The translations under genes were made by a program, and so were the position numbers. The notes below the pieces were generated by a model that did no database searches, had not been told where the DNA came from, and worked only from the letters and a program-made list of their open reading frames with translations. Positions 1 through 64,000 of a stretch of 64,000 nucleotides of DNA are shown in pieces. Numbering within the stretch: the stretch's first letter is position 1; every line of letters begins with the position of its first letter. The DNA comes from an uncultured Bacilli bacterium (GTDB lineage Bacteria > Bacillota_I > Bacilli_A > RF39 > UBA660). The stretch covers positions 5,495 through 69,494 of the forward strand of contig CATNCE010000002.1 of NCBI GenBank assembly GCA_950097225.1. The letters run 5' to 3'.

Positions 1-3000
1 ATTAAACTTCTCATTATAGATTTTACTTAATCTTTCTCTACGGTCTATATCGCTCCATATCCACTCATCAAAAGCAGTTTTAATTTGCTCTTGTTTTGCT
101 TGTGCGATAGCAGTTTCCTTTTTATTTAACTCTGGTACTTTTTTACCATCTTTCTCAATATAGTCATATATTCTAACATCTTTTAAATTAAGAGTTTCTT
201 CTATAATCTTGTAAGCATTTATTCTTCCTGTTCCATAAGTAGAATATGCTTTTACATTTTCCCTATCATAGTTTTTACCTTCAATATTCCATTGGGCTGT
301 ACTTTCCATAAAATGCACTTGTATTCTATCTCTAATATTATAGGATGGCGATAATAGATAATCTATAAAGTCATCTATAACATCTGTTGGAAGCCAAGTT
401 GCACCAAGTCTAACACTTATCTCTTGTGGCTCTAAATCTTTCGGCATTACTTCTTCAAGACATTTTACATTTATATTGAATCTAGGGTCATCTTCAGCAA
501 ACTCTTTGGCTATCTTTAATTTCTCACGAATATTGCCAGATAGGTACTCATCAGCAGTTACCCATATATTTGGATCTCCATATTCTGGTACATTGAATAT
601 AACACCCTCTAGGTCAGTTATCATTTTGTCCATATCAAGCCCACATAGTTTCTGCATAAACTCTAAATCAACTCTAGCCTTTTCAGACATTGAAACAATT
701 AAGGCTTCATTTGCAGTATCTACACTCGTTACTTCCTTATGTGGAAGTATTGTTCTTTTGGTAAACATATCTGCTTTTTTAAGAAGTTCTTTGTTCTCAT
801 CAAGTATCTCTAAAGAACATAATAGATAAAAACTATTATCATTAGAAAAAGCAGAGGTATTTGCTCTGCTATTGATAAGTCCATATTTTTTAGTAAAACT
901 GTCATATAGTTTATTAAGTTTTGCTTGTTCTTGTTTTATATCTTCTTCTGGGAAGTCCTCTGTTTGTAATTCTAATAGATTTCTTACACACTCTCTTATT
1001 TCTATTAAGCCTCTAATACGATTTTCAGTAGTAAGTGGCAATTCTTGTGGATACATTCTACTATTCTCACGATAATAGACTTTATTATCAACAATGGTAT
1101 ATGAGAAGTTTTTAACATTATAATCAGCAGGAATAGATAAATCTTCTTCATCTTCTCCTATATCATCTATCTCATATTCTTTTATTTCAGCGTGTATATT
1201 AGAAATAGCATTGTTAAGTTGTTCTTCTAGTGATATATCTTCTCTTGCTTCACAAGTAGAGTCCATACCATATCTAGTAGATTCCATTTTCATATTACCA
1301 CATACCATATCTGGATTATCAACAAAATATTTATTCATTTTGATACCATTTTCATCAGTATCTAAATATACCCAGTCTGGCTCTAAATCGGTTATAGAAT
1401 CTCGTTTTTGTAAGAAGATAATATCAGAAGTAACTTTTGTTCCTGCGTTATCTTTAAAGGTATTATTCGGAAGTCTTATTGCTCCTAACAAGTCGGCTCG
1501 TTGTGCTATATACTTTCTAACACTAGGATTTTCCTTATCTAAAGTACCTTTACTTGTTATGAAAGCAACAATTCCACCCGGTCTTACCTTATCAAGAGTT
1601 TTTGCAAAGAAATAGTCGTGAATTAGGAAGTTATGCTTATCATATCTCTTGTCTAATAATTTAAGACTATCAAATGGAACATTACCTATTGCCCCATCAA
1701 AGAAAGAATCTGGAAGTTCTGTATTTTCATAGCCTTGTACTGCAATAGAACTTTTTTGATATAGTTGTCTAGCAATTCTACCAGATATACTATCAACTTC
1801 TATACCATATAACTTACAGTCTTTTAAAGTATCGGGTATCATACCTAGAAAATTGCCAACTCCACAACTAGGCTCTAGTATGTTTCCATCTTTCATACCC
1901 ATACTTTCTAATGCTTTATACATTGTACGAATAACTACTGGAGGTGTATAGAAAGAAGTTCTTGTAGAACTCATTGCCGACCTATATTCTTCATCATCAA
2001 GAATATTTTTAAGTTTTAAATGCTCATCTGCCCAAGAAGAATTATTTTCTTCAAAGGCTTGTGATAAACCACCCCAACCGACATACTGCGATAGTATTTG
2101 TTGTTCCTCTGGAGTAGCAAAGCGATTTTCTTCTTCGCATTGTTTCAACGCTTTAATTGCTGCAAGATTACGATTAAACTTTTCTCTATCACTTCCGACA
2201 CCTAACAAGTCATCAGTAATATGGAAGTTATTTCTATCTTCATTTTTGATTTCTGGGTGTATATCAAAAGTGGTAACTCGTTTTCTTCGCTTTTTAGCAA
2301 TATTAGGTATAATTGTTTCCTTTTTTTGTTCTGCTTCTTTTTCAGCAAGTAAAGATAATACTTTGCTTAATTCTTCATTACGAAAAATAGGAAAACCTAC
2401 ACCATTTTGAAAAGTAATATCTTTTAGTGAAACGACATCATTATCAATACTATCAATGGTATATTCTCTATCGCCAATAATTATATTTTTACCAATAATA
2501 TCTTCTTCTAACTTTTCTTGATCTGCGACTTTTGTTTCATATTTTTTACGATATTCTTTTAATCTTTCTAAATCGTGATTATTAACTTTATCTACTGTGC
2601 CATCTTCATTATAGTCAAATAGTTCATTTAATAGAAAATCATAAACTTCTAGTCCCTCTAAATCAATGTCATCAGAATAAATAACGATATTCTCGTTAGA
2701 ATCGAAGTTTACCTTAATATCACTCATATCATAAAGTGATAAAATATGCTCTACTAAATCTACTTCATCATCATATTCTCCATACTCATTATGCTTTTCT
2801 AATTCTCCAGTTTCAGTAACTTTGATTTTCAGATGGTCATTACACGGATTTTCTTTTACTTTCCTATCAAACTCATCAAAAGAAAATTCTTGATTAAATA
2901 ATGGATATTGATAGTCATATAATCTAACAATATCATTATCTAATGAAAGTATTTCAAACTTATCTGCACCAATATATACTTGGTCGCCTACTTGATAATA

Positions 3001-5268
3001 GTAGTCTGGGAAAGTTTCATTTAATTCTTTGATAAAGTTATCTATTATCTTTTTATCTTCATCATCACTATCTAAATCATTCCCTAGATTTTGAATATAC
3101 TCTATAAAACCTCTTAATTCACTTGGATTATGGATTTGATTATCTATATCTCTAATGACATCTTCTTCGGTTTCGCCATTTTCAAGATTTGCTTCATAGC
3201 CTTGTAAATCATATTCTTTGATAAAATCATTTAATCGTTTTGCTAGACTATCTTCTTGTTTTTCAGTAAAAGTATCTTCTTGATTTAATTCATCTATTCG
3301 TTCCTGTTCTTCTCCTAACCAAGCAGGATACTCTCTTAATTCTTTTGGATTAAGGTATCTATTAAGGCTAATTAGTTCCTTTATTCGCTTTTCAACATAA
3401 TTCCATTTTAAAAGTTTTTCTTTTCTATTTTCAAGATTTCCACGATATAAAGTAAGTCCTTTACTATCAGCAGTATAACCTATACCAGATCCACGAATAA
3501 TATATGAACTTCCACTTAATCCATACATATTTTTTATATAGTTAATATTTTCAGTTGTAGATAAACTTTTTTGAAATTGTCTATATATAGCATACTTTGT
3601 TTCAGTATGTCGTGTTTGAAAATATTTATCAATAAACTCTTGCGAAAATTCTAATTCGGGTATTTCTTTGCTATTTTCTTCATCTAATAAAGTCATCTGC
3701 TCTTTTTCAGATGGTAAGTATTTTTCTCTATCATTTAATTGATGAAGTAAAATCATTGAATCATAATGATATGTTAAATCTTCCCAAGATATAAAACTTT
3801 CTGTATCTCGTGATAAAAAATTACCTTTCCATAGTAATAAACCATTTTCAAAGGCTTTGTAACCATACATTTGTGTTCCAATAAAAATACCCACATATAC
3901 ATTTTCAAAAGAATTTTTAATGAACTCTGCTCTTTTTAAAGGCTCTTTTTCTAGTTCAAAATATCTTTTTACTTCTGCTTTGGGTATTTTTAAATGTGCA
4001 TTAGCAAGTATTTGATTGATTTTGTCATCTGTAACAACATACGGACAATGTGTCCCACTATCTACATCCCAAAAATCTAACTGTAAATTAGTTCTCTCGT
4101 TACTATCTCCTCTGCTCTCGCTTTCAAGTTGTTCATTAAGCCTATCCACTTCATCTGGTCTTTGGCTTTCAATTCTTCTGTTATATTCTCTTTCTTCGCC
4201 ATTTCCTCTATCATTTGTTCCACTCTCGTTTCGGCTATCGTTTGAACTTCCATCAAGTGTTCTGGTAATTTGCCCTGCATTAGAAGTGTCGTATATAGAG
4301 GCTTGTCGTTCTTCTTCAAGTGGCTTAATCTCATCAATGCGTATTTCCCATTTACTTGTTCTTCTTGTGGTGGTACTAGGTCTGGTATTTGATAATCGCC
4401 CACCATTTTGTAACTTATTTCTTTCATCTAAATCACTCCTCTCGGCATTATTCTTGCCATCATCTAAATCATACTCGTTTTGCTTATTATTATCAAATGT
4501 GTGAATTTTATCAATTTCACTTATTCGCACATTTTTTATTGTGCTATATATTTCACGAAGTCCAGACTCGGCAATATCACTTGTTGCCATACCTAGTCTT
4601 GTTATCGTATCATAAGTATTGAAATTTAATAATTCTCTAAAATCTTCCTTATCAAAATAATCATTAGGGTTTATTCCACAACGCTTTAACATTACATAAG
4701 CAACACTATTCTCTAATACTTTCTTGTAAATAGTTTTTATATTCAACTCATCAAGTTCTTCTAAAAAACTATTATCTTTAAAATACATTAGATTTGATAA
4801 ATAATCTGGCAAGTTATCTTCTACCATATTTTTAGCACTAGAAATAATAGCACTTGCTATGGTAGAGTTATCTTCTAATTCTCCATATCTATTTTCTAGG
4901 GCTTCGATAACATATTCTTCATAAGGTTTCGTAACAGACCATAGTATAACATTTTTACCGTGCTTACTATTGGTATCACTTACATCAAAAACATATCTTA
5001 AATAAGTATTACCATTATTTTCTGCAAGAAGTGCTATACCAGTTGCTCCTTTATTAACCCATCTTTTTAATGACTTATTCCAAGTTTCTATTTCAGCACA
5101 AGCACTTGCATAAGGCTTTTGTGCATAAATTAAAACTTGATCGGAAAATGGATACTTATAATTCATTGCAGCACACTCTAAAAATGATAGCCATTCACTT
5201 TGATTTGTACTTAAATCTTTTAATGTTTCCGAATATAATTCTGTTATATTTCTTAATTTATTAGCCAC
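1..5268 (-). CDS. Giant polyvalent conjugative-element protein, first 1756 codons only (3' end lies beyond the window start). Contains an ArdC-like N-terminal ssDNA-binding region, a low-complexity linker, middle LPD/YodL-like regions and an N6-adenine DNA methyltransferase module. A SNF2-type helicase part is expected outside the window.
   Basis: Absent from the supplied ORF track because it has no stop in the window. Hand translation of the minus strand: GTG at 5268 with GGAGG at 5276-5280 (7-nt spacer), and the frame stays open to nt 1. N-terminus reads YPFSDQVLIYAQKPYASACAEIETWNKSLKRWVNKGATGIALL (ArdC_N-like). SAM motif I is NILEPSCGVGNF (~1850-1890) and motif IV is GAIGNVPF (~1672-1696). 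The last residues are WIWSDIDRRERLSKIYNEKFN. Confidence 0.8.
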   Translation of the reverse strand, partial: MANKLRNITELYSETLKDLSTNQSEWLSFLECAAMNYKYPFSDQVLIYAQKPYASACAEIETWNKSLKRWVNKGATGIALLAENNGNTYLRYVFDVSDTNSKHGKNVILWSVTKPYEEYVIEALENRYGELEDNSTIASAIISSAKNMVEDNLPDYLSNLMYFKDNSFLEELDELNIKTIYKKVLENSVAYVMLKRCGINPNDYFDKEDFRELLNFNTYDTITRLGMATSDIAESGLREIYSTIKNVRISEIDKIHTFDNNKQNEYDLDDGKNNAERSDLDERNKLQNGGRLSNTRPSTTTRRTSKWEIRIDEIKPLEEERQASIYDTSNAGQITRTLDGSSNDSRNESGTNDRGNGEEREYNRRIESQRPDEVDRLNEQLESESRGDSNERTNLQLDFWDVDSGTHCPYVVTDDKINQILANAHLKIPKAEVKRYFELEKEPLKRAEFIKNSFENVYVGIFIGTQMYGYKAFENGLLLWKGNFLSRDTESFISWEDLTYHYDSMILLHQLNDREKYLPSEKEQMTLLDEENSKEIPELEFSQEFIDKYFQTRHTETKYAIYRQFQKSLSTTENINYIKNMYGLSGSSYIIRGSGIGYTADSKGLTLYRGNLENRKEKLLKWNYVEKRIKELISLNRYLNPKELREYPAWLGEEQERIDELNQEDTFTEKQEDSLAKRLNDFIKEYDLQGYEANLENGETEEDVIRDIDNQIHNPSELRGFIEYIQNLGNDLDSDDEDKKIIDNFIKELNETFPDYYYQVGDQVYIGADKFEILSLDNDIVRLYDYQYPLFNQEFSFDEFDRKVKENPCNDHLKIKVTETGELEKHNEYGEYDDEVDLVEHILSLYDMSDIKVNFDSNENIVIYSDDIDLEGLEVYDFLLNELFDYNEDGTVDKVNNHDLERLKEYRKKYETKVADQEKLEEDIIGKNIIIGDREYTIDSIDNDVVSLKDITFQNGVGFPIFRNEELSKVLSLLAEKEAEQKKETIIPNIAKKRRKRVTTFDIHPEIKNEDRNNFHITDDLLGVGSDREKFNRNLAAIKALKQCEEENRFATPEEQQILSQYVGWGGLSQAFEENNSSWADEHLKLKNILDDEEYRSAMSSTRTSFYTPPVVIRTMYKALESMGMKDGNILEPSCGVGNFLGMIPDTLKDCKLYGIEVDSISGRIARQLYQKSSIAVQGYENTELPDSFFDGAIGNVPFDSLKLLDKRYDKHNFLIHDYFFAKTLDKVRPGGIVAFITSKGTLDKENPSVRKYIAQRADLLGAIRLPNNTFKDNAGTKVTSDIIFLQKRDSITDLEPDWVYLDTDENGIKMNKYFVDNPDMVCGNMKMESTRYGMDSTCEAREDISLEEQLNNAISNIHAEIKEYEIDDIGEDEEDLSIPADYNVKNFSYTIVDNKVYYRENSRMYPQELPLTTENRIRGLIEIRECVRNLLELQTEDFPEEDIKQEQAKLNKLYDSFTKKYGLINSRANTSAFSNDNSFYLLCSLEILDENKELLKKADMFTKRTILPHKEVTSVDTANEALIVSMSEKARVDLEFMQKLCGLDMDKMITDLEGVIFNVPEYGDPNIWVTADEYLSGNIREKLKIAKEFAEDDPRFNINVKCLEEVMPKDLEPQEISVRLGATWLPTDVIDDFIDYLLSPSYNIRDRIQVHFMESTAQWNIEGKNYDRENVKAYSTYGTGRINAYKIIEETLNLKDVRIYDYIEKDGKKVPELNKKETAIAQAKQEQIKTAFDEWIWSDIDRRERLSKIYNEKFN
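4077..4427 (-). CDS. tnpV: TnpV-family small protein (116 aa), encoded in the +1 frame entirely inside the giant polyvalent ORF
   Basis: ATG at 4427 is immediately preceded by an in-frame TAG, with AGGAG at 4436-4440 (8-nt spacer). The product MKEISYKMVGDYQIPDL..GKYALMRLSHLKKNDKPLYTTLLMQGKLPEHL..ITEELKAKDQMKWIGLMNNLKARAEEIVTRELIYS matches the TnpV pattern from memory (GDYxxPxL, YLKxH, LKAxDQMxWVxxMNNI, AEEIVxxELIY). Confidence 0.65.
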   Translation of the reverse strand: MKEISYKMVGDYQIPDLVPPQEEQVNGKYALMRLSHLKKNDKPLYTTLLMQGKLPEHLMEVQTIAETRVEQMIEEMAKKENITEELKAKDQMKWIGLMNNLKARAEEIVTRELIYS

Positions 5269-5300
5269 TTACTCACCTCCTTATCTTTATTTTTCTTTTA

Positions 5301-5639
5301 CTACTCATTGTTAGAGTTATCTTGTTTAAGACTTTCTCTAGCATTTACTAAAACTTCATAATAGTTAGTTTCTATTTCTATATCTTCGGTATTAACAAGT
5401 AACATATAGATAATTTCACTTGCTTCGTTAGGATAGAAACGAATATCAACAAAAGTTTCTTGTTCTTCAGTAACTCGTGGGATACTATATCTCAATAATT
5501 TTTCTTTCAGTTTAGTAGCAGTTTCGCTTATTTTTTCATTATTAGAAGTCGTATATCTGGTAAGCATTTCAATTAAATAATTAAATTTTCCTATACTTAA
5601 ATCCACCTTAACTGGTGGTATTCTTTTTTGATATGGCAT
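5301..5639 (-). CDS. Hypothetical small ICE protein (112 aa)
   Basis: ORF with AAAGGA upstream of the ATG. It is tightly packed between neighbouring ICE genes. No motif recognised. Confidence 0.45.
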   Translation of the reverse strand: MPYQKRIPPVKVDLSIGKFNYLIEMLTRYTTSNNEKISETATKLKEKLLRYSIPRVTEEQETFVDIRFYPNEASEIIYMLLVNTEDIEIETNYYEVLVNARESLKQDNSNNE

Positions 5640-5641
5640 AA

Positions 5642-5872
5642 TTAACCATCCTTTCTATTTTCTTTATAGCCACTTAAAAAAGCAATGATTTGCTTATTCT
5701 TAACGGCATTTTTAAATTCAATGATAATCATAGTTTCATTATTTTGTAGATTTGGTATTTTCGTTAAATCTTCCAATTTTAAAGCAAGTATTTTTTTATC
5801 AGTATTGAATCCTGCTTCAAATAGTTTTTCTAAAGTCTTTGTAATTTGACCTATATTATATTTTGTTTCCAA
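5642..5872 (-). CDS. Hypothetical small ICE protein (~76 aa)
   Basis: The track ORF runs to 5908. I prefer the TTG at 5872, which sits 6 nt after GGAGG (5879-5883) and removes the overlap with the sortase stop at 5884. No motif recognised. Confidence 0.4.
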   Translation of the reverse strand: METKYNIGQITKTLEKLFEAGFNTDKKILALKLEDLTKIPNLQNNETMIIIEFKNAVKNKQIIAFLSGYKENRKDG

Positions 5873-5883
5873 ATAAATCCCTC

Positions 5884-6540
5884 CTAGACTTTCTCTACTA
5901 ATTCGCATATATAGATAATTTGCTTATTCGTATTGTGTCTGCAAGTGATTAAAGTTAGTGTACTTTTTTCGGCATTTCTAACAATATTAGCAGTACCAGT
6001 TTTCTCAATGTCGTATTGATTAAGAACTTTGTATTTGTACTCGTTACCATTATAGAAAATACTTACTTCATCATCTCTTTCGAGTTTATGAAGATTTTTA
6101 AAATAAGCAGTTCTTCCACTTCCAGAGTGTCCTGCTAGGATCACATTTCCTTTGTCTTTATCTGGCATATCAGATTCTTTGACAACAAGTATATTTCTAT
6201 TAACATTGTTATAATAACTACCTTTATTTGCTAGACCTTTTTCTAACCCTATTTTAGGTATTTTGATTACTGCAAAATAATCTATTTTCGTTTTAGTAGG
6301 TTGTGGCTTTTCAGTTTCCACTTTTTCTTCTGGCACTTCTGGAGTAGTATCTTCTGCAATTTCTTTTTGTTCTTCAAAGAAAGTATCAATTAACTGTTCT
6401 TCGTTTTTTGTTTCAAGATAATTATATAAATACTTACCACCAATGATTAAAGTACCTAAAATGATAAGTAAAGAGCCAACTATGATTAGTTGACTCTTAC
6501 TACCTTTATTATTCTCGATTTTGTTTTTTCTTTTTAACAT
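5884..6540 (-). CDS. Sortase-family transpeptidase, membrane anchored
   Basis: N-terminal TM segment, His motif VILAGHSG and catalytic Cys motif TLTLITCRHN. The start overlaps the 3' end of the adhesin gene by 32 nt. Confidence 0.8.
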   Translation of the reverse strand: MLKRKNKIENNKGSKSQLIIVGSLLIILGTLIIGGKYLYNYLETKNEEQLIDTFFEEQKEIAEDTTPEVPEEKVETEKPQPTKTKIDYFAVIKIPKIGLEKGLANKGSYYNNVNRNILVVKESDMPDKDKGNVILAGHSGSGRTAYFKNLHKLERDDEVSIFYNGNEYKYKVLNQYDIEKTGTANIVRNAEKSTLTLITCRHNTNKQIIYICELVEKV

Positions 6541-9238
6541 AGATAATCGCTCCTATTCCTCCTAGAATAAACATTGTTCCAACAATTTCAATGAAGTGTG
6601 AATCAGTAATACCTGTACTTGGTACTTCAACGATTACTTTTTCATCAGTCATTGTTGCTTTTACAATTTCGCCATCTTCTTTGATTTCAAAATACATTCT
6701 TTCTGGATTTAAAGTATAGCCCTCTGGTGCTTCTTTCTCCAAAATATAGTATTTTCCATAACGAATTTCTGAAATAGTAATTTTTCCATTGTCATCAGTT
6801 CTTCCACTAAAAATTAACTCATCTTTATCATTGTAGATTTCGATTAAAGTGTTAGGTAGTGGCTCTCCTGTTGATACATCAGTTTTAGTAAATTCAAGAG
6901 TTCCTGTTACTGGTTTATTTTTCATTTCAGCCTTAACGATTTCTCCGTTTTCTTTTAATTCAAAATAAACTTTTTCATCAGTTATTACATAGCCTGTGCT
7001 TGGCTCTTTTTCTACGATATAGTATTTTCCAACTTTTAAATCTGTAATAACGATTTTTCCATCTTGATCTGTTTTACCAGTAAAGATTAGTTCATCATTT
7101 TCAGTATAAATTTCAATGATAGTATCTGGAATAACATCTCCATTTACTAAATCAGTTTTAGTAAATTCAAGAGTAGCCTTTTTAAGATAATTTAAAGCAC
7201 TATATGATTCATAAACTATTGGAGTTTCATCATCAACTTGTTTTAATGTGAAATAGTGTTTATCTCCATCAAGAATATAGTCATCTTGTGTTTTTACTTC
7301 AATTAAATAGTATTTTCCTAGTGGAAGTTTCTTTGTTTTAGCATAGCCGTTTTCATCTGTAACGATAGTATCTACTTTGTCGCCTTTATTATAGTATAAA
7401 TGGTTTCCATCAGCAGACTTAATATCTTCTTCTGCATAGATTTCAAAAGTAACTCCACTTAATTTTTTCTTAGCATAAACATATTCGCCATCTTTAATCA
7501 CTAAATCTTCGCCAACTTTATAAATCTCTAATTGACCTTTAATAGGTGTATTCTTATAAGTTACTGTGATAAATGCTCCATAAGTTGTATAGTCATAATG
7601 CGTATCATTTCCAATAGTGAATTTTAGACCGTTTTTATCTTTTAAGTAACCATTTGGTGCAGACACTTCAATTAGTTTGTAATTTCCTGCAACTAATTTT
7701 AAAGGTGTTACTAATATACCATTTTCATCAGTTTTAAATTCACTAATTACTTTACCACCTACGAATTGAGATACATATTGTTTAGTATCTTCATTAAAGA
7801 TTTTGAAAGTAGTATCTTTAATGGCAATAGTCTTTCCAGTTTCTTCATCTACTTTTATTACTTTCAAATAAGCAGTCAAAGAGTTGTTTAAAATATTGTA
7901 ATATTGCTCTTTTTCGCTTGTTTCACTTACTGTGATATAGAAGTCATAAATCTTTTCATATCCAGTTGTCGTATTTACTTGATGGAACTTCCAAACTCCA
8001 TAAGGCAAATTGATAGAAGCATAACCGTTTTTATCTGTTGTGATTTCATCAAACTTGTTTCCGTTTGGGTAATAAATTTCAAAAGTAATACCTGCTTCTG
8101 CATTTAGGAATTTTGTTTCTCCCTCCACGTGTTCGTATTGTTTTAAAATACTTACATAGTTTTTAATTACTTTTTCTACAACATCTACTCTTGCAGAGTC
8201 TTTTCCTTTTACATCAATATTGTAGCGAGTTTTATCTAATTCATAACCCTCACTTGGTTTGATTTCTTGTAAATAGTAATCATTCCAAGATAATACTGCG
8301 TCACTTTTAAAGTAACCGTTTTCATCAGTAACAACTGTTGTCACTAATCTTCCCGTAGCAGTTTCGTATATACCATACTCTGCTCCTTTTAAAGTTGCTT
8401 GACCCTGTGCAGTTTCAGTTTCAACATCTTTCTTATAACCCTCTACTGGTGTTGTATAACTATTTACTCTAACTCTAGCCATAACTGGATCAGTAGTTCC
8501 AGGTACAAACATATTTTGAATTTCGTTTCCAACGAATAACTTATAGCCACTAGCATAAGGCATATTTTTTGTTAAAGTTAAATCTATTTTTCCATTTCTA
8601 GTAGGCTTAATTGTTAGTGTATTTCCATTAACACTATATTCTGCACCACTAACACTTACACTATAATTTCCAAGTACATTATTAGTATCTGTTAGTGTAA
8701 TAGTTTCTCCTACTTGTGCTTTATAAACTCCACCATCAAAACTTGGTCTATCATAGTGGTGTTCGATTAGTCTATTGATTTCTGCTTTTTCTGTTGATAC
8801 ATCAAATGGTGTTCCTGCTCCCCATCTTTCTGTTGAGAAAGTTGTATTGGCTCCGTGTCCAATGATAATATCCCATATCATACCTTGAGTAGCAGCACGA
8901 TATTGTAGTGTTTGGTGTCCCGGATAAGTATAACCGTAGTAACCGATTAACAATAATCTTTCTTTGATTTCATTTGGAAGTCCTGTTGCTTCCCAACTTC
9001 CAGGATTATAAATAGTTCCCTCTGGTATATTTGGCTCTATGCAATAAGATACTTCGCCATCCATTTCATATTGCATAAAATACCAAGAATGATGGTCAGT
9101 TCCATCTGCTCTTGCTCGATCATAATAATAGCCGGATTTTGTTTTTGTTAAAGTTGCTGCATTTACTGCTTGAGCATTAACAGTAAATCCAAGTAAAATA
9201 CCTAGTGTTAAAACTAGGCACATTCCAATTTTTTTCAT
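6509..9238 (-). CDS. Cell-wall-anchored surface adhesin: N-terminal thioester domain, then multiple Cna-B/SpaA-type (isopeptide-type) repeats and a VPSTG sorting signal
   Basis: Signal peptide MKKIGMCLVLTLGILLGFTVNAQA. Thioester signature YCIEPN (Cys codon 9041-9043) plus ATQGMIWDI (Gln codon 8885-8887). Repeated GKYYLIE..PxGY modules. C-terminus is VPSTG, a hydrophobic stretch, then KKKKQNRE. Confidence 0.85.
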   Translation of the reverse strand: MKKIGMCLVLTLGILLGFTVNAQAVNAATLTKTKSGYYYDRARADGTDHHSWYFMQYEMDGEVSYCIEPNIPEGTIYNPGSWEATGLPNEIKERLLLIGYYGYTYPGHQTLQYRAATQGMIWDIIIGHGANTTFSTERWGAGTPFDVSTEKAEINRLIEHHYDRPSFDGGVYKAQVGETITLTDTNNVLGNYSVSVSGAEYSVNGNTLTIKPTRNGKIDLTLTKNMPYASGYKLFVGNEIQNMFVPGTTDPVMARVRVNSYTTPVEGYKKDVETETAQGQATLKGAEYGIYETATGRLVTTVVTDENGYFKSDAVLSWNDYYLQEIKPSEGYELDKTRYNIDVKGKDSARVDVVEKVIKNYVSILKQYEHVEGETKFLNAEAGITFEIYYPNGNKFDEITTDKNGYASINLPYGVWKFHQVNTTTGYEKIYDFYITVSETSEKEQYYNILNNSLTAYLKVIKVDEETGKTIAIKDTTFKIFNEDTKQYVSQFVGGKVISEFKTDENGILVTPLKLVAGNYKLIEVSAPNGYLKDKNGLKFTIGNDTHYDYTTYGAFITVTYKNTPIKGQLEIYKVGEDLVIKDGEYVYAKKKLSGVTFEIYAEEDIKSADGNHLYYNKGDKVDTIVTDENGYAKTKKLPLGKYYLIEVKTQDDYILDGDKHYFTLKQVDDETPIVYESYSALNYLKKATLEFTKTDLVNGDVIPDTIIEIYTENDELIFTGKTDQDGKIVITDLKVGKYYIVEKEPSTGYVITDEKVYFELKENGEIVKAEMKNKPVTGTLEFTKTDVSTGEPLPNTLIEIYNDKDELIFSGRTDDNGKITISEIRYGKYYILEKEAPEGYTLNPERMYFEIKEDGEIVKATMTDEKVIVEVPSTGITDSHFIEIVGTMFILGGIGAIIYVKKKKQNRE
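6638..7174 (-). repeat. Tandem in-frame duplication (91 + 88 codons) encoding two Cna-B-like domains at the C-terminal end of the adhesin
   Basis: TLEFTKTDLVNGDVIPDTIIEIYTENDELIFTGKTDQDGKIVITDLKVGKYYIVEKEPSTGY... is followed by TLEFTKTDVSTGEPLPNTLIEIYNDKDELIFSGRTDDNGKITISEIRYGKYYILEKEAPEGY... Confidence 0.8.
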
Positions 9239-9304
9239 TTTTAATTTTCTCCTTTCTTACTCCTAAAATTAGGGCATAAAAAATGACTCTTGTTTTAAGA
9301 GCCA

Positions 9305-9997
9305 CTAATACATACTTTTTAATTTTGCGTCATTTCCCTCTCCACTCGCACAAAAGAAATGCAAATAATACCAAGTCTTACCGTTTTCATCTATCACAGA
9401 TGGATACACCCTAAAATAGTTTATATCTGGTTTTATCGGTGCTTCTGGGTGTTGTTCGTTATAATCTAAAACATAATCCAGTTCTTTGCTCTTAATTTCA
9501 TTACCACGAGCAGTCGCTTCACTATCAGAAGCAAACTCTTTTTTACCACCAGTTATTGATTCATAAAACTTTGTAGTTGCTCCACCGTTTTGTGGTTGAT
9601 TACTTGGAGTTTGACTAGGTGTAGTATTGTTACTTACATTTGGAGTTTCTTTTGGTGTTTCCTTTGGCACTTCTTTTTTCACAGAATCATTTTGCTTATT
9701 TTCTGTTTTGTTTTCAGATTTACTTGCTGAAGAAACATTCTTATTTTCTGGTTTAGAATCTGACTTAACTTCTTTTTTGGTTTCTTTTACTTCATCAACC
9801 TTTTCTTCTGGTATTATTTCACTTTCTGCTACTTTGTTTTCTTCGCTTTTAGATTCTTCTGCCACTTTTTCTTCTATGGTTTTCTCACTAACATTAACCT
9901 GTTCTAGTTTTGGCTTTTCTTGTTTATCTTGCAAATAGAAAACTGTACCTCCTGTCATAGAAATTAAAATGCTAATTAAAATCAATATTTTTTTCAT
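9305..9997 (-). CDS. Hypothetical membrane-anchored or secreted protein with a Lys/Glu/Ser-rich low-complexity region
   Basis: N-terminal hydrophobic segment MKKILILISILISMTGGTVFY, a K/E/S/N-rich middle and a globular C-terminal ~90 aa. No family recognised. Confidence 0.5.
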   Translation of the reverse strand: MKKILILISILISMTGGTVFYLQDKQEKPKLEQVNVSEKTIEEKVAEESKSEENKVAESEIIPEEKVDEVKETKKEVKSDSKPENKNVSSASKSENKTENKQNDSVKKEVPKETPKETPNVSNNTTPSQTPSNQPQNGGATTKFYESITGGKKEFASDSEATARGNEIKSKELDYVLDYNEQHPEAPIKPDINYFRVYPSVIDENGKTWYYLHFFCASGEGNDAKLKSMY

Positions 9998-10164
9998 ACA
10001 AATTCATCCCTTTCTTGATTTGTTGATGTTAGTATAAACTAAAGTATTTTTATTTGCATTTGTGTAAATTTCTAATATATATTTTTTTCAGTTAGTAATA
10101 ACAGTTAGTATATAAATACTAGGGGTAGGTTGTAGGAAGGGGAATAATGGAATAATAACTCCCA

Positions 10165-11109
10165 CTATCTAGCACCCTGTTGTCTTTGTCTTTCCATAGC
10201 CCTATTGTAATAGTCTAATGCTTTGTAAATATGCTTTATCCATTCGGTAGTTGGCATACCTTTTGGCATTTTAGGTTGTAAGTCTTTAAAATCTAATTTT
10301 AGTTTTTCAACTTGATTAGGTTTTTCACGACACATAATTTCTTCAATTTTATCTTCGCTTAACTCTCCCTTTTTACTTAAATCTTTCATTTCTTGAGCTT
10401 GGGATACTGTTGGTGTAGCAACATTACATTCAATACTATTTAAAAGCCATTTTTGTTCTTGCTTTGTAAGAAATGAAATTTCATACGCAGGGCTTAATGC
10501 AATAGTTTCATCATCTACCATATCAAGTAAAGGCTTTACTAATTCAGTAAGTCTTATAAATCTCTTAATTTGAGTGGTACTTTCGCCAAGTTCATCAGAT
10601 AATATTTCAACAGATTTTTTTCCAATCGACTTGTGTCCGAGTTGGTCACAAGTTAAATCATTTCTTTTACCTTGATGTGTCATTGCTTCTAATTTCATTT
10701 TATAAGCAAAGGCTCGTTCACTAGGCAATATCTTTTCCCTTTGTAAATTGCTATCTACCATAATAATAGTGGCTTCATCATCTGTAAGGTTTCTAACAAT
10801 ACACGGCATAGTTTCTTTATTAGCAATTTCACTTGCTTTTTTTCTTCTATGTCCAGAAATCATTTGATACTTTCCATTTGGAAGTGGTCTAACAAGTACA
10901 GGCAATAACACACCATATTCACTTATACTTTGTGCCATTTCTTGCATTTCTTCATTTACAATTACCTTGAATGGGTGATTTGGGAAGTCTTGAATATCTG
11001 CTAGTGAAATATCTACAACTTTTTCTAAATTGGCTTCTTGCCTTTCTTGCTCTGTTGTAAATAAATCATCTAACTTTGGTAGAGGCATTTTTATTTCGCT
11101 CTTTGCCAC
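10165..11109 (-). CDS. parB: ParB/Spo0J-family partition (nuclease-like) protein of the ICE
   Basis: ParB N-terminal box YQMISGHRRKKASEIA. Start moved to GTG 11109 (AGGAGG at 11119-11124, 9-nt spacer) instead of the track start at 11175. Confidence 0.8.
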   Translation of the reverse strand: MAKSEIKMPLPKLDDLFTTEQERQEANLEKVVDISLADIQDFPNHPFKVIVNEEMQEMAQSISEYGVLLPVLVRPLPNGKYQMISGHRRKKASEIANKETMPCIVRNLTDDEATIIMVDSNLQREKILPSERAFAYKMKLEAMTHQGKRNDLTCDQLGHKSIGKKSVEILSDELGESTTQIKRFIRLTELVKPLLDMVDDETIALSPAYEISFLTKQEQKWLLNSIECNVATPTVSQAQEMKDLSKKGELSEDKIEEIMCREKPNQVEKLKLDFKDLQPKMPKGMPTTEWIKHIYKALDYYNRAMERQRQQGAR

Positions 11110-11890
11110 TTTCAAGCACCTCCTTTGCAAATGAAGAATATGCTTCTGCCACTTTTCCATTTTTGTCATAATCAAAAATACTTTGTCCAGTAGAAGTTGA
11201 TTCTGCTGTTTTTATTGCTAAAGGTATTTGTGTATCGTAAATTTTTATAACTCTACCATAATTTTCTTGCAACTGTACTTTCATTTCTCTTGATAGATTA
11301 GTTCTTTTATCTACTAAAGTTAGTAATACACCATCTATTTTTAATTGTGGATTTAATTTAGTTCTTGCTTTATTAACAGACTTTAATAACTCGGTCATTC
11401 CAACTGCTGATAAATACTGACTTTGCATTGGGATTATAACACTATCTGCACTCGCTAAAGCATTAACTGTTAAAGTTCCTAGTGATGGTGGACAGTCTAT
11501 AAGAATATAGTCATAGTTATCTTTTACTTTATCCAAACAATTCTTTAGTAAATATTCCCTACTCATAGCACTATACAAGACTGGCTCTAATACTGACAGT
11601 CTTAAATTAGATGGTATCAAAGAAACATTTTCGTTATGATGAAGTATTGATTCTTCTACTTCAATATTTCTACCCTCTGCTGACTGCTCTAATAAATCTG
11701 CTACTGTTAATGACAACTTATCTTGATCTCGCCAACCCATATATAAAGTAAGACTACCCTGTGGGTCTGTATCTACTAACAATACCTTTTTGCCTTCTTT
11801 TGCTAAAGCAACTCCTAGACTAAAAGTTGTGGTGGTCTTGCCCACTCCACCTTTTTGATTTGCCACTGCAATTACTTTGCATTGCGACAT
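11066..11890 (-). CDS. parA: ParA/Soj-family ATPase of the ICE
   Basis: Deviant Walker A KVIAVANQKGGVGKTTT, then ILIDCPPSLG. Start set at ATG 11890 (GGAGG at 11899-11903, 8-nt spacer). The track N-terminal extension to 12025 is rejected. Confidence 0.85.
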   Translation of the reverse strand: MSQCKVIAVANQKGGVGKTTTTFSLGVALAKEGKKVLLVDTDPQGSLTLYMGWRDQDKLSLTVADLLEQSAEGRNIEVEESILHHNENVSLIPSNLRLSVLEPVLYSAMSREYLLKNCLDKVKDNYDYILIDCPPSLGTLTVNALASADSVIIPMQSQYLSAVGMTELLKSVNKARTKLNPQLKIDGVLLTLVDKRTNLSREMKVQLQENYGRVIKIYDTQIPLAIKTAESTSTGQSIFDYDKNGKVAEAYSSFAKEVLESGKERNKNASTKVR

Positions 11891-11956
11891 AAACATTTCC
11901 TCCTTTCTTTTAAACTCTAGCCACTCTATATAAATAAAATGGCTATGTATGGGCAT

Positions 11957-11986
11957 AAAAAAAGAACTGACCATTATAATCAGTTC
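11957..11986 (-). terminator. Rho-independent terminator ~70 nt upstream of parA
   Basis: Minus strand reads GAACTGA-TTATAATGG-TCAGTTC followed by T7. Confidence 0.5.
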
Positions 11987-12180
11987 AAAGTATGTTTTTG
12001 TGATTTTATTATTTAGTGTCTGCAATTTGGCTCATAAGTGAGGAAACAAGTGAGAACCTATATGTTCTTAAATGTCGTAATCACCTATCTAATTCCTATT
12101 ATAAATAATGCCAAAATTACTATGTTTTTATGAATTTTTATTGTTTTTGACCGTTTTTTAATGAAAATATGCAAGATCTA

Positions 12181-12247
12181 AATTGGATAATTTCCTTTAT
12201 TTATAAGGGTTTAAGGGTGTTCTTAATTAAATCGTAATCAACCAGTT
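12181..12247. repeat. 67-bp direct repeat, copy 1 (64/67 identical to 15093-15159)
   Basis: aattggataatttcctttatttataagggtttaagggtgttcttaattaaatcgtaatcaaccagtt compared base by base with copy 2; 3 mismatches. Confidence 0.9.
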
Positions 12248-12326
12248 GATTGTTGTATTTTGTCGATTATTGTTGTCCATTGTTTTCACTTCCTTTTTAA
12301 AGTCTTGAACAAATATAATTATAACA

Positions 12327-12353
12327 TAAAAGAGTAGATTTTGTACTTACTCT
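12327..12353 (-). terminator. Possible weak terminator after the HEPN gene
   Basis: Minus strand AGAGTA-N11-TACTCT followed by TTTTAT, 20 nt after the stop at 12374. Confidence 0.35.
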
Positions 12354-12373
12354 ATTCTTATTTACAATTGCTA

Positions 12374-13783
12374 TTAATCAGTATTAATAATCATATGACA
12401 TTGAAACAAATCGTTTATGCAATTCTTAATACTATAATTATCTAATCCTAATCTTTTTAATTGCATCATATAAATAACTCTTTCTAAAAATATAATATCT
12501 AGCATAGCTAAATCAGTAAAATCTTTATTAAGATTTCCATGAGCAAAATCATTACGCTGTTCAGCTAATCTATGCCCCATATCTTTATAAATTACTTTTT
12601 CATCATTCATTCCATATAATTGATTTGCAAAATCTTTAGTAATATCATCTAATTGATTAAATGTATAATCAAGATTTGCATCTAAACCTGTTAAATCAAC
12701 AAAATCATGTAATTTATTAATTATTTTCTTAGCGCGTCTATTATTACCTCTATACTTATCTTCTAATTGAATTAATTCTATATTAATTATTGCTTCTGCA
12801 TTTATTCTAGCCTGTTTCTTTCTCTTTCCTTCTGGAAACAATTGAGAAAACTCCCATTCAAATCCAGCAGTTGTTAATACAAAACTTGATTCTGTCATTA
12901 CATGCGAATCATCATATGATAAAGGTATATGACGAGTATACAATGTATTATCAGATATTCCCTGTAAAATGTTATGGGCAATACTATATACATAATCCAA
13001 TGGTATAAACCTCTTAGAAATAATTTCTTCATCTTCTGCTATTAAAAATTCATCATTTATGATTACTACACCATTTTTTTCATATAATTCTTCTTCGTTT
13101 AAAAAACTAGTATAAACTTCTTTAAAAGTAATATTTTGCCGATATGTTAAAAATTGTATAAACTTTTTAGCAATATAATAAATTCTTCTGATAAACATAT
13201 AGTCATCAGTTGGTTCAAAATCAAATGACATTCTTGTTCTAATTTTTAATGGATGTTCTAAATCTTTTCCACTAAAAACTTTATCTATATCAAAATTACA
13301 TTTTACTTTTCTTCCATCAATTTCAAATTCTTCTGATTTTATACCTACAACATCACAAGGTTTTAATTTCAAGTCTACTTCTTCTTTACTTGGATTGAAA
13401 GATTTGATTGTTCTTTTTGTATTGTAAATATAATTTAATTCACTTGAATAAAAATTAATTTTAGCAATTTTGTCTTTTCTATTTACCCTTATTACCATTT
13501 TAATAATTATCTTTAATACAGAGTTTAACCTCCCTATTTGATAACTTTTTGGTATCATAATAATTTTTTCATAAGTTTCACTTGAAATTCCTACCAAATA
13601 ATCATTTTCTATAATCGGATGAATTGGTGTAACTACACCTGGAATACCATTAGCTAAAGGCTCATAAAACATAGCATTACTTTTTTCTTTAAATCCTTCT
13701 TTTGGAACTAAACTTAATTCTCTATTATTTTCTAACACGAAAAAATATTCAATATCTTTATAAGTTAAATTACCACTAATCAT
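12374..13783 (-). CDS. HEPN-domain protein (469 aa), ApeA-like candidate abortive-infection/defence effector
   Basis: C-terminal motif LAEQRNDFAHGNL contains the HEPN Rx4H signature (R-N-D-F-A-H). The large N-terminal region was not recognised. AGGTGA sits upstream of ATG 13783. Confidence 0.55.
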   Translation of the reverse strand: MISGNLTYKDIEYFFVLENNRELSLVPKEGFKEKSNAMFYEPLANGIPGVVTPIHPIIENDYLVGISSETYEKIIMIPKSYQIGRLNSVLKIIIKMVIRVNRKDKIAKINFYSSELNYIYNTKRTIKSFNPSKEEVDLKLKPCDVVGIKSEEFEIDGRKVKCNFDIDKVFSGKDLEHPLKIRTRMSFDFEPTDDYMFIRRIYYIAKKFIQFLTYRQNITFKEVYTSFLNEEELYEKNGVVIINDEFLIAEDEEIISKRFIPLDYVYSIAHNILQGISDNTLYTRHIPLSYDDSHVMTESSFVLTTAGFEWEFSQLFPEGKRKKQARINAEAIINIELIQLEDKYRGNNRRAKKIINKLHDFVDLTGLDANLDYTFNQLDDITKDFANQLYGMNDEKVIYKDMGHRLAEQRNDFAHGNLNKDFTDLAMLDIIFLERVIYMMQLKRLGLDNYSIKNCINDLFQCHMIINTD

Positions 13784-13785
13784 TT

Positions 13786-14156
13786 TTATTTATCACCTAT
13801 TCCTTTTTGAATTAACTCAGCTGTATCTTTCATTTCTTTATATTCTTCATAATGACAAGCATAGGTAATTCCAAAAACACAATTATATAGATTGTTAACA
13901 TCGGTAATTATAAAATCAATAAATGCTTCAATTTTGTCATATTTCACTTTCACTTTAACTTTACCTACTTTTATCTTAGAATCAAATTACCTTAAATATA
14001 TAAGGATTTTTTGTTTTCATTATAAAATCCAATATTCTTTCATTACTAGGTTTTCTTCTGTCTATTTTTATATTTGTTATTTCATCCACATCTTCTAATT
14101 TTACATCATCAAGATTTTAATTTTTCTGCTACTCCTTTAATATTATATTTATTCAT
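13786..14156 (-). pseudogene. Frameshifted remnant of a small mobile-element gene (~120 codons when reconstructed; possibly DUF6870-like)
   Basis: Three consecutive minus-strand ORF pieces in different frames: MNKYNIKGVAEKLKS*, NLDDVKLEDVDEITNIKIDRRKPSNERILDFIMKTKNPYIFKVI*, and FDSKIKVGKVKVKVKYDKIEAFIDF...ELIQKGIGDK*. The first shift lies in an A-run. The final stop at 13786-13788 is 2 nt before the HEPN ATG. Confidence 0.4.
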
Positions 14157-14218
14157 TTTCTACCTTTTTTCTATAATAATTTTATTATTTTGAAAGAAGA
14201 ATACAGATGTACAAAATA

Positions 14219-15061
14219 CTAGATATTATCTTTTTTTCCTAATAGTTTTATCTTTTCTGCATTATTAAGTATATCAAGTTGATACTTAGCAATGCTACTT
14301 GATATTTCAAATCTTTCTTCTTTGCTTTTTCCTTCTTTAATTAGTTCTGCGTTATGTGATTCTAAATTAGATAATACTGTTAATTCATTTATTGACGCAT
14401 AATCTCTAACATTTGAATTTTTTGCTAAATTAGGATTAAGTTCTATCCATCTTTTAGCAGTTGTATTAAATAAGGCAACATTTAAAATATCTGCTTCTTC
14501 TGCATACTTTAACCATTCTCTATTTTTATAATAATCTTTACTAGGTAATATATAATTTTTAATTGCATCTGTATGAATAAGATAATTATTTTTAGTTAAA
14601 ATTCTTTTTACATCCCATTCCCTATTTTGATTTTCTAACTCTTTTAGTCTTTCAAATTCTTTTATCAAATATAGTTTAAAAACTGGACTAATAGAAGATG
14701 CAAATTCAAAAGCAATATCTTTATGAGTATAAGTTCCGCCATATTTACCACGTTTCGAATATATCCCAATTGCGTTCGTTTTATTACACCATTCTGTAAC
14801 ACTTAATGTAAAAGTATGAAGTCCTGCCTCACTTTTAAACCCGTCGAATTCGACGGAATTAAAATCTGGATTGTAAATTGACTCCCAAGTACCTAAAAAT
14901 TCTAAAGTAATTCTATTTCTTAACCAATTTCTGATAACATCATCTGATGTAGATTTTCCTTCTTTAAATTTGGTAAAATCAGAAATACAAATATAATCGC
15001 TATCATTTATATTTGTTATATTCACTTTAATATTTTGAACTTCAATTATTTTGTTTGTCAT
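14219..15061 (-). CDS. KilA-N domain DNA-binding protein (280 aa)
   Basis: GGTYTHKDIAFEFASSISPVFKLYLIKEFERLKE and the preceding ICISDFTK...NWLRNR region match the KilA-N pattern from memory. AGAGGTGA lies upstream of the ATG. Confidence 0.7.
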   Translation of the reverse strand: MTNKIIEVQNIKVNITNINDSDYICISDFTKFKEGKSTSDDVIRNWLRNRITLEFLGTWESIYNPDFNSVEFDGFKSEAGLHTFTLSVTEWCNKTNAIGIYSKRGKYGGTYTHKDIAFEFASSISPVFKLYLIKEFERLKELENQNREWDVKRILTKNNYLIHTDAIKNYILPSKDYYKNREWLKYAEEADILNVALFNTTAKRWIELNPNLAKNSNVRDYASINELTVLSNLESHNAELIKEGKSKEERFEISSSIAKYQLDILNNAEKIKLLGKKDNI

Positions 15062-15092
15062 ATATTCACCTCTTTTCTATGTTCTTAAATTC

Positions 15093-15159
15093 AATTGGAT
15101 AATTTTCTTTATTTATAAGAGTTTAATGGTGTTCTTAATTAAATCGTAATCAACCAGTT
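15093..15159. repeat. 67-bp direct repeat, copy 2
   Basis: aattggataattttctttatttataagagtttaatggtgttcttaattaaatcgtaatcaaccagtt. It ends 32 nt upstream of the KilA-N start codon. Confidence 0.9.
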
Positions 15160-15261
15160 TATATTTGTCTGGTTTTGCCGTTTTTTATTTGTACAATATT
15201 AGCACTTCTAATCTTTTAGAGTATCAAAATTGATACTTTTAATTGTCATTATTTTTTTCTA

Positions 15262-15537
15262 TTAATAGTAATAGATATCTTCTATTATTTGCCAGTCATT
15301 ATTTAAAATAACGCCATTTACTAATTTTGCACTAAATAATTCCTCTACGCTATTAAAATAAGACTCATCTGTTTTCCCTATCCATTGAAAAGATATTTTA
15401 TCTTTTAATGGTATAATCATATATTCGTTTCCATTTATTTTAACGCATAGCTCTGGTTCCACGCCTTTTTTTAAATACTCATTTAATTTTTGTTTAGTAT
15501 ATTTAATGTCATACTCATACATTTCTTCTTTGTTCAT
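15262..15537 (-). CDS. Hypothetical protein (91 aa)
   Basis: ORF overlapping the upstream P-loop gene by 23 nt, which suggests translational coupling. No motif recognised. Confidence 0.4.
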   Translation of the reverse strand: MNKEEMYEYDIKYTKQKLNEYLKKGVEPELCVKINGNEYMIIPLKDKISFQWIGKTDESYFNSVEELFSAKLVNGVILNNDWQIIEDIYYY

Positions 15538-16048
15538 TTTTAAGTTCTCCTTTTTTTATTATAGTATTTAAAATATTATCGGCCACCTTATCAACAGAAA
15601 TATTTGTAGTATCTATTTGATAACCATTGAAGTTTTTAAAAGCACTTATGAATTTGTCAACTTGTGCATAAGCCCATCCTGTGCTATTACCTCTTTTGTC
15701 TAATCTTTTTGCTATCTCTTCTTTTGTTGCGGTTAAAATAAAATCGTAAACTATTATGCCTTCATTTCTTAAATTACCAATAATTTCATTATAGTACTTT
15801 TTATTGGTTATCGTCATGGGAACAATCGTGACTCTGTGGCTACGATTTAAATCTTTTAGTATCTCAAAATTTAAAGTACGCCATAGCTCGTAATCTTGAA
15901 AGTCATCTTTCTTTTCCGGCATTATATTAAATAAAAATTCTCCAACGTTTTCTGGATCATATATAAGGGAATCTTTTATTTCTAACTTTAATGCGTTTGC
16001 TATAGTTGTTTTGCCTACACCAAAGCTGCCATTAATCCAAATGATCAT
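15515..16048 (-). CDS. TmrB-like P-loop ATPase/kinase-fold protein
   Basis: MIIWINGSFGVGKTTIA Walker A at the N-terminus. Start moved to ATG 16048 (GGAGG, 8-nt spacer). Confidence 0.6.
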   Translation of the reverse strand: MIIWINGSFGVGKTTIANALKLEIKDSLIYDPENVGEFLFNIMPEKKDDFQDYELWRTLNFEILKDLNRSHRVTIVPMTITNKKYYNEIIGNLRNEGIIVYDFILTATKEEIAKRLDKRGNSTGWAYAQVDKFISAFKNFNGYQIDTTNISVDKVADNILNTIIKKGELKNEQRRNV

Positions 16049-16088
16049 ATAGATTTCCTCCACATCAGTAAAATGATTCACTAAAAAA

Positions 16089-16118
16089 ATTATAGCATGT
16101 ATTTTACTGATTAGTAAA
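16089..16118 (-). promoter_or_regulatory. Candidate sigma-A promoter for the TmrB-like gene
   Basis: Minus strand TTTACT (16118-16113), 18-nt spacer, TATAAT (16094-16089). Confidence 0.4.
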
Positions 16119-16140
16119 TTAATAAGAGTATTAATAGTAA

Positions 16141-16167
16141 AGAAAAAGGACCCTTGATGTAAGGATC
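16141..16167 (-). terminator. Rho-independent terminator after the 572-aa gene
   Basis: Minus strand GATCCTT-ACATC-AAGGGTC followed by TTTTTCTTT. Confidence 0.5.
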
Positions 16168-16176
16168 TTAAAAAAG

Positions 16177-17895
16177 TTAGTCATATTTAGTTTCGAGTAT
16201 ATACTTTTTGATGTCCTCAGAACTATAGATGTGCTCATTAGGCATAATAGAAAAGGACGCAAATAAAGATTCATCATTTTCAAGGTGTTTAACAAGGATA
16301 TTATAAATTTCTTCATTATATTTGGATACTTCTCTTCCATAAGACTTAATCAATAAATCATTTTTGTATTTTCTTAATGCAGTCTCAGTAATATTACCAG
16401 CCCTTAATTCTTCTTCTAAACATTTTATATATTCAATATATAAGGCAGTTGAATAAGCATCCTCGTTAAAGCTAATTACTTCATCTAAAACAATTTCAAG
16501 TTTAATTTTTCCAGTTGTGAAGTATGAATATAAAAATTCTTCGTCTACGTGAGTAAATCCCTCTTCATCAAATACTTTATTAGTTATTAAAGATGCTAGC
16601 TCTTCAGCATCCCGACACGATTGTAATTCTTTTGTATATGTCGCTATAGTGTCCTTATAAGATAAGACATATAGATAGAACAAGAAACGAGAATCAGGAT
16701 CTTGGTAGTCAAGTTTTTCGCCTTTTTCTTCAATTAATTTAACTAACTTATCATAATAGATTTTTGAACTTTCAAAAAAATCGTGTTCCTTATTATAATA
16801 TAAATCATACATCCCGTATTTTTCACTATAGTAATGAAAAATTGCTTCTTCATCAAATAAATTATTAGAAATTTGAATATTCCCATTAAATATTTGGCTT
16901 GCGAGTTTAAACTTAGCTAATTGATCCGTAGTTGAATCTTTATATAAACTGACAATTAATTTGGTTAATATTTTGTAATACTGGTTAGCTATATCATTCT
17001 GTATTTCTGGTGTTGGTGCATCAATATATTGTTCAAATAAGGTAAAAAGCTCTTGAATTTTGTCCTTTGAACAATAATAGTGATTTGCGAGTTCTTTGTA
17101 AAATCCATCCTCCCCTAATAAAAATATTTTTTCTAAAATATTTTTATTTTCTAGCGTTAGTAAACCGAAGGCATCTGATAGTCTTGTCGGCGGAGTTTGG
17201 TTAACACATTCATTTAATTGCATTACAAACAGGCGCGATAGTATACTGTTGTTATCAAATAAGACGTATGTTAAAGCATTTTGATAATTCTCACTATTTA
17301 GGTTGGTAAAATCATAATCTCTTAAGCGACTATTGATTTTTTTGGCATAATTAGGAAAAATAATTATATTATTTTCAAGCAAAACTTGAAAGTCTTGTAT
17401 TAAACTAATTTTTAATTTAGAAGATATAGTCGAATTACTATCAAGAGCTTCTAAAAAATTATCATATAGCTCTTTTTGATTTTCATTAGAGACAGCTTCT
17501 TGCATTTTTTTAATATCCATTAATTCTTTTTGTTTATGAGCAAAATCTAACACACTAAGTCCCATAATTATTGCCCCTACAATGCAGATTTTTTTAAAAA
17601 ATCGAGAATCTTTTTTTATCTCTTCTTGTTGTTTTTCTTTGTAAGCATCCATACTTTGTTGTTCTTTTAGTTTTTGTTGCTCTAAATGACATTTATATAT
17701 TTTATTTGCAATATCTTTATCAGTAGCATTGGTAATAATAGTTAAGTAGTCTTCAAAATCGTCAATTAATTCTTTGGGAATCATATTGGAAGTTGGAAAA
17801 TTAGTTTGATAGAATACGTCATTTTTTTTATCTTTAAAAACTAATTGTTCTATACCATTTTCCATTTTAGTACCTAAATATATATATTTACTCAT
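16177..17895 (-). CDS. Uncharacterised single-pass membrane protein (572 aa), with a large helical extracytoplasmic part
   Basis: One internal TM segment, KKICIVGAIIMGLSVLDFA, near residue 100. The rest is Y/E/K/L-rich. Its start overlaps the stop of the upstream gene by 8 nt. Confidence 0.5.
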   Translation of the reverse strand: MSKYIYLGTKMENGIEQLVFKDKKNDVFYQTNFPTSNMIPKELIDDFEDYLTIITNATDKDIANKIYKCHLEQQKLKEQQSMDAYKEKQQEEIKKDSRFFKKICIVGAIIMGLSVLDFAHKQKELMDIKKMQEAVSNENQKELYDNFLEALDSNSTISSKLKISLIQDFQVLLENNIIIFPNYAKKINSRLRDYDFTNLNSENYQNALTYVLFDNNSILSRLFVMQLNECVNQTPPTRLSDAFGLLTLENKNILEKIFLLGEDGFYKELANHYYCSKDKIQELFTLFEQYIDAPTPEIQNDIANQYYKILTKLIVSLYKDSTTDQLAKFKLASQIFNGNIQISNNLFDEEAIFHYYSEKYGMYDLYYNKEHDFFESSKIYYDKLVKLIEEKGEKLDYQDPDSRFLFYLYVLSYKDTIATYTKELQSCRDAEELASLITNKVFDEEGFTHVDEEFLYSYFTTGKIKLEIVLDEVISFNEDAYSTALYIEYIKCLEEELRAGNITETALRKYKNDLLIKSYGREVSKYNEEIYNILVKHLENDESLFASFSIMPNEHIYSSEDIKKYILETKYD

Positions 17896-19765
17896 ATGTA
17901 TCTCCTAAAGTTAATTTTTTATTATTCTCTTTTTCATTTTTAAATTTTTTGTATGGTGTCATAAATCTTATTGATTCATAGTCGTCTTTGTTGTTCCCCT
18001 CTCCTGCTATAAAGATAGTTTTTTCTTCGCCAGTTTCATTATCGATGATACTAGTGTGATATCCTTCTACGTATCTGGTCGTCAATTTGGAAGCTATGTT
18101 ATAAAATGCATCAACGGCTTGGGCATTTTCAAAATTTTCTGGGATATCATAGTAGATGATATCATAGTTATGGTAAGACATAGTTTTAGGTTCTACAAGT
18201 TCACTAATGACGTAGTTAGCTGTTTCCCCTACTGCATCCATTCTTTTGTGTTTCCATATGATTCGACAATCTGGTCCATAAACAAGGGAAAATCCTAAAT
18301 TGTTATTTCCTAGGATGGCTCTTAATTCTTTTAGATGCTCTAAGTACTTAAAATTGAGAAATAAATCGTTATCAAGCATTCCGATTACAAATGATTCATA
18401 TTCTTCTTTTTTCATGTTATCTATTTCATAATACGATAAACCACTTTCTAATGGATAATCATAAAAAATTATTTGTTCTTTTAGCGCTAAATTTTCTAAA
18501 GATAAATAGCGCTCAAAGTCCTCATAAGATACGCCTTTTTGAACCAATTGAGATTTAAATATTTCAAAGTATCGATCAAAACCAGTTTCAGACCTAGAAG
18601 CTAAATTTAGGAAAAAGATATTGAAGTCTCTTTCATCCTCAAAATATTCGCTTAAAATTTCATATATTTTTAGGCGTTTTTGATCCGTTGTTAAGTATTC
18701 ATCATTTGGCATATTGGGATAAATTAGATTAAGCATTAAATTAAAAGCTAATTTTTGGTAATAATCTATATAAGCACTTTCTTCCTGATTATACACTGTC
18801 TCGATAATATTATTTACCATCATTTTTTCTAGCTCTTCAATGTTATAGTCTGCGTATAAATAGTCTCTTGGAATGGACAAGTAATAGTCTTTTTTAGCAT
18901 TTTCTGCCTGAACAATGATTTGATCACTCATTATATCTTGTGTAATCTTATAGGTATTTGAAGCAGTATAGTTACTGTCTTTAAGCAAGCGACCATATAA
19001 AGTGTTATTAAAATCGGGACGATATTCAAAACTATTAGTAATAATTTCATGCATTAAATCATTAAGGCGTTTCTCATATACTTGGAGTAATTCGCTAGCT
19101 TGACAATTATCGTTTTCAGCAAGTGAACTAAGATCGAGGGTTTCATTGACTAAATCGGAATATACATCCATTTGTAAGATCAATTCTTCGATAGCACTCC
19201 TGCTTTTGGGCCCAGTGTATTTTACTATACAATCAATAAAAGCGTCTATATCTTTTGAAAAAAGACAACGATAAAACTCCTCATCGTTATTAATGAGAGA
19301 TTTTAGAGTATTAATATTATGATAGCCATAAAGCCTGGTAAGTTTGTAGGAGGAGAAAATCTCTTCGCATACTATTCTTGTATTAAATGCAGAATATATG
19401 CCACGACCATATTCACTATCATTGTCCTCTAGAATTTTATGCAAATTGTAAAATGTTTCGTTTAAGTTTGATCGTTCTCTTTCATTGATGCATCTAACTA
19501 AATTAAGAAAGTTTTCGTATTGATCACTATCCATGTAATTAACGAATTGATCTAGGTATTTTTTGTAGAATTTTCCTAAGAATTCCTCGTTAGTTTTATT
19601 ATAAGAAAAAATAGATTCTTCTTGGTAAAACGAACGTTTGTTCATTATACTCTCTACCTGGCTAAAACTATCTTCTCGAAAAGAAGTATCTTCTTTATGA
19701 CAAGAAGTTGTTAATATAGTTGTTAACATTAGTAGTATTATTTGCTTTTTTCTTTTAAAAGTCAT
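17888..19765 (-). CDS. Uncharacterised probable lipoprotein (625 aa)
   Basis: N-terminus MTFKRKKQIILLMLTTILTTSCHKE (signal peptide with a lipobox-like TTSC). No catalytic motif recognised. Confidence 0.45.
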   Translation of the reverse strand: MTFKRKKQIILLMLTTILTTSCHKEDTSFREDSFSQVESIMNKRSFYQEESIFSYNKTNEEFLGKFYKKYLDQFVNYMDSDQYENFLNLVRCINERERSNLNETFYNLHKILEDNDSEYGRGIYSAFNTRIVCEEIFSSYKLTRLYGYHNINTLKSLINNDEEFYRCLFSKDIDAFIDCIVKYTGPKSRSAIEELILQMDVYSDLVNETLDLSSLAENDNCQASELLQVYEKRLNDLMHEIITNSFEYRPDFNNTLYGRLLKDSNYTASNTYKITQDIMSDQIIVQAENAKKDYYLSIPRDYLYADYNIEELEKMMVNNIIETVYNQEESAYIDYYQKLAFNLMLNLIYPNMPNDEYLTTDQKRLKIYEILSEYFEDERDFNIFFLNLASRSETGFDRYFEIFKSQLVQKGVSYEDFERYLSLENLALKEQIIFYDYPLESGLSYYEIDNMKKEEYESFVIGMLDNDLFLNFKYLEHLKELRAILGNNNLGFSLVYGPDCRIIWKHKRMDAVGETANYVISELVEPKTMSYHNYDIIYYDIPENFENAQAVDAFYNIASKLTTRYVEGYHTSIIDNETGEEKTIFIAGEGNNKDDYESIRFMTPYKKFKNEKENNKKLTLGDTYE

Positions 19766-19775
19766 TTTATTCCTC

Positions 19776-20354
19776 CTAATCGGTATTTATTATCTCTTTT
19801 ATCTTCGCACGTATTTCTGGTAAGCGATTGTTTTCAAAATCTGAATGCGCTTTTAGAAAACGCCTATTTAATGGAGATGGATGCGGCAACACAATTGCTA
19901 GTTTACCATGTAAATAGTTGTTTTTTAATACTAAATCCACGAATTTTTCATTGGGGAAGAAGATTTTAGCAGATAAAGCCCCTATTATAATATAGATTTG
20001 ATTATCAAGAATTTGCATTTCTTTTTCTACCCATTTGTTATAACAACATTTAGGTGGCTTGCGATCACCGCCGTTTTTGTCTTTACCTGGATAACAATGA
20101 GCTAAGGCTCCAATATAAAAATTATCCGTATTATAGAACTCTTCCTCACTTATTTGATACCATTTATGGATTAATGTTTTACCAGATTGATCATTAAATG
20201 GCTTTTTTGTGTCATGGACATTTTTAGATGGCGCTTGACTTATTTGGACAATTTTGGAATTTTCTTTTCCCCAAAGAATTGGAGTTGGTTCAAAGCCAAA
20301 GTTTTCCTGGCAAAAGCGACAACGTTTAATCTCATTCATTAGACTTTCAAACAT
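19776..20354 (-). CDS. Uracil-DNA glycosylase superfamily protein
   Basis: CRFCQENFGFEPTPI...ISQAPS...PFNDQSGKTL...HCYPGKDKNGGDRKPPKCC pattern. Start moved to ATG 20354. Confidence 0.55.
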   Translation of the reverse strand: MFESLMNEIKRCRFCQENFGFEPTPILWGKENSKIVQISQAPSKNVHDTKKPFNDQSGKTLIHKWYQISEEEFYNTDNFYIGALAHCYPGKDKNGGDRKPPKCCYNKWVEKEMQILDNQIYIIIGALSAKIFFPNEKFVDLVLKNNYLHGKLAIVLPHPSPLNRRFLKAHSDFENNRLPEIRAKIKEIINTD

Positions 20355-20371
20355 ACTTAAGATCACTTCCT

Positions 20372-20851
20372 TTATTTTATATTTATCTGACTTATTAATT
20401 TAGATAACATTTCAATATCACTAATATTTTTATGTTTTGGTACATGAATAAAAATCATTTTAGTCTTTAAATGATTTTCTTCGATGTATTTTAATCCTTC
20501 AAAATATAAATTATTACATAGATAGTTTCCAGCATTATCAGATATTTCAATGGTATATTCACTTGGTATTTCATTAAATAGATGATTATAATCACAAGTT
20601 GTTTGATATTTTGTAATTCCATTGGCTAAGATTTCAATTCTTATGGTGTCTAATTTTAAAGGTGCTTGCCCTATGGAGACAATAAAATCATATTCTTTAT
20701 TTTGAATAGTCTTGATTAATTCTCGAGTAGATGCCGAATAACTATTTTTCAAATATAGTTTATCATTTACAGGTAATTTATCTAAAATGATTTTAGAAGC
20801 ATTATTAATCCCTAAAAAGGCGGTAAAAAGAACTTTTTTGGTATTCATCAT
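20372..20851 (-). CDS. pcp: Pyroglutamyl-peptidase I (C15)-like protein
   Basis: Triad-like motifs IRIEILAN (Glu), DNAGNYLCNNLYF (Cys) and IFIHVP (His). Confidence 0.6.
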   Translation of the reverse strand: MMNTKKVLFTAFLGINNASKIILDKLPVNDKLYLKNSYSASTRELIKTIQNKEYDFIVSIGQAPLKLDTIRIEILANGITKYQTTCDYNHLFNEIPSEYTIEISDNAGNYLCNNLYFEGLKYIEENHLKTKMIFIHVPKHKNISDIEMLSKLISQINIK

Positions 20852-20882
20852 AAATATTTTCCCTTCTTGTCATGGTGTTATT

Positions 20883-21620
20883 CTAATCTAGTAAATAGTG
20901 TTGCATTTGTTCAGGATTATTAATATATTTTTTATATAGATCGAAAATGGCTGTATTTTTATAATTTACTTTGGCCATATTTTGATTAAAATCATATATT
21001 ACGCCTTCACGATAACTTATTAATATTGGTGAATGAGTTGCAATAATAAATTGACTTCCATTTTTAGCTAACTCATTTATATAGCAAAGCAAACTCATCT
21101 GCCGCTCTGGTGATAAAGCAGCCTCTGGCTCATCAAGAATATATAATCCATGATCACTAAAGCGATTTTGGACAAGACTAATAAACGATTCGCCATGTGA
21201 GCAAGAATGCAAATTTCCTCCATAGAAATCATATAAAGCTTTATAACCATCTTCTTCAACTAATCTTTGGACTTCGGTAGAAAAATTATAAAAACTCTCT
21301 GCTCTTAAAAAAAACTTAGTTTTTGGTTTGTCGAATGTATTAATTTGTAAATAGTCAGATAGATTAGACTCTGTGTGTTTGGTGCTGTAGTAAAAATTCT
21401 CAGTACCTCCTTCAGCGTTTAATCCCAATGCGACAGCAATTGCCTCAATAAGTGTAGATTTTCCAGTTCCATTTTCGCCTACAAAGAATGTTACTGGTGC
21501 AGTAAAATCTAGTTGCTCGAAGTTTCTTATAATATCAATATTAAAAGGATACTTGTTAAAATCGTCTATCTTATCTCTTTTTAAAATAACATTTTTAATA
21601 AATAAATTTTTTTCTAGCAT
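20883..21620 (-). CDS. Standalone ABC/SMC-like AAA ATPase (~245 aa)
   Basis: Walker A FFVGENGTGKST, Walker B LYILDEPEAALSP and ATHSPIL. Start moved to ATG 21620 (AAGGAG, 7-nt spacer). Confidence 0.65.
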   Translation of the reverse strand: MLEKNLFIKNVILKRDKIDDFNKYPFNIDIIRNFEQLDFTAPVTFFVGENGTGKSTLIEAIAVALGLNAEGGTENFYYSTKHTESNLSDYLQINTFDKPKTKFFLRAESFYNFSTEVQRLVEEDGYKALYDFYGGNLHSCSHGESFISLVQNRFSDHGLYILDEPEAALSPERQMSLLCYINELAKNGSQFIIATHSPILISYREGVIYDFNQNMAKVNYKNTAIFDLYKKYINNPEQMQHYLLD

Positions 21621-21724
21621 ATTATTCTCCTTAAAAACACTATACCATACATTTGTTCTTGTATGCAACACTAAATTTTATAAGCAACTGCATATAAAAA
21701 GCAAATTTTAAGATTTGCTCGTTA

Positions 21725-22339
21725 TTACTTAACCTTCCCTGTACGATTAAAGGGGAAAAGAACTATTTCTGTTGTTCCAAGAATATCTTTATTATCAATA
21801 CTATTAATCATTCGTGAATCTTTAGAATTAATGCGATTGTCCCCCATTACAAAGTATTCATTATTAGGGATAGTTATTTCACTATTACAAATATCCCAGT
21901 TATCATGGCATGTATTAACTTTGGCCTCTTCGCTTAAAAAAGGTTCTTCAATTTTTTTATCATTTATATAAAGTACACCAATGTTATTGCCCTCATCATC
22001 TTTCTCAATGCGATAGCTTATTTTCTCACCGGGAAGTCCTATTACTCTTTTTATGAGTTTACCACTATCAGTCTGTATAACGACAATATCAAATCTTCTT
22101 ATCCCACGCATTTTTTTAGTGAGTTTATATAAAAGCATAGTATCATTATTTTTTAAAGTTGGCGACATACTTGAACCATTAACACGAACAGGCGTTGCAA
22201 TAAATATGCGAATAATTACAACAAAAAAAATAATTATTATATAGGGCATATACCCTAAAAATAAATCCCATTGGGCTTTTTTAGTCTCTACAGTGCTTAC
22301 TTCTTTTGAAGACTCCATATCAATTTCTTTTTTTTTCAT
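21725..22339 (-). CDS. lepB: Signal peptidase I
   Basis: GSSMSPTL (Ser), LIKRVIGLPGE (Lys) and GDNRINSKDSR boxes. Confidence 0.85.
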   Translation of the reverse strand: MKKKEIDMESSKEVSTVETKKAQWDLFLGYMPYIIIIFFVVIIRIFIATPVRVNGSSMSPTLKNNDTMLLYKLTKKMRGIRRFDIVVIQTDSGKLIKRVIGLPGEKISYRIEKDDEGNNIGVLYINDKKIEEPFLSEEAKVNTCHDNWDICNSEITIPNNEYFVMGDNRINSKDSRMINSIDNKDILGTTEIVLFPFNRTGKVK

Positions 22340-22378
22340 TACGCTTCACCTTCATTAATTATAGCATTAATTTAATAT

Positions 22379-22405
22379 AAAAAAAAGAAACTTTGATTAG
22401 TTTCT
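22379..22405 (-). terminator. Possible terminator overlapping the rplS stop codon
   Basis: Minus strand AGAAAC-TAATCAAA-GTTTCT followed by T8. Confidence 0.45.
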
Positions 22406-22735
22406 TTCTTTATTTCGGTATTCCTTAGACATATCGTCAATGAAGTTAAGTTTAGCTCTACGAGCCACACCTTTTCTTACAACAATAACTTTGTCAACTA
22501 GTGGTGAGTTTACTTTAAATACTCTTTTTACAGCAACTGATCCACTTTTCTTTCTTACAGTAAAAGTTCTACTGATTGCTCCACCTTTAATAGCAGTTAC
22601 AATACCCTCGAAGGCTTGAATTCTCTCATTCTTTCCCTCTTTAATTTTGTAGTCAACTCTTACAGTATCTCCAACACGAAACTCAGGAATGTCTGTTCTT
22701 ATAGATTTAGCATTTACTTTATCAACTAAATTCAT
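22397..22735 (-). CDS. rplS: 50S ribosomal protein L19
   Basis: RTDIPEFRVGDTVRV...ERIQAFEGIV...TFTVRK...RRAKL. Confidence 0.95.
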   Translation of the reverse strand: MNLVDKVNAKSIRTDIPEFRVGDTVRVDYKIKEGKNERIQAFEGIVTAIKGGAISRTFTVRKKSGSVAVKRVFKVNSPLVDKVIVVRKGVARRAKLNFIDDMSKEYRNKERN

Positions 22736-22868
22736 AAGTACACTCTCCTTTCTATATTATTATATACACCCATATAATCTTATATTAAACAGCGGATTAC
22801 ATTTAGCTTTTAATCAAAAGCAAGTATAGTTTACCATATAAATAGACTTTTGGCAATAATTAATTTTA

Positions 22869-24291
<1,423 letters not shown>

Positions 24292-24307
24292 TTATTCACG
24301 TCCTTTT

Positions 24308-24757
24308 TTATTGTAATAGTAGTTTTTTAGCATTAGCATCATAGTGTTTTTTTCGATGATCTAAATGCGCTCCAATTCTATACTCTATATTAGCAATAGA
24401 AGTTTGGTGTGCAGTCTGATCTTTTTCTTTAGTTTCTGCGTCATAATATTGGTCAACCTGAAAGAATCCTTCAAGAAAATCTGTATAGCCTGGGCTTATG
24501 ATCGTACCATCAAAATTGACATAATAGTATAAGTTAGCTTGAATAGTAGATGGTCGCTCATCTGGATATTTATCCATAATCTTTTCTCTAATTAAAAACA
24601 CTTCGTTTTCAGGATCATAAGTAATATCCGCAACATAAGGAGTTACATTGTTATCTCCTTTTTTTAAACATTTCCATACTGTGTCATATTGTTGGCCCAA
24701 GCAAATAACAATTTCTTCTCCCTCTTTATTTTTTAATATTTCCATAGATTCATTCAT
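24308..24757 (-). CDS. Hypothetical protein (149 aa) between queA and tgt
   Basis: ORF with operon-like spacing only. Confidence 0.4.
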   Translation of the reverse strand: MNESMEILKNKEGEEIVICLGQQYDTVWKCLKKGDNNVTPYVADITYDPENEVFLIREKIMDKYPDERPSTIQANLYYYVNFDGTIISPGYTDFLEGFFQVDQYYDAETKEKDQTAHQTSIANIEYRIGAHLDHRKKHYDANAKKLLLQ

Positions 24758-24775
24758 TTTTAAAACCTCCTAAAT

Positions 24776-25804
24776 TTAATCTATAATCAGCATCGCATCT
24801 CCAAACGAAAAGAAACGATACCCCTCTTTAACAGCTTCGCTGTAAGATGTCATTATGTTTTCTTTACCTGCAAGAGCTGATACCAACATTATAAGGGTAC
24901 TCTTTGGTAGATGAAAATTAGTTATTAAATTGTCAATCCCTTTAAACTCATACCCTGGATAGATGAATATATCTGTATCATTTACTTCGGCAGTAAATTC
25001 GGGGAATCTATTTCTGTTACTTTCTAAGACTCTTGTCGAAGTAGTGCCAACAGCAAATATCTTACCATGATTTTTGCGAACTTCATTTAATTTATCTACA
25101 GCATCAACACTTAAGATATACTTTTCCGAATGCATTTTATGGTCTAGAACATTATCAACTTGAACTGGTCTAAACGTCCCTAGGCCAACATGCAAAGTAA
25201 CTTCAATAACGTAAACACCTTTTTCTCTAAGTTGATTCAAGATGGCTTTAGTAAAGTGTAACCCTGCTGTTGGGGCTGCTGAGGAACCATAGTTTTTGGC
25301 ATAAACAGTTTGATAGCGTTCCTGATTTTCTAACTTTTCATGTATATATGGTGGAAGTGGCATAGTCCCAAGACGTTCTAGTACTTCCATAAGAATACCT
25401 TCGTATATGAGCTCGACATGCGTTATTCCATCATTATGAAGCTCAATTACTTGGGCTTTTAAGGAACCATCACCAAAGGAGATAACTGTTCCTTCGTGCA
25501 ATCTCTTTTGAGGCTTTGCTAGACATTCCCATTTATTATCCTGAATATTTTTTAATAGAAGAAGTTCGATAATCGCATTTGTTTCTTCTTTAGAGCCAAT
25601 CAGGCGTGCTGGTATTACTTTGGAATTGTTGATAACAAGGGCATCCCCTTCGTTAAAATATTCAATAATATCTGTAAATTTTCGATGTTCAATCTGGCCT
25701 GTTTTTTTATGCAAAACCAACAAACGCGAAGACGAACGATCCTCAAGGGGAGTCTGAGCAATCAAGTTTTCTGGCAAAAAATAGTCAAAATCATCAGTAC
25801 GCAT
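24776..25804 (-). CDS. queA: S-adenosylmethionine:tRNA ribosyltransferase-isomerase
   Basis: FDYFLPENLIAQTPLEDRSSSRLLVL...SSAAPTAGLHFT...FSFGDAMLI. Confidence 0.95.
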   Translation of the reverse strand: MRTDDFDYFLPENLIAQTPLEDRSSSRLLVLHKKTGQIEHRKFTDIIEYFNEGDALVINNSKVIPARLIGSKEETNAIIELLLLKNIQDNKWECLAKPQKRLHEGTVISFGDGSLKAQVIELHNDGITHVELIYEGILMEVLERLGTMPLPPYIHEKLENQERYQTVYAKNYGSSAAPTAGLHFTKAILNQLREKGVYVIEVTLHVGLGTFRPVQVDNVLDHKMHSEKYILSVDAVDKLNEVRKNHGKIFAVGTTSTRVLESNRNRFPEFTAEVNDTDIFIYPGYEFKGIDNLITNFHLPKSTLIMLVSALAGKENIMTSYSEAVKEGYRFFSFGDAMLIID

Positions 25805-25844
25805 AAATAACCTCTTTCTTCTATTAGTATATAATAATTATTGT

Positions 25845-25875
25845 ATAAAAAAAAGCCTAAAGATTGATTTTAAGC
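25845..25875 (-). terminator. Rho-independent terminator after secreted-protein paralog A
   Basis: Minus strand AGCTTAAA-ATCAATC-TTTAGGCT (one G-U pair) followed by T8. Confidence 0.55.
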
Positions 25876-25903
25876 TTTAATTAATAAGCATTTGAAATTT
25901 TTA

Positions 25904-27403
25904 TTACCCAATAATAAATGGATTTTTTGCTGTACCATCGCCATCGATAATTCGGTTAGTTGGTTTTAGTGTTATAGAAGGACGAACACCGCGAGTATTG
26001 CTTACAGTACTATTACTTAATCCGGTAGAAACGTCCCCTACACCAGCATTAATACTATCCATGTATACAGGGGATAAAGACCATTCCCAGTTTCCTGTAT
26101 ATAGATAATTGGTTTCAGGTACCGAGCTCTCTTCTGGAGTTTTAGTGCTGCCATCGATTTTATAGTTACTTGTATATCCGGCTAACGCATATTCATCCAT
26201 TGTCAATAAACCTATTGGATAAGTCAAGTCCCCATTTCCATTTTCCTTACTTGTGGTAAATTTATCGTTTTCATTTGGGCATATTAGATTGGGTTGTACG
26301 TTTGTTGTGTAATACGATGATCTACCCACAACGCCATAGGCTGTAGGGTTGGTTTGATATCCTAATGTTCCATATAATGGACCAAAGGCATTATTCTCTC
26401 CTCCAGATATCGTACTTCGATCATTACACCAAACGGCATCTTCTAAATATTCTTCATAAGATGTGTCTTTTAGGTTGTTTTTATACCAAGTATCTATATA
26501 TGTTTTAATAGTTGAATTATTTATATTAGCATGAGTATCATTATAATTATTGCTTCCTGTTTTACCATACATATATCCAATATAGGCGTTATCACTATTG
26601 CTATCATTCCATTTTGATATGCCAATTTCAGGCTTATTATTTACACAACCCCATCCATCATAATTAAATTCGCCATTATAGATTAATTTAGTTCCACCTG
26701 TTTCAGTTGTTCTAATTATTTTCCAACAAAATCCTGCAAACATAACATTATTGTCGATTACATTTCCTCGATAAAAGTATACATCTTTGTTTTCCTCGCC
26801 AATAGTTTTATATACCCCTGTTTCTGTATCATCGGCTGGGGTATTAAAATCAATTAAAGATATATCTCCTTTGTATTTACTTTTTAGAACATCAGCAATT
26901 TGAATAGGTCTAAATTTATCATTAGGTATACCATCACTTATACTATCTCTTTCTGTTGCTGTATTAATTATTTCACATGTTATATTAAATTCCGTGTCTT
27001 CTACATATGCTGTTACAAGCTCGATAGTCAATACTCCTGTTCTGGTCTTGGTTGCTAAAAGTGTTGACCTTTCATCAAAGTCATTTACTATTTTTAAATG
27101 TTCATTGCCATTGGTGCAATTTATACTTACATTTGCATCATACTCACGACTTCCATTGGTCACATCATATTCTAGTGTATATTTTTCTCCAACTAAACTC
27201 ATAGAATGCGAAAATACGATATGTCTATCATCTTTTATTAATCTATTATTTTTTGTCCCATTTTCATAAGAAGCTGAAAAATACACGTCAAAGTCATTAT
27301 AGTTTACTCCTATACTGGTTGTAACATTAATTATTAAATTAGTTGCTACACTAGCAAATGCGATTGTGAAGAGTATTATACTTAAGACAAGTGTTTTTCT
27401 CAT
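25904..27403 (-). CDS. Secreted/surface protein, paralog A (499 aa); the C-terminal ~330 aa is shared with 36856-38064
   Basis: Signal peptide MRKTLVLSIILFTIAFASVA. Shared blocks KGDISLIDFNTPADDTETGVYKT, VYFYRGNV.DNN, FCWK..RTTE.GGTKL.YNG, DNAY.GYMYGK, LEDA.WCNDRS, LTYPIGLLTMDE and RGVRP.I.L (the last is reminiscent of DUF6273-type domains). GGAGGTG lies upstream of the ATG. Confidence 0.6.
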   Translation of the reverse strand: MRKTLVLSIILFTIAFASVATNLIINVTTSIGVNYNDFDVYFSASYENGTKNNRLIKDDRHIVFSHSMSLVGEKYTLEYDVTNGSREYDANVSINCTNGNEHLKIVNDFDERSTLLATKTRTGVLTIELVTAYVEDTEFNITCEIINTATERDSISDGIPNDKFRPIQIADVLKSKYKGDISLIDFNTPADDTETGVYKTIGEENKDVYFYRGNVIDNNVMFAGFCWKIIRTTETGGTKLIYNGEFNYDGWGCVNNKPEIGISKWNDSNSDNAYIGYMYGKTGSNNYNDTHANINNSTIKTYIDTWYKNNLKDTSYEEYLEDAVWCNDRSTISGGENNAFGPLYGTLGYQTNPTAYGVVGRSSYYTTNVQPNLICPNENDKFTTSKENGNGDLTYPIGLLTMDEYALAGYTSNYKIDGSTKTPEESSVPETNYLYTGNWEWSLSPVYMDSINAGVGDVSTGLSNSTVSNTRGVRPSITLKPTNRIIDGDGTAKNPFIIG

Positions 27404-27420
27404 ATTTGTACACCTCCAAG

Positions 27421-27533
27421 GCGGACTACCCTATTAAAAATATACCATTTTTTTTTTTTTTTTTAGCAAGTCAAAACTAGTCTGTCAAGGTAATTTCTTT
27501 TATTTTTTTGTAAAATTTTACATATAAAAAAAA
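27421..27533 (-). promoter_or_regulatory. Duplicated 5' regulatory module, copy A (homologous to 38087-38197)
   Basis: Coding strand: palindrome TGTAAAATTTTACA (27509-27522), TTGACA (27483-27488), a 17-nt spacer, T(A)17, TGGTATAT, then conserved leader AATAGGGTAGTC. Confidence 0.6.
27448..27464 (-). repeat. Homopolymeric tract, 17 T on the plus strand (A17 on the coding strand), in the promoter of paralog A
   Basis: Counted directly as 27448-27464. It starts 1 nt after a 17-nt spacer downstream of TTGACA. Confidence 0.9.
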
Positions 27534-27537
27534 GACC

Positions 27538-28539
27538 TTAAAATAAAGTGTCTTGTCCTGATATTTTTAAATGTTCATAGGCTTTGTCTGTTGCTACGCG
27601 TCCTCTTTGAGTTCGCTTGATGAATCCCTCTTGCATTAAGTATGGTTCTATTACATCCTCACAAGTAGATATTTCTTCTCCGATAGAAGCAGCAATTGTC
27701 TCAACTCCAACAGGGCCTCCATTAAATTTTTGAATAAGGTTTGTTAAGTATTCGATATCAATTTGATCTAAACCTGATTTATCGACATGAAGACGATCTA
27801 AAGCTTCTTTAGTTATCTTCTCATCAATTATTCCATCCCCAATAACTAATGCGAAATCTCTTACTCTTTTAAATAAGCGATTGGCGATACGAGGAGTTTT
27901 ACGGCTACGACGCGCTAATTCTGTAGCAGCTTTAGGAGTTATTTCCATCCCCAAAACTTTACTTGTACGATTAATAATACCTACTAATTCTTCTTCAGAA
28001 TAATAGTTTAATTTATTAATAATTCCAAAACGATCGCGTAAGGGGGCTGATATATCCCCTGCCCTTGTAGTTGCTCCAACAAGTGTAAATGGAGGCAAAT
28101 CAATTTTTATACTACGAGACGACCCTTCTCCACCAATTACAATGTCTAATTCAAAATCCTCCATAGCCGGGTAAAGAATTTCCTCAATAAACTTTGGCAT
28201 ACGATGAATTTCATCAATAAATAAAACATCGCCTGGTTCTAAATTAGATAAAACGGCAGCTAGATCTCCAGATTTTTCAATAGCTGGACCAGAACTTGTT
28301 TTTAAACTAGTTCCAAGTTCATTGGCAATAATATGAGCAAGAGTAGTTTTCCCCAGTCCGGGAGGCCCATATAATAAAACATGATCTAAAGGTTCATTGC
28401 GGATTTTAGCCGCTTCTATAAATATGCGAATATTCTCCTTAACTTCGTTTTGCCCAACGTATTCATTTAAATGTTGGGGACGAATATTGTCATCAGTTAT
28501 GTCTTCGTCTATTATGTCACTAGTAATAATTCTTTCCAT
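27538..28539 (-). CDS. ruvB: Holliday junction branch migration helicase RuvB
   Basis: [23 protein letters not shown]. Confidence 0.95.
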
Positions 28540-28550
28540 TTAGTCTCCTT

Positions 28551-29105
28551 TTAATTGTTTAACATTAGTTTTAAAGCATCTTTAATCTGTTCCTCAATCG
28601 TCTTTGAATAATCAACATTGGGTAGTACTCGTTTAATGTCTGGTTTTTTATAGCCTAAGCTTTCTAAAACAGCTACCAACTCATCATTTGAGGAAGTAAC
28701 AACGTCTTTACTAGCAGCTAACTTTCCTTTTAAATCTAAGATAATTTGACGAGCTAATTTATCACCAACTTTTGGAAACTTTGTTAAGTATACGATATTT
28801 TCTCGATCTATTGCATCGACGATGCCAGCCACACTTCCAGTTGCAAATAACCCTAATGCAACTTTTGGTCCTAAGCCTTTTACATCAATAAGACGCAAGA
28901 ATAAATTTTTTTCATCTTCAGTTTTAAAGCCATACATACTGGTTTCATATTCATTTTGATGAGTATAGGTATATATTTTATATTCCTCACCAATATTAAA
29001 AGAGTATGGATTAGCAACATAAATATTATATCCTATTCCATGGTTGTCAATGACAATTGTATTTGCGGTAAAAGAGTCGATTTTTCCTATAATGTAGTTA
29101 TACAT
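28551..29105 (-). CDS. ruvA: Holliday junction DNA-binding protein RuvA
   Basis: MYNYIIGKI..., FLRLIDVKGLGPKVAL (HhH). Sits immediately upstream of ruvB. Confidence 0.9.
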   Translation of the reverse strand: MYNYIIGKIDSFTANTIVIDNHGIGYNIYVANPYSFNIGEEYKIYTYTHQNEYETSMYGFKTEDEKNLFLRLIDVKGLGPKVALGLFATGSVAGIVDAIDRENIVYLTKFPKVGDKLARQIILDLKGKLAASKDVVTSSNDELVAVLESLGYKKPDIKRVLPNVDYSKTIEEQIKDALKLMLNN

Positions 29106-29235
29106 ATTTTCACCATCCTAGAACAATTATAGCATACATTTGTTTAAATAAAATATTTTTTTATAAAAATGCTAAAATATGATGTCAAAATTCACTAATG
29201 ATTAATAATATATATTAGATAAAGGAGGTTTTCTT

Positions 29236-29418
29236 ATGTACTATTATGGTTATAACGGAAGTTATGGAATGAATACTAATCCTTGTTGTTCAATGGCTCC
29301 TACTTATGCTGGTTATACAAATGGCGGATATTCATGGGGAGCTGCATTATGGATAGTGTTATTTATTCTTCTAGTTATCATTATTGGTGCTGGCTGGACA
29401 GGATATAATAATGACTAA
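29236..29418 (+). CDS. Tiny Gly/Tyr-rich membrane protein (60 aa), YjcZ-like
   Basis: AGGAGG 7-8 nt upstream of the ATG. A G/Y/N-rich N-terminus is followed by LWIVLFILLVIIIGAGW. Confidence 0.5.
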   Translation: MYYYGYNGSYGMNTNPCCSMAPTYAGYTNGGYSWGAALWIVLFILLVIIIGAGWTGYNND

Positions 29419-29424
29419 TGAAAT

Positions 29425-29449
29425 AAACCACATTTAACAAATGTGGTTT
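29425..29449. terminator. Bidirectional terminator hairpin between the convergent tiny gene and polC
   Basis: AAACCACATTT-AAC-AAATGTGGTTT, a perfect 11-bp stem flanked by A-rich and T-rich runs. Confidence 0.7.
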
Positions 29450-29458
29450 TATTATGTA

Positions 29459-32400
29459 TTAAAATAAGGACATTTGATTTGATTCACTCAAATTGTCTAA
29501 AACGCCAAGAGACTTTAATTTTTCAATAGCTGATGATGGACATTTACCACGTTTTTGCAAGTCCTCTTGAGAAATAAATGGTGCTTGTTGACGGGCTTTT
29601 ACTATTCCATCAGCAACGTTTTCACCTAGACCATCCAAGGCTCTAAAAGGAATAATTAATCCTTTGTTATCTTCAGTTATGACAAATTTGATAGCATCAC
29701 TTTTCTCGATATCAATATTTTTAAAGTATAATCCACGAGCTGTCATCTCTAAACATAAGAGCAATGTCTCTCTTGTATCAATTTCTTTATTGCTTGCTTG
29801 ATTTCCCTTAGCATCTATTTCATCTATTTTATCACGAATAGCATCTTCTCCTCGAACCATAGAGGCAACATCGAATTGGTCACGGCGAATAGACAGGTAT
29901 GCACAATAGTACCAAATAGGATGATGAACTTTAAACCATGCTATACGGAAAGCCGAGGTTACATAAGCAGTAGCATGAGCTTTTGGGAACATGTACTGAA
30001 TCTTGCGACATGATTCGATATACCAACTTGGAACATTGTATTTTTCCATCTCTTCGGCGAAAAGCTTCCATCCTTCTGGGTCTTTAGAAGGTTTCCCTTT
30101 ACGAACAAATTCCATTATTTTAAATGCTCTTCCAGCAGGAAGGCCCATCTGCATTAGGTTAACCATGATATCATCACGACAACCAATGACATTTTTAAAT
30201 GGTACTTCGATAACCCCGTTAGCATTAGGTGTACATAAATCTCTAGCATTACCTAGCCATACATCGGTTCCATGAGATAACCCAGATATTTTAATAAGCT
30301 CGGCGAAAGTTGTTGGTTTAGTTTCTTCAAGCATTCCAAGTAGGAACGATGTCCCAAATTCTGGCACTCCTAGAGTTCCCGTCGGGCAATATTTGCGCCC
30401 TTCACTGTCGGTCAAACCACGAAGACGATAACGATCAACACCAAGAATTTCTGGTCCAGTAAAGATCTTCATGGTATCTAAATCTCCCAAGTCAATTTGC
30501 GTAACATCGATACCTGATAGGTCTTGAAGCATTCTTAAAACGGTTGGATCATCGTGTCCTAGTATGTCGAGTTTTAAAAGGTCAGCATCGATAACGTGGT
30601 AATCAAAGTGAGTAGTTCGCCAAGGAACAGTTGGGTCATCCGCAGGATATTGAAAAGGCGTAAAATCCCAGATATCTTTATAATTAGGAACAACTACGAT
30701 ACCACCTGGGTGTTGTCCAGTTGTACGTTTTACTCCTGTACAGCCAACTGCTAAACGCTCAACCTCAGGAATACGAATACTACTTTTAACTAGTCCTTTT
30801 TTCTTCAACTCATCTTTGCAAGTTACGTCTAAACCTAAAGATGAACACTCAGTCTTCAAATGATTAAACATTCTCTCTTCGAAATAACCTTGAACATATC
30901 CATAAGCTGTTTTATCAGCTACTGTACCAATTGTTCCAGCACGATACACATTGTCGGTACCGAATAACACTTTTGTGTATTCATGAGCACTAGCTTGGTT
31001 ATCCCCTGAGAAATTTAAATCAATATCAGGAACTTTTTCTCCAGCAAAACCTAAGAATGTGGCAAATGGCATGTCGTTTCCTTGATGAATCATAATCGTA
31101 TTACATTTAGGACAGGCTTTTTCGGGTAAATCAAAGCCAGATGGATAATTTTCTGAATAAGGTAACCCACTTTCGTCGTTAAATTCACTATGCTGACATT
31201 TTGGACAGTAGTAGTGAGCTGGCAAGCCATTACATTCGGTGATTCCCATCATGGAAGCTACGAAAGAAGAACCAACAGATCCACGTGATCCAACTAAATA
31301 CCCCTCATCATTAGAGTGCTTAACTAATTTTTGAGCAATCAGATAAATAACGTCGAAGCCTCCACCTATGATACCTGTAAGTTCTGCTTTAGCCTTAGTA
31401 ATGGCATCTTCTTCTTTTAAGGATTCGTCATTGCGCATTAATTGTTCTTTTTTTAAATTAACAACGCCTTCATAACCCGACATAATGATCTCATGTAAGA
31501 ATGATGGGAAAATTTTCTCTTTTTCTTCTTCGCTCATTTCAGGATTTTCAATAGTTATTTTTTCCATAACTAATGAGTTAATTTTATCGCCATAGAATTC
31601 CTGAGCAATACGCTCTTCGATATTAGGTGGAAGTGGATTTCCATACATACTCCATGCGCGCTCAAAAACTAAATCGCGACAAGTTTCTTGAGAATGCTCA
31701 ATGATTGGTGAAAATGGTTTATCGGGAAATATTACAACCTCGATCTCATCAAGCATGTCGATGATCTTATTAGGATTTTCAATAACTATTTCGTGAACTA
31801 AGCGTTCATCTTTAAGCCAAGCAAATTCACTAAGCATTTCATCGGTAGTGCGAAAAAACTGATTAGGAATATGCCCTTCAGCAATTGCATCACTTTTAGT
31901 AAATTTAGATATTAGTGAATATGTACCGTCGGTATAATTAACGGATATTAAATTAGCTATTTGTAATTTGCGTAATGATGCATCAATAGTGTATTTTTTT
32001 TCATTTTCGTCTTTTTTCATCACTTCTTCATTAGCTGATGTCTTATCTATAACATAGATTGAGGCAATATTAGTTGAAGTAATGGGAATGTCTTTGTTAT
32101 TAGATAAAGCATAAACATACTTTAATACTTTTATATCAACATCAGATAGTTCCATGCCATTTTTCTTAGCTTTGGAAATGGCTGATGCTATGTTTTCTTT
32201 ATTTACATTAGTCTTACTTGCACTTGATAGATAACGAGCAAGAGGATGACGTCCTTTGCCAGGAACATTTTGGTTAACAATGATTTCACGATATAAGCGA
32301 TCGGATTCATTGATATTGTGAACATCTCCTGTAGCAATAATTAATTTATCCGCTTTTTTAGCACAACGAATAATTTTTTGAAGACAGTTTTTTAAGTGAT

Positions 32401-35215
32401 CTAAATTATTTATAGAGTGATCACTTATTAAATGAGAATAATTTTCTAGCGGTTGAATCTCGATGTAGTCATAAAATTGCATAGCTTCACATAGTTCTTC
32501 ATCATTACGTGTTTCTGCTAAATAGAATATCTCGCCATTTAAACACGATGAACCAACTAAAATATCCTCACGATATTCCTCGATTAATTTACGAGGTATT
32601 TTAGCGTTCCTCTGAATAAAGTTTGTATTGGCAAAGCTAATAAGTTTGAATAAATTTTTTAATCCTTTGTTCGTTTTAGCAATAAATGTTACATGTTTAA
32701 CAAAGTCATATATGTTGGCCGAGTTTTCGGTAAATGTTTTACCTGGAATATTTTCATACATCTGTAAAAAGTCCTCTTTACACCATGGGAATTTCCAAAC
32801 ATAATTATAATTTTCGTATTTAGCGAAAGGATAAGATGTTCCCTCCTCTGCGACTTCATCCGCTCCTAGTTTGCGAACATAGTTTTTGTAGGTACAATTT
32901 TCGCCCACGTTAGCTAACATCTTAGGGTTGTTGCGATATGCCATCTCCTCAAGGGTTCCTAAATCATTTAGTTGTTTTAAATCTACTATTCCTTCGATTT
33001 GTTTTAACATTTTATTGAAGATGTATCCTGTATTTTCTGAGTCAACGTCAGCTCCATGGTGTTGTCCAACATAAATTGATACGGCTATTGTTTTTACACC
33101 AAACGGAGTATTGTATTTAATTTCACAGCTATTTTCAGCAGCATGTAAGGTAAATTCGAGATTATAGTCAACAAGGTCAAACCCTTCTGCTAATTTAACG
33201 TCAATAGTTGTTTTTTCGGTTTTACTAGCTTTATAGACAGTATTGATGTAATACTCTTTTTTTACTTTATTTACACGTTGTTCAGTAGAAATATCAGCTT
33301 CACTAATTTCTACATCGATAGATCTTATGATTTCTTCCCCATCGACAAGAATGCTTAACACTTCTTTTGCTGTTTCATTATCAAATTTGAACGAACTAGA
33401 AGATATAGTTTGGCCTTCATCATCGTCATCTTCTTCGCCAGTATCGACTCCATAAAACTTACCTAAAGCCTTTAAACTATGCTTTTTTAAATCGCGATTA
33501 ATAATACGTGATAACATTAAGGTATCGACAATTGGATTTTCAAGTTTACCTAAGTTGTACTTGTAATAGGCCATATCGAGCATATTCTTATCGAATCTAG
33601 CATTATGAGCAACTAATGGCATGTTACCTATCCACTCTTTAAAACGCTTCGTAACATTTTCTTCATTATCAGCATCTTTAACGTCATCATCACTGATATT
33701 TGTAACACGCGTAATTTGTTCATCGATATGGTGCCCTGGATTTATTAGTTCATCAAAGCGATCTATCACTTCCCCATCCTTGATTTTTACTGCACCGATT
33801 TCAATCATTGAGTCTCCTAAACCAGGATTAAAGCCGGTTGTTTCGGTATCGAATACGATAAACGTTGTTCCATCTATTTTAGTATCATTAGCATTATAGC
33901 AGACATTTAAGAATGATTCGCACATCTCAAGCTCGACACCGTATGCCGCCTTAAATGGCTTATAGTTTTTCTTTTCATCCTTTAAATCGGCAATATATTT
34001 TTCTAGTTCCGCTATTCCTTCAGCGTCACCTGATTTTTTTACTTCTAAAAGGGCTTCTTCATTTTCAGCAATTTTTGCGTCCAATTCCTTTTTCTTAGAT
34101 TTATTATATTTTGTGACAGTATCAAAGACATGTGAGAATGCTTGACAACAATCATGGTCAGTTATAGCGACCCCCGCATGCCCCCATTCTATAGCTTGAT
34201 TAACCAGTTTTACTTCATCGCATACTCCATCCATTTGACTCATCATGGTATGGGCATGTAATTCAACACGTTTTTCTGGATGCGTATCTTTTCGCTTAAT
34301 TTCTGGATTATCAATGCTCTCATGATTTCTTAGTTGAAATACTAAATCTTTAGCATAATCATCAAAACGAACTTGACCAGTGAAATGAAACCACGATCCT
34401 TTTTTTAAAGTTTTACTAAGACTTATAAATTCCTCTTCATCAGAAGCAAAAGTCTTAGCTAAAATTGAGGAGGTATTATCACTTATCTTTAAAGTCACTA
34501 AAAATAGTGGTGTTCCATCTTTTTTAGTCAATTGATTAAATTCCGCATCAAAGACATATGCTTCAAGATTAACACTGTTTTCTTCTTGAGTAATAGATGA
34601 TATTGGAACAATTCCTTCTCTTTGAAAATCGACTTTTTTGCGTTGTTGCCATTTGGGCTTATCACTTTCGATTGTCATACGGCGAGGAATAACCACTTCC
34701 TCTTTTTCTTTTTCAATGCGCTTTTTGATCTCTTCAACCTCACGAGTATTGATGATAAAAGATACTTCATAACCATGAATTCCTAATTCTTCTAATGTCT
34801 TGGTTATTTTCTTGCATTCCTTTTTTAGAGTTGTCTCCTCGATTTTTGAAGTCACTTCTATGATTATTACCTCATCATCGATTTTTATTTTGTCGACATC
34901 TAGACCAGATAAGCTAGGATTGTTCTCTAAAACTTTATCCAAAAAATATAAAAAATACTCAAGTACAGCATCGCTTTTAATATCTGAATAAGTTAACTCA
35001 ATATTGATCTTCTTAACGTTTTCCACCCCATCAGCACATAGTCTTTTTAAATTAAGTAGTGAAGTTATGTTTATGAGTACATCGGCATTAATTCTTAAAG
35101 TCCAAGTATTTTCCTTTGTATTTACTACCATATCCTTTAAAGTGGCATTTTCAAACGCGATAGCGTCATTATAATTTACTAATTTAAAAAATCTTAAAAG
35201 TTTATCATCCATCAT
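29459..35215 (-). CDS. polC: DNA polymerase III PolC-type, unusually long (~1918 aa)
   Basis: PHP ELHAHTMMSQMDG. Exo I FIVFDTETTGF, Exo II LVAHNARFDKNML, Exo III QHHGADVDSE. Zinc module CPKCQH...CPKC. Also GVKRTTGQHPGGIVVVP and LKLDILGHDDPT. Start chosen at ATG 35215. Confidence 0.95.
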   Translation of the reverse strand: MMDDKLLRFFKLVNYNDAIAFENATLKDMVVNTKENTWTLRINADVLINITSLLNLKRLCADGVENVKKINIELTYSDIKSDAVLEYFLYFLDKVLENNPSLSGLDVDKIKIDDEVIIIEVTSKIEETTLKKECKKITKTLEELGIHGYEVSFIINTREVEEIKKRIEKEKEEVVIPRRMTIESDKPKWQQRKKVDFQREGIVPISSITQEENSVNLEAYVFDAEFNQLTKKDGTPLFLVTLKISDNTSSILAKTFASDEEEFISLSKTLKKGSWFHFTGQVRFDDYAKDLVFQLRNHESIDNPEIKRKDTHPEKRVELHAHTMMSQMDGVCDEVKLVNQAIEWGHAGVAITDHDCCQAFSHVFDTVTKYNKSKKKELDAKIAENEEALLEVKKSGDAEGIAELEKYIADLKDEKKNYKPFKAAYGVELEMCESFLNVCYNANDTKIDGTTFIVFDTETTGFNPGLGDSMIEIGAVKIKDGEVIDRFDELINPGHHIDEQITRVTNISDDDVKDADNEENVTKRFKEWIGNMPLVAHNARFDKNMLDMAYYKYNLGKLENPIVDTLMLSRIINRDLKKHSLKALGKFYGVDTGEEDDDDEGQTISSSSFKFDNETAKEVLSILVDGEEIIRSIDVEISEADISTEQRVNKVKKEYYINTVYKASKTEKTTIDVKLAEGFDLVDYNLEFTLHAAENSCEIKYNTPFGVKTIAVSIYVGQHHGADVDSENTGYIFNKMLKQIEGIVDLKQLNDLGTLEEMAYRNNPKMLANVGENCTYKNYVRKLGADEVAEEGTSYPFAKYENYNYVWKFPWCKEDFLQMYENIPGKTFTENSANIYDFVKHVTFIAKTNKGLKNLFKLISFANTNFIQRNAKIPRKLIEEYREDILVGSSCLNGEIFYLAETRNDEELCEAMQFYDYIEIQPLENYSHLISDHSINNLDHLKNCLQKIIRCAKKADKLIIATGDVHNINESDRLYREIIVNQNVPGKGRHPLARYLSSASKTNVNKENIASAISKAKKNGMELSDVDIKVLKYVYALSNNKDIPITSTNIASIYVIDKTSANEEVMKKDENEKKYTIDASLRKLQIANLISVNYTDGTYSLISKFTKSDAIAEGHIPNQFFRTTDEMLSEFAWLKDERLVHEIVIENPNKIIDMLDEIEVVIFPDKPFSPIIEHSQETCRDLVFERAWSMYGNPLPPNIEERIAQEFYGDKINSLVMEKITIENPEMSEEEKEKIFPSFLHEIIMSGYEGVVNLKKEQLMRNDESLKEEDAITKAKAELTGIIGGGFDVIYLIAQKLVKHSNDEGYLVGSRGSVGSSFVASMMGITECNGLPAHYYCPKCQHSEFNDESGLPYSENYPSGFDLPEKACPKCNTIMIHQGNDMPFATFLGFAGEKVPDIDLNFSGDNQASAHEYTKVLFGTDNVYRAGTIGTVADKTAYGYVQGYFEERMFNHLKTECSSLGLDVTCKDELKKKGLVKSSIRIPEVERLAVGCTGVKRTTGQHPGGIVVVPNYKDIWDFTPFQYPADDPTVPWRTTHFDYHVIDADLLKLDILGHDDPTVLRMLQDLSGIDVTQIDLGDLDTMKIFTGPEILGVDRYRLRGLTDSEGRKYCPTGTLGVPEFGTSFLLGMLEETKPTTFAELIKISGLSHGTDVWLGNARDLCTPNANGVIEVPFKNVIGCRDDIMVNLMQMGLPAGRAFKIMEFVRKGKPSKDPEGWKLFAEEMEKYNVPSWYIESCRKIQYMFPKAHATAYVTSAFRIAWFKVHHPIWYYCAYLSIRRDQFDVASMVRGEDAIRDKIDEIDAKGNQASNKEIDTRETLLLCLEMTARGLYFKNIDIEKSDAIKFVITEDNKGLIIPFRALDGLGENVADGIVKARQQAPFISQEDLQKRGKCPSSAIEKLKSLGVLDNLSESNQMSLF

Positions 35216-35285
35216 GAGCACATCCTATTCTTGTATATAAGTTAATTATACTAAATGAAAGCTTTTTTGAAAATACAAACAAAAG

Positions 35286-35310
35286 AAAAAGTTTAGAAAT
35301 AAATCTAAAC
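35286..35310 (-). terminator. Terminator ~270 nt downstream of the 407-aa gene, upstream of the polC promoter region
   Basis: Minus strand GTTTAGA-TTTATT-TCTAAAC followed by TTTTTCTTTT. Confidence 0.55.
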
Positions 35311-35577
35311 TTTTAAATTCAATGGGTCAAATATAATTTTTCTTGTTGCATAATTCTTTGGTGTCTATTCTTGGTGCTTAAATCTTTGTTGTTTTAGTAC
35401 TTAATTCATATCTTCGTTGAAAAGCATATGTTGTATTGGTGTGTATCTTTGATGTGTACTATATTATCAACCATTTCCCCATTTTCGGGTATTGTACCCT
35501 TAAACACATTATAGTATAAAACTCTTCTTTAAATCAATAGATTTTTTAAAATTTGCTCATTTTTTTGCTAATTATTT

Positions 35578-36801
35578 TTATTCTTTATTTTGAGGAAATT
35601 TTAAAATATTACTTGAACTTTTTAAATTTGGTTTTTGACGAAACGGATGCAAAGAATAATCAATAGCGAAATTTTCAAATATTGCATCCAAGATACGTAG
35701 CTTCAATTCGAATTGATTATTTAAATATGGCCAATTTTTAAATGTTTTAATTACTTCATCTATACTTATCTTGCCTGTTCTATTAACGCTGGCATAAATA
35801 AATACGTTTAGCATAAATGACATTACGACATTGGCATTATAAAATTCGCCATTTATCTCGGTTAATTCACGTTTAAATTTTGTTAGCATAAACGACATCA
35901 CGTCGCGAATGGCAAACAAGTCCCATTCAATGTCATAAATACAGCCATATTCATTATTTTCAGCTTTGGACATAATTTTTAATAAAAATGAATACCAAGA
36001 AATATCATCTAGATTAAATTCACTTAAATGATGTTCTATAGAGGCAGCATCATTTTTCATTTCTTTGATAGCAACCTCAATTGTTTTTTTTTCATCGAAA
36101 TCACGTCCTAAAACTCGATGTGGTTTTTTACTATCTAGTTTATCTTCTCCACTTTTAAATTCTTTAATAATTCTTTTTTTTAAATCATTATTTAAAAATA
36201 TACACCCTGTTATAATCTGTTTTGCTTCTTTTGCACTGAATTTTTCCATACCATTTGCGCCTTTAAATGCTGCGATTTGCTCTAAAATTTTGTCAATGAC
36301 ATCTTCTCTTCTTAGATTAGGGTGTTGCATTTGAATTTCTTCATAATAGTTTTCATTAATCAAAAATAGAAATTGGTTAATATTTATGAGTGTATCACTA
36401 TCGACGTTAGAAAGTACTTCCTTACTTTTTATTTCTTTATAAAAATAGAAAGATCCTTTTTTAATCTTATGATCAATTTCCATTCCCTCTGAAAACATTT
36501 TTACAATATTATTAGCTAGCTGCATATCACAAGCCAAATTATAATCAGATTTTTTCTTGATGTAGTTTACCCCCGCAATAGTAAGTGTCCCAAGAATTGG
36601 AGAGGACACTAAATAGCCAAGCCATAATGGTACTCCAAAAATACTTAAGCTAACTGCCCCTATTGTAGCAGAGGCAAATATGGTTGCTATCTTATTTAAA
36701 TATTCTTCAAATCTAGAATCATCTTCATAAAAGTCAAAATCTTCTAAATCAAATATTTCATCATGCTTTTTATCCTGTTTCTTAAGTTTTGTTTTCTTCA
36801 T
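35578..36801 (-). CDS. Hypothetical membrane protein (407 aa)
   Basis: Acidic N-terminus, then two hydrophobic segments (IFASATIGAVSLSIFGVPLWLGYLVSSPILGTLTIAGV). No family recognised. Confidence 0.45.
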   Translation of the reverse strand: MKKTKLKKQDKKHDEIFDLEDFDFYEDDSRFEEYLNKIATIFASATIGAVSLSIFGVPLWLGYLVSSPILGTLTIAGVNYIKKKSDYNLACDMQLANNIVKMFSEGMEIDHKIKKGSFYFYKEIKSKEVLSNVDSDTLININQFLFLINENYYEEIQMQHPNLRREDVIDKILEQIAAFKGANGMEKFSAKEAKQIITGCIFLNNDLKKRIIKEFKSGEDKLDSKKPHRVLGRDFDEKKTIEVAIKEMKNDAASIEHHLSEFNLDDISWYSFLLKIMSKAENNEYGCIYDIEWDLFAIRDVMSFMLTKFKRELTEINGEFYNANVVMSFMLNVFIYASVNRTGKISIDEVIKTFKNWPYLNNQFELKLRILDAIFENFAIDYSLHPFRQKPNLKSSSNILKFPQNKE

Positions 36802-36855
36802 AATACCCCTCTTTTTATGAAGGATATTTTAGCATATTAGATTGCAATATTCAAC

Positions 36856-38064
36856 TCATCTAACTATGTAAGGATTGGCACCACTACCATCCCCTTCGAT
36901 AATCTCGGCAGTTGAATTAAGAGAAATAGCAGGGCGGACCCCTCTTGAAAAGTCTGTTGTATTAACATATAACTTGTTGGTAGCAGCAACCCATCCCACT
37001 TGAGCATAGCCTCCTGAAAACACCTCTGGAGACATACTCCAATATCCAGATTTAGAAGACAAGTAGTTTTCTTCTCCTACAGCTGAATTTTTGGTTCCTC
37101 CATCAGGATTGTATTCACTTGTATACCCTCCAAATACTATTTCATCCATGGTTAAAAGCCCGATTGGATATGTTAATGCTCCGTTGCCAACTTCTCCACT
37201 TACTGTAAATTTATCATTATTATTTGGACATATTAAACTAGGATTTACATTTTTTGTCCGAAAAGATGATCTTGATACTATTCCATATAACGTAACGTTT
37301 TTCCCAAAGCCAAACTTGTCGGAAGTTGGTTGCCCCCAAGCACTATTAATATTTTCCTTAACAAAACTTCTGTCATTACACCATATAGCATCTTCTAAAA
37401 GGTTCTCCCATTCTTTGCCTTTTATATTTGCGTAATACCATCTGTCTATGACTCCCTTTATTGTTGAGTTATTTGTATTAGTTGTTGTTGCTTCATAAGT
37501 TGCACTTCCTGCTTTTCCATACATGTATCCTACATAGGCATTATCAGTATCTATAGTATTGTATGCAGATTTCCCTATTAATGCAGCATCTCCAGTTTTG
37601 TTACATTCTCCATTTTCTGGAGTACCATTGTATAATAATTTTGTACCTCCTGACTCTGTTGTTCTGACCATTTTCCAACAAAAATTGCCAAATATTATAT
37701 TATTATCTGTGACATTACCACGATAAAAATAAACTTCTGCATCATTCTCTCCTGTCGTTTTATATACTCCCGTTTCCGTATCATCGGCAGGAGTATTAAA
37801 GTTAATCAAAGATATATCTCCTTTGCTTTTAGATTTTATTAATTGAGCAATATTTCCTAAAATTGGCTCAGTCGGCTTAGTACTATTACCATTAACAATT
37901 TCATATAGATCATTTAATGCATCATCTACTGTGTCTATATCCCATGCATTATCGTTTGGACTATATAAAATATCTTTAGCATTACATAAAGTGACTGCTC
38001 CTGCTCCTACTACACTCCCGAAAAACAAACCTATTACTAGTATTATAATATTTCTACTTTTCAT
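36856..38064 (-). CDS. Secreted/surface protein, paralog B (402 aa)
   Basis: Start moved to ATG 38064 (AAAGGAG, 8-nt spacer). N-terminal anchor/signal MKSRNIIILVIGLFFGSVVGAGA. Shares the blocks listed for paralog A, ending in RGVRPAISL...GDGSGANPYIV. Confidence 0.6.
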   Translation of the reverse strand: MKSRNIIILVIGLFFGSVVGAGAVTLCNAKDILYSPNDNAWDIDTVDDALNDLYEIVNGNSTKPTEPILGNIAQLIKSKSKGDISLINFNTPADDTETGVYKTTGENDAEVYFYRGNVTDNNIIFGNFCWKMVRTTESGGTKLLYNGTPENGECNKTGDAALIGKSAYNTIDTDNAYVGYMYGKAGSATYEATTTNTNNSTIKGVIDRWYYANIKGKEWENLLEDAIWCNDRSFVKENINSAWGQPTSDKFGFGKNVTLYGIVSRSSFRTKNVNPSLICPNNNDKFTVSGEVGNGALTYPIGLLTMDEIVFGGYTSEYNPDGGTKNSAVGEENYLSSKSGYWSMSPEVFSGGYAQVGWVAATNKLYVNTTDFSRGVRPAISLNSTAEIIEGDGSGANPYIVR

Positions 38065-38086
38065 AATTACAACTCCTTTCAAGGGG

Positions 38087-38197
38087 GCAGACTACCCTAT
38101 TAGTAATATACCATTTTTTTTTTTTTTTTTAGCAATATATAATCGTTCTGTCAAGGTAATTTCTTTTATTTTTTTGTAAAATTTTACATACAAAAAA
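38087..38197 (-). promoter_or_regulatory. Duplicated 5' regulatory module, copy B
   Basis: Coding strand: palindrome TGTAAAATTTTACA (38175-38188), TTGACA (38149-38154), a 17-nt spacer, T(A)17, TGGTATATT, then AATAGGGTAGTC. Confidence 0.6.
38114..38130 (-). repeat. Homopolymeric tract, 17 T on the plus strand (A17 on the coding strand), in the promoter of paralog B
   Basis: Counted directly as 38114-38130. Confidence 0.9.
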
Positions 38198-38204
38198 GAA
38201 GAAA

Positions 38205-41200
38205 CTATTCTTCGGTCTCTTCTTCATTCGTAATATCTTCGTCAATGATTTCGTCGTTCTCATCATCTAAGATTACTAATTCTTCCTCTACTCTTTCCTC
38301 TTCATCATCAATAAATTGATTTTCCAAAACTTCGGATGCATCATCAGATAGATATTCTTTTTCAAGAGATATTTCGATATCTGAATATTGTTTTGCACCA
38401 GTTCCAGCAGGAATAAGTTTACCAAGAATAACATTCTCTTTTAAGCCTTTTAAGTAATCAACCTTACCCTTAATAGCAGCATCAGTTAAAACTCTTGTAG
38501 TTTCTTGGAATGATGCAGCAGATAAGAATGAATCTGTTTCAAGAGAAGATTTAGTAATACCTAAGATTACAGGACGACCAGTTGCAGGAACTCCACCTGA
38601 TAAGATAACTGGTTTATTGCGATCAGCAAACTCACGCATTGAGATCGTTAAACCTGCTACTAAGTCAGAGTCACCTTCATCAACAACTTTCATCTTATTA
38701 ATCATACGACTTGCAATAATCTCAACGTGTTTATCAGAGATATCAACACCTTGTGATTTATATACATTTTGAACTTCCTTCAAGATATATTCTTGAGTAG
38801 TTATTGGGTCAGTTACAGCAAGTAATTCTTTTGGACTAATTGAACCTTGAGTTAATTTTTGTCCTGGAACTACTTCACTTCCTACTTCAACTAATACTTT
38901 AGCTTCATAAGTAGTGATATGATCACGAGCTTCGATTTCGTTTTTAATGGTAATTTTCCATTTGCCATTAACGTTTTCGATCTCAGTAACTTTACCAGCA
39001 ATTTCTGCGATTGTAGCTTTAGCTTTTGGAATACGTGCTTCAAACAACTCTTCAACTCTTGGAAGACCTTGAGTGATATCGGCATCTCCACCATGAGCAG
39101 CTCCACCAGAGTGGAATGTACGCATGGTAAGTTGAGTACCAGGCTCACCAATTGATTGAGCAGCCATTATACCTACAGCTTCACCAGTTTCAACTAAATT
39201 ACCAGTAGCTAGGTTACGACCATAACATTTTTGACATACACCATTTGCTGAGGTACATGTAAGTGCACTACGAATTTCAACTTCAGTAATACCAGCTTTT
39301 TCAATTTTTGCTACATGAGATTCTGTTATCATCTCGTCTTTTTCGACAATAACAGCTTTTGTATCAGGATTAATGATACGTTTAGCAGCAAAACGGCCAA
39401 GAATACGATCAGATAATGTTTCGATTACTGAGCCATCTTTTTCGTTTATGAATGCTGATACAACTAGACCAGATAAGCAACCACAATCACTCTCTTTAAC
39501 GATTATATCTTGTGCTACGTCAACTAAACGACGAGTTAAGTATCCTGAGTCAGCTGTACGCAATGCGGTATCAGCAGAACCTTTACGAGCTCCGTGAGTA
39601 TTTAAGAAGAACTCATTTACCTTACGTCCTTCAACTAACGATGAAGTTATTGGAACTTCTGATACTGTTCCATCTGGTTTAGCCATAAGTCCAGACATAC
39701 CAGCCATTTGACCGAATTGTCCAACTGAACCACGAGCACCAGAGTTCATCATCATAAATATTGGGTTTTCTTTTTGAACTTTAGCGATTGCAGCAAGTTC
39801 CCCGTGAACCTTATCTTGTACAGAGTTCCATACATCACATACTGAATTGTGTCTTTCTTCATCAGTAATAAGTCCACGTTTATATTGTTTATTGATTTTC
39901 TCAACCATGTCGTGTCCTTCATGTAAGTGTTCTTGCTTATGTTCAGATACAACGATATCAGACATTGAGAAAGTAATACCTGCAACAGTTGAGAATTTAA
40001 ATCCTAAATCTTTTAATTTATCAAGCATGATAGATGTTTCGGTAGTTTTGAAACGTTTAAATACTTGAGCAATGACTTTTTGTAAATCTTTTTTACCGAA
40101 AGCCTCGATAACAGGCATATTAGCTATGCACTCTGGAATATTAACACCTTGATCTAAGAAGAACTTCATTGGTGTAACACCTTCGATATTATCTTTTGAT
40201 GCTTCGTTTAAATATTGGAATGCATCTGGTAAAATTTCATTAAATTTTATCTTACCAACAGTAGTTACTAAGTACTTATCTTCTACTTCTTCCATAAATA
40301 ATTTATGAGTAAAACTACGAACTGGTAAAGCTATTCTGGTATGAAGAGTAATCTCTTTTCTCTCATAAGCCATTAAAGCTTCGTTTTCATCCTTAAACAC
40401 ACGTCCTTCATTTGGTTCGCCAGCTTTTTCCATAGTTATGTAGTAGTTTCCTAATACCATATCTTGTCCTGGAGTAACGATTGGTTTTCCATCTTTTGGT
40501 GAAAGGATGTTATTAGCACCTAGCATTAATATACGGGCCTCAGCCTTCGCCTCTTCTGAAAGTGGAACGTGTACAGCCATTTGGTCTCCATCAAAGTCAG
40601 CATTGAATGCTGTACAAACTAATGGATGTAAACGAATAGCTTTTCCACCTACTAATTTAGGTTCGAATGCTTGAATACCTAATCTATGTAGAGTTGGAGC
40701 ACGATTTAACATTACTGGATGTTCAGTAATAACGTCTTCAACAACATCCCATACGGAATCATCACGATTATCAATTAATTTCTTAGCACCCTTAATGTTA
40801 TGAGCAAGACCACGTTCTACTAAACCATTTATTACATGTGGTTTAAATAGTTCAAGAGCCATTTCTTTTGGAATACCACATTGATACATTTTCAAGGAAG
40901 GCCCAACAACGATAACGGAACGACCTGAATAATCAACACGTTTTCCTAATAAGTTTTGACGGAAACGACCTTGTTTTCCCTTTAACATACTTGACAAAGA
41001 TTTTAAAGGTCTTGAAGTAGCTGATGTTACACTGCGTCCTCGACGACCATTATCAAATAAAGTATCGACAGCTTCTTGTAACATACGCTTTTCATTTTGA
41101 ACGATTATTGATGGAGCACCTAGCTCAAGTAATTTTTTTAAACGATTATTACGATTAATAATACGACGATATAAATCATTTAAATCTGAGGTAGCAAAAC

Positions 41201-41942
41201 GTCCCCCGTCTAATTGAATCATTGGACGTAAATCTGGTGGAATTACAGGAACAACGTCAAGTACCATCCACTCAGGTTTGTTTCCACTTTCTTGGAAGGC
41301 AACAAGGCAATCAAGACGTTTAACTAATCTAACGCGTTTTTGACCAGTAGCTCCTTCAAGTTCTTTACGCAAACTTTCAATTTCGGCATCAACATTAACT
41401 TCTTGAAGAAGTTTTTTAATAGCTTCTGCTCCCATTCCAACTTCAAAAGAATTACCATATTTTTCATAATAAGCACGATATTCTTTATCAGATAAAGTTT
41501 GTTTTTTCTCTAAAGGTGCAGAGCCTGGGTTAATTACAACGTAACTAACAAAGTATAATACCTCTTCTAAATCTCTTGGTGACATATCTAATACTAGTCC
41601 CATTTTAGAAGGAACACCTTTAAAGAACCAAATGTGAGAACATGGAGAAGCAAGTTCAATGTGTCCCATACGTTCACGACGCACTTTGGATTTTGTAACT
41701 TCAACTCCACATCTATCACATATAACATTTTTATATCTTAATCTCTTGTATTTTCCACAAGAACATTCATAATCCTTTGATGGCCCAAATATTTTTTCGC
41801 AAAATAGACCATCGCGTTCAGGTTTTAAAGTACGATAATTAATAGTTTCTGGTTTTTTTACTTCACCATAAGACCATTCACGTATCTTCTCAGGGCTAGC
41901 TATACTAATTTTTATACCTTTAATGTTGTTTACTTCTAACAT
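38205..41942 (-). CDS. rpoC: DNA-directed RNA polymerase subunit beta' (1245 aa, acidic C-terminal tail)
   Basis: [12 protein letters not shown] catalytic motif and the zinc site [23 protein letters not shown]. The start overlaps the rpoB stop (TAATG). Confidence 0.97.
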
Positions 41943-44900
41943 TATTCTTCCCCTCCTTCAAAACCTTGTTCCATTGCCATGATTTCATCATCGCTTGGTG
42001 CCTCATCATCTAAGTCATCAGCGAATTCGTCAACTTCTTCATCTTCTTCTAAAGTTTCATCTGGCACACTTTCAAAATCTGGTTCACGACGCTTTACTTC
42101 ACCAGTATTAACGTCAATTTCGTCGATTGTTAGAGCTTCTCCAGCGTCTTCATCATCGGCTTCTAATTCACGCAAGTCATGAACTTCATCATTATAATCA
42201 AGCATTTCGATATTTAAACCTAAAGCTTGGAATTCTTTTATTAATACTCGGAAACTCTCTGGAACTCCAGCAGTAGTTATAGTCTTACCTTTTACTAGTG
42301 CTTCGTATACTTTAACACGACCATTAACATCATCGGATTTAACTGTCATGATCTCTTGTAAAACATGAGATGCACCATAAGCATATAATGCCCAAACTTC
42401 CATCTCTCCGAATCTTTGTCCTCCGAATTGAGCTTTACCTCCAAGTGGTTGTTGTGTTACCAAACTGTATGGTCCAGTAGAACGAGCATGTAATTTATCA
42501 TCCACCATGTGGTGTAGCTTAATCATATACATGACACCAACTGATACACGATTTTCAAATGTTTCACCAGTACGTCCGTCATATAACCAAGTTTTACCAT
42601 CAGAATCCATTCCAGCCTCAGCCATCATTTCATAAATTTCATCAATTGTTGCTCCATCAAATACTGGAGTAGCAACATGAACACCTAATTTTTTAGCAGC
42701 CATACCTAAGTGTAATTCAAGAATTTGTCCTAAATTCATACGACTTGGAACACCTTGTGGATTTAAAACAACATCTACTGGTGTACCATCTGGTAAATAA
42801 GGCATATCCTCTTCTGGTAGTATTAGGGATACAACTCCTTTATTTCCGTGACGTCCAGACATTTTATCTCCAACCTGAATCTTACGTTTTTGAACGATAT
42901 AAACGCGAACAACTTTAGATACGCCAGCTGGTAATTCATCACTGTTTTCTTTAGTATAAACTTTAACATCATGAACGATACCATCGGCTCCGTGAGCTAC
43001 ACGTAGTGAGGTATCACGAACTTCACGAGTCTTTTCACCAAATATTGCATGTAATAGCTTTTCTTCAGATGTAAGCTCTTGAACACCTTTTGGTGTTACT
43101 TTTCCAACTAGGATATCCCCCTCATGAACTTCTGTTCCAATGCGAACGATTCCCTCAGAATCAAGATTCTTACGAGCATCTTCTGATACATTTGGTATAT
43201 CACGAGTAATCTCTTCAGGTCCAAGTTTAGTATCACGACAATCAATATCGTAATGTTCAATGTGTAAATTAGTATACACATCATCCTTAACAATTCTTTC
43301 GTTTAATACTACGGCATCCTCATAGTTATATCCATTACATGTCATGAATGCAACAACCATGTTTTTACCTAAAGCTAATTCTCCTTTGTCAGTCGAAGGT
43401 CCATCGGCGATAACCTCACCAGCATGAACTTTCTCACCAATTGAAACAATTGGAGAATGGTTTATACAACTCTCAGCATTACTTCTTTCGAAATTTGCTA
43501 AATAGTATACGTCTTTATCTTTAGCTGTTTTAACAACTATTTTCTTAGCATCAGCATATTCTACTACACCATCGGCCTTACATACGATTGTGCTTCCAGA
43601 ATCTCTAGCGGCAATGTATTCAACCCCTGTACCGATTAGCGGAGCTTCTGTCTTTATTAAAGGAACAGCTTGACGTTGCATGTTTGAACCCATTAGAGCA
43701 CGAGTTGCATCGTCATGGTCTAAGAATGGAATTATACTTGTAGTTATTGATACGATTTGACTTGGGGCAACATCGATATAATTGATATTTTCTTTTTTAG
43801 TCGAAACGTTATCACCATTAAAACGACAAATAGGTTCTTCTTCAATAATATTATTTTTATCATCCATAGCAATTGTTGCTTGTCCGATATAGTAATCTGC
43901 TTCTTCATCAGCTGTCATATAGATAATTTCATCAGTTACATGACAATTATCAACACGACGATATGGAGTCATTATGAAACCATATTCATTTATTTTAGCG
44001 TAACTTGCTAGTGAAGTAATAAGTCCGATGTTAGCTCCTTCTGGAGATTCGATAGGACAAATACGACCATAGTGCGATACGTTAACGTCACGAACGTCCA
44101 TTCCAGCACGATCTCTTGATAATCCACCTGGTCCTAAAGACGATAGACGACGTTTGTCAGTTAACTCAGCAATTGGGTTGATTTGATCCATGAATTTAGA
44201 TAATTGACTGGATCCAAAGAACTCTTTCATTGCTGCCGTAACTGGGCGAATATTAATTAATGTTTTTGGAGTTATTGCATCTAATTCTTGAGTAGTCATT
44301 CGCTCACGAATAACTCTTTCCATACGAGCAATTCCTGTTTTAAATTGATTTTGAATCAATTCACCAACTTGACGTACACGACGATTTCCTAAATGGTCAA
44401 TCTCATCAACACTTCCAAAGCCAGCTAGTAAATCTAAATAATAACTTACAGCAGCATAAACATCGGAAATAGTTAAACGTCTTGAGTCAATTGATTGATC
44501 ATTACCAATAATAGTAATGACTTTATTTTCTTGCTTCTTATCAAATACTTTAATAGTTTGAATTTTATTATATTGATCTAACTCTTCGTTAATAGTTACT
44601 TCTTTTATATTGTAACCATTTGCAAAAATTGGTCTAATTTTTTCAAGCATAGTTTTATCAACTATAGTACCTGATGGACATATAACTTCTTTACCATCTT
44701 TGATATCCTCAGCAATAGTCATGCCAAGTAGACGATCTAATACATTTAATTTTTTATTAAATTTATAACGTCCTACTTTAGCTAAGTCATAACGGAATTT
44801 ATCGAAGAATCTAGTAATCATTTGGTTCTTTGCTGAATCTAGAGTTGCTGGTTCTCCAGGTCTTAACTTCTCATAAATTTCAATTAATGCCTCATCTGTA

Positions 44901-45586
44901 TTCTTAGTTGAGTCTTTTTCTAATGTATTTTTGATAAATACATTATCTTCTCCGAATACTTCTAAAATTTCTTCGTCACTAGAAAGACCTAGTGCACGTA
45001 AAAGTGTTGTAATAGTAACTTTACGCGTTCTATCAATTCTTACATATACAACATCTCTTGCATCAAGTTCAAATTCCAACCATGTTCCACGGTTAGGGAT
45101 AATCTCACCAGATACTACTGGACGTCCATTTTTATCTATTTCACGTTTAAAATAGATAGATGGGCTTCTTACTAATTGCGAAACGATAACTCTTTCTACT
45201 CCGTTTATGATAAACGTCCCAGCTTCAGTCATCATTGGCATGTCGCCTAGGAAAATCTCTTGCTCTTTTACTTCCCCAGTTTCATGAATAAAAACTCTAG
45301 CTTGAACTTTTAATGGAGCTGAATATGTTACCATACGCTCTTTTGATTCTTTTACGCCATATCTTGGTGCATCAAAACTATAGTTTTCAAAATCCAAAGA
45401 TATTTTTCCTGTAAACGATTCTACAGGGAATATATCCTTAATTACCTCATCAATACCCTCAGTTAAGAATGTATTGTACGAATCTTTTTGAATAGCTAAT
45501 AAGTCTGTTAATGCTAAGGCGTTCGTTGTTTTTGAGAAACTTCTTCGTTCTCTATGGTCACCAAATTTTTGAACTTTGTATGCCAT
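41942..45586 (-). CDS. rpoB: DNA-directed RNA polymerase subunit beta (1214 aa, acidic C-terminal tail)
   Basis: [30 protein letters not shown]. Confidence 0.97.
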
Positions 45587-45683
45587 CTTTTCACCCCAAT
45601 ACTATAGTAATTTTTTGTGAACTCCACGTAAAAAAGGAGTATTCGCCACTAATGCAAAATTATATAGGCATTTTACTTTAGTG

Positions 45684-46277
45684 TCAATCATTTTTGGCAA
45701 CAATTATGAAAAAACCTTTACTTTTCTCTAGTACTTCAATGTTATAAGTATTTTTTAGAATTTCCATAATACTTTTTGCCCCTTGATCTTTTCTTATAAC
45801 AAACCATAATTCTCCCGAAGGACGCAAATATTCCTTGGCCGATGTGAGAATTTTTAAAACGGTCTGTTTACCAGTTCTAATCGGAGGGTTGGTTATTATT
45901 ACATCATAAGTATCACTTACTGCATTATAAATATCAGATTCAAAAGCTTTGGCGTTTACTCCTATTTTTTTGATATTCATGGCGGCAAGATGAACGGCAC
46001 GTTTATTAACATCAATTAGTGTCGATGTCGTATTCATATACTTTGCAAGCAAGATACCAATAATACCATATCCGCAACCGACATCAAGGACTTTAACGTT
46101 TTTTCTTCCATATTTGTAGTAAGTATCAATTAACAGATTGCTGCCAAAATCAACTTTATCTTTAGAGAAGACTCCTAAGTCACTTGTAAATTCAGTTATT
46201 TCATCACCATGTTTGTAGATGATCGTTCTAAATTCACTTTTTAAATTGTCGTTGTTTGTAAAGTAGTGCTCCATCAA
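45684..46277 (-). CDS. Class I SAM-dependent methyltransferase, RsmC/YbxB-like
   Basis: VLDVGCGYGIIG (motif I) and ITNPPIRTGK (NPPx motif). The position upstream of rpoB matches B. subtilis ybxB. Confidence 0.75.
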   Translation of the reverse strand: MMEHYFTNNDNLKSEFRTIIYKHGDEITEFTSDLGVFSKDKVDFGSNLLIDTYYKYGRKNVKVLDVGCGYGIIGILLAKYMNTTSTLIDVNKRAVHLAAMNIKKIGVNAKAFESDIYNAVSDTYDVIITNPPIRTGKQTVLKILTSAKEYLRPSGELWFVIRKDQGAKSIMEILKNTYNIEVLEKSKGFFIIVAKND

Positions 46278-46353
46278 TTTTCCCCTTCGAATATCAATAT
46301 TATAGCAAAATTTAAAGCCTTAAACAATATTTTTTCACAAAAATAAAAGATTG

Positions 46354-46827
46354 TTAGTCAATTTTAACAATCTTTACTTCGTATGAACCATTAGGACTTT
46401 CAATAGTTACAATATCTCCTACTTTGTGTCCGCATAAAGCAGAGCCCATTGCTGATTCATCAGATATTTTGTTTTCAAGAATATTAGCTTCTAGGGACCC
46501 TACGATTTTATATTGGTCTTCATCTTCTTCGTCATCAACAAAAGCTACAGTTACAGTTGAGCCTAAACCAACTTCCCCTTCTTTAGCTTCAGAGATGATT
46601 GTGGCATGTTCAAGCATGTGTTCTAACTCAATAATCTTAGTTTCAATCTTAGCTTGCTCATCACGAGCAGCATCGTAATCGGCATTTTCTGATAAATCGC
46701 CTTGTTCACGCGCTTCTTTTATAGCTTGAATTATTCTAGGTCTATCTTCTTCTCTTAACTTAACAAGTTCTTTTTGAATTTCATTATATCCATCACTTGT
46801 CAATTTGATTTCTTTCTTTTCTGACAT
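46354..46827 (-). CDS. greA: Transcription elongation factor GreA
   Basis: GDLSENADYDAARDEQ. Start moved to ATG 46827 (AGAAGGGTG upstream). Confidence 0.9.
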   Translation of the reverse strand: MSEKKEIKLTSDGYNEIQKELVKLREEDRPRIIQAIKEAREQGDLSENADYDAARDEQAKIETKIIELEHMLEHATIISEAKEGEVGLGSTVTVAFVDDEEDEDQYKIVGSLEANILENKISDESAMGSALCGHKVGDIVTIESPNGSYEVKIVKID

Positions 46828-46898
46828 AAAATTCACCCTTCTTTGTAATATTATTTTCATTTCAATAAAACTACTTTAAAATGATAGTATACTTTCAT

Positions 46899-48107
46899 TT
46901 AAATGTCAAACATTTTTATTCTCATCATGTCGTATTTATGTATTTCATAAGGACAATTAATTTTGATGATCATTTGGGGATGACGAGCAACATCGATACT
47001 TTCTCCTGACTCATCTATGATGTTTTTTATTTGAAATGTATAAGTTTCATGACTTGGCCCAAAAACTTGAACCATATCGCCTTTTTTGAAATTATTGCGC
47101 TGTTCAATAGTTGCTACTCCATCTTGATAATCCAAAACAAGTCCTAAAAAATCTTGATTAGATAATTCTTCGCGGCCAAGGTAGTATTGTTCATTAACAC
47201 CTGGGAGAGAAGCAAAAAATTGAGGAGCCGAGTCACGATTAGCTACGCGATTTAACACTTTTAAGGCATACTCTTGATATTCTTTAGTAAGTGTATTAGT
47301 TTTTAACTTATCTATTAATCGGCGATAAATTAAAATAACCGTTGAAACATAATATATTGAACGCATACGCCCTTCTATTTTAAAAGAATTTACGCCCGAT
47401 TCGATCATACTTTCAATTAAGGGAACCATATTCAAATCTTTTGGGGTCATAGAAAATGGCTCATCGGTTATTTTTTTATCTGAATCTAGGTAATCGAAGG
47501 TCCAACGGCATATTTGTGCACACCCTCCACGATTAGAATCACGATTAGTGCAATAATTTGATAAGACACAGCGCCCAGAGATGCTCGTACACATAGCACC
47601 ATGAACAAAACATTCAATTTCTAAACCAGTTTCTTCCTTAATTCTCCTAATATCTTCCTTGCTAGCTTCACGAGCTAGTACTACTCTTGTTGCTCCCATA
47701 TTTTTATAAAATAAAGCAGCTTCATAATTTAATATGCTTGCTTGTGTAGAAATATGTATCTCCAAATCTATCTTATGTTCCCTTATCATGTTCATTACCG
47801 CGATATCACTAGTGATTATGGCATCAACCTTAATCGAACTTAGGTATTGCAAATATTCTAATAAGCCACTTAAGTCTTCATTGTGAAATACGATATTAAC
47901 AGTAACATATACGCGCTTATTCATACTATGAGCAAATAAAACCGCTTCCTGCATTTCTGATAAATCAAAATTTTTGGCATTAGCTCTTAAAGAATAGTTT
48001 TTTCCACCAAAATAAACGGCATCTGCCCCATAGTGAAAAGCAAAGCGCATTTTTTCAATTGTTCCAGCTGGTGCTAAAAGTTCAATATTATCGATCATTA
48101 TACTCAC
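46899..48107 (-). CDS. Peptidase U32-family protein, YrrO-like (TrhP-type, tRNA ho5U pathway)
   Basis: IELLAPAG...GADAVYFGG and the Cys-rich block CTNRDSNRGGCAQICRW. Synteny with yrrM-yrrN-yrrO. Confidence 0.8.
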   Translation of the reverse strand: MSIMIDNIELLAPAGTIEKMRFAFHYGADAVYFGGKNYSLRANAKNFDLSEMQEAVLFAHSMNKRVYVTVNIVFHNEDLSGLLEYLQYLSSIKVDAIITSDIAVMNMIREHKIDLEIHISTQASILNYEAALFYKNMGATRVVLAREASKEDIRRIKEETGLEIECFVHGAMCTSISGRCVLSNYCTNRDSNRGGCAQICRWTFDYLDSDKKITDEPFSMTPKDLNMVPLIESMIESGVNSFKIEGRMRSIYYVSTVILIYRRLIDKLKTNTLTKEYQEYALKVLNRVANRDSAPQFFASLPGVNEQYYLGREELSNQDFLGLVLDYQDGVATIEQRNNFKKGDMVQVFGPSHETYTFQIKNIIDESGESIDVARHPQMIIKINCPYEIHKYDMMRIKMFDI

Positions 48108-48882
48108 TCATTCTATAGACGGTTTTCTTAGATAAGAAGCCAGAACTTCCAAATTCTTGCCCATCTAAAATATCTTTTATTTGTTCAACACGCAAATCCA
48201 AATTCATTACTAGATAAAATTTGATTTTGTCATCTGGTATTTCCTGTTGTAATTTTACATAGTTAAAGTATTCATCATTATAGATAATTGTTCCATTTTT
48301 TTCTTCTAATGCAAGAAAAGTATTATTAGTGTGTGACTCTTTTAAGGTCATTTTATGGTTTTTTGGTAAGTTACTATATTCATTAAAGTTACTTAATAGC
48401 GTTCTTCTAGAATACATTATTTGGTTTTTCCCTAAAATAGTAAACACTAATGGTTTATGAGAAGACGCGATAATATCTTTTATTTCCTCTTGGGTAAGTT
48501 CATTACTAATAACCGCTGATGTAGCACCTAAATCGAGCCAGGTATTAATGGATGATGCATTAGTTGCAAAATGATTCTGATACCAAATCAATTCTAGATT
48601 CGTATTAGAAAAAATATTGAACACGCCAACGTCCTCAAAGAAAATTCCTTTGAAGCGCATTAATTCAGGAGCTAACCTTTTTAACTTATCAATACTTTCT
48701 GTATCAAGCACTCGATTAATAAGGATATAAGCATTACTTGGTATACTTGCAATGGGTATTTTTGTATAGCCAATAGAAAACTCTGGTATTGCAAAAAGAA
48801 AATTGGTTATGCCAATTTTCTCGTACTCATTAATCATATCTAAATTGTTAATATTAATCAATATTTTTGACATTAGTATCAT
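48088..48882 (-). CDS. Divergent U32-like protein, YrrN-like by position
   Basis: Assigned mainly by synteny and by 20-nt and 29-nt overlaps with its neighbours. Motifs are weak. Confidence 0.45.
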   Translation of the reverse strand: MILMSKILININNLDMINEYEKIGITNFLFAIPEFSIGYTKIPIASIPSNAYILINRVLDTESIDKLKRLAPELMRFKGIFFEDVGVFNIFSNTNLELIWYQNHFATNASSINTWLDLGATSAVISNELTQEEIKDIIASSHKPLVFTILGKNQIMYSRRTLLSNFNEYSNLPKNHKMTLKESHTNNTFLALEEKNGTIIYNDEYFNYVKLQQEIPDDKIKFYLVMNLDLRVEQIKDILDGQEFGSSGFLSKKTVYRMSEYNDR

Positions 48883-49465
48883 TCTTTCTGAAACTTACTG
48901 ATAAACCATCACCTATATCATAAAATTTAGTGGTATATTCATCGTGAGCTTTTAAAAATTCAATATATTTTTCAATTTTATTTACTAAACCTAAAACGTT
49001 TTTAGATTCAACTTTATCTTTATTTTCTACTAAACCATGAAATTTTAGATTATCGGTTATAATAACCCCTTCTGGATTTAAGTAGTTTTCGAATTTCTCA
49101 AAGAATTTAATATATTGTCCTTTGGCAGCGTCGATGAATATTAGATCGTATTTATGCCCTGCTAGATTCACATCTAAAGCATCATTAAATACAATATTGA
49201 TTTGATTACTCATCCCACACTCGTTGACATTTTTAACAGCTTCACGATAGCGTTTATCGTCGCGTTCAATCGTCGTAACTTCAACGCTTTTATCAGTTGA
49301 AGCCATAAGAATTGCCGAATAGCCAATAGCTGTTCCCAACTCTAAAATACTTTTTACATTATTAAGTTTTATATATTTACGAATAAATTCAATTGAATCT
49401 TTTTCAATGATAGGAACATTGTTTGCCTCAGCATAACGTTCCATTTCTTTTATTATTTCATTCAT
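48854..49465 (-). CDS. trmR: SAM-dependent O-methyltransferase, YrrM/TrmR-like
   Basis: ILELGTAIGYSA, LIFIDAAK. Synteny. Confidence 0.7.
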   Translation of the reverse strand: MNEIIKEMERYAEANNVPIIEKDSIEFIRKYIKLNNVKSILELGTAIGYSAILMASTDKSVEVTTIERDDKRYREAVKNVNECGMSNQINIVFNDALDVNLAGHKYDLIFIDAAKGQYIKFFEKFENYLNPEGVIITDNLKFHGLVENKDKVESKNVLGLVNKIEKYIEFLKAHDEYTTKFYDIGDGLSVSFRKNDTNVKNID

Positions 49466-49482
49466 TTATTGTTTTACACCTC

Positions 49483-50583
49483 TTACTCAGCCCATAAGCC
49501 TTGTTTTTTTAAATTATTAATAACTTGATTTTGCTCTGCATATGTTTTACTGAAATACACTTTGTTATTGCGATCTGCTACGAAGTAGTAATTTTCAGTT
49601 TCGTTAGGATTTACTGCGGCAACAATTGATGATAATGATGGATTACATATTGGGCCGATTGGCAACCCGTTAATAGCACAGGTTCCCCTAGTATTATATG
49701 CATTACAAGCATTTATTTCACTCATGTATAAGCTTTCGCTCATCTCTTTTTTTACACCATAATAAGTGGTAACGTCACTTCCTAAAGTCATTTTAGTATT
49801 TAGGCGATTTTTAAATACTCCTGCCGTTTCTAAACGATCATCGGGCGTTACAGCTTCTAATTCTACCATACTTGCTAGCGTAAGTAAATTATGTATAGAC
49901 TTATTTGTTAAGTTTATCTCTTCTTTATAAGTCGTCAATTTAGAATCTAGTTGATCTAACATTTTCTTAATGATGCCCTCAAGAGTAGCATCGCGTTCAA
50001 ATTCATAAGTATCAGGAAATAGGTATCCCTCTAGCGGATAATAAAGATTCGGTGACAAAACGGCATCATCCATAAACCAATAATCTTTGATAAGTTTTTT
50101 TAAATAATCTTGATTAGACATTTTAGCTAAAACTTCTTCTTCAGAATATGGAAAACTTTCAGATATTTTTTTAGCATAATAAGGAATTTTCTTTCCTTCA
50201 ACAAAAGTAATACTAATAGTATCTTGAATAGTATTTTTACCATTTTTGAAGATTTCAATTATTTCATCAACACTCATGTTTTTAGATAGTGAATAGGATC
50301 CCGCCTGAAAGTTAACCTTAGAATTAGCTTTAAGATAGATTTTGAAAGTCAAAGCATTTTTGATTAAGCCTTGTCTCTCTAATTCATCAGCCACTTTATT
50401 CGTCCCCCAGCCACGCGCTAAAACGAACGTTATTTCCTCACCACTATTTTTATCAACTGGCGCTAATGTGTAAAAGAAATAACCAGCAACGCCAATAATG
50501 CACATGAAGAAAATGGCAAAAATAATTACGAAAATGATAGCAATTCTTTTGGCAATCCTATTCGTTGTTTGTTCCGTCTTCAT
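49483..50583 (-). CDS. mltG: Endolytic murein transglycosylase MltG (YceG-like)
   Basis: N-terminal TM segment, LEGYLFPDTYEF, LASMVELE. The start is uncertain (ATG 50583 or GTG 50616). Confidence 0.85.
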   Translation of the reverse strand: MKTEQTTNRIAKRIAIIFVIIFAIFFMCIIGVAGYFFYTLAPVDKNSGEEITFVLARGWGTNKVADELERQGLIKNALTFKIYLKANSKVNFQAGSYSLSKNMSVDEIIEIFKNGKNTIQDTISITFVEGKKIPYYAKKISESFPYSEEEVLAKMSNQDYLKKLIKDYWFMDDAVLSPNLYYPLEGYLFPDTYEFERDATLEGIIKKMLDQLDSKLTTYKEEINLTNKSIHNLLTLASMVELEAVTPDDRLETAGVFKNRLNTKMTLGSDVTTYYGVKKEMSESLYMSEINACNAYNTRGTCAINGLPIGPICNPSLSSIVAAVNPNETENYYFVADRNNKVYFSKTYAEQNQVINNLKKQGLWAE

Positions 50584-50881
50584 TAGATTCACTACTTTCT
50601 TTAGCCATTTGCTCACGAAGTTGTTCCTGGGTTGAAATCAAAATATTTTCAATTACTTTCCATTCCTTATCACTTGTAAGAGGTTGTAGTGATAAATCTT
50701 GGCCAGTTGGGTCATAGGTATTAGCACGAATTATAACATTTCCTTTTTCATCAGTAGAATTATCCGTATAGGCAATATAGCTTTTACCAGTTTCATCAGA
50801 ATCAAAAGTAAATAATTTGTAGTACTCTTTTTCTACTCCTTTTTCATCTTTTACAATAAATTTTGCATCTTCCATATTCAT
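50558..50881 (-). CDS. DUF1292 family protein (YrzB-like)
   Basis: YYKLFTFDSDETGKSYIAYTD pattern. Synteny. Confidence 0.7.
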   Translation of the reverse strand: MNMEDAKFIVKDEKGVEKEYYKLFTFDSDETGKSYIAYTDNSTDEKGNVIIRANTYDPTGQDLSLQPLTSDKEWKVIENILISTQEQLREQMAKESSESNEDGTNNE

Positions 50882-50882
50882 A

Positions 50883-51302
50883 TTATTTATTCCCTTCTAC
50901 TCTTCTTAAGTATGTATCTAGTATAAGACTAGCGGCTACACTATCTATAATTTTTTTACGATTTTCCCTTCTAACATCAGAAGAAATCAAATATTTCTCA
51001 GCTTCAACCGTCGATAAACGTTCATCAACTAATTCAATTGCTAAATCCGTTTTGGCAGCCAATAAATTCTTGAAATTCTCGGTTCGTTCGATAGCAAACC
51101 CCAATGAATTATTCATATTTTTAGGATAACCTAAAACAAGGACCTCGATTCGAAGTTCTTTAATAAGCTTTATAACTTCATCAACGAGATCATCTAAATT
51201 CTCATAACGAATAGTCTTATAGGGACTTGCAATCATTCCTAGTTTATCAGAAGTTGCTAGCCCAAGTGTCTTAGTTCCTAAATCCATTCCTAAACACTTC
51301 AT
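50883..51302 (-). CDS. ruvX: Holliday junction resolvase-like nuclease RuvX/YqgF
   Basis: LGMDLGTKTLGLATSD...DERLST. Confidence 0.9.
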   Translation of the reverse strand: MKCLGMDLGTKTLGLATSDKLGMIASPYKTIRYENLDDLVDEVIKLIKELRIEVLVLGYPKNMNNSLGFAIERTENFKNLLAAKTDLAIELVDERLSTVEAEKYLISSDVRRENRKKIIDSVAASLILDTYLRRVEGNK

Positions 51303-51544
51303 TAATTTTCGATATAGCTCCTTACAATAGTTTCTAATATTTCGCCACGATCAAGAGACAAAAGTTTATTGCGAGCATCTTTGTGGTTAGTTATATAACC
51401 GGGATCCCCACTTACTAAGTAACCAACTATTTGACTGATAGGATTGTAGCCTTTTTCTTTAAGAGCATCAGTTACCTCCATTAATGTAGTCTCAACTAAT
51501 GCACTCTTTATTTCATCAATATTAAATAGAGTTGTGTTGTCCAT
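51302..51544 (-). CDS. ireB: IreB/UPF0297 family regulatory phosphoprotein (YrzL-like)
   Basis: ALKEKGYNPISQIVGYLVSGDPGYITNHKDAR. Confidence 0.8.
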   Translation of the reverse strand: MDNTTLFNIDEIKSALVETTLMEVTDALKEKGYNPISQIVGYLVSGDPGYITNHKDARNKLLSLDRGEILETIVRSYIEN

Positions 51545-51613
51545 AAAATCACCTCTAGTACATTAATTTTATCATATACCAGAAAATATAACAATATTTG
51601 CGAATGTATTTGC

Positions 51614-51640
51614 AAAGAAAAAAATCTCAGCTCTGAGATT
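51614..51640 (-). terminator. Rho-independent terminator after trxA
   Basis: Minus strand AATCTCA-GAGC-TGAGATT followed by TTTTTTCTTT. Confidence 0.65.
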
Positions 51641-51936
51641 TAATTTTTAGAATTTACAAAATCAATAATGTCTTCTTTACTTTGTAAGCCGATTAACTTA
51701 CCAGTATTTGTTCCATCTTTAAATAAAACAAGAGTTGGAATACTCATAACGCCAAATGCACTTGCAAGTTCATTGTGTTCATCAGTATTAACTTTAAGGA
51801 CATTAACATCTTCAAGAGTTTCTAGTATTTCGCCCATTCTACGGCATGGTCCACACCAATCAGCGTAAAAATCAACTAGCACTACTCCACTTTTTACTTC
51901 TTCTTCAAAATCATTTTCTTTTAAATATTTTATCAT
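51640..51936 (-). CDS. trxA: Thioredoxin
   Basis: WCGPC active site. Start moved to ATG 51936 (AAGGAG, 8-nt spacer). Confidence 0.9.
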   Translation of the reverse strand: MIKYLKENDFEEEVKSGVVLVDFYADWCGPCRRMGEILETLEDVNVLKVNTDEHNELASAFGVMSIPTLVLFKDGTNTGKLIGLQSKEDIIDFVNSKN

Positions 51937-51937
51937 T

Positions 51938-52495
51938 TTATACACTCCTTACATATTCAGTATCACTAATAATAGATATTTTATTCGCATATTCTTCTAA
52001 CATCATGTTAACTTTAGAGATAACTTCTAAGCATTTAGTACTTATAGCTTTTAAAACACGACTAACAAGTTCTTCAATTTCCTTGATGTTTTGGCAGCGA
52101 TTAAGAAGACTTGTCAAGTACTCGATGAAGAAACGTACATAGGCGTTTTCTAACCCAAAGGTAGGGTTTATTGAGGTAGCAATATCTTCAATTGAAAACG
52201 ACGATTCCCCTTCATTACGCAATTTTATTTTATCAATTATTACTAAATTATAGCCCTTTTTAGCCTGCATTACCAAGTCATCGACCACTTCAGTAAATGG
52301 TTTAGGACTTTCACTTAACTTAACTAAATTCGTGTTATCTAAGTGATTAGCTAGCTCATCAATAGCTTCTAAAACGGTGATGTTTGATTTACCGATATTA
52401 ATTAATTTATCTAAATCAGCATGATACTTATTTTTGGCCTGCATAACGATGTCGGCTTTTAATTTAGGTAGTTCCATTTCTTGATTAATTTCCAT
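51938..52495 (-). CDS. Hypothetical protein (185 aa)
   Basis: ORF only. Its stop lies 1 nt before the trxA ATG. Confidence 0.4.
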   Translation of the reverse strand: MEINQEMELPKLKADIVMQAKNKYHADLDKLINIGKSNITVLEAIDELANHLDNTNLVKLSESPKPFTEVVDDLVMQAKKGYNLVIIDKIKLRNEGESSFSIEDIATSINPTFGLENAYVRFFIEYLTSLLNRCQNIKEIEELVSRVLKAISTKCLEVISKVNMMLEEYANKISIISDTEYVRSV

Positions 52496-52499
52496 AAAA

Positions 52500-53210
52500 T
52501 CACCTCTTATTTTCTATTAGCTCATCAAACTCAGCAATATCGAGTTTACCTTCTTTATGAAGATTAATTGCTGTTTCTTTATTTATAATATCATACTTTA
52601 ATAATATTTCCATAGTTTCTTTGTTAATTTCATCTTTAGGAACATCTGAGTCAAGCTTCTTAACTAGATTATAAATCTCTTTTATTGAGTGATTAATATC
52701 TTTAGTGGCAGAAGATAAAATCGGAGTTCCATTTAAAAGACCTTTACTCACTTTGCTTTCGTTTACAAAGTGACTAGTAGCTGGAATCATACTTAAAATG
52801 AATATGATGATAAAGCTAATAATGACATAACGAACTGTATTAATCAAAGACCCTAAAAGTTTATTTGGTAAGCCAAGAATAATGGTTGCATTGATTACTT
52901 TATTAAATATACCAGTTAGTTTTAGTAGTAATTTAAAGGCAATCGTTATAAGGATCGTTAAGATAAAAAAGGCGATGGCTTCATACAAGAGAATATTAAA
53001 TGATGTAATGCCAGCAAATATACCATTAAATTTTAGGAAGGGAAAATGCGAGATTAGGATTAAACTAATCGGCCCTTTAAGGATAAACGCCAAAACAAAG
53101 ATAAGAATTGATGCCACTAAGTTAACAGCGCTAGTTAGCATTCCCTTTTTCCATCCTTCAATAAAACCAATCACAAGTAACATGATAATAATAATATCTA
53201 AATAAATCAT
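52500..53210 (-). CDS. cvpA: CvpA-family membrane protein with a soluble C-terminal extension
   Basis: MIYLDIIIIMLLVIGFIEGWKKG plus further TM segments. Start moved to ATG 53210 (AAGGAG). Divergent to rnhC, as in Bacillus. Confidence 0.65.
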   Translation of the reverse strand: MIYLDIIIIMLLVIGFIEGWKKGMLTSAVNLVASILIFVLAFILKGPISLILISHFPFLKFNGIFAGITSFNILLYEAIAFFILTILITIAFKLLLKLTGIFNKVINATIILGLPNKLLGSLINTVRYVIISFIIIFILSMIPATSHFVNESKVSKGLLNGTPILSSATKDINHSIKEIYNLVKKLDSDVPKDEINKETMEILLKYDIINKETAINLHKEGKLDIAEFDELIENKR

Positions 53211-53326
53211 ACGACACTCCTTAGGTAAGTAAAATAGCAATAATCTGCTATGTTCCTGATATTAATTATATATAATTATATTTTAAAAAGCAATAAATTA
53301 TGTTAAAATTAATGGCAGGTGATTGT

Positions 53327-54280
53327 ATGAAGCAGCAAACTATTGTGTTTAAAGTGTCGGATAATTTGAAAGATGAGATGATCAAATTTTATGAGGATCG
53401 TTTTTTAGATAAAAAACCTCCCTATTCGGTATTTCAAGTCAAAGATTATGATTGTGTCATAACACTTTATGAGTCTGGAAAAGTAATGTTTCAAGGAATT
53501 GGAGCAGACATTGAGGCTAGCTATTGGACGGAGCAAGAACGAATTATTAATAAACGCGATATCGATGGTGAAATAAACAAGGAAAAAGAAAAAAAGGAAG
53601 AGAAAAAAGAAGACTTAAAGGACGATAGATTCAAGGGTGTTGCTACGATTGGTTCTGATGAGGTTGGAACGGGAGATTATTTTGGTCCAATAGTTGTGAC
53701 TGCTTCGTATGTTTCTAAAGAAAAAATAGCTAAATTATATGAATTAGGTGTAAGGGATTCTAAAAAGGTAACTGATGATAAAATCCGCAGTATTGGTCCT
53801 ATTCTTATGAAGGAGTATCCACATGTAACATATATTTTAAATTGTTCAACTTACAATAAGTGGGGAATTACTAATATGAATCAGGTTAAGGCAATTTTAC
53901 ATAATCGCGTTTTAACAGAATTAAATAGCAAGGCAAAATTTGATTATAAATATATTGTGGTTGATCAGTTTTGTTTCCCTACTCTTTATTTTAAACACAT
54001 TACTAAAGCTAAGGACAAGACGACTAATATAACGTTTACAACGCATGCTGAAGATAAGTGTTTAAGTGTTGCCGTTTCAAGTATAATAAGCCGCTATATA
54101 TTTTTAACAGAGATGGATAAATTGTCTGCTAATTTAGGCATGAAAATTCCTAAGGGAGCATCAGGCACTGTTGATGAAGTCGGAGCGGCAATAATAAAAA
54201 AATATGGTATGGATAAGTTACCAGAAATTGCAAAATTAAATTTTAAAAATACGGACAAAATAAAAGCTCTTATAAATTAA
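53327..54280 (+). CDS. rnhC: Ribonuclease HIII
   Basis: GSDEVGTGDYFGPIVV catalytic block and the N-terminal RNase HIII-type domain. Start moved to ATG 53327. Confidence 0.85.
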   Translation: MKQQTIVFKVSDNLKDEMIKFYEDRFLDKKPPYSVFQVKDYDCVITLYESGKVMFQGIGADIEASYWTEQERIINKRDIDGEINKEKEKKEEKKEDLKDDRFKGVATIGSDEVGTGDYFGPIVVTASYVSKEKIAKLYELGVRDSKKVTDDKIRSIGPILMKEYPHVTYILNCSTYNKWGITNMNQVKAILHNRVLTELNSKAKFDYKYIVVDQFCFPTLYFKHITKAKDKTTNITFTTHAEDKCLSVAVSSIISRYIFLTEMDKLSANLGMKIPKGASGTVDEVGAAIIKKYGMDKLPEIAKLNFKNTDKIKALIN

Positions 54281-55199
54281 GTAAGAACTCTTTTATCTCA
54301 TAAATGGCTTTATAGCCATTTTTTAATTTTAGATCTAATTCTGATAGAGAGATAATGATATCTCTTAGTTCATCTAGCGTGTATATTTTACTATTCTTTT
54401 TCATGACATAAACACGTCCTGTCCCTGAGTACCCAAGCTTTTTAGCAATTTCTTCGTCAGTTAAACCATGATTAACGGCATCTCTTACCATATACATATT
54501 AGTGTAACTAGAAGCCAAAAGTCCTAATATGGCAAATTCATCGACCCCACTTAGTAAAAGTTTATCAAATAAGCCAAAGGCTTTTCCAAAGTTTTTATTA
54601 ACTACTGCATTAGAGAATTCAAATGAATCAATATTATCTAAACTGATACCATATTCTTTGATGATCTCTAAAGTTATATGAGAAGAAACGTTGGATAATT
54701 TATCGATTTCTTGAATAGCAACATCTATATTCTTTAGACTGCGGCTTAGCAATTCGTTAGTGGCGGGGGTATCAATAGTTATGGAAAGAGATTCAGCATA
54801 GCTAGCAATAATACTCACCATCTCTTCATCGCCAATCTCGCTTTTATCGATAATAGTGCCATTTAGCTTAAGTACACTTTTAGTTATATCCTTACTTTTT
54901 AAAATACCATCACAGATAAAAATAATGGTTATACTTTCATCTAAGTGTTCTAAAAAAGAAATAATAGCTTTGCTCTCTTCTTCGTAATTAGATTTACCAG
55001 CAAAGTATTTAACATCTTTGATGATGATTATGCGATCTTCATTAAAAAGGCCAAGATAAGATGCGTCGTCAATACAGTCGTATATAGTCGTATCATTTAA
55101 TGACTCAACAGTGATATTAGTATTTGTAAGGGCGATGGCCGCAATTTCCTTATTAATGACATGATAGCTTGAGCTAGCTAATAAGTAAATTTTTCCCAT
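54270..55199 (-). CDS. holA: DNA polymerase III delta subunit (HolA)-like
   Basis: Length and pattern: IYLL..., LFNEDRIIIIKD..., EIDKLS..., LSELDLKLKNG. Call is from pattern memory only. Confidence 0.6.
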   Translation of the reverse strand: MGKIYLLASSSYHVINKEIAAIALTNTNITVESLNDTTIYDCIDDASYLGLFNEDRIIIIKDVKYFAGKSNYEEESKAIISFLEHLDESITIIFICDGILKSKDITKSVLKLNGTIIDKSEIGDEEMVSIIASYAESLSITIDTPATNELLSRSLKNIDVAIQEIDKLSNVSSHITLEIIKEYGISLDNIDSFEFSNAVVNKNFGKAFGLFDKLLLSGVDEFAILGLLASSYTNMYMVRDAVNHGLTDEEIAKKLGYSGTGRVYVMKKNSKIYTLDELRDIIISLSELDLKLKNGYKAIYEIKEFLLNL

Positions 55200-55208
55200 G
55201 TTATTCAC

Positions 55209-55679
55209 CTAACTCCTCTCTTTATGGCATGTATATTCTTCTTTTAATACCTCTTTAATTTGATTAATATTTGAATTAAAAGAAATGTTTTTCGATTGCA
55301 TATAATTATTGAAAAATCCTTCTTTATTTAAAGTTTTGATATAGGTGTATATTTCAACTTTATCACCCTTTTCACTTAATTCATAACGAAGATCATCATC
55401 TAAATGGTTTTTAATTTTTTCATATGTCTCATTGTAGGTTTCAGTTAATTCTGCTTTTTTATTAGTATCCATCACTTCAATGCGTTCATATTCATACATA
55501 ATTCCCTCGATAAAATTAAATTTTAACGTTTCTTCGTAGTTTTCGTAAGGAGTATTGTATGTACATATCAACCATTTTTGGATATGGGTTTGATTAAATT
55601 TAGCTTGGCTATATAAAGAAATACCAACAAATGCAACTAAGACAATAGCAATTTTAATCCATGTATTTTTATCTAACAT
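55209..55679 (-). CDS. Hypothetical membrane-anchored protein (156 aa)
   Basis: N-terminal TM segment WIKIAIVLVAFVGISLY. No family recognised. Confidence 0.4.
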   Translation of the reverse strand: MLDKNTWIKIAIVLVAFVGISLYSQAKFNQTHIQKWLICTYNTPYENYEETLKFNFIEGIMYEYERIEVMDTNKKAELTETYNETYEKIKNHLDDDLRYELSEKGDKVEIYTYIKTLNKEGFFNNYMQSKNISFNSNINQIKEVLKEEYTCHKERS

Positions 55680-55753
55680 AATACCCTCCGTATATTCATT
55701 ATAGCATGTCTAGACACATTTTACTTATTTTTTGTTTTAATTTACTTTTGGAC

Positions 55754-55782
55754 TTGCACAATTAAGTTTTTTTTGTTAGAAT
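55754..55782 (+). promoter_or_regulatory. Candidate sigma-A promoter for tRNA-His
   Basis: TTGCAC (55754-55759), 17-nt spacer, TAGAAT (55777-55782). The tRNA starts at 55795. Confidence 0.5.
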
Positions 55783-55794
55783 TAATGGTGTTAT

Positions 55795-55871
55795 GGCGGA
55801 ATTGGTGAAGTGGTTAACACGGTAGATTGTGGCTCTATTATGCAAGGGTTCGATTCCCTTATTTCGCCCCA
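55795..55871 (+). tRNA. tRNA-His (anticodon GTG), with encoded G-1 and 3' CCA
   Basis: Hand-folded. Acceptor stem GCGGAAT/ATTTCGC, with G-1 opposite discriminator C. Anticodon stem GTAGA/TCTAT, loop TTGTGGC. T arm GGGTTCGATTCCC. Confidence 0.9.
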
Positions 55872-55880
55872 TTTGAAAAC

Positions 55881-55918
55881 AACTTACGGATTGTAAAATG
55901 TTCGTAAGTTTTTATTTT
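55881..55918 (+). terminator. Rho-independent terminator after tRNA-His
   Basis: AACTTACG-N14-CGTAAGTT followed by TTTATTTT. Confidence 0.7.
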
Positions 55919-56288
55919 ATATAAAAGTTAAGGTTCTCTTTCTAGGAAGGAGGACTTTTTTGGGGGTTGGAATTTGAAACTATTTAAACTTTAAAGTCGA
56001 ATAATGACTATCTAATTACATATACTACCTTCTATATGTGCGTATGTTCCGACATATCTTCCTACTTTTGACACTGTCCCTATCGCATTTGTTTTTTCTC
56101 CCCATTCTTTAACTGATTTTACTATAAAATTTAAAACGAAACAATACATTCTCATAAATCAACACCTGCCCTAGGTTTAAATTCAAATTTCTTCTCGTTT
56201 TGTTATACAACATATTTTAAGCTATTTACTATATAAACTTGTATATGCTTACTTTATCAGCTATAATATGCAACAATGAGGAGATAAT

Positions 56289-57107
56289 ATGGGAAAAAAT
56301 GATGATAGAAAAAGTTTTAATTATGAAAGACACGATTATCTAAGTTTTATTAGAGATGAAAATACACAAATGATAAAAAATGCCTTTTTAACTTGGGTAA
56401 ATTCACTAGTGGCGTTTGGGGTAAATAGTCCTGTTACTAAAGATGTTTTAAAAGCTATTAAAGAATTTATTGAAATTGGAAAATATGAAAAAAGCATGCT
56501 TAAATTCATGAGTAAACACTTGAGTACACTTGATATAGGTTCAGTAGAAGAATTAATTGATTTTATGAATAGCACTAAAGAGTTAGAGATTGAATATTAT
56601 GAAACTATTTTTGCTGATGTAGCGATGGCAGCTTCCATGAAAGAAGATTACCGAGCAAAAAGAATAAAGAAAGGACATGTATCAATAAAAGATAATGAAG
56701 AGTTTAAAAATAATCTGCTAGCTGCGATTTTTACAACTGATGATATACTTAAGATGTATAGTGATGCACCAGAATTTGTTGATTTTATCAAGAAACGCAT
56801 TATTTCTAATTTTGATATAACTGATGCTGAAGATGATTATACAGGTGTTTTATATAAGCTTGATGATAATGGTATTGTGAGTGATTTAAAAGTTATTTTA
56901 CCAACTATAATCGATTATGTTACATTATTAAAAGCGGTTAATTTACTTTCAAAAGCCCGCTTGATGTACTGCAATATGAGAGATACAGAAAGTGTATATG
57001 ATATGAATGATGATGCGGATATTTCCCGTGTTTATGAAGATGCTAGCTACTATGATGATATATTTTTAAAAGATTTTAATGATAAAAAGGTGCGCTTATT
57101 AAAATAG
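56289..57107 (+). CDS. Hypothetical protein (272 aa)
   Basis: GAGGAG upstream of the ATG. No family recognised. Confidence 0.4.
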   Translation: MGKNDDRKSFNYERHDYLSFIRDENTQMIKNAFLTWVNSLVAFGVNSPVTKDVLKAIKEFIEIGKYEKSMLKFMSKHLSTLDIGSVEELIDFMNSTKELEIEYYETIFADVAMAASMKEDYRAKRIKKGHVSIKDNEEFKNNLLAAIFTTDDILKMYSDAPEFVDFIKKRIISNFDITDAEDDYTGVLYKLDDNGIVSDLKVILPTIIDYVTLLKAVNLLSKARLMYCNMRDTESVYDMNDDADISRVYEDASYYDDIFLKDFNDKKVRLLK

Positions 57108-57647
57108 ATGAATATATTTGATAAGCATTTTTATTCCTAAAAGCATAAGAATTATACCACCTATTTTTTTAGCTGGTATTTTTATTTTGTCTTTTAAAAT
57201 ATGCCCTAAAATAATTCCTATTATAGATAATACAAACGTTATTAAAGCAATAATAGCTGCTGGATAGTAAATACTATCTATCATTAGAGAAGCTGTTACA
57301 CCAATAGAAAATGCATCAAGCGAGGTTGATATAGCTAAAACAAGCATCGTCAAGATATCAAACTTGTCATTCTCTTCTTCTTTTTTATCAAGGAATCCCG
57401 ATAAACCAATAATAAATAAAACGAGAAAACCAATTAAATAATTATAACGAATTAAATATTTACCAATATTTAAAGACAAGATAAACCCTAAGATTGGCAT
57501 TAAGCCTTGAAATACACCAAAGAATATTCCCACTTTAGAGATATAGGATATTTTTAACCTGTTAACGGAGAAACCTTTGGATAAAGCAACAGCAAATGCG
57601 TCACTTGCTAAAGATACTGCAATTAAAATTATTTCAAAATTGTTCAT
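57099..57647 (-). CDS. mntP: Manganese efflux pump MntP
   Basis: Duplicated LASDAFAVAL / STSLDAFSIGV motifs and 6 TM-like segments. Confidence 0.8.
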   Translation of the reverse strand: MNNFEIILIAVSLASDAFAVALSKGFSVNRLKISYISKVGIFFGVFQGLMPILGFILSLNIGKYLIRYNYLIGFLVLFIIGLSGFLDKKEEENDKFDILTMLVLAISTSLDAFSIGVTASLMIDSIYYPAAIIALITFVLSIIGIILGHILKDKIKIPAKKIGGIILMLLGIKMLIKYIHLF

Positions 57648-57737
57648 AGTACATTATATATTTTAATGGCTATTTTATGAATCAATATTGCATGAATATA
57701 TAAGAGATTAAATCATATACTAGTAATGTGATGATAA

Positions 57738-58187
57738 ATGCAAAAAATTAAAAATATATTTTATATCTTTTTTCCGTTAGCTCTAAGTATATGTTGTGCA
57801 TTTTTAATTAGGGATCATATTGATTATCAATATTTAATACGTCCTAAGTTAGCGCCTAGTCCACATGTATTTGGAATAGTTTGGACGATCCTTTATTTAC
57901 TACTTGGAATATCGTTTTATCTTTATAAAAAGAATACAATTGATGGAAAAGTAGATAAGGTTTACTATTTAGTTTTATTTTTGAATAATATTTGGCCATT
58001 ACTATTTTTTAATTTAAAGTTTAGATTTATTGCTACTGCAGAAATAATCGTTTTAGATATGGTCTCTTATGCAATGTTATTCTTGTTTTTTAAATATCAT
58101 AAAAAGAGTTTTTATTTAAATATTCCTTATGGATTATGGATTTTATTTGCTACATATCTTTCATATAGTATTTATTTACTAAATTAA
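57738..58187 (+). CDS. tspO: TspO/MBR-family membrane protein
   Basis: PSPHVFGIVWTILYLLLGIS, ~150 aa, five hydrophobic segments. Confidence 0.65.
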   Translation: MQKIKNIFYIFFPLALSICCAFLIRDHIDYQYLIRPKLAPSPHVFGIVWTILYLLLGISFYLYKKNTIDGKVDKVYYLVLFLNNIWPLLFFNLKFRFIATAEIIVLDMVSYAMLFLFFKYHKKSFYLNIPYGLWILFATYLSYSIYLLN

Positions 58188-58198
58188 AAAGTATCAAG

Positions 58199-58627
58199 CT
58201 AATTTGATACTTTTTGTATGCCATCCATTTTGTAAATGTGCCATGAATCATGAGCATAAGATTTTATTAAAATAGTTTCATAGTCATAGATGTGGTTACT
58301 TTCCATTTCGGCATAAGCAACATCTCCAGTTTTAAAGGAGAAATGGAAGTATAAAACATCATAAGAATTAGTTTCTTCTTTGATTTTATTTTCAATCTCT
58401 AAAGTATTACTTACTCCGTATTCAACAGTGAGTAAACTCGAATAATAGAATGTATCTTTATCCGTAAACTCCTTAGAAATAACGCGTACACCCTCCTCTA
58501 TTATTAATTCATCGTGATTATTAGTTCTATAAATAGTTGTCTCTAGTTTAGACACTGAATTTCCATTTTTAGGAGTACAGCCAGTTAAGAAAATAAGAGT
58601 TGCCAAAATAATAAATAATTTTTTCAT
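58199..58627 (-). CDS. Lipoprotein (142 aa)
   Basis: MKKLFIILATLIFLTGC lipobox. Confidence 0.65.
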   Translation of the reverse strand: MKKLFIILATLIFLTGCTPKNGNSVSKLETTIYRTNNHDELIIEEGVRVISKEFTDKDTFYYSSLLTVEYGVSNTLEIENKIKEETNSYDVLYFHFSFKTGDVAYAEMESNHIYDYETILIKSYAHDSWHIYKMDGIQKVSN

Positions 58628-58683
58628 ATAGAGCCTTCCTGATCATGTTAGGTTTATTATTGTTATTATAACACAAATTTATG

Positions 58684-59736
58684 TTATATATAACTACTGA
58701 TAATAATTTCTAATATTTCGATTAACATTTTTTTGGTTTTAGGATTGATGTTATTTATTCTTTTAATGACTTTAAGAATAGTTTTTAGTTTAAATAAATC
58801 GGGTATGGTATTGATGCCTTCATGTTCTAGCTCACTGAATAGTTCTTTTACAACTTGTTCTTGATCTTCATAAGAAATGGTGTCAATATAGTTATTAAGT
58901 TTCTCTTCTATGGCTGCTGATTTGTAGTGTTGTTTAGAAGTCTTAAAGTGATTATCTTCGATAACCCAGGAACTAGCAGCATGGGCTAAAATGTTCTTAT
59001 GGATTGATGCAACTATATGATAGTGATCATTATATAAAAGGGTGCCAATTAAGCTATAACTAGGAATGATATGCGTGTAATACTTCTTAATGCGTTCATA
59101 TTTAGGAGAATAAAACTCCTCTTTTCGAAGACCTGGACCATCATTAGAATAGATAGCTTTTATTTTAGGACGAATGAATATGTTAGCATACATTCCAGCT
59201 ACTAAAGCTAGATTACCACCCTTGGAGTGTCCTCCTAAAATAATGTTAGAATCCAGTAGTGATACTACTTCATTTAAATAATCAATCGCATATTTTTGAG
59301 CATCAACAGGAAATTTGAAAGCCATATAGGCGTCCTCTTTCCAGCCGCTTAATAGTTCATCTGTTCCTTCAAAAGCAATGTATTTGAGTTTTTTAGTAAT
59401 CTTAAATGTCATAGCAGAAAATTGGGAGTCAAGACTCGAGATATAACGATAATGCGATATTAGGATATCTTGATAACGAATAGATGTGCTAGCTAACTTT
59501 AATAATTTATAGGCATCTTTTTGAGCAAAGCCAATGCGATAGACACTTTTTTTATCATGAGTAGAAAAATACTCTTTCGCAGCTTGTTTAATAGTTATAG
59601 AATTTTTGTTTGAGGGAACTATCCTCGTAAAATCTAAATATGATAAACAGGCTAAGACTAAATTATCTACTTCATTAAATTCTTGTTCACTAAATGGATG
59701 GTGCCCAAATGTTTTTACATAATTAAAGATATCCAT
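58684..59736 (-). CDS. Mbeg1-like/DUF2974 alpha/beta-hydrolase (lipase-like)
   Basis: ILGGHSKGGNLA nucleophile elbow. Confidence 0.65.
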   Translation of the reverse strand: MDIFNYVKTFGHHPFSEQEFNEVDNLVLACLSYLDFTRIVPSNKNSITIKQAAKEYFSTHDKKSVYRIGFAQKDAYKLLKLASTSIRYQDILISHYRYISSLDSQFSAMTFKITKKLKYIAFEGTDELLSGWKEDAYMAFKFPVDAQKYAIDYLNEVVSLLDSNIILGGHSKGGNLALVAGMYANIFIRPKIKAIYSNDGPGLRKEEFYSPKYERIKKYYTHIIPSYSLIGTLLYNDHYHIVASIHKNILAHAASSWVIEDNHFKTSKQHYKSAAIEEKLNNYIDTISYEDQEQVVKELFSELEHEGINTIPDLFKLKTILKVIKRINNINPKTKKMLIEILEIIISSYI

Positions 59737-59739
59737 AAT

Positions 59740-60459
59740 TCACTTCCTCTTCTTCACATTGTTCTTAAGATTCTTTATAGTGTTCCGATTTAATTCTTTT
59801 AAATTTTCATTGATGTTCTTAATAGCGATGATAAAGTTAGGATATGAAGATTTAAGACGACGATAAAAAATGGAATTATTATCTAACCAATTTACTATAT
59901 ATTGTTTTAATTCTTCAGTATTATCCTTTTTACTTAATTTTATCTCACATTTAATTTTATTCAAAATAAAATATGAGAATACATTATCAGCAAGATAAAT
60001 GATAAAAATTATAGTAGCAACTATACTCTTGGTTTGCAAACTAAACTGGCTTAAAAGGTGCGCGATAGGTGGATGGATAATATAGACAACTAAAACACCT
60101 AATAAACCAAAAGGAATCATCGTCTCTAAGCAAATACGACCATTTAAATTATATTTATGATGTGAGTAATCCCAGAAGCGTGCTTTAAAAAGTTTTTCCA
60201 TAAAATAACTCGTAAAGTACTCTAAGATGGAACAAACTAGTATGGACTTTAAGAAGACAGCTAAAATGTCTCCTTTTAGGGAACCAATAAGGATGATTAT
60301 CGCAAGTACTCCATACCCATATATTGGACAAATGGGCCCAAGTAAGAACCCACGATTGATGAAGCGCTTTTTTTCAATGAGCTTACATATGACTTCTAGT
60401 AGCCAACCGAAAAATGCATAAATAATGAAATATAAAAAATATTCTATAATTAACGACAT
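59740..60459 (-). CDS. Polytopic membrane protein, DUF1113 / putative ABC-transporter type IV family
   Basis: YFLYFIIYAFFGWLLEVI N-terminus and several TM segments. Confidence 0.5.
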   Translation of the reverse strand: MSLIIEYFLYFIIYAFFGWLLEVICKLIEKKRFINRGFLLGPICPIYGYGVLAIIILIGSLKGDILAVFLKSILVCSILEYFTSYFMEKLFKARFWDYSHHKYNLNGRICLETMIPFGLLGVLVVYIIHPPIAHLLSQFSLQTKSIVATIIFIIYLADNVFSYFILNKIKCEIKLSKKDNTEELKQYIVNWLDNNSIFYRRLKSSYPNFIIAIKNINENLKELNRNTIKNLKNNVKKRK

Positions 60460-60542
60460 AGAGAAGCTCCTTTTTTTATTTTTAGTAATTTAAAAATGCA
60501 GACGATGTCTACATTTATTTTATCACTTCAAGCTAGCAATGT

Positions 60543-62411
60543 CTATTTAGCTAATTCTTCACAAATTAAATTAGTAATCTCTGTTGGGTTATCGATTGGC
60601 AATCCTTCAATTAAGCGTGCTTGGGCATAAAGAATTTTAGCATATCTTTTTAACTCTTCCTCATCTTTAATGCTCTCTAGTTTCTTAGCAAGTTCATGAT
60701 TTTCATTTATCTCAAGGATTTTTTCGGCATTAACTTGTTCGTCAGTTGGCATAGCATTAATAACTTTTTCCATTTCTATTGTTACATTACCCTTACTAGT
60801 TAAACATACAGCATGTTTTTTTAGTTTATTAGTAAAGCGAATCTCTTTAACATCGATGGCTGATTGCATAGTCTTAAACATATTTTCAGCACTTTCATTG
60901 TGTTTTTTTATTTGCTCTTTTTCCTCATCAGTTGATAGATCACTTTCAGAAGTAGCGATATTAGTAAATTTCTTATCATTGTAATTGATAAGTGTTTGTA
61001 GTACAAATTCATCAACATAATCCGTACAATAAAGTATTTCAATATCTTTATCTTTGTAGCTTTCCACAACAGGTAAATTGTCTACCTTATCTAAAGATTC
61101 GCCGCAGCAATAATATATTTTATCTTGCTCTTTATTGTTATCGACATATTCTTGTAAGGTAATTAATTTTTTAGTTTTAGAAGAGGTAAATAACAATAAA
61201 TCCTTTAATTTGTCTTTATTAACTCCAAAGTTATCGTAAACACCAAATTTAATATTAGCTCCAAAAACTTTGAAGAACTTTTCATAGTTTTCACGATCTT
61301 GGCTACGCATATCCATAAGTTCTTTAGTAATTTTGGTTTCGATTGATTTAGCTATAGTCTTTAGAGTTTTATCTTGTTGAAGAATTTCACGAGAGATATT
61401 TAGGGATAAATCAGGCGAATCAACTACACCTTTAACGAAGTTATAATAATCAGGTAATAACTCGGCGCATTTTTCCATAATTAAGACACCATTTGAGTAT
61501 AATTGTAAGCCCTTTTCATAGTTCTTAGTATAAAAATCATATGCTGGATGAGATGGAATGAATAGTAAAGAATTATAGCTTACTACTCCCTCTGTTTGAT
61601 TGTGAATAACTTTTAATGGGGATTCATAATCAAAGAATTTATCAGAATAAAATGTGTTATAGTCTTCATCTTTTATTTTGGATTTAGTGCGTTTCCAGAT
61701 AGGAATCATATCGTTTAGAGTTTCTTCACGAGTGACATCCTCATACTCGTTTTCACTATTTTCTTTTAACTCGCGATGAGTCATATTCATCATTATTGGA
61801 TATGTAATATAATCAGAATACTTTTTAATAATTGATGATATTTTGTGTTCTGATAAAAATTCTTCATAGTCATAATCATCTGTAGAATCTTTAATTGTTA
61901 GTGTAATTGTTGTTCCGTAATCTTCCTTAGATGACTTTGCAATATCATATCCGTCAATTCCTGTTGAAGTCCATTTATAAGATTCATCACTGCCATAAGC
62001 CTTACTGATAACTTCTATTTTAGATGCTACCATAAATGCTGAATAAAAACCAACTCCAAACTGCCCTATAATATCGATATCATCCGCTTTTTTATTAGTT
62101 GATTTAAAAGCTTCCGACCCAGATTTAGCAATAGTTCCTAGATTAGTCTCTAATTCATCTTTAGTCATACCAATACCATTATCAGTAATAGTTAGAGTTT
62201 TATTATTTTTATCAATACTTAAACCTATTTTAAAATCACTTTTATTAATCTTAATAGAATCGTCAGTTAAAGACTTATAATATAATTTATCGATTGCATC
62301 ACTTGCATTAGAAATAAGTTCACGTAAGAATATTTCTTTGTTAGTATAAATTGAATTAATCATTAAATCCATTAACTTTTTAGATTCTGCTTTAAATTGT
62401 TTTTTTGCCAT
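60543..62411 (-). CDS. htpG: Molecular chaperone HtpG (Hsp90)
   Basis: FLRELISNASDAIDK, DNGIGMT, GQFGVGFYS. Confidence 0.95.
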   Translation of the reverse strand: MAKKQFKAESKKLMDLMINSIYTNKEIFLRELISNASDAIDKLYYKSLTDDSIKINKSDFKIGLSIDKNNKTLTITDNGIGMTKDELETNLGTIAKSGSEAFKSTNKKADDIDIIGQFGVGFYSAFMVASKIEVISKAYGSDESYKWTSTGIDGYDIAKSSKEDYGTTITLTIKDSTDDYDYEEFLSEHKISSIIKKYSDYITYPIMMNMTHRELKENSENEYEDVTREETLNDMIPIWKRTKSKIKDEDYNTFYSDKFFDYESPLKVIHNQTEGVVSYNSLLFIPSHPAYDFYTKNYEKGLQLYSNGVLIMEKCAELLPDYYNFVKGVVDSPDLSLNISREILQQDKTLKTIAKSIETKITKELMDMRSQDRENYEKFFKVFGANIKFGVYDNFGVNKDKLKDLLLFTSSKTKKLITLQEYVDNNKEQDKIYYCCGESLDKVDNLPVVESYKDKDIEILYCTDYVDEFVLQTLINYNDKKFTNIATSESDLSTDEEKEQIKKHNESAENMFKTMQSAIDVKEIRFTNKLKKHAVCLTSKGNVTIEMEKVINAMPTDEQVNAEKILEINENHELAKKLESIKDEEELKRYAKILYAQARLIEGLPIDNPTEITNLICEELAK

Positions 62412-62481
62412 AATTGTTCTCCTTTTAACTTGTTACAATTATGTTATATCACAGTATATTAGCACTGTCAATACATAAGTG

Positions 62482-63303
62482 CTAATATATATTTTCTTTT
62501 AATAAGTCGATAATCTTCTTGCGGAGAATTTGATTTTCCTCAGTAAGAGATAAGTCCCCTACTTTGTAAGGGGTTCCATATCTTATGGTGATATCTTTGC
62601 TGCGAAAACGATAATGCCCAGTAATTACGGAGGGAATTATGTAAGATCCCGTCTTTTTAGCAAGAGATACTGCCCCATACTTAAAATCTAAAAGCATGGC
62701 ATCTAAGTATTCATCCTGAGTAATGATGCCTCTTTTTACTAGACTACTTAAATAGACTTCTATATTAAAAATATTATTAATAAATTCATCATACGTTATT
62801 TTATTAGTATTTTTTAGTTCGATTAATTTATCTAAAGTTGATGTTTTGGTATACTTAAGTTTTTTTTGGAATGTTTTAAATGAACAGGCAAAATAGTATT
62901 CATAATAAATACTCTTTAGCCTATCAAGTTTCAATTTATTTCTTGTTCCTTCAGGAAAAAGACCGATAGCACTCATTTTGTTTAAAACATTCTTAGCTTC
63001 CATGCTCGCATATTCATCTTTTTTACTGCGATCAACGGGAATGCAGCCGACATGAGAAAATAGAAAACGTTTTAAAGGAGAATCAAAGTACTCTTTTTTT
63101 GCTAAATATTTTATAAATTCCTTTGTGCTAATAATGGTGTTGAATTGATCATATAAGTGGTAATGATTACTAACGATTATCTTGCTGCCAGGAATTTGGA
63201 GATTTTCTTTTCCATAGATCTTAGGGTTATAGTAAAGTTTGAACAAAGGCGATAGTAAAAAACGTCCTACTCGATATATTATGGGCATTTTATTCATCAT
63301 CAC
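62482..63303 (-). CDS. Lysophospholipid (1-acyl-sn-glycerol-3-phosphate) acyltransferase family protein with an internal insertion
   Basis: NHYHLYD (HX4D) and FPEGTRN blocks, with ~85 extra residues before the FKYGAVSLAKKTGSYIIP block. Confidence 0.7.
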   Translation of the reverse strand: MMMNKMPIIYRVGRFLLSPLFKLYYNPKIYGKENLQIPGSKIIVSNHYHLYDQFNTIISTKEFIKYLAKKEYFDSPLKRFLFSHVGCIPVDRSKKDEYASMEAKNVLNKMSAIGLFPEGTRNKLKLDRLKSIYYEYYFACSFKTFQKKLKYTKTSTLDKLIELKNTNKITYDEFINNIFNIEVYLSSLVKRGIITQDEYLDAMLLDFKYGAVSLAKKTGSYIIPSVITGHYRFRSKDITIRYGTPYKVGDLSLTEENQILRKKIIDLLKENIY

Positions 63304-64000
63304 TACCTATATCGCTTTGTAATTTTAAAAAGTCGACCTTCCCGAGTTTGGTTTTTGGAAGTTGTTTGCGGTAGACAAAAGAAGAAGGAATCATATAGGG
63401 AGCTAAATATTTTTTACAATGTTCTTTTAATTCGGAGGTAATATTCATACTTTTTTTAGATTCTTTTAAAACGATGAATGCTTTGGCTACTTCTTTTTTA
63501 TATGGATGAGGAATCCCGACAACACTGCATTGTAAGACTGAAGGATGGCTTTCAATAACTTCCTCTATGTGAGCGGGATAGACGTTGTAGCCGCTCGTGA
63601 TAATCATTCTTTTTTGACGCCCTTGATAAAATAGGAAGCCATCTTTATCCATGTAGCCAAGGTCGCCTGTATGAAGCCATACGTGCCCATCATCGTGAAC
63701 TTGAAGTGCAGTGTTAGTCTCAGTTTCGGCATTTAAATAGCCTAACATAAGGGCTTTAGAATGAATAACTATTTCCCCAATTTTTCCTGGTTTTAAAGTC
63801 TTACGCGTTGAGGGATCGATAATTTTAATGTGATTAGATGGAAGAGGTACCCCAACAGAACCAGACTTATTAACTTTATCATATCCAAGTGTCACAGCAG
63901 CTAAAGCCTCAGATAAGCCATAACCTTGAGTTATTTTAACTTTTGAGCCATGTTTGGCAAGATAAGTATTTATTTCCATTTCAAGATTAGGATTTAATAC
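63290..64000 (-). CDS. AMP-dependent synthetase/ligase (long-chain fatty acid-CoA/ACP ligase-like), C-terminal 236 aa; the 5' end lies outside the window
   Basis: The frame is open to nt 64000. ITQGYGLSE, WLHTGDLGYMDKDGFLFYQGRQKRMI and the terminal lysine LPKTKLGKV. Its stop overlaps the acyltransferase start by 14 nt. Confidence 0.8.
   Translation of the reverse strand, partial: VLNPNLEMEINTYLAKHGSKVKITQGYGLSEALAAVTLGYDKVNKSGSVGVPLPSNHIKIIDPSTRKTLKPGKIGEIVIHSKALMLGYLNAETETNTALQVHDDGHVWLHTGDLGYMDKDGFLFYQGRQKRMIITSGYNVYPAHIEEVIESHPSVLQCSVVGIPHPYKKEVAKAFIVLKESKKSMNITSELKEHCKKYLAPYMIPSSFVYRKQLPKTKLGKVDFLKLQSDIGSDDE

Follow-up and report, generated by a model that had tools for sequence, protein, structure and literature searches.

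A tnpV reading frame inside a giant polyvalent-type gene

We analyzed a 64,000-nt stretch of a contig from an uncultured Bacilli bacterium (the window), at whose edge the reverse strand carries a giant polyvalent-type open reading frame (ORF). A shorter ORF, tnpV, lies wholly within it on the same strand, in another frame. The features of the locus are listed below in the direction of reading; frame A denotes the frame of the giant ORF.

5276-5282 (-): AAGGAGG, Shine-Dalgarno sequence of the giant gene, 7 nt 5' of its GTG
5268-5266 (-): GTG, start of the giant gene, 7 nt after AAGGAGG
1-5268 (-): codons 1-1756 of the giant polyvalent-type ORF; frame A is open and runs past the window edge
4504-5268 (-): N-terminal head domain, residues 1-255, AlphaFold pLDDT 80-98, weakly ArdC-N-like
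4039-4503 (-): predicted disordered linker, residues 256-410, pLDDT <50, containing the entire tnpV overlap (residues 281-398)
4436-4440 (-): AGGAG, Shine-Dalgarno sequence of tnpV, 8 nt 5' of the ATG; frame A reads it as part of Glu-Arg-Ser
4430-4428 (-): TAG in the TnpV frame, immediately 5' of the tnpV ATG
4077-4427 (-): tnpV coding sequence (116 codons and a TAG stop), which is in the +1 frame relative to the giant ORF; PF14198
4427-4425 and 4079-4077 (-): ATG start and TAG stop of tnpV, from the ORF reading
1843-1875 (-): N6-adenine methyltransferase motif I, EPSCGVGNFLG, read in the giant-protein translation
1672-1686 (-): N6-adenine methyltransferase motif IV, GNVPF, read in the same translation; motifs I and IV together span 1672-1875

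The internal Shine-Dalgarno sequence of tnpV doubles as coding triplets of frame A. A first-pass annotation had reported two same-strand frames open over the same 351 nt, the inner one starting at an ATG that follows an in-frame TAG and lies 8 nt past an AGGAG. Reading the ORFs confirmed this arrangement, with the TAG at 4430-4428 and the AGGAG at 4440-4436, and the peptide strings agreed.

In the near-identical locus L001, the complete giant ORF spans 2599 codons. A Pfam search with the entire 1756-residue window fragment returned no match; searching L001 in chunks recovered ResIII (31.1 bits, cut-off 22.5) and Helicase_C (31.5 bits, cut-off 23.5), with Eco57I and SNF2 matches both below their cut-offs. 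The domain order in L001 is a weak Eco57I match, followed farther downstream by ResIII/SNF2 and Helicase_C. By these matches and the two methyltransferase motifs, the giant protein is a single polypeptide made up of several different domains, a methyltransferase and an SNF2-type helicase among them. The labels "methylase" and "ArdC-like" proposed earlier for its parts held only partly. The former agrees with motifs I and IV in the translation, but the Eco57I match of L001 is sub-threshold. The latter agrees with a weak fold match of the head domain, whose top PDB hit is ArdC of R388 (6sna_A; Foldseek E=0.015, probability 1.0, TM 0.43), but the head domain had no sequence-level match in Pfam or PDB, and a head-domain profile search yielded no ArdC either.

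The neighbours of the giant gene in the window encode a sortase, a SpaA/thioester adhesin, ParB, ParA and KilA-N, followed by housekeeping genes. No type IV secretion or relaxase genes were found within the 64,000 nt; the homologous Streptococcus suis locus carries VirB4-like and CD1108/CD1107-family genes.

The embedded product is a full-length member of the TnpV family

The proposed assignment of the 116-residue product to TnpV was borne out by a full-length match to Pfam PF14198 (E=1.1e-37, 128.8 bits, cut-off 27), in which residues 6-114 align with profile positions 2-111 of 111. Aligned with 26 family members, the product matches them over its whole length and has the same invariant residues W94, M98, N99 and E112. 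In PHROGs it was assigned to phrog_24764, a family without function annotation, and neither a PDB profile search nor NCBIfam gave a usable indication of function. The predicted fold is confident (pLDDT 84.6) and consists of a beta-hairpin and five helices; fold searches returned no usable relative (best E=6.8 with Foldseek against the PDB, best E=1.8 in BFVD).

The nested arrangement is conserved across Firmicutes

Of the best 80 matches in species-representative genomes, with TnpV 50-99% identical, 79 have tnpV nested at the same frame offset. The giant ORF of those genomes begins about 850 nt upstream of tnpV and is 2400-3100 codons long. The near-identical loci L001 and L002 have the same uninterrupted arrangement, and nesting is also present at 43 metagenome loci and in plasmids of Clostridium perfringens, S. 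suis, Virgibacillus and Cohnella, where TnpV identity is 33-37%. Overall, a census anchored on TnpV, comprising the best 80 matches of each of two queries from more than 1100 TnpV matches, found 126 of 168 loci nested and 42 stand-alone.

Given this conservation, an assembly or sequencing indel that hides three ordinary adjacent genes (a head-domain gene, tnpV and a methylase/helicase gene) has a negligible probability: error-ridden contigs do yield frame switches at the locus, as in P0024, but the nesting is uninterrupted, at the same position and in the same frame, in 79/80 independent species-level genomes and in complete plasmids, frame A is free of stops in 40 of 41 non-redundant loci, and the three-gene architecture was not found among the short head-domain proteins of relatives. 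Two candidates for a separate short head gene were rejected: P0227 ends at a contig end, and P0179 is a decayed deletion remnant without tnpV.

Both frames are open beyond chance expectation

The earlier caveat that purine richness lowers the chance of stops in every frame was correct as to composition, the overlap being 67% purine against 59% for the entire giant ORF, but purine richness does not explain the openness of frame A. When the window tnpV was recoded synonymously 2000 times using the locus's own codon usage, the recoded versions contained a mean of 10.96 frame-A stops, and frame A was open in 0/2000. The third same-strand frame of the window locus contains 23 stops.

The same pattern extends to the homologues. 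Frame A has no stops across the overlap in 40/41 non-redundant loci, where recoding leads one to expect about 3-13, and the third same-strand frame has 11-30 stops across the 41. In stand-alone tnpV genes, the frame corresponding to frame A contains 2-14 stops. The probability of an open frame per locus was 0-0.03, giving a summed log10 P of about -114, a value that is inflated because the loci share phylogeny. It is thus highly improbable that the giant frame is open over tnpV merely by chance or purine richness, with no selection for the fused read-through, even though a chance opening reaches 1-3% per locus in GC-rich lineages: stops are missing from nearly all nested loci and present in the stand-alone genes. 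The comparison of loci indicates that both frames are kept open by selection. An antisense ORF at 4016-4504 (+) was considered as a third gene and rejected since it is not conserved, antisense frames being open in just 0-13 of the 41 loci.

Amino-acid selection is seen in the TnpV frame

Within the overlap, variation follows the codon structure of TnpV. In the TnpV frame, the three codon positions have nucleotide entropies of 0.86/0.63/1.25, and the pattern is inverted in frame A. The pN/pS ratio is 0.35 in the TnpV frame and 1.39 in frame A, with 0.37-0.42 in the flanks; at this value, purifying selection at the amino-acid level was not detected on frame A inside the overlap. Wobble variation in TnpV was 0.84 vs 0.92-0.96, a modest drop beyond the effect of stop avoidance. 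These substitution patterns indicate that amino-acid selection acts on the TnpV frame and that, in frame A of the overlap, openness alone appears to be selected.

These data also bear on whether the TnpV frame could be an untranslated shadow or relic, its TnpV-like conservation reflecting constraint on the giant frame instead. Such a reading would fit the annotated plasmid records of C. perfringens, S. suis and Virgibacillus, which give the giant gene only. We nevertheless consider it very unlikely: variation clusters at the third positions of TnpV codons rather than those of frame A, the ATG and the Shine-Dalgarno sequence are conserved, the predicted TnpV fold is confident, and TnpV also occurs stand-alone with the other frame closed.

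The frame-A product of the overlap has a different character. Across homologues, the segment is 14% hydrophobic, and the flanks and TnpV are 33-36% hydrophobic. In the giant protein of the window, the AlphaFold pLDDT stays below 50 over residues 256-410. The overlapped segment is accordingly predicted to be a disordered linker joining the ArdC-N-like head to the methylase/helicase body. The suggestion that the host linker is the out-of-frame readout of tnpV is supported by the substitution pattern, the disorder-like composition and the low pLDDT.

tnpV carries its own initiation signals

The start codon of tnpV is ATG in 80/81 loci, and 75/81 have a Shine-Dalgarno sequence of at least 5 nt before it, typically GAAAGGAG plus 8 nt. 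The RNA around the start is less structured than the remaining ORF (mean z +1.02, 83% of loci). Upstream of the ATG, the TnpV frame closes at varying distances, 0-324 nt, with 0 nt in the window. Promoter-like hexamers upstream of tnpV were no more frequent than in shuffled sequence. Judged by these signals, tnpV would have a translation start of its own.

With both frames open and the ATG and Shine-Dalgarno sequence retained in nearly all homologues, the view of tnpV as a genuine embedded gene is supported by the comparative evidence, and we infer from it that both proteins are produced. As selection has let neither frame close in many lineages of gut Firmicutes, we regard tnpV and the giant gene as a real, conserved pair of same-strand overlapping genes.

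Fusions of the head domain to TnpV

TnpV might in part also be made as a C-terminal fusion to the head, through programmed frameshifting, transcriptional slippage or phase-variable indels in the stretch that is open in both frames, beside internal initiation. In-frame head-TnpV fusions, 368-415 residues long, make up roughly 33 of the 120 best-matching homologues of the head domain; at two of these loci, L176 and L180, the downstream part of frame A has remained open, over 1578 and 2024 codons, respectively. One AT-rich lineage has a poly-A tract shortly before the tnpV Shine-Dalgarno sequence, which occurs as A6 (fusion), A7 (nested) and A8 (stop) alleles in otherwise near-identical DNA, with A6 and A7 present in both sublineages.

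Several observations make this route improbable as a general one, although of the alternatives to independent initiation it fares best, and in some lineages a fusion product may matter biologically. The positions of the fusion junctions vary by more than 250 nt, so that there is no single programmed site, and no conserved slippery site joining the two frames was found in the window or its homologues. None of the 168 TnpV-anchored loci is a head-TnpV fusion allele. The upstream closure of the TnpV frame likewise speaks against it, and the persistence of frame A in A6 alleles (P about 0.14) is not decisive. In the window there is no long homopolymer near the tnpV start, and in this lineage the TAG right before the ATG precludes fusion to upstream sequence. 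A further head-TnpV chimera, P0024, was rejected as evidence of frameshifting, every gene on its contig being fragmented.

Discussion

A dual-coding arrangement is, with good probability, the explanation of this locus: TnpV would be made from an internal start, and the giant protein would read the same DNA as a linker. The giant gene would encode an ArdC-N-like head, the linker and a methylase/SNF2-helicase body, its frame 0 being read straight through the 351 nt of tnpV. Over the overlap its product would be a disordered, sequence-tolerant linker of about 120 residues, whose sole visible requirement is the lack of stops. On the same mRNA, the internal Shine-Dalgarno sequence and ATG would let ribosomes start independently in the +1 frame, yielding the 116-residue folded TnpV, with its beta-hairpin and helices, and terminating at the TAG within the giant ORF.

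As to the history of the pair, tnpV is most likely the older reading and the linker the overprinted one. The codon-frequency correlation with the rest of the gene is 0.49 for the TnpV frame and 0.28 for frame A; a synonymous codon-choice test of frame age gave no signal either way. In the TnpV tree, the deepest branches are nested and the stand-alone copies polyphyletic, with a nested root in 170/200 bootstraps, in a neighbour-joining tree of about 116 residues whose root state was set by parsimony, which favours the majority state. The nesting most likely arose once, early in the sampled family. The stand-alone tnpV genes, found in Tn4451-like and relaxase-carrying mobilisable elements, are then most likely later escapes in which the second frame would quickly gain stops.

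Two bolder readings, independent of each other and of low probability, depart from this account. In the first, the TnpV family originated inside the linker by overprinting and only afterwards gave rise to free genes. In the second, the doubly open stretch is a product switch and not merely a compact arrangement: with about 350 nt open in two frames, any small indel or slippage would re-route translation. The element would then make the giant protein and free TnpV, a head-TnpV fusion together with a body that lacks the head, or nothing but the head domain, and in at least one lineage the switch might be driven by the phase-variable or recoding-prone A6/A7/A8 tract. Such a switch, if true, would let elements vary their transfer or anti-restriction equipment.

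Independent initiation within a read-through linker, the account we favour, can be set against known nested genes. Phages offer well-documented examples of long nested genes on the same strand; in bacterial DNA such genes are rare and often disputed. The comparative support for the present case is unusually strong: the diverged lineages number in the dozens, the product belongs to a Pfam family, and stand-alone copies act as natural controls. A bacterial parallel is comS within srfAB of Bacillus subtilis, a small same-strand out-of-frame gene inside a giant multidomain gene, translated from the shared mRNA with a ribosome-binding site of its own. However, comS (46 codons) is lineage-restricted and lies over a catalytic NRPS domain, whereas tnpV (116 codons) is a member of a widespread family that also has stand-alone genes, and it lies over a predicted disordered linker; its nesting is conserved over several Firmicutes classes. 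Rz/Rz1 of phage lambda and E within D of phiX174 are likewise embedded same-strand +1-frame genes in which both products are functional. Both phage examples are lysis genes whose embedded products are short, whereas the host of tnpV is probably a conjugative-element gene and the embedded TnpV frame appears to be the more constrained one.

The two partners each have described relatives. TnpV of Tn4451/Tn4453 and kindred mobilisable transposons resembles the window tnpV in family, in its similar length and in having its own Shine-Dalgarno sequence and ATG; it is free-standing, with an alternative frame full of stops, whereas the window tnpV lies wholly inside the giant gene. Stand-alone relatives adjoin genes for a TnpX-type serine recombinase, Mob_Pre or a relaxase (PMC3158075; PMC12084326). 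An older analogy of TnpV with lambda Xis (PMC3158075) is unsupported, because neither fold nor sequence searches gave a usable match and the fold search found no such relative. The giant protein resembles the polyvalent methylase-helicase dyad proteins (Iyer et al. 2017, PMC5512222), giant multidomain proteins of conjugative elements in which an ArdC-N header precedes a methyltransferase and an SNF2-type helicase. It shares with them an N-terminal header and the methyltransferase and helicase body, and its gene neighbours would fit a Gram-positive conjugative element, but its head resembles ArdC weakly, by fold. That study makes no mention of TnpV, overlapping frames or frameshifts. Another mobile-element gene hidden in a gene of the same element is ardD, which lies within tniA of Tn5053 (PMC3533173); it is antisense, whereas tnpV is same-strand, and it is not known to be widely conserved. 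The searchable literature on TnpV, PF14198 and polyvalent proteins yielded no description of the nesting, and the overlapping pair is apparently undescribed so far.

Annotation practice leaves its mark on how the pair is recorded. The plasmid gene tables we examined list either a "TnpV protein" beside a 6-7 kb gap without coding sequences, which may hold a pseudogene annotation as these tables leave out pseudogenes, or a giant helicase with no TnpV entry; no table has the two together. Because gene callers do not allow one gene to lie inside another, such tables list one gene of the pair. As a consequence, either the giant gene or tnpV may be under-counted in the mobile elements of gut Firmicutes.

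The locus also suggests a simple route to gene fusion, in which the reading of an upstream gene continues, in a different frame, across the gene that separates it from its partner and makes a linker of that gene. Finally, TnpV is constantly accompanied by conjugative transfer and mobilisation modules and is occasionally fused in frame to the head domain, and we therefore speculate that it may assist DNA transfer or establishment as an accessory factor, working with the head. The TnpV family is now tied to the head domain of polyvalent proteins, which offers a concrete starting point for finding its function.

A tnpV gene lies out of frame within the giant gene

The first-pass annotation, made from sequence alone, proposed that a tnpV gene is nested out of frame, on the same strand, inside a giant polyvalent-type gene. 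Our analysis confirmed this arrangement, and every sequence string quoted in that annotation proved correct. The relevant features are as follows:

5268 to 1 (-): frame A of the giant ORF, open for 1756 codons and leaving the window at position 1
5268-5266 (-): GTG start of the giant gene, with AAGGAGG 7 nt before it
4440-4436 (-): tnpV Shine-Dalgarno (SD) site AGGAG, 8 nt from the ATG
4430-4428 (-): TAG in the TnpV frame, immediately 5' of the tnpV ATG
4427 to 4077 (-): tnpV ORF, 116 aa, from ATG 4427 to TAG 4079-4077, in the +1 frame relative to frame A

A profile search bore out the family assignment of the 116-aa product, which matched Pfam PF14198 (TnpV) over profile positions 2-111 of 111 (E=1.1e-37, 128.8 bits, cut-off 27). 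The protein search returned 115 TnpV relatives of 66-150 aa, all with PF14198 and several named "TnpV protein" by NCBI. The AlphaFold model is confident (pLDDT 84.6) and comprises an N-terminal beta-hairpin and five helices; no similar entry was found in PDB or BFVD, and the PHROG family matched by TnpV has no known function.

Both frames remain open across related loci

Our comparison covered 80 loci from species-representative genomes, each with a TnpV relative (the best 80 of a longer match list). In 79 of the 80, tnpV is nested, at 50-99% identity, in a longer same-strand ORF with a constant frame offset, so that homologues, too, keep both frames open. The enclosing ORF starts ~850 nt upstream of tnpV and reaches 2400-3100 codons where the contig permits. 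Since nesting recurs in independent assemblies, an indel artefact is excluded.

The overlap is 67% purine, and the first-pass annotation cautioned that this composition might by itself keep frame A open. We took the 41 loci left after de-duplication and generated 2000 synonymous recodings of each tnpV, drawing on the codon usage of its own locus. The recodings predicted 3-12.6 frame A stops (10.96 for the window), whereas none was observed in 40 of the 41 loci, and purine richness was rejected as the explanation. The third same-strand frame holds 11-30 stops in these loci. The one locus with an interrupted frame A, L074, carries tnpV as a stand-alone gene and has 14 frame A stops. An antisense ORF of 162 codons (4016-4504, +) spanning the whole tnpV region was also rejected as a third gene, since few of the 41 related loci (0-13) keep antisense frames open; it probably arises from the purine richness of the sense strand.

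Signals for separate translation of tnpV

Of 81 loci, 80 have an ATG at the aligned tnpV start and 75 have an SD of at least 5 nt, typically GAAAGGAG with a spacing of 8 nt. The nearest upstream stop in the TnpV frame sits at a variable distance (0-324 nt), so no upstream extension is conserved. Predicted RNA structure in the 60-nt window around the start is looser than in windows elsewhere in that ORF (mean z +1.02; 83% of 35 loci). The ATG, SD and low structure point to separate translation of tnpV. Two loci vary: ATT replaces the ATG at L028:1330, and in L034 (8001-8393) tnpV has 133 codons, with a C-terminal extension and nesting retained. Promoter-like hexamer pairs (TTGATA-17-AATAAT and TTGATA-17-TATGAT; 4468-4514, -) occur 40-60 nt 5' of the tnpV ATG, within the giant ORF; such pairs are no more numerous upstream of tnpV than expected from shuffling.

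Selection on the two frames

Nucleotide variability at the three codon positions, taken over 35 loci, follows a normal coding pattern in the TnpV frame (0.86/0.63/1.25) and is inverted when read in frame A (1.24/0.86/0.62); the giant-gene flanks of the overlap show the normal pattern. Among 106 moderately diverged pairs, pN/pS was 0.35 in the TnpV frame, 1.39 in frame A across the overlap and 0.37-0.42 in the flanks. Together with the PF14198 match, the conserved nesting and the ATG and SD, this supports the original reading of tnpV as a genuine embedded gene. TnpV wobble variability is 0.84 of the level in a stop-avoiding simulation (flanks: 0.92-0.96), and thus any constraint on frame A beyond openness is at most modest.

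The frame A product

Across the overlap, which corresponds to residues 281-398 of the giant protein, frame A residues are 14% hydrophobic and 77% polar or disorder-promoting; elsewhere, 33-36% are hydrophobic. In the AlphaFold model of residues 1-456, pLDDT is 80-98 over the N-terminal head domain (1-255), below 50 over 256-410, and climbs past 410. Because the overlap is poor in hydrophobic residues and lies inside the low-pLDDT region, the giant protein appears to read tnpV as a disordered linker, in line with the linker reading of the first-pass annotation.

The head domain gave no sequence match in Pfam or PDB, and its best PDB fold match is ArdC of R388, an anti-restriction protein (6sna_A, E=0.015, prob 1.0, TM 0.43). 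The earlier "ArdC-like" label is therefore plausible but weak, resting on the fold and not on the sequence. The body that follows the linker carries the N6-adenine methyltransferase motifs EPSCGVGNFLG and GNVPF, and, in the complete near-identical locus L001, ResIII/SNF2 and Helicase_C domains as well.

Head-TnpV fusions and clustered indels

When the head domain alone was used as query, about 33 of the best 120 matches were in-frame head-TnpV fusions (368-415 aa). Their junctions are scattered, some 5' of the ATG and others near TnpV residues 26, 48, 52, 65 and 80, which indicates independent frameshifts with no single programmed site. Frame A remains open downstream for 1578 codons in the fusion locus L176 and for 2024 in L180, both of which are nested-type loci carrying one indel. 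Among DNA loci, fusion alleles are rare (0 of 168 TnpV-anchored loci), and the lineage of one fusion protein, P0149, contains 14 intact nested loci.

Two lineages have indels concentrated in a short stretch:

GC-rich (Oscillospiraceae-type) lineage: proteins P0207-P0218, P0223, P0228 and P0230; locus L176:9900-10000; junction where ...DEGRLP meets DLLPPQEPETALGKYG
AT-rich lineage: poly-A tract in loci L180-L183, L188, L190 and L191 (e.g. L180:9799-9830)

In the GC-rich lineage, a stretch of ~30 nt has at least 12 different small indels, all of which move the head-domain frame into the TnpV frame; one, judged by hand back-translation from the protein sequences alone, fits the loss of one copy of the 7-nt direct repeat CGGCTRC. 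This cluster may reflect a mutational hot spot or selection for fusion. In the AT-rich lineage, the tract just 5' of the tnpV SD is A6, A7 or A8 in otherwise near-identical DNA. With A6, head and TnpV are fused, and the fusion protein occurs in 25 collection blocks; with A7, the giant ORF runs on unbroken and tnpV is nested in it; with A8, the frame ends in a stop behind the head domain. Around the tract, L180 and L191 match at 524 of 525 positions, the sole difference being that A, and both A6 and A7 occur in two sublineages that differ by 14% in DNA. The tract looks like a site of phase variation, or of recoding or slippage; that the frame has stayed open in A6 alleles is statistically not decisive (P about 0.14). 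The window's lineage is without the poly-A tract and has the TAG immediately 5' of the tnpV ATG. Nearly all genes of locus L175 (VOFC01000043.1), the source of the chimeric protein P0024, are fragmented, adhesin and giant gene included; it is probably an error-prone assembly.

Distribution and history of nesting

Nesting extends to plasmids of C. perfringens, S. suis, Virgibacillus and Cohnella at 33-37% identity to the window's TnpV, with intact TnpV frames, no stops in frame A and 10-19 in the other frame. Free, stand-alone tnpV copies in Tn4451-like settings, behind a serine recombinase, near Mob/TnpW or upstream of tet(O/W/32/O), have 3-14 frame A stops. A second free type belongs to a very common mobilisable module, TnpV-DUF6664-NikA-like-relaxase. 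Locus L093 holds two different free tnpV within 7 kb, at 1559-1948 (-) and 8001-8354 (+), one beside Mob_Pre and a serine recombinase (Tn4451-like) and the other in a TnpV-DUF6664-NikA-relaxase module.

A scan of metagenomes, built around the Tn4451 type, found 43 nested and 39 free copies, and no head domain was found upstream of tnpV in any of the 42 free copies. Neighbour-joining analysis of 53 representatives put nested copies on the deepest branches and free copies in several places (3-6 state changes); the root was nested in 170 of 200 bootstraps. Codon frequencies match those of the rest of the giant gene more closely in the TnpV frame (0.49) than in frame A (0.28; P=0.002); a synonymous-choice version of this test for frame age was uninformative. 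We hold with moderate confidence that nesting is old within the sampled family, that the linker reading was overprinted, and that free copies are escapes.

Element setting

The neighbours of the giant gene and the housekeeping part of the window are:

5884-6540: sortase, adjoining the giant gene
6509-9238: SpaA/thioester-domain adhesin, 909 aa
5301-16081: whole neighbouring stretch, with ParB, ParA, a KilA-N protein and an AAA protein besides these two
23173-64000: housekeeping genes (TGT, QueA, RuvB, U32 peptidase, YceG, HSP90)

As housekeeping genes begin at ~23 kb, one element boundary probably lies between 16 and 23 kb. The setting fits an integrated element with its transfer genes beyond the window edge; a homologous locus on an S. 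suis plasmid has VirB4-like and CD1108/CD1107-family genes as its neighbours. The housekeeping part also contains three very long ORFs (29459-35221, 38205-41942 and 41942-45586, -; 1920, 1245 and 1214 aa).

Annotation, precedent and implications

In the accessible text of literature mentioning TnpV or PF14198, we found no description of tnpV nesting. A survey of polyvalent proteins (PMC5512222) mentions neither TnpV nor overlaps or frameshifts, and work on Faecalibacterium elements published in 2025 deals with PF14198 proteins and methylase-helicase proteins separately. PLSDB gene tables never list both genes together (L081, NZ_OY725736.1; L088, NZ_CP051681.1; L082-L084): those for Monoglobus and Cohnella give "TnpV protein" alone, then 6-7 kb without a listed CDS, which is no proof of absence since these tables omit pseudogenes, and those for C. 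perfringens, S. suis and Virgibacillus give the giant helicase-related gene alone, with no TnpV.

Same-strand embedded genes are known from comS/srfAB, Rz/Rz1 and phiX174, and tnpV in the giant gene is an instance of the same phenomenon, for which this pair offers unusually strong comparative support. The sequence comparisons show both frames to be maintained by selection. Translation of TnpV would begin at an internal start of its own, and the same 351 nt would serve as a linker in the giant protein. We suggest that TnpV may have a role connected with transfer and with the head domain.

Follow-up and report, generated by a model that had tools for sequence, protein, structure and literature searches.

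In staphylococci, SCC and SCCmec elements are inserted by Ccr serine recombinases at one end of rlmH (orfX), a conserved housekeeping gene, and restore this end, and tandem elements, recombinase-less pseudo-SCC units included, lie between direct repeats. ICEs, IMEs and CIMEs may also accumulate in tandem at a single att site, as in the ICESt1/ICESt3-CIME arrays at fda of Streptococcus thermophilus (PMC5704250). With respect to the 5' end of rbgA, the attB of Tn5253 comprises 83 bp, 63 nt upstream of and the first 20 nt of the gene (PMC6079316), and the streptococcal ICEs located in rbgA use tyrosine integrases (PMC4701971).

The locus discussed here is part of a 64,000-nucleotide stretch of DNA (the window) from an uncultured Bacilli bacterium and carries two direct repeats, which very probably are attL-type left-end junctions, left behind when two elements integrated site-specifically, one after the other, at the rbgA 5' end. 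Like ICESt1/ICESt3-CIME, it displays side-by-side elements at one target with att-type direct repeats between them, the inner element, as in a CIME, being devoid of own recombination and transfer genes, so that mobilisation in cis is possible. Whereas those elements depend on tyrosine integrases, sit at a 3' gene end and are few and large, the rbgA system features linked large serine recombinases, a 5' gene end and, in relatives, arrays of up to 7 units of ~1 kb. Serine recombinases, a restored gene end and tandem repeat-bounded units, recombinase-less ones among them, are shared with SCC/SCCmec, which differs in the target (rlmH 3' end versus rbgA 5' end) and in unit size (10-60 kb versus ~1 kb). 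The common denominator with Tn5253/Tn5252 is the target region, the replacement of the rbgA upstream region and start with the protein core unchanged, and the long flanking repeats (PMC6079316; PMC4701971); Tn5253, however, possesses a tyrosine integrase and Xis and an attB ending at nucleotide 20 of the coding sequence, while here the break is at about codon 13-17, the linked enzymes are serine recombinases, and the relevant contigs lack a tyrosine integrase. Integration at the rbgA 5' end was previously known just for the streptococcal tyrosine-integrase ICEs; in this family of uncultured gut Bacilli the hotspot is used by serine-recombinase-linked elements.

The repeats (12181-12256 and 15093-15168) extend over 76 nt at 92% identity with a spacing of 2912 bp, and 64/67 positions of their 67-nt core are identical, in agreement with the initial annotation of the sequence; an exact 31-mer common to both copies occurs 2 times in the window versus 0 expected (100 shuffles). 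The similarity stretches, more weakly, to 116 nt at 83% (BLASTN), and the faint resemblance previously noted on the higher-coordinate side is real, as it reflects two rbgA 5' leaders of different age. BLAST and profile searches of the whole 1.61-Mb genome recover 2 copies, so the repeat is not a dispersed intergenic one; dispersal is what the initial annotation had named as a refutation. The 67-bp repeat consists of a common core and of the left arms, almost identical, of two related elements. The annotation is also borne out in that only a HEPN-like protein, a decayed small gene and a KilA-N protein, all three on the minus strand and without a recombinase, are located between the copies, that copy 1 lies upstream of the ICE parA and that copy 2 ends 32 bp from the KilA-N start. 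The features are:

15160..15208, minus strand: left half of copy 2, remnant of the RBS and 5' codons that rbgA originally had in this lineage, now decayed
15153..15159, minus strand: core of copy 2, AACTGGT, in register with the copy 1 core (offset 2912)
15093..15152, minus strand: element arm (P' arm) of the KilA-N/HEPN cassette in copy 2, reading GTTGATTACGATTTAATTAAGAACACC... (module HMM and alignment to 63 other modules)
14219..15061, minus strand: KilA-N domain protein of 280 aa, first gene of the cassette (Pfam KilA-N, E 2.1e-18)
13786..14156, minus strand: DUF6870 gene, decayed (frameshifted), with tblastn homology at 14125..13988
12374..13783, minus strand: HEPN-like protein of 469 aa, last gene of the cassette, with RNDFAH as Rx4H motif
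12252..12295, minus strand: left half of copy 1, with RBS AGGAAGTGA, ATG (12280) and the first rbgA codons (MDNNNRQNTT...)
12241..12251, minus strand: core of copy 1, AATCAACTGGT, the sole stretch common to the ICE attL, the attR (on contig C17) and the empty site
12145..12240, minus strand: element arm of copy 1, the left end of the ICE (GTTGATTACGATTTAATTAAG... CCCTTATAAATAAAGG ... AGATCTTGCATATTTT)
11891..12144, minus strand: conserved ICE leader from the arm to parA (alignment of 19 leaders, terminator scan)
1..11890, minus strand: ICE body within the window, running on past the window and the contig (Pfam)
11890..11066, minus strand: parA of the ICE body (Pfam)
11175..10165, minus strand: parB of the ICE body (Pfam)

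In each copy, a displaced rbgA 5' end (RBS, ATG and ~13 codons ending in INW) is fused at AACTGG/T, with the slash marking the break, to a left arm. A profile of this module matches 12295..12145 with positions 1-151 (copy 1) and 15208..15091 with positions 4-118 (copy 2), and the proposed crossover dinucleotide is the TG at 12244..12243 and at 15156..15155, respectively. The left half of copy 1 is the right end of the cassette; ICE-free strains use it as their functional rbgA 5' end, and in this genome it is an orphan 17-codon micro-ORF (12280..12227); the adjoining element arm is missing from the ICE-free strains, as seen in metagenome contigs. The ICE leader behind it contains a second P'-like half-site, GGTGATTACGACATTTAAGAAC, at 12075..12054 and a terminator-like hairpin at 11986..11964. 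Copy 2 is the more degraded one: its rbgA relic has an early stop soon after the start and matches the native rbgA 5' end of the same-genus genome G011 at ~22/27 positions by hand count (CGGCAAAACCAGACAAATATAAACTGG versus CGACAAAATCAGGCAAATATCAATTGG), and ~120 nt of the usual conserved leader behind its arm are deleted. Homology breakpoints between genomes coincide with its core AACTGGT. Relatives with the full-length, undeleted leader show up among metagenome contigs and account for an apparent 'goes back' joint, 15077->12061.

Concerning the cargo, the KilA-N and HEPN genes are intact. The KilA-N protein is a full-length match to the PADLOC candidate defence family PDC-S22 (E 1.7e-112), while the HEPN-like protein, for which PADLOC and NCBIfam hold no family, shows a sub-threshold match to Pfam HEPN_MAE_28990 (E 0.005). 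The relic between them is 74-76% identical over residues 17-62 (tblastn) to intact DUF6870 proteins from the C17 ICE end and other cassettes; protein cluster 3 is Pfam DUF6870.

The target gene is identified by comparison with relatives. In related module-less genomes the gene order is rplS-lepB-rbgA with the rbgA 5' end intact, lepB abutting rbgA directly in two such empty sites, and the native rbgA start in module-less genomes of the family is the same sequence as the left third of the module, while the last, half-length module of arrays leads straight into rbgA (INWYPGHMAKTK). In mouse-gut metagenomes of three studies, contigs contain the cassette (~99-100% identity) but have zero depth over parA, and on ICE-free contigs the sequence passes from window position 12241 into ATCCAGGGCATATGGCCAAAAC..., identical to the rbgA body on C17, and in X2, X3 and X12 continues into WYPGHMAKTKK of rbgA; as these contigs join 12241 to the rbgA body without the ICE, they represent natural ICE-empty sites. 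The gene is broken at INW/YPGHM, about codon 13-17 and ~40-50 nt into the coding sequence, and the left boundary of the ICE in the window is fixed exactly at 12240/12241. Empty sites in relatives, for which the initial annotation had suggested a search, do exist and break at the predicted core. Together with the junction anatomy and the recombinase-bearing ICE end that abuts rbgA on C17, they support its reading that tandem accretion has duplicated an att-like site and placed an ICE beside a recombinase-less defence-type element.

The series of events can be read from the junctions. The target is the 5' end of rbgA (ylqF), a gene for an essential ribosome-assembly GTPase, at its I-N-W codons with the core AATCAAC-TG-GT, and each integrating element contributes a conserved left arm (GTTGATTACGATTTAATTAAG...) and a right end with its own RBS, ATG and ~13-17 codons; as the element carries a substitute start, the old rbgA 5' end is displaced and a new one is supplied upon insertion. 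The 2.9-kb KilA-N/DUF6870/HEPN element came first, with copy 2 as its junction and an rbgA remnant that has since decayed, and the ~58-kb ICE second, between the cassette and rbgA, with copy 1 as its junction and a remnant that is now the orphan 17-codon ORF. The orphan ORF upstream of parA is thereby explained, and the HEPN/KilA-N unit becomes a separate, earlier insertion. With each insertion, an essential ribosome-assembly gene exchanges its N-terminal tail and its upstream control region.

The other end of the ICE is found on contig C17, where serine recombinase genes for proteins of 528 and 569 aa, both full-length, are followed by rbgA, such that large serine recombinases reside at the element end beside the target; a truncated 163-aa recombinase (N-terminal fragment) and a DUF6870 gene are located at the same end, and rbgA starts with a different N-terminal leader, MNNSDKENVLNKSVINW. 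A complete ICE of ~58 kb (G269:C2) carries an 87%-identical recombinase pair at the same end, and the Resolvase, Recombinase and Zn-ribbon Pfam domains have been demonstrated for a ~404-aa relative (L022). Three att-type sites in the same orientation share the AACTGGT core, copy 2 (15091-15208), copy 1 (12145-12295) and the attR on C17 (~15780-15840), and the true identity between attL and attR of the ICE is 11 bp only. The attP reconstructed for this genome (G000), TTAATAAAAGTGTAATCAAC-TG-GTTGATTACGATTTAATTAAG, is symmetric at 17/20 positions and that of the same ICE type complete on one contig in G269 at 19/23, with outer arms that covary between the two ICEs (TTAAT/ATTAA versus TTGCA/TGCAA). 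The ICE attP is accordingly a dyad-symmetric site of ~46 bp around TG, as in attP sites of large serine recombinases, which span about 40-50 bp and are imperfectly dyad-symmetric about a central non-palindromic dinucleotide. Most cassette right ends, including the one discussed here, carry a native-like rbgA leader and do not mirror their own left arm; among 142 cassettes the symmetry between right end and own left arm was 8.79 versus 8.74 +/- 0.11 in shuffled pairings, so that a palindromic attP is demonstrated just for the ICEs and a few elements.

Site symmetry and linkage make an ICE-type large serine recombinase from the rbgA-proximal ICE end the most likely catalyst, and the recombinase-less cassette may either be a leftover or be mobilised, in trans or in cis, by enzymes of this kind. 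In at least 6 genomes, members of a clade of ~410-aa serine recombinases are encoded 0.3-2.6 kb away from modules. Serine recombinases are present in 180/301 genomes of the family, so linkage by their presence alone is weak and the presence of a homologue is uninformative as a correlate of arrays, and G035 harbours seven modules yet no close homologue of the recombinase.

In the family, 285 copies of the ~150-nt module are spread over 130 loci, forming arrays that are co-oriented throughout and contain up to 7 modules; arrays of recombinase-less cassettes are found in 90/301 sampled species (~30%). The plasmid and phage collections searched hold no match to the module. The median length of 155 cassettes is 1.3 kb, and GNAT, NUDIX, ASCH, methyltransferase and UDG proteins, as well as RhuM, Bro-N, KilA-N and YhcG, are encoded. 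Since the same ICE type stands beside three different cassettes (G000, G269, G216), cassette and ICE arrived independently, which argues against their habitual co-transfer.

Whether the cassette is a live or a dead unit can be viewed in two ways. It is quite possible that gene capture of an integron-like type is at work, in which cassettes consisting of a P' arm, 1-3 genes and an rbgA-leader mimic are excised as circles and inserted at rbgA by serine recombinases supplied in trans; the KilA-N/HEPN unit would then be a live cassette, which extends the two-insertion explanation and does not contradict it. The 285 co-oriented modules fit this reading, as do the recombinase homologues in just 4/155 cassettes, the integron-like cargo and the tidy gene boundaries, with ORFs stopping right at the RBS of the next module and 247/269 ORFs of at least 100 aa on the rbgA strand. 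So do near-identical cassettes (94-99%) in different species, which have different neighbours and break exactly at AAYTG/G, and the arm of the KilA-N cassette behind other, intact rbgA-like left halves in the metagenomes X4 and X6. Core breakpoints would, however, equally be expected if whole elements had integrated and later shrunk, the cassette right ends do not mirror the left arms, G035 has its arrays without a close recombinase homologue, and this cassette is decayed (frameshifted DUF6870, ~120-nt leader deletion, degraded left remnant). Neither an excised-circle junction nor a recombination product is present among assembled Logan metagenome contigs, and the deletion or circle joints sought between the repeats are likewise not seen in register; one metagenome joint, 12120->15128, is out of register. 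Given almost an even chance is the view that the cassette is an immobile, decayed CIME-like relic of a larger autonomous element, at most carried along if the ICE recombinase uses copy 2 as its left site. The missing recombinase, the frameshift, the truncated copy 2 leader and the decayed rbgA remnant speak for it, small elements with a ~410-aa recombinase adjoining a KilA-N gene at the same site (L040/G286) could be its intact ancestors, and as the copy 2 arm is of the same subtype as that of the ICE (ATTTAATTAAGAAC), the ICE enzyme could recognise it. Against it, recombinase loss is required in ~97% of 155 cassettes with the tidy gene-to-module boundaries kept, and the KilA-N and HEPN genes are still intact.

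Two further readings concern the catalyst and the origin of the repeats. Catalysis by a tyrosine integrase as in the Tn5253/Tn5252-type ICEs would be suggested by the same target gene, the same general position and superficially alike long direct repeats, but is highly improbable and was rejected, as Phage_integrase (PF00589) is not encoded on C2, C17, the G269 contig with the complete ICE or five other array contigs, serine recombinases occupy the rbgA-proximal end, and attL/attR identity is confined to 11 bp with a dyad-symmetric attP of ~46 bp. On ICE and array contigs of eight genomes, the only tyrosine integrase is on G222:C2, at least ~20 kb from the array. The repeats are also very unlikely to have originated as a duplicated promoter, operator or leader module that drives parA and KilA-N with cargo exchange by homologous recombination, as the initial annotation had alternatively proposed. 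Both copies do lie upstream of same-strand genes, and the leader behind the core has invariant blocks including TTGCAT, a conserved TATAAT and a second GTGATTACGA half-site; the leader downstream of the core may have a regulatory role. Promoter-like matches in the region, however, amount to 20 versus 27.9 expected, with none in the shared repeat, the left part corresponds to the beginning of the rbgA coding sequence, and it is at the core that the ICE-empty site is broken. The strict -35/extended -10 pattern TTGCAT...TGnTAAAAT, situated downstream of the shared 67 bp, is present in only 36/224 modules and is degenerate in copy 1. As copy 2 has lost most of the conserved leader, the shared 67 bp are core and recombinase arm and not a putative promoter. 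The scan for promoter or terminator signals in the repeats showed no enrichment. A conserved RNA leader or riboswitch was rejected as well, since the alignment of 19 leaders folds at -1.6 kcal/mol with zero compensatory pairs, its DNA blocks being invariant nevertheless; an Rfam scan of the window yields one tRNA at 55.8 kb and no other known RNA family.

Beyond the two insertions into rbgA, the arrays invite comparison with integrons, which are not known from Firmicutes. Co-oriented arrays of small, mostly single-gene and recombinase-less cassettes at one fixed platform, each bounded by a conserved recombination-site module and with cargo rich in GNATs and small enzymes, are common to both. 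Integrons differ in that an IntI tyrosine recombinase adjoins the insertion site, which the PF00589 search of array and ICE contigs did not find here except on G222:C2, at least ~20 kb away; the module of the rbgA arrays, for its part, is a double-stranded-type site with an rbgA coding mimic and not a folded single-stranded attC hairpin: an attC-like imperfect hairpin is not present in the module, the aligned arm and leader folding at -1.6 kcal/mol without covarying pairs. The platform moreover is the 5' end of an essential gene, and cassette circles were not seen among assembled contigs. We tentatively propose, with more doubt than confidence, that small-genome gut Bacilli possess an integron-analogous platform, with insertion and excision of recombinase-less ~1-kb cassettes at the rbgA 5' end by large serine recombinases that resident ICEs or ~4-kb mini-elements provide. 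Each cassette may bring a replacement rbgA start, in arrays of up to 7 or more that may encode defence-type proteins (RhuM, Bro-N, KilA-N, YhcG, HEPN) and small enzymes (GNAT, NUDIX, ASCH, UDG), and DUF6870 may be a candidate directionality factor. If true, this serine-recombinase counterpart of the integron would mean that accessory and defence genes are assembled by a new route, and compact natural attP/attB pairs could be drawn from it.

Three points go beyond the initial annotation: rbgA as the target, the type of recombinase and the long cassette arrays in relatives. The ICE body further encodes a surface adhesin and a giant polyvalent protein, among other genes (Pfam), and ICE gene clusters likewise come after the last module in G269 and G216. 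On the other side, the 6.5 kb between lepB and copy 2 contain no more decayed modules, even at E=50. A UDG gene is located in this interval, the 60%-identical homologue of which is a cassette gene in L039.

The two 67-nt direct copies of the initial annotation, 2912 bp apart, were reproduced at 64/67 identity, and a repeat search of the window extends them to 76 nt with 92% identity at the same spacing; an exact 31-mer common to both copies occurs twice versus zero expected in shuffles. Across the whole genome (BLAST and profile search; 1.61 Mb, 58 contigs), these two were the only copies. Every gene of this region is encoded on the minus strand, which places a gene downstream of each copy.

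Features around the repeat pair (window coordinates) and at rbgA on C17, the contig of the same genome with the far end of the integrative conjugative element (ICE)
12181-12256, copy 1 of the direct repeat
15093-15168, copy 2 of the direct repeat
11890..11066, minus strand, parA, downstream of copy 1
15061..14219, minus strand, KilA-N gene, downstream of copy 2
14125..13988, minus strand, decayed DUF6870 gene, 74-76% identity to intact DUF6870 proteins there
13783..12374, minus strand, HEPN-like gene (469 aa), between the copies
C17 15829..14948, minus strand, rbgA; upstream of it genes for two full-length large serine recombinases, one for DUF6870 and a recombinase fragment

As previously annotated, the KilA-N gene, the damaged small gene, now recognized as DUF6870, and the HEPN-like gene are the sole genes between the copies, and a recombinase is absent there. 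A promoter signal is an unlikely origin of the repeat, as matches to promoter-like patterns show no enrichment and all fall outside the shared repeat; a conserved RNA was rejected, as arm and leader have no conserved fold, and no Rfam family matches.

The repeat sequence is present in 90 of 301 same-family genomes, often in at least two copies with 0.7-3 kb between them and frequently at the end of a contig, versus one non-family genome among 301 class-wide, which makes it essentially family-limited; plasmid and phage collections gave no match. A profile built from 20 fetched repeat-bearing regions defines a module of ~150 nt, whose 64 copies, spread over 21 loci, all keep to a single strand and form arrays of up to seven. 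In the module alignment, the first ~52 nt consist of AGGAAGTGA-N5-ATG and ~13 codons ending ...ATCAACTGG, which reads as a ribosome-binding site and ORF start (M..NNRQNxTINW), and the remaining ~100 nt are non-coding (GTTGATTACGATTTA...CCCTTATAAATAAAGG...AGATCTTGCATATTTT). Several arrays close downstream with just the first ~55 nt of the module, where the ORF continues as INWYPGHMAKTK... into a ~290-aa GTPase (Pfam MMR_HSR1). Genes for RNase HII and topoisomerase I come next, a neighbourhood that marks the GTPase gene as rbgA/ylqF, a core gene; rplS and lepB are located upstream of the arrays. In 19 module-less genomes the native rbgA start is of the same form (e.g. AAGGAAGTGATAAAAATGAACAATAAACAAAATCTAACCAATATCAAT/TGGTACCC), with lepB immediately adjoining rbgA in 2 of them. 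The module thus combines a displaced rbgA 5' end, its left third, with the end of an inserted element, its other two thirds, and the two meet at AACTGG/T.

In the genome under study, the rbgA start on C17, ATGAATAATTCTGATAAAGAAAATGTTCTTAATAAAAGTGTAATCAACTGG/TATCCAGGGCATATGG, has a leader unlike that left behind in copy 1, ATGGACAACAATAATCGACAAAATACAACAATCAACTGG/TTGATTACG, and the two overlap in AATCAACTGGT only. At ~99% identity, the KilA-N/HEPN cassette recurs with its right flank in three mouse-gut metagenomes (X1-X3, Logan contigs), where parA depth is essentially zero, and on a 23.9-kb contig (X2) and on contigs in X3 and X12 window position 12241 is joined straight to ...ATCCAGGGCATATGGCCAAAACAAAAAAAC, the rbgA body as on C17. 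These junctions, from three separate studies, are natural ICE-empty sites. They set the left boundary of the ICE at 12240/12241, reveal the 17-codon micro-ORF in copy 1 as an earlier working rbgA start (MDNNNRQNTTINW-YPGHM...) and place the cassette there earlier than the ICE. The left half of copy 2 (…CGGCAAAACCAGACAAATATAAACTGG) is similar to the rbgA start native to a same-genus genome (…CGACAAAATCAGGCAAATATCAATTGG), at ~22/27 positions by manual count. Its reading frame is gone, which fits the oldest of the displaced rbgA leaders.

Tandem accretion at an att-like site, one of the two explanations initially offered, is thus supported by the rbgA-leader/arm junctions and the ICE-empty break at the core. 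The other, a promoter/operator module driving homologous exchange, would accommodate a gene downstream of each copy; it leaves unexplained both the rbgA coding start in the module and the position of the ICE-empty break. Tandem accretion at an att site is a known phenomenon; in the present case the linked enzymes are serine recombinases and the site is the rbgA 5' end. Every integration swaps the N-terminal tail and the upstream control region of the essential RbgA. The tail is MDNNNRQNTTINW in ICE-free strains versus MNNSDKENVLNKSVINW with the ICE (window 12227-12280; C17:15780-15829), and rbgA is now immediately downstream of the ICE recombinase genes.

Large serine recombinases use a dyad-symmetric site of ~46 bp with a non-palindromic central dinucleotide and short identity to attB. 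The recombinase genes upstream of C17 rbgA encode full-length proteins of 528 and 569 aa, the third being a 163-aa fragment, and the joined ICE ends read TTAATAAAAGTGTAATCAAC-TG-GTTGATTACGATTTAATTAAG, with 17/20 positions symmetric about TG. Genome G269 carries the same ICE type complete on a single contig, ~58 kb from rbgA to the last module, with a recombinase 87% identical; its joined ends, GGTTGCATAAAAGTGTAATCAAC-TG-GTTGATTACGATTTATTGCAACC, are symmetric at 19/23 positions. The outer arm positions of G269 are unlike those of the ICE studied here, yet mutually complementary within each ICE. In eight genomes with arrays or an ICE, the Pfam Phage_integrase profile detected tyrosine recombinases on none of the ICE and array contigs except G222:C2, where the matches are ~20 kb or more from the array. 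Members of a ~410-aa serine recombinase clade are encoded 0.3-2.6 kb away from modules in at least six genomes, usually as the rbgA-proximal unit. We infer catalysis by the linked serine recombinases. Streptococcal ICEs likewise target the rbgA 5' end, with the 83-bp attB of Tn5253 ending at nt 20 of the rbgA coding sequence, but use tyrosine integrases (PMC6079316, PMC4701971); the elements described here share the hotspot and are therefore assigned to a different recombinase class.

With respect to the cassette, the KilA-N protein is a full-length match to the PADLOC candidate defence family PDC-S22 (E 1.7e-112), and an Rx4H motif (RNDFAH) is present in the 469-aa protein, whose HEPN Pfam match stays sub-threshold and which falls in no PADLOC or NCBIfam family. 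The order of a DNA-binding gene, DUF6870 and a variable gene ending at the ribosome-binding site of the next module is common among ~2-kb cassettes of other genomes, the first gene being RhuM, Bro-N/DinD-like, YhcG or KilA-N. Behind copy 2, ~120 nt of the conserved leader are missing; contigs of relatives that keep the undeleted leader account for the backward-running joint 15077->12061. The neighbour cassettes of this ICE type differ among the present genome, G269 and G216, so that the ICE and the KilA-N/HEPN cassette are not habitual travelling partners. As copy 2 has the arm subtype of the ICE, its use by the ICE recombinase, that is cis-mobilization, is possible. The two arms can be told apart by three mismatches.

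More than 117 contigs of species-representative genomes, almost all from uncultured gut Bacilli, contain an exact 20-mer of the arm. After removal of duplicates, 285 modules in 130 loci bound 155 cassettes with a median length of 1.3 kb (IQR 0.8-2.0 kb), 4 of which contain a serine-recombinase homologue, an underestimate for rbgA-proximal units, whose half-module was sometimes missed. Cassette ORFs of at least 100 aa number 247 on the rbgA strand versus 22 on the opposite one, and, by Pfam family, 205 non-redundant ORFs include RhuM (23), GNAT (~20), Bro-N (14), ASCH (7), Peptidase S51 (6), UDG (5), NUDIX, methyltransferases and HD (4 each) and dCMP deaminases (3), besides YhcG and DUF6870. 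Cassettes with 94-99% identity between species have unrelated cassettes after them, and homology stops precisely at AAYTG/G. The arrays look like those of integrons, but with a serine-recombinase site as their basis.

Cassette circles did not turn up among the assembled contigs, and the right end of most cassettes has a native-like rbgA leader and not the mirror of their own left arm, so that two readings of the recombinase-less units stand: that they are shrunken remnants has a little under an even chance, and that they are mobile cassettes is slightly less probable. The mini-cassette arrays of related genomes most merit further work. The 91% complete assembly G035 has a seven-module array (L036, G035:C8) and, in the whole assembly, no ICE recombinase homologue at E<=1e-40; arrays can thus persist without a resident recombinase of the ICE type.

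Several further observations concern the element and its surroundings. At least three arm families stand behind one AACTG core, GTTGATTACGATTTA, (G/A)GATATCGGGATTTATG and CCTGTCTTGTATTTATG (L092, L094, L132, L104, L066, L176), which suggests several recombinase specificities with one common rbgA target. A second arm-like motif (window 12054-12075, minus strand; GGTGATTACGACATTTAAGAAC versus arm GTTGATTACGATTTAATTAAGAAC), ~165 nt downstream of the core and just ahead of the ribosome-binding site of the first gene, is near-invariant across elements (same position in 19 aligned leaders) and may act as an accessory site bound by a recombinase or a regulator. A terminator-like hairpin, the only one of the region (window 11964-11986, minus strand; 10-bp stem and T-run), just before the parA Shine-Dalgarno sequence, could insulate the ICE genes against read-through from the displaced rbgA promoter/leader. 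DUF6870, ~90 aa, encoded between the ICE serine recombinase genes (C17:19243-19518) and also, in many recombinase-less cassettes, immediately downstream of RhuM, Bro-N or KilA-N (L023, L027, L029, L031, L033), is a candidate recombination directionality factor. The 6.5 kb from lepB to copy 2 (window 15262-21671), negative in the module search, encode a truncated AAA_15/GajA-like ATPase, a pyroglutamyl-peptidase fragment, a UDG with 60% identity to the first gene of a cassette in L039, an AAA_33 kinase-like protein, two large uncharacterized proteins and a 91-aa ORF, and may represent earlier accretions whose junctions have been erased. Towards its recombinase end (C17:20364-31602) the ICE encodes a MazF/PemK-like toxin and a two-component system with an ABC/FtsX transporter cluster, which by gene order looks like bacitracin- or lantibiotic-type resistance cargo.

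Follow-up and report, generated by a model that had tools for sequence, protein, structure and literature searches.

A candidate poly-A promoter switch for a large family of predicted exported proteins in uncultured gut Bacilli

Most work on phase variation by simple-sequence repeats (SSR) concerns cultured pathogens, among them Neisseria, Haemophilus, Helicobacter, and Mycoplasma. The vlp genes of Mycoplasma hyorhinis appear to be the closest match to the locus described here: indels in a promoter-spacer poly-A tract switch transcription of divergent surface-protein genes (Citti & Wise 1995, as summarised in PMC2268961 and PMC10502178). Promoter-spacer tract switches are also found at maa2 in M. 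arthritidis and vmm in M. mycoides (PMC2268961), and a poly-A tract lies 5' of the -10 of nspA in Neisseria meningitidis (PMC6389960). We found no report in the literature of SSR phase variation for the group of uncultured gut Bacilli considered here. The ON length of the vlp tract is 17 A. At porA and opc of N. meningitidis, poly-G or poly-C promoter spacers set promoter strength in steps, and T-tract length in the sabA promoter of Helicobacter pylori reportedly acts as an expression rheostat, as described by Aberg et al. in 2014. Reiterative transcription at pyrBI, codBA, and pyrG involves runs of 3 to 4 nt, NTP sensing, and nucleotide-pathway genes.

To place the new locus among these systems, we compared them with two promoter cassettes found in a 64-kb stretch of DNA from an uncultured Bacilli bacterium (hereafter, the window). 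By analogy, the cassette would work like the vlp promoter while standing outside the vlp family. In both cases a long poly-A tract lies immediately 5' of the -10 (here, of the probable -10), a conserved promoter (89% identity here) is common to divergent paralogs predicted to encode exported or surface proteins, and tract indels are the variable feature. The parallel with vlp drawn in the initial annotation holds. The vlp products, however, are lipobox-bearing lipoproteins whose C-terminal regions are repetitive, whereas the proteins here are unrelated to them in sequence and have no lipobox Cys. The vlp genes are clustered, whereas these are dispersed, following ruvB and rpoC and occurring at further loci. 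Further differences are the standard genetic code of this organism, an extra consensus TTGACA located 13 nt 5' of the -35-like hexamer, and a nominal spacer of 19 bp at A17.

Other systems match in part. In formal terms, the poly-G relatives of the family closely match the porA type, but they belong to another phylum and to other gene families, the nspA tract has just 5 to 6 A, and here both A tracts and G tracts occur within a single gene family, in different lineages. As at sabA, a homopolymer by the core promoter may tune expression through its length, possibly via alignment of an upstream element; such an effect could explain the role of the upstream TTGACA and the adjacent A-rich block. 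The sabA tract lies 5' of the -35, whereas the cassette tract would separate the -35-like hexamer from the -10. Resemblance to pyrBI, codBA, and pyrG consists of a homopolymeric run where a promoter-like -10 (TAAAAA) would put the start. In contrast to those genes, the cassette-linked genes are predicted to encode exported proteins, and nothing indicates a start inside the tract.

Two promoter cassettes in the window

The cassettes, each ~125 nt, separate ruvB from paralog A and rpoC from paralog B. Both lie on the minus strand, which is the coding strand for both flanking genes and both downstream genes. They are 89% identical over 112 nt without gaps and have the same order of elements: TGTAAAATTTTACA, TTGACA, N17, T, A17, and TGGTATATT. 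The initial annotation had listed the TTGACA, the N17 spacer, T-A17, the palindrome, and a downstream -10-like element, and each was found on the minus strand at the positions given below. The duplication that it described is real as well: the rpoC-to-paralog-B spacer is a near copy that also carries exactly A17. Features are listed 5' to 3' on the coding strand.

38083..38204, minus strand: cassette B, the rpoC-to-paralog-B spacer, a near copy of cassette A
38149..38154, minus strand: upstream TTGACA of cassette B
38139, minus strand: polymorphic site in the N17 spacer of cassette B; T in the window, G in GCA_948979055.1
38114..38130, minus strand: A17 homopolymer of cassette B; A16 in GCA_948979055.1, A18 in the Logan assembly of another strain
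38105..38113, minus strand: TGG TATATT, extended -10 of cassette B
36856..38064, minus strand: paralog B, 402 aa from the ATG at 38064, with a C-terminal family domain in common with paralog A
27404..27537, minus strand: cassette A, the entire 134-nt ruvB-to-paralog-A spacer, matching cassette B at 89% identity over 112 nt
5' end of cassette A, minus strand: weak hairpin and T-run at the ruvB stop
27509..27522, minus strand: palindrome TGTAAAATTTTACA of cassette A; its TGTAAA half alone is common to other species' cassettes
between TGTAAAATTTTACA and TTGACA of cassette A, minus strand: A-rich stretch of 20 nt
27483..27488, minus strand: upstream consensus TTGACA of cassette A, exactly 17 nt 5' of T-A17; absent from the interrupted homolog L156
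27466..27482, minus strand: 17-nt spacer of cassette A, ending in TTGC
27480, minus strand: polymorphic site in the N17 spacer of cassette A; C in the window, A in GCA_948979055.1
27464..27469, minus strand: TTGCTA, -35-like hexamer of cassette A, 19 bp 5' of TATATT at A17; kept in 19/19 copies
27465, minus strand: T before the tract of cassette A
27448..27464, minus strand: A17 homopolymer of cassette A; A17 in GCA_948979055.1 too
27439..27447, minus strand: TGG TATATT, extended -10 of cassette A, most likely the working -10 given its position relative to the ATG
27438, minus strand: polymorphic site right after the -10 of cassette A; T in the window, A in GCA_948979055.1
between TGG TATATT and the Shine-Dalgarno of cassette A, minus strand: TTTAATAGGGTAGTCCGCC
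27413..27417, minus strand: Shine-Dalgarno GGAGG of cassette A
27403, minus strand: ATG start of paralog A
25904..27403, minus strand: paralog A, 499 aa; hydrophobic helix at the N-terminus, beta-sandwich, and conserved domain at the C-terminus

Divergence between the two cassettes is found mostly in the 13 nt 3' of TTGACA, where 8 positions differ without any indel. The TGC of TTGCTA can also be read as the extended -10 of TAAAAA.

The two A17 tracts are the only homopolymers of 10 nt or more in the window. Runs of A or T numbered 141 at length 6, 58 at length 7, 10 at length 8, 2 at length 9, and 2 at length 17; only 0.003 runs of at least 17 nt would be expected, compared to the 2 observed. 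Both lie directly 5' of paralogs A and B, the window's only two members of their protein family. The palindrome had been singled out alongside the tract. It is present, and its two occurrences in the window stem solely from the duplication of the cassette, but it does not stand out as an element. Perfect 14-bp palindromes occur at chance frequency (8 in the window versus 9.3 ± 3.1 in shuffles), and neither its sequence nor its position is kept in other species' cassettes, where only the TGTAAA half is retained, at a distance from TTGACA that varies from 14 to 34 nt. On these grounds, we rejected TGTAAAATTTTACA as a conserved operator.

The window contains other features of interest. A 76-nt intergenic direct repeat with 92% identity (12181-12256 and 15093-15168; palindrome ATCAACTGGTTGAT, minus strand) may be another regulatory or terminator module. 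An ORF of 909 aa (6509-9238, minus strand) carries internal 273-nt tandem-like repeats (6768-6901 and 7041-7174; 73% identical), and its product may be a repetitive surface protein. PolC (29459-35221, minus strand) is 1,920 aa long. The usual PolC length is roughly 1,430 to 1,450 aa, which is ~450 to 500 aa shorter. The extra length falls between the exonuclease/PHP region (to residue ~917) and the polymerase core (from residue ~1259), and no intein or other Pfam domain was detected in this segment at E ≤ 0.001.

Tract length and tract type in other genomes

When paralog A, paralog B, and the 407-aa protein downstream of paralog B were searched for as exact sequences, the sole match was the assembly GCA_948979055.1, which is 99.97% identical to the window. 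Over 12.2 kb, there were four differences between the two, all inside cassettes A and B. Two of these were found in 7,002 compared nt and belong to cassette A (27480 and 27438), while the other two were found in 5,225 compared nt and belong to cassette B (38139, and A16 in place of the window's A17). If differences were evenly spread, the chance of all four falling in ~260 of 12,200 nt would be roughly 2e-7 by our own arithmetic. Both cassette-A substitutions shift toward the cassette-B state, which suggests short-patch gene conversion among cassette copies.

Other pairs of close relatives also differed at the tract. A strain with 99.5% identity (L145) had A18 at cassette B. A third cassette locus, recognised by an identical 388-aa protein (P0024) in three assemblies, had A17, A19, and A24, the last of which sits at a scrambled contig end and is doubtful enough that we do not trust it. 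The rpoC cassette of a mouse-gut lineage had A17 in one assembly (L041) and A18 in another (L094); in the 1,476 nt compared, there was one substitution besides the tract, also within the cassette, and the rest was identical. No indels were found outside the tracts in ~30 kb of strain alignments. These comparisons bear out the expectation that the tract is prone to slippage, with lengths of 16, 17, and 18 at module B, 17 and 19 (and the doubtful 24) at the third locus, and 17 and 18 in the mouse-gut lineage. As a separate observation, the Shine-Dalgarno of paralog B reads AAAGGGA in place of AAAGGAG in L145, owing to two adjacent substitutions at positions 62-63 (window 38074-38073).

Across 19 copies, the tract was A16 in 1, A17 in 13, A18 in 3, A19 in 1, and A24 in 1 (the doubtful case), where the consensus length of 16- to 19-nt homopolymers in low-coverage short-read assemblies is possibly off by one. 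The clustered substitutions cannot stem from sequencing error. No copy among the 19 had A15, the length that would give canonical spacing. The predominance of A17 (13/19 copies, three lineages) looks like stabilising selection, not free switching.

We identified the additional copies in two ways. First, a blind scan for A/T runs of at least 10 nt in 79 related loci (467 kb) found three, one of which (L041, a mouse-gut MAG) has TTGACA-N17(..TTGC)-T-A17-TGC-TATAAT directly 3' of rpoC and precedes a 1,428-aa family member. Second, a metagenome pattern scan that permitted tracts of 10 to 24 nt and -35 spacers of 16 to 18 nt yielded ten further true cassette copies. A single genome, ERZ777011 (~7x coverage), contains at least 8 of these ten, each 3' of a terminator-like hairpin and 5' of a gene for a signal-peptide protein; tract length agrees in 7 of 8 copies in this 7x assembly. 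In every A-type copy, TTGACA is 17 nt from the T and T-A(n) comes after TTGC, a conservation that is partly by design in the metagenome matches, since the scan pattern required these features. One ERZ777011 copy (L140, 1763-2131) has an insertion of ~130 nt in the leader, between AAGTCCGCTTAAAAAC and the Shine-Dalgarno, that contains a TTGAGA-N17-TATAAT-like site.

The cassettes systematically fragment assemblies of this organism. All Logan contigs with the exact RuvB (L002-L010, k=31) stop 43 nt past the ruvB stop, inside the cassette repeat, and those with QueA break inside paralog A, so that none of the RuvB and QueA contigs extends to the poly-A tract. Logan contigs of the downstream genes begin at TTGCT-A(n).

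In a survey of G runs covering the related loci and the window (531 kb, both strands), we found 19 runs of at least 7 G, all on the coding strand and all 5' of a family-gene match in their own locus. At least 17 of the 19 lie in a clear promoter, from a TTGAMA -35 to a TATAAT-like -10. The sister-species tracts range from G7 to G12 and hold the equivalent promoter position. These promoters and their interrupted or tract-less homologs were as follows.

Poly-G type a: TTGAMA-ATC-G8/9-TATTA-TAAAAT, spacer 16 bp in 11 copies and 17 bp in 1
Poly-G type b: TTGAAA-N7-9-G10-12-TATAAT, spacer 19 bp in 4 copies (7+12, 7+12, 8+11, 9+10) and 18 bp in 1
Examples of poly-G tracts: L022 2941-2948 and L060 2896-2907 (among L013-L079)
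Interrupted homolog L024: GAGGTGGGG, spacer 17 bp
Interrupted homologs L050 and L051: spacer 18 bp
Interrupted A-type relative L156: TTGTTC-A8CA5TGG-TATTCT, spacer 17 bp, without the upstream TTGACA
Close homolog without a tract: TTGTAA-18-TGA-TAAAAT

The TTGTTC of L156 is the counterpart of TTGCTA. Interrupted copies have spacers of 17 to 18 bp, whereas repeat-bearing copies mostly have spacers of 16 or 19 bp. A tracts and G tracts have opposite helical and structural properties, and a tendency to slip is what they have in common. That tracts of either kind recur at the same promoter position is, in our view, the strongest argument for mutability itself as the selected property. Together with the tract-length polymorphism and the confinement of differences to the cassettes at 99.97% identity, the poly-G tracts support the suggestion of phase variation made in the initial annotation.

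The closest homolog of paralog A (59% identity; L143/L144, 300-400 and 900-1000) is tract-less. Between its upstream TTGACA and its extended -10 are two copies of the direct repeat ACATATTTGTT and a CAACA-N4-TGTTG palindrome, which look like an operator.

The working promoter and alternative explanations

In a canonical sigma-70 scan (spacer of 16 to 18 nt, T at the last -10 position), neither TTGACA-17-TAAAAA nor TTGCTA-19-TATATT passes at A17. A TGnTATAWT element lies ~24 to 37 nt 5' of the ATG, a distance comparable to that seen for the -10 in the family's poly-G and tract-less promoters. Because of this distance and the homology with those relatives, the working -10 is most likely TGGTATATT, with the tract forming part of the spacer after TTGCTA. 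The spacer between TTGCTA and TATATT would then be 18 bp at A16, 19 bp at A17, and 20 bp at A18, with 19 bp being non-canonical.

We consider it probable that the poly-A cassette is a simple-sequence contingency switch that acts on exported-protein genes through promoter spacing. The core promoter would consist of the -35-like TTGCTA, a spacer made of the A tract and TGG, and the extended -10 TGG-TATATT, with transcription starting ~7 nt 3' of the -10 and leaving a leader of ~28 nt. Slipped-strand mispairing at replication would add or remove A residues, which would alter both the spacing and the helical phase of the -35 and -10. Promoter strength would change as a result, in a heritable and reversible manner, and each cassette-linked gene would switch independently of the others. 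Comparative evidence supports phase variation as the probable mechanism; we infer that tract length would alter expression and that switching within a population would be frequent.

Some features fall outside what the spacer switch explains, namely the invariant TTGACA exactly 17 nt before T-A17 and the modal spacer of 19 bp instead of 17 bp. With an extended -10 present, the spacing to the -35 may carry little weight. The upstream TTGACA might belong to an additional promoter that overlaps the first and is placed exactly 21 bp 5' of it, or it might act as an upstream element. Transcription of ruvB or rpoC may also run on into the paralogs; a terminator scan found none, and the hairpins 5' of the cassettes are weak. 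We rejected three other candidates. A structured leader or riboswitch was set aside given insignificant folds of the leader (z-scores of -0.8 to +0.5) and the absence of a leader match in Rfam, which returned one tRNA and nothing else for the whole window. A MerR-type promoter with a 19-bp spacer does not fit a homopolymer spacer with no dyad operator, and an ECF-sigma reading of the spacer GAAC lacks a CGT-type -10 at the right distance.

It is possible, though unlikely, that the tract plays a structural or spacing role at one fixed length, with A17 as its sole functional length and no switch. A rigid A-tract would phase TTGACA and the A-rich region with the extended -10 (38 bp, equal to 17 plus two helical turns), or would serve as a UP-like element, and variants of ±1 would be deleterious polymorphisms or assembly errors. 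The constancy of the cassette is consistent with this: the tract is exactly A17 in 13/19 copies from three lineages and in 7/8 copies of one genome, TTGACA-N17-T spacing held although the metagenome pattern permitted 16 to 18, and the 7+12, 8+11, and 9+10 arrangements of poly-G type b all sum to 19 bp, which suggests a selected spacing. However, G tracts, whose structure is opposite to that of A-tracts, hold the homologous position in sister species, and L156 works with a mixed 17-bp spacer in the absence of the upstream TTGACA. In addition, the sole indels between near-identical genomes are at the tract, substitutions cluster in the cassettes too, and the conservation of TTGACA in the metagenome matches was partly built into the search pattern.

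A more elaborate arrangement is a distinctly improbable one. The cassette would be a portable, gene-converting contingency promoter in which a consensus upstream TTGACA-17-TGC-TAAAAA overlaps the downstream extended -10 and tract length chooses between the two or traps RNA polymerase non-productively in the tract; the conserved 19-bp spacers of A-type and G-type b promoters could represent lineage-specific geometry. The upstream and downstream candidate promoters are exactly two helical turns apart. If true, the overlapping-promoter and lineage-specific-geometry readings would go beyond known SSR switches.

The initial annotation had also taken TAAAAA for the -10, which would place initiation within the A tract, and had raised reiterative transcription as a possible outcome. 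In such a model, a TTGACA-N17-(TGC)TAAAAA promoter would start within the tract, reiterative transcription would control escape, and TGGTATATT would be a sigma-dependent pause or a second promoter. Every A-type cassette does combine a perfect -35 with a spacer of exactly 17 nt, keeps a TG at -15/-14, and has A-rich, UP-like sequence upstream, and the spacer diverges in sequence between cassettes A and B (8/13 positions) without indels. But TAAAAA has no T at -7 and fails the canonical scan, and L156 has lost the upstream TTGACA, yet it retains TTGTTC, a tract remnant, and TGGTAT. The tract of the poly-G relatives lies plainly between the -35 and the -10, and homology points to the downstream TGnTATAWT. 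TAAAAA is therefore probably not the -10, and because reiterative transcription depends on it, that proposal is unsupported. Moreover, an exact tract length has no explanation under this model, the leader has neither significant RNA structure nor an Rfam match, and the regulated genes appear to encode exported proteins of no assigned family, not nucleotide-pathway functions. We judge it very unlikely.

Least probable of all is an ordinary duplicated promoter whose likeness reflects recent duplication and whose variation reflects mis-assembly of a repeat: the repeat does break de Bruijn assemblies (all of the Logan RuvB contigs end 43 nt past the ruvB stop, several SPAdes contigs end inside the cassette, and L154 is visibly scrambled at a contig end), but hybrid variants such as GACAGAATAGTTTT need real spanning reads, the cassettes are 89% identical compared to ~66 to 75% for the common part of coding sequences with unrelated N-termini, the cassette is kept across species and lies 3' of rpoC in a mouse-gut MAG, and faulty assembly cannot account for a poly-G counterpart that recurs in many independent MAGs.

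The downstream protein family

The genes downstream of the candidate switch belong to a family that numbers more than 5,000 homologs, with many paralogs in each genome. The homologs were recovered from gut MAGs whose records bear the title "uncultured Bacilli/Tenericutes bacterium" or "Firmicutes bacterium CAG:582." Coding identity is ~66 to 75% over the portion common to the cassette-linked genes, and the N-termini are unrelated. Sequence searches of Pfam, NCBIfam, and PDB found no relative of the family. An AlphaFold model (pLDDT 73.5) has a hydrophobic helix at residues 2-25, an Ig-like beta-sandwich at 40-151, and a novel C-terminal domain, which in the family is globular and conserved; Foldseek recovered a generic Ig-like sandwich and nothing further. 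The N-termini of paralogs A and B contain no lipobox Cys. From the predicted structure, we infer that the cassette-linked products are exported or surface proteins.

Directly 3' of paralog B, after a gap of 54 nt, is the gene for the 407-aa protein (35578-36801, minus strand), which is probably in one transcription unit with paralog B. This protein has a charged N-terminus and predicted membrane segments, with no match in Pfam or NCBIfam. Cassette-driven genes of the mouse-gut genome (L112, L127, L139, and L140) encode the N-terminal motif ...GVIYDNSTSGS..NVNDALNDLY, and paralog B has a similar N-terminal motif, YSPNDNAWDIDTVDDALNDLY (window 37900-38064). The cassette is therefore found in front of more than one protein architecture.

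The logic of homopolymer switches appears to govern a very large, uncharacterised exported-protein family of gut Bacilli that are uncultured and have small genomes, and whose hosts include humans, mice, and other animals. If confirmed, the family proteins would form the variable interface between these commensals and host immunity or phages, and tract length would be a signature of ON/OFF states in vivo that can be read from metagenomes. Confirmation would also serve as a warning that assemblies break and vary precisely at the cassettes. The main value of the finding is that it would open a large and unfamiliar protein family to direct reading of ON and OFF states from metagenomes.
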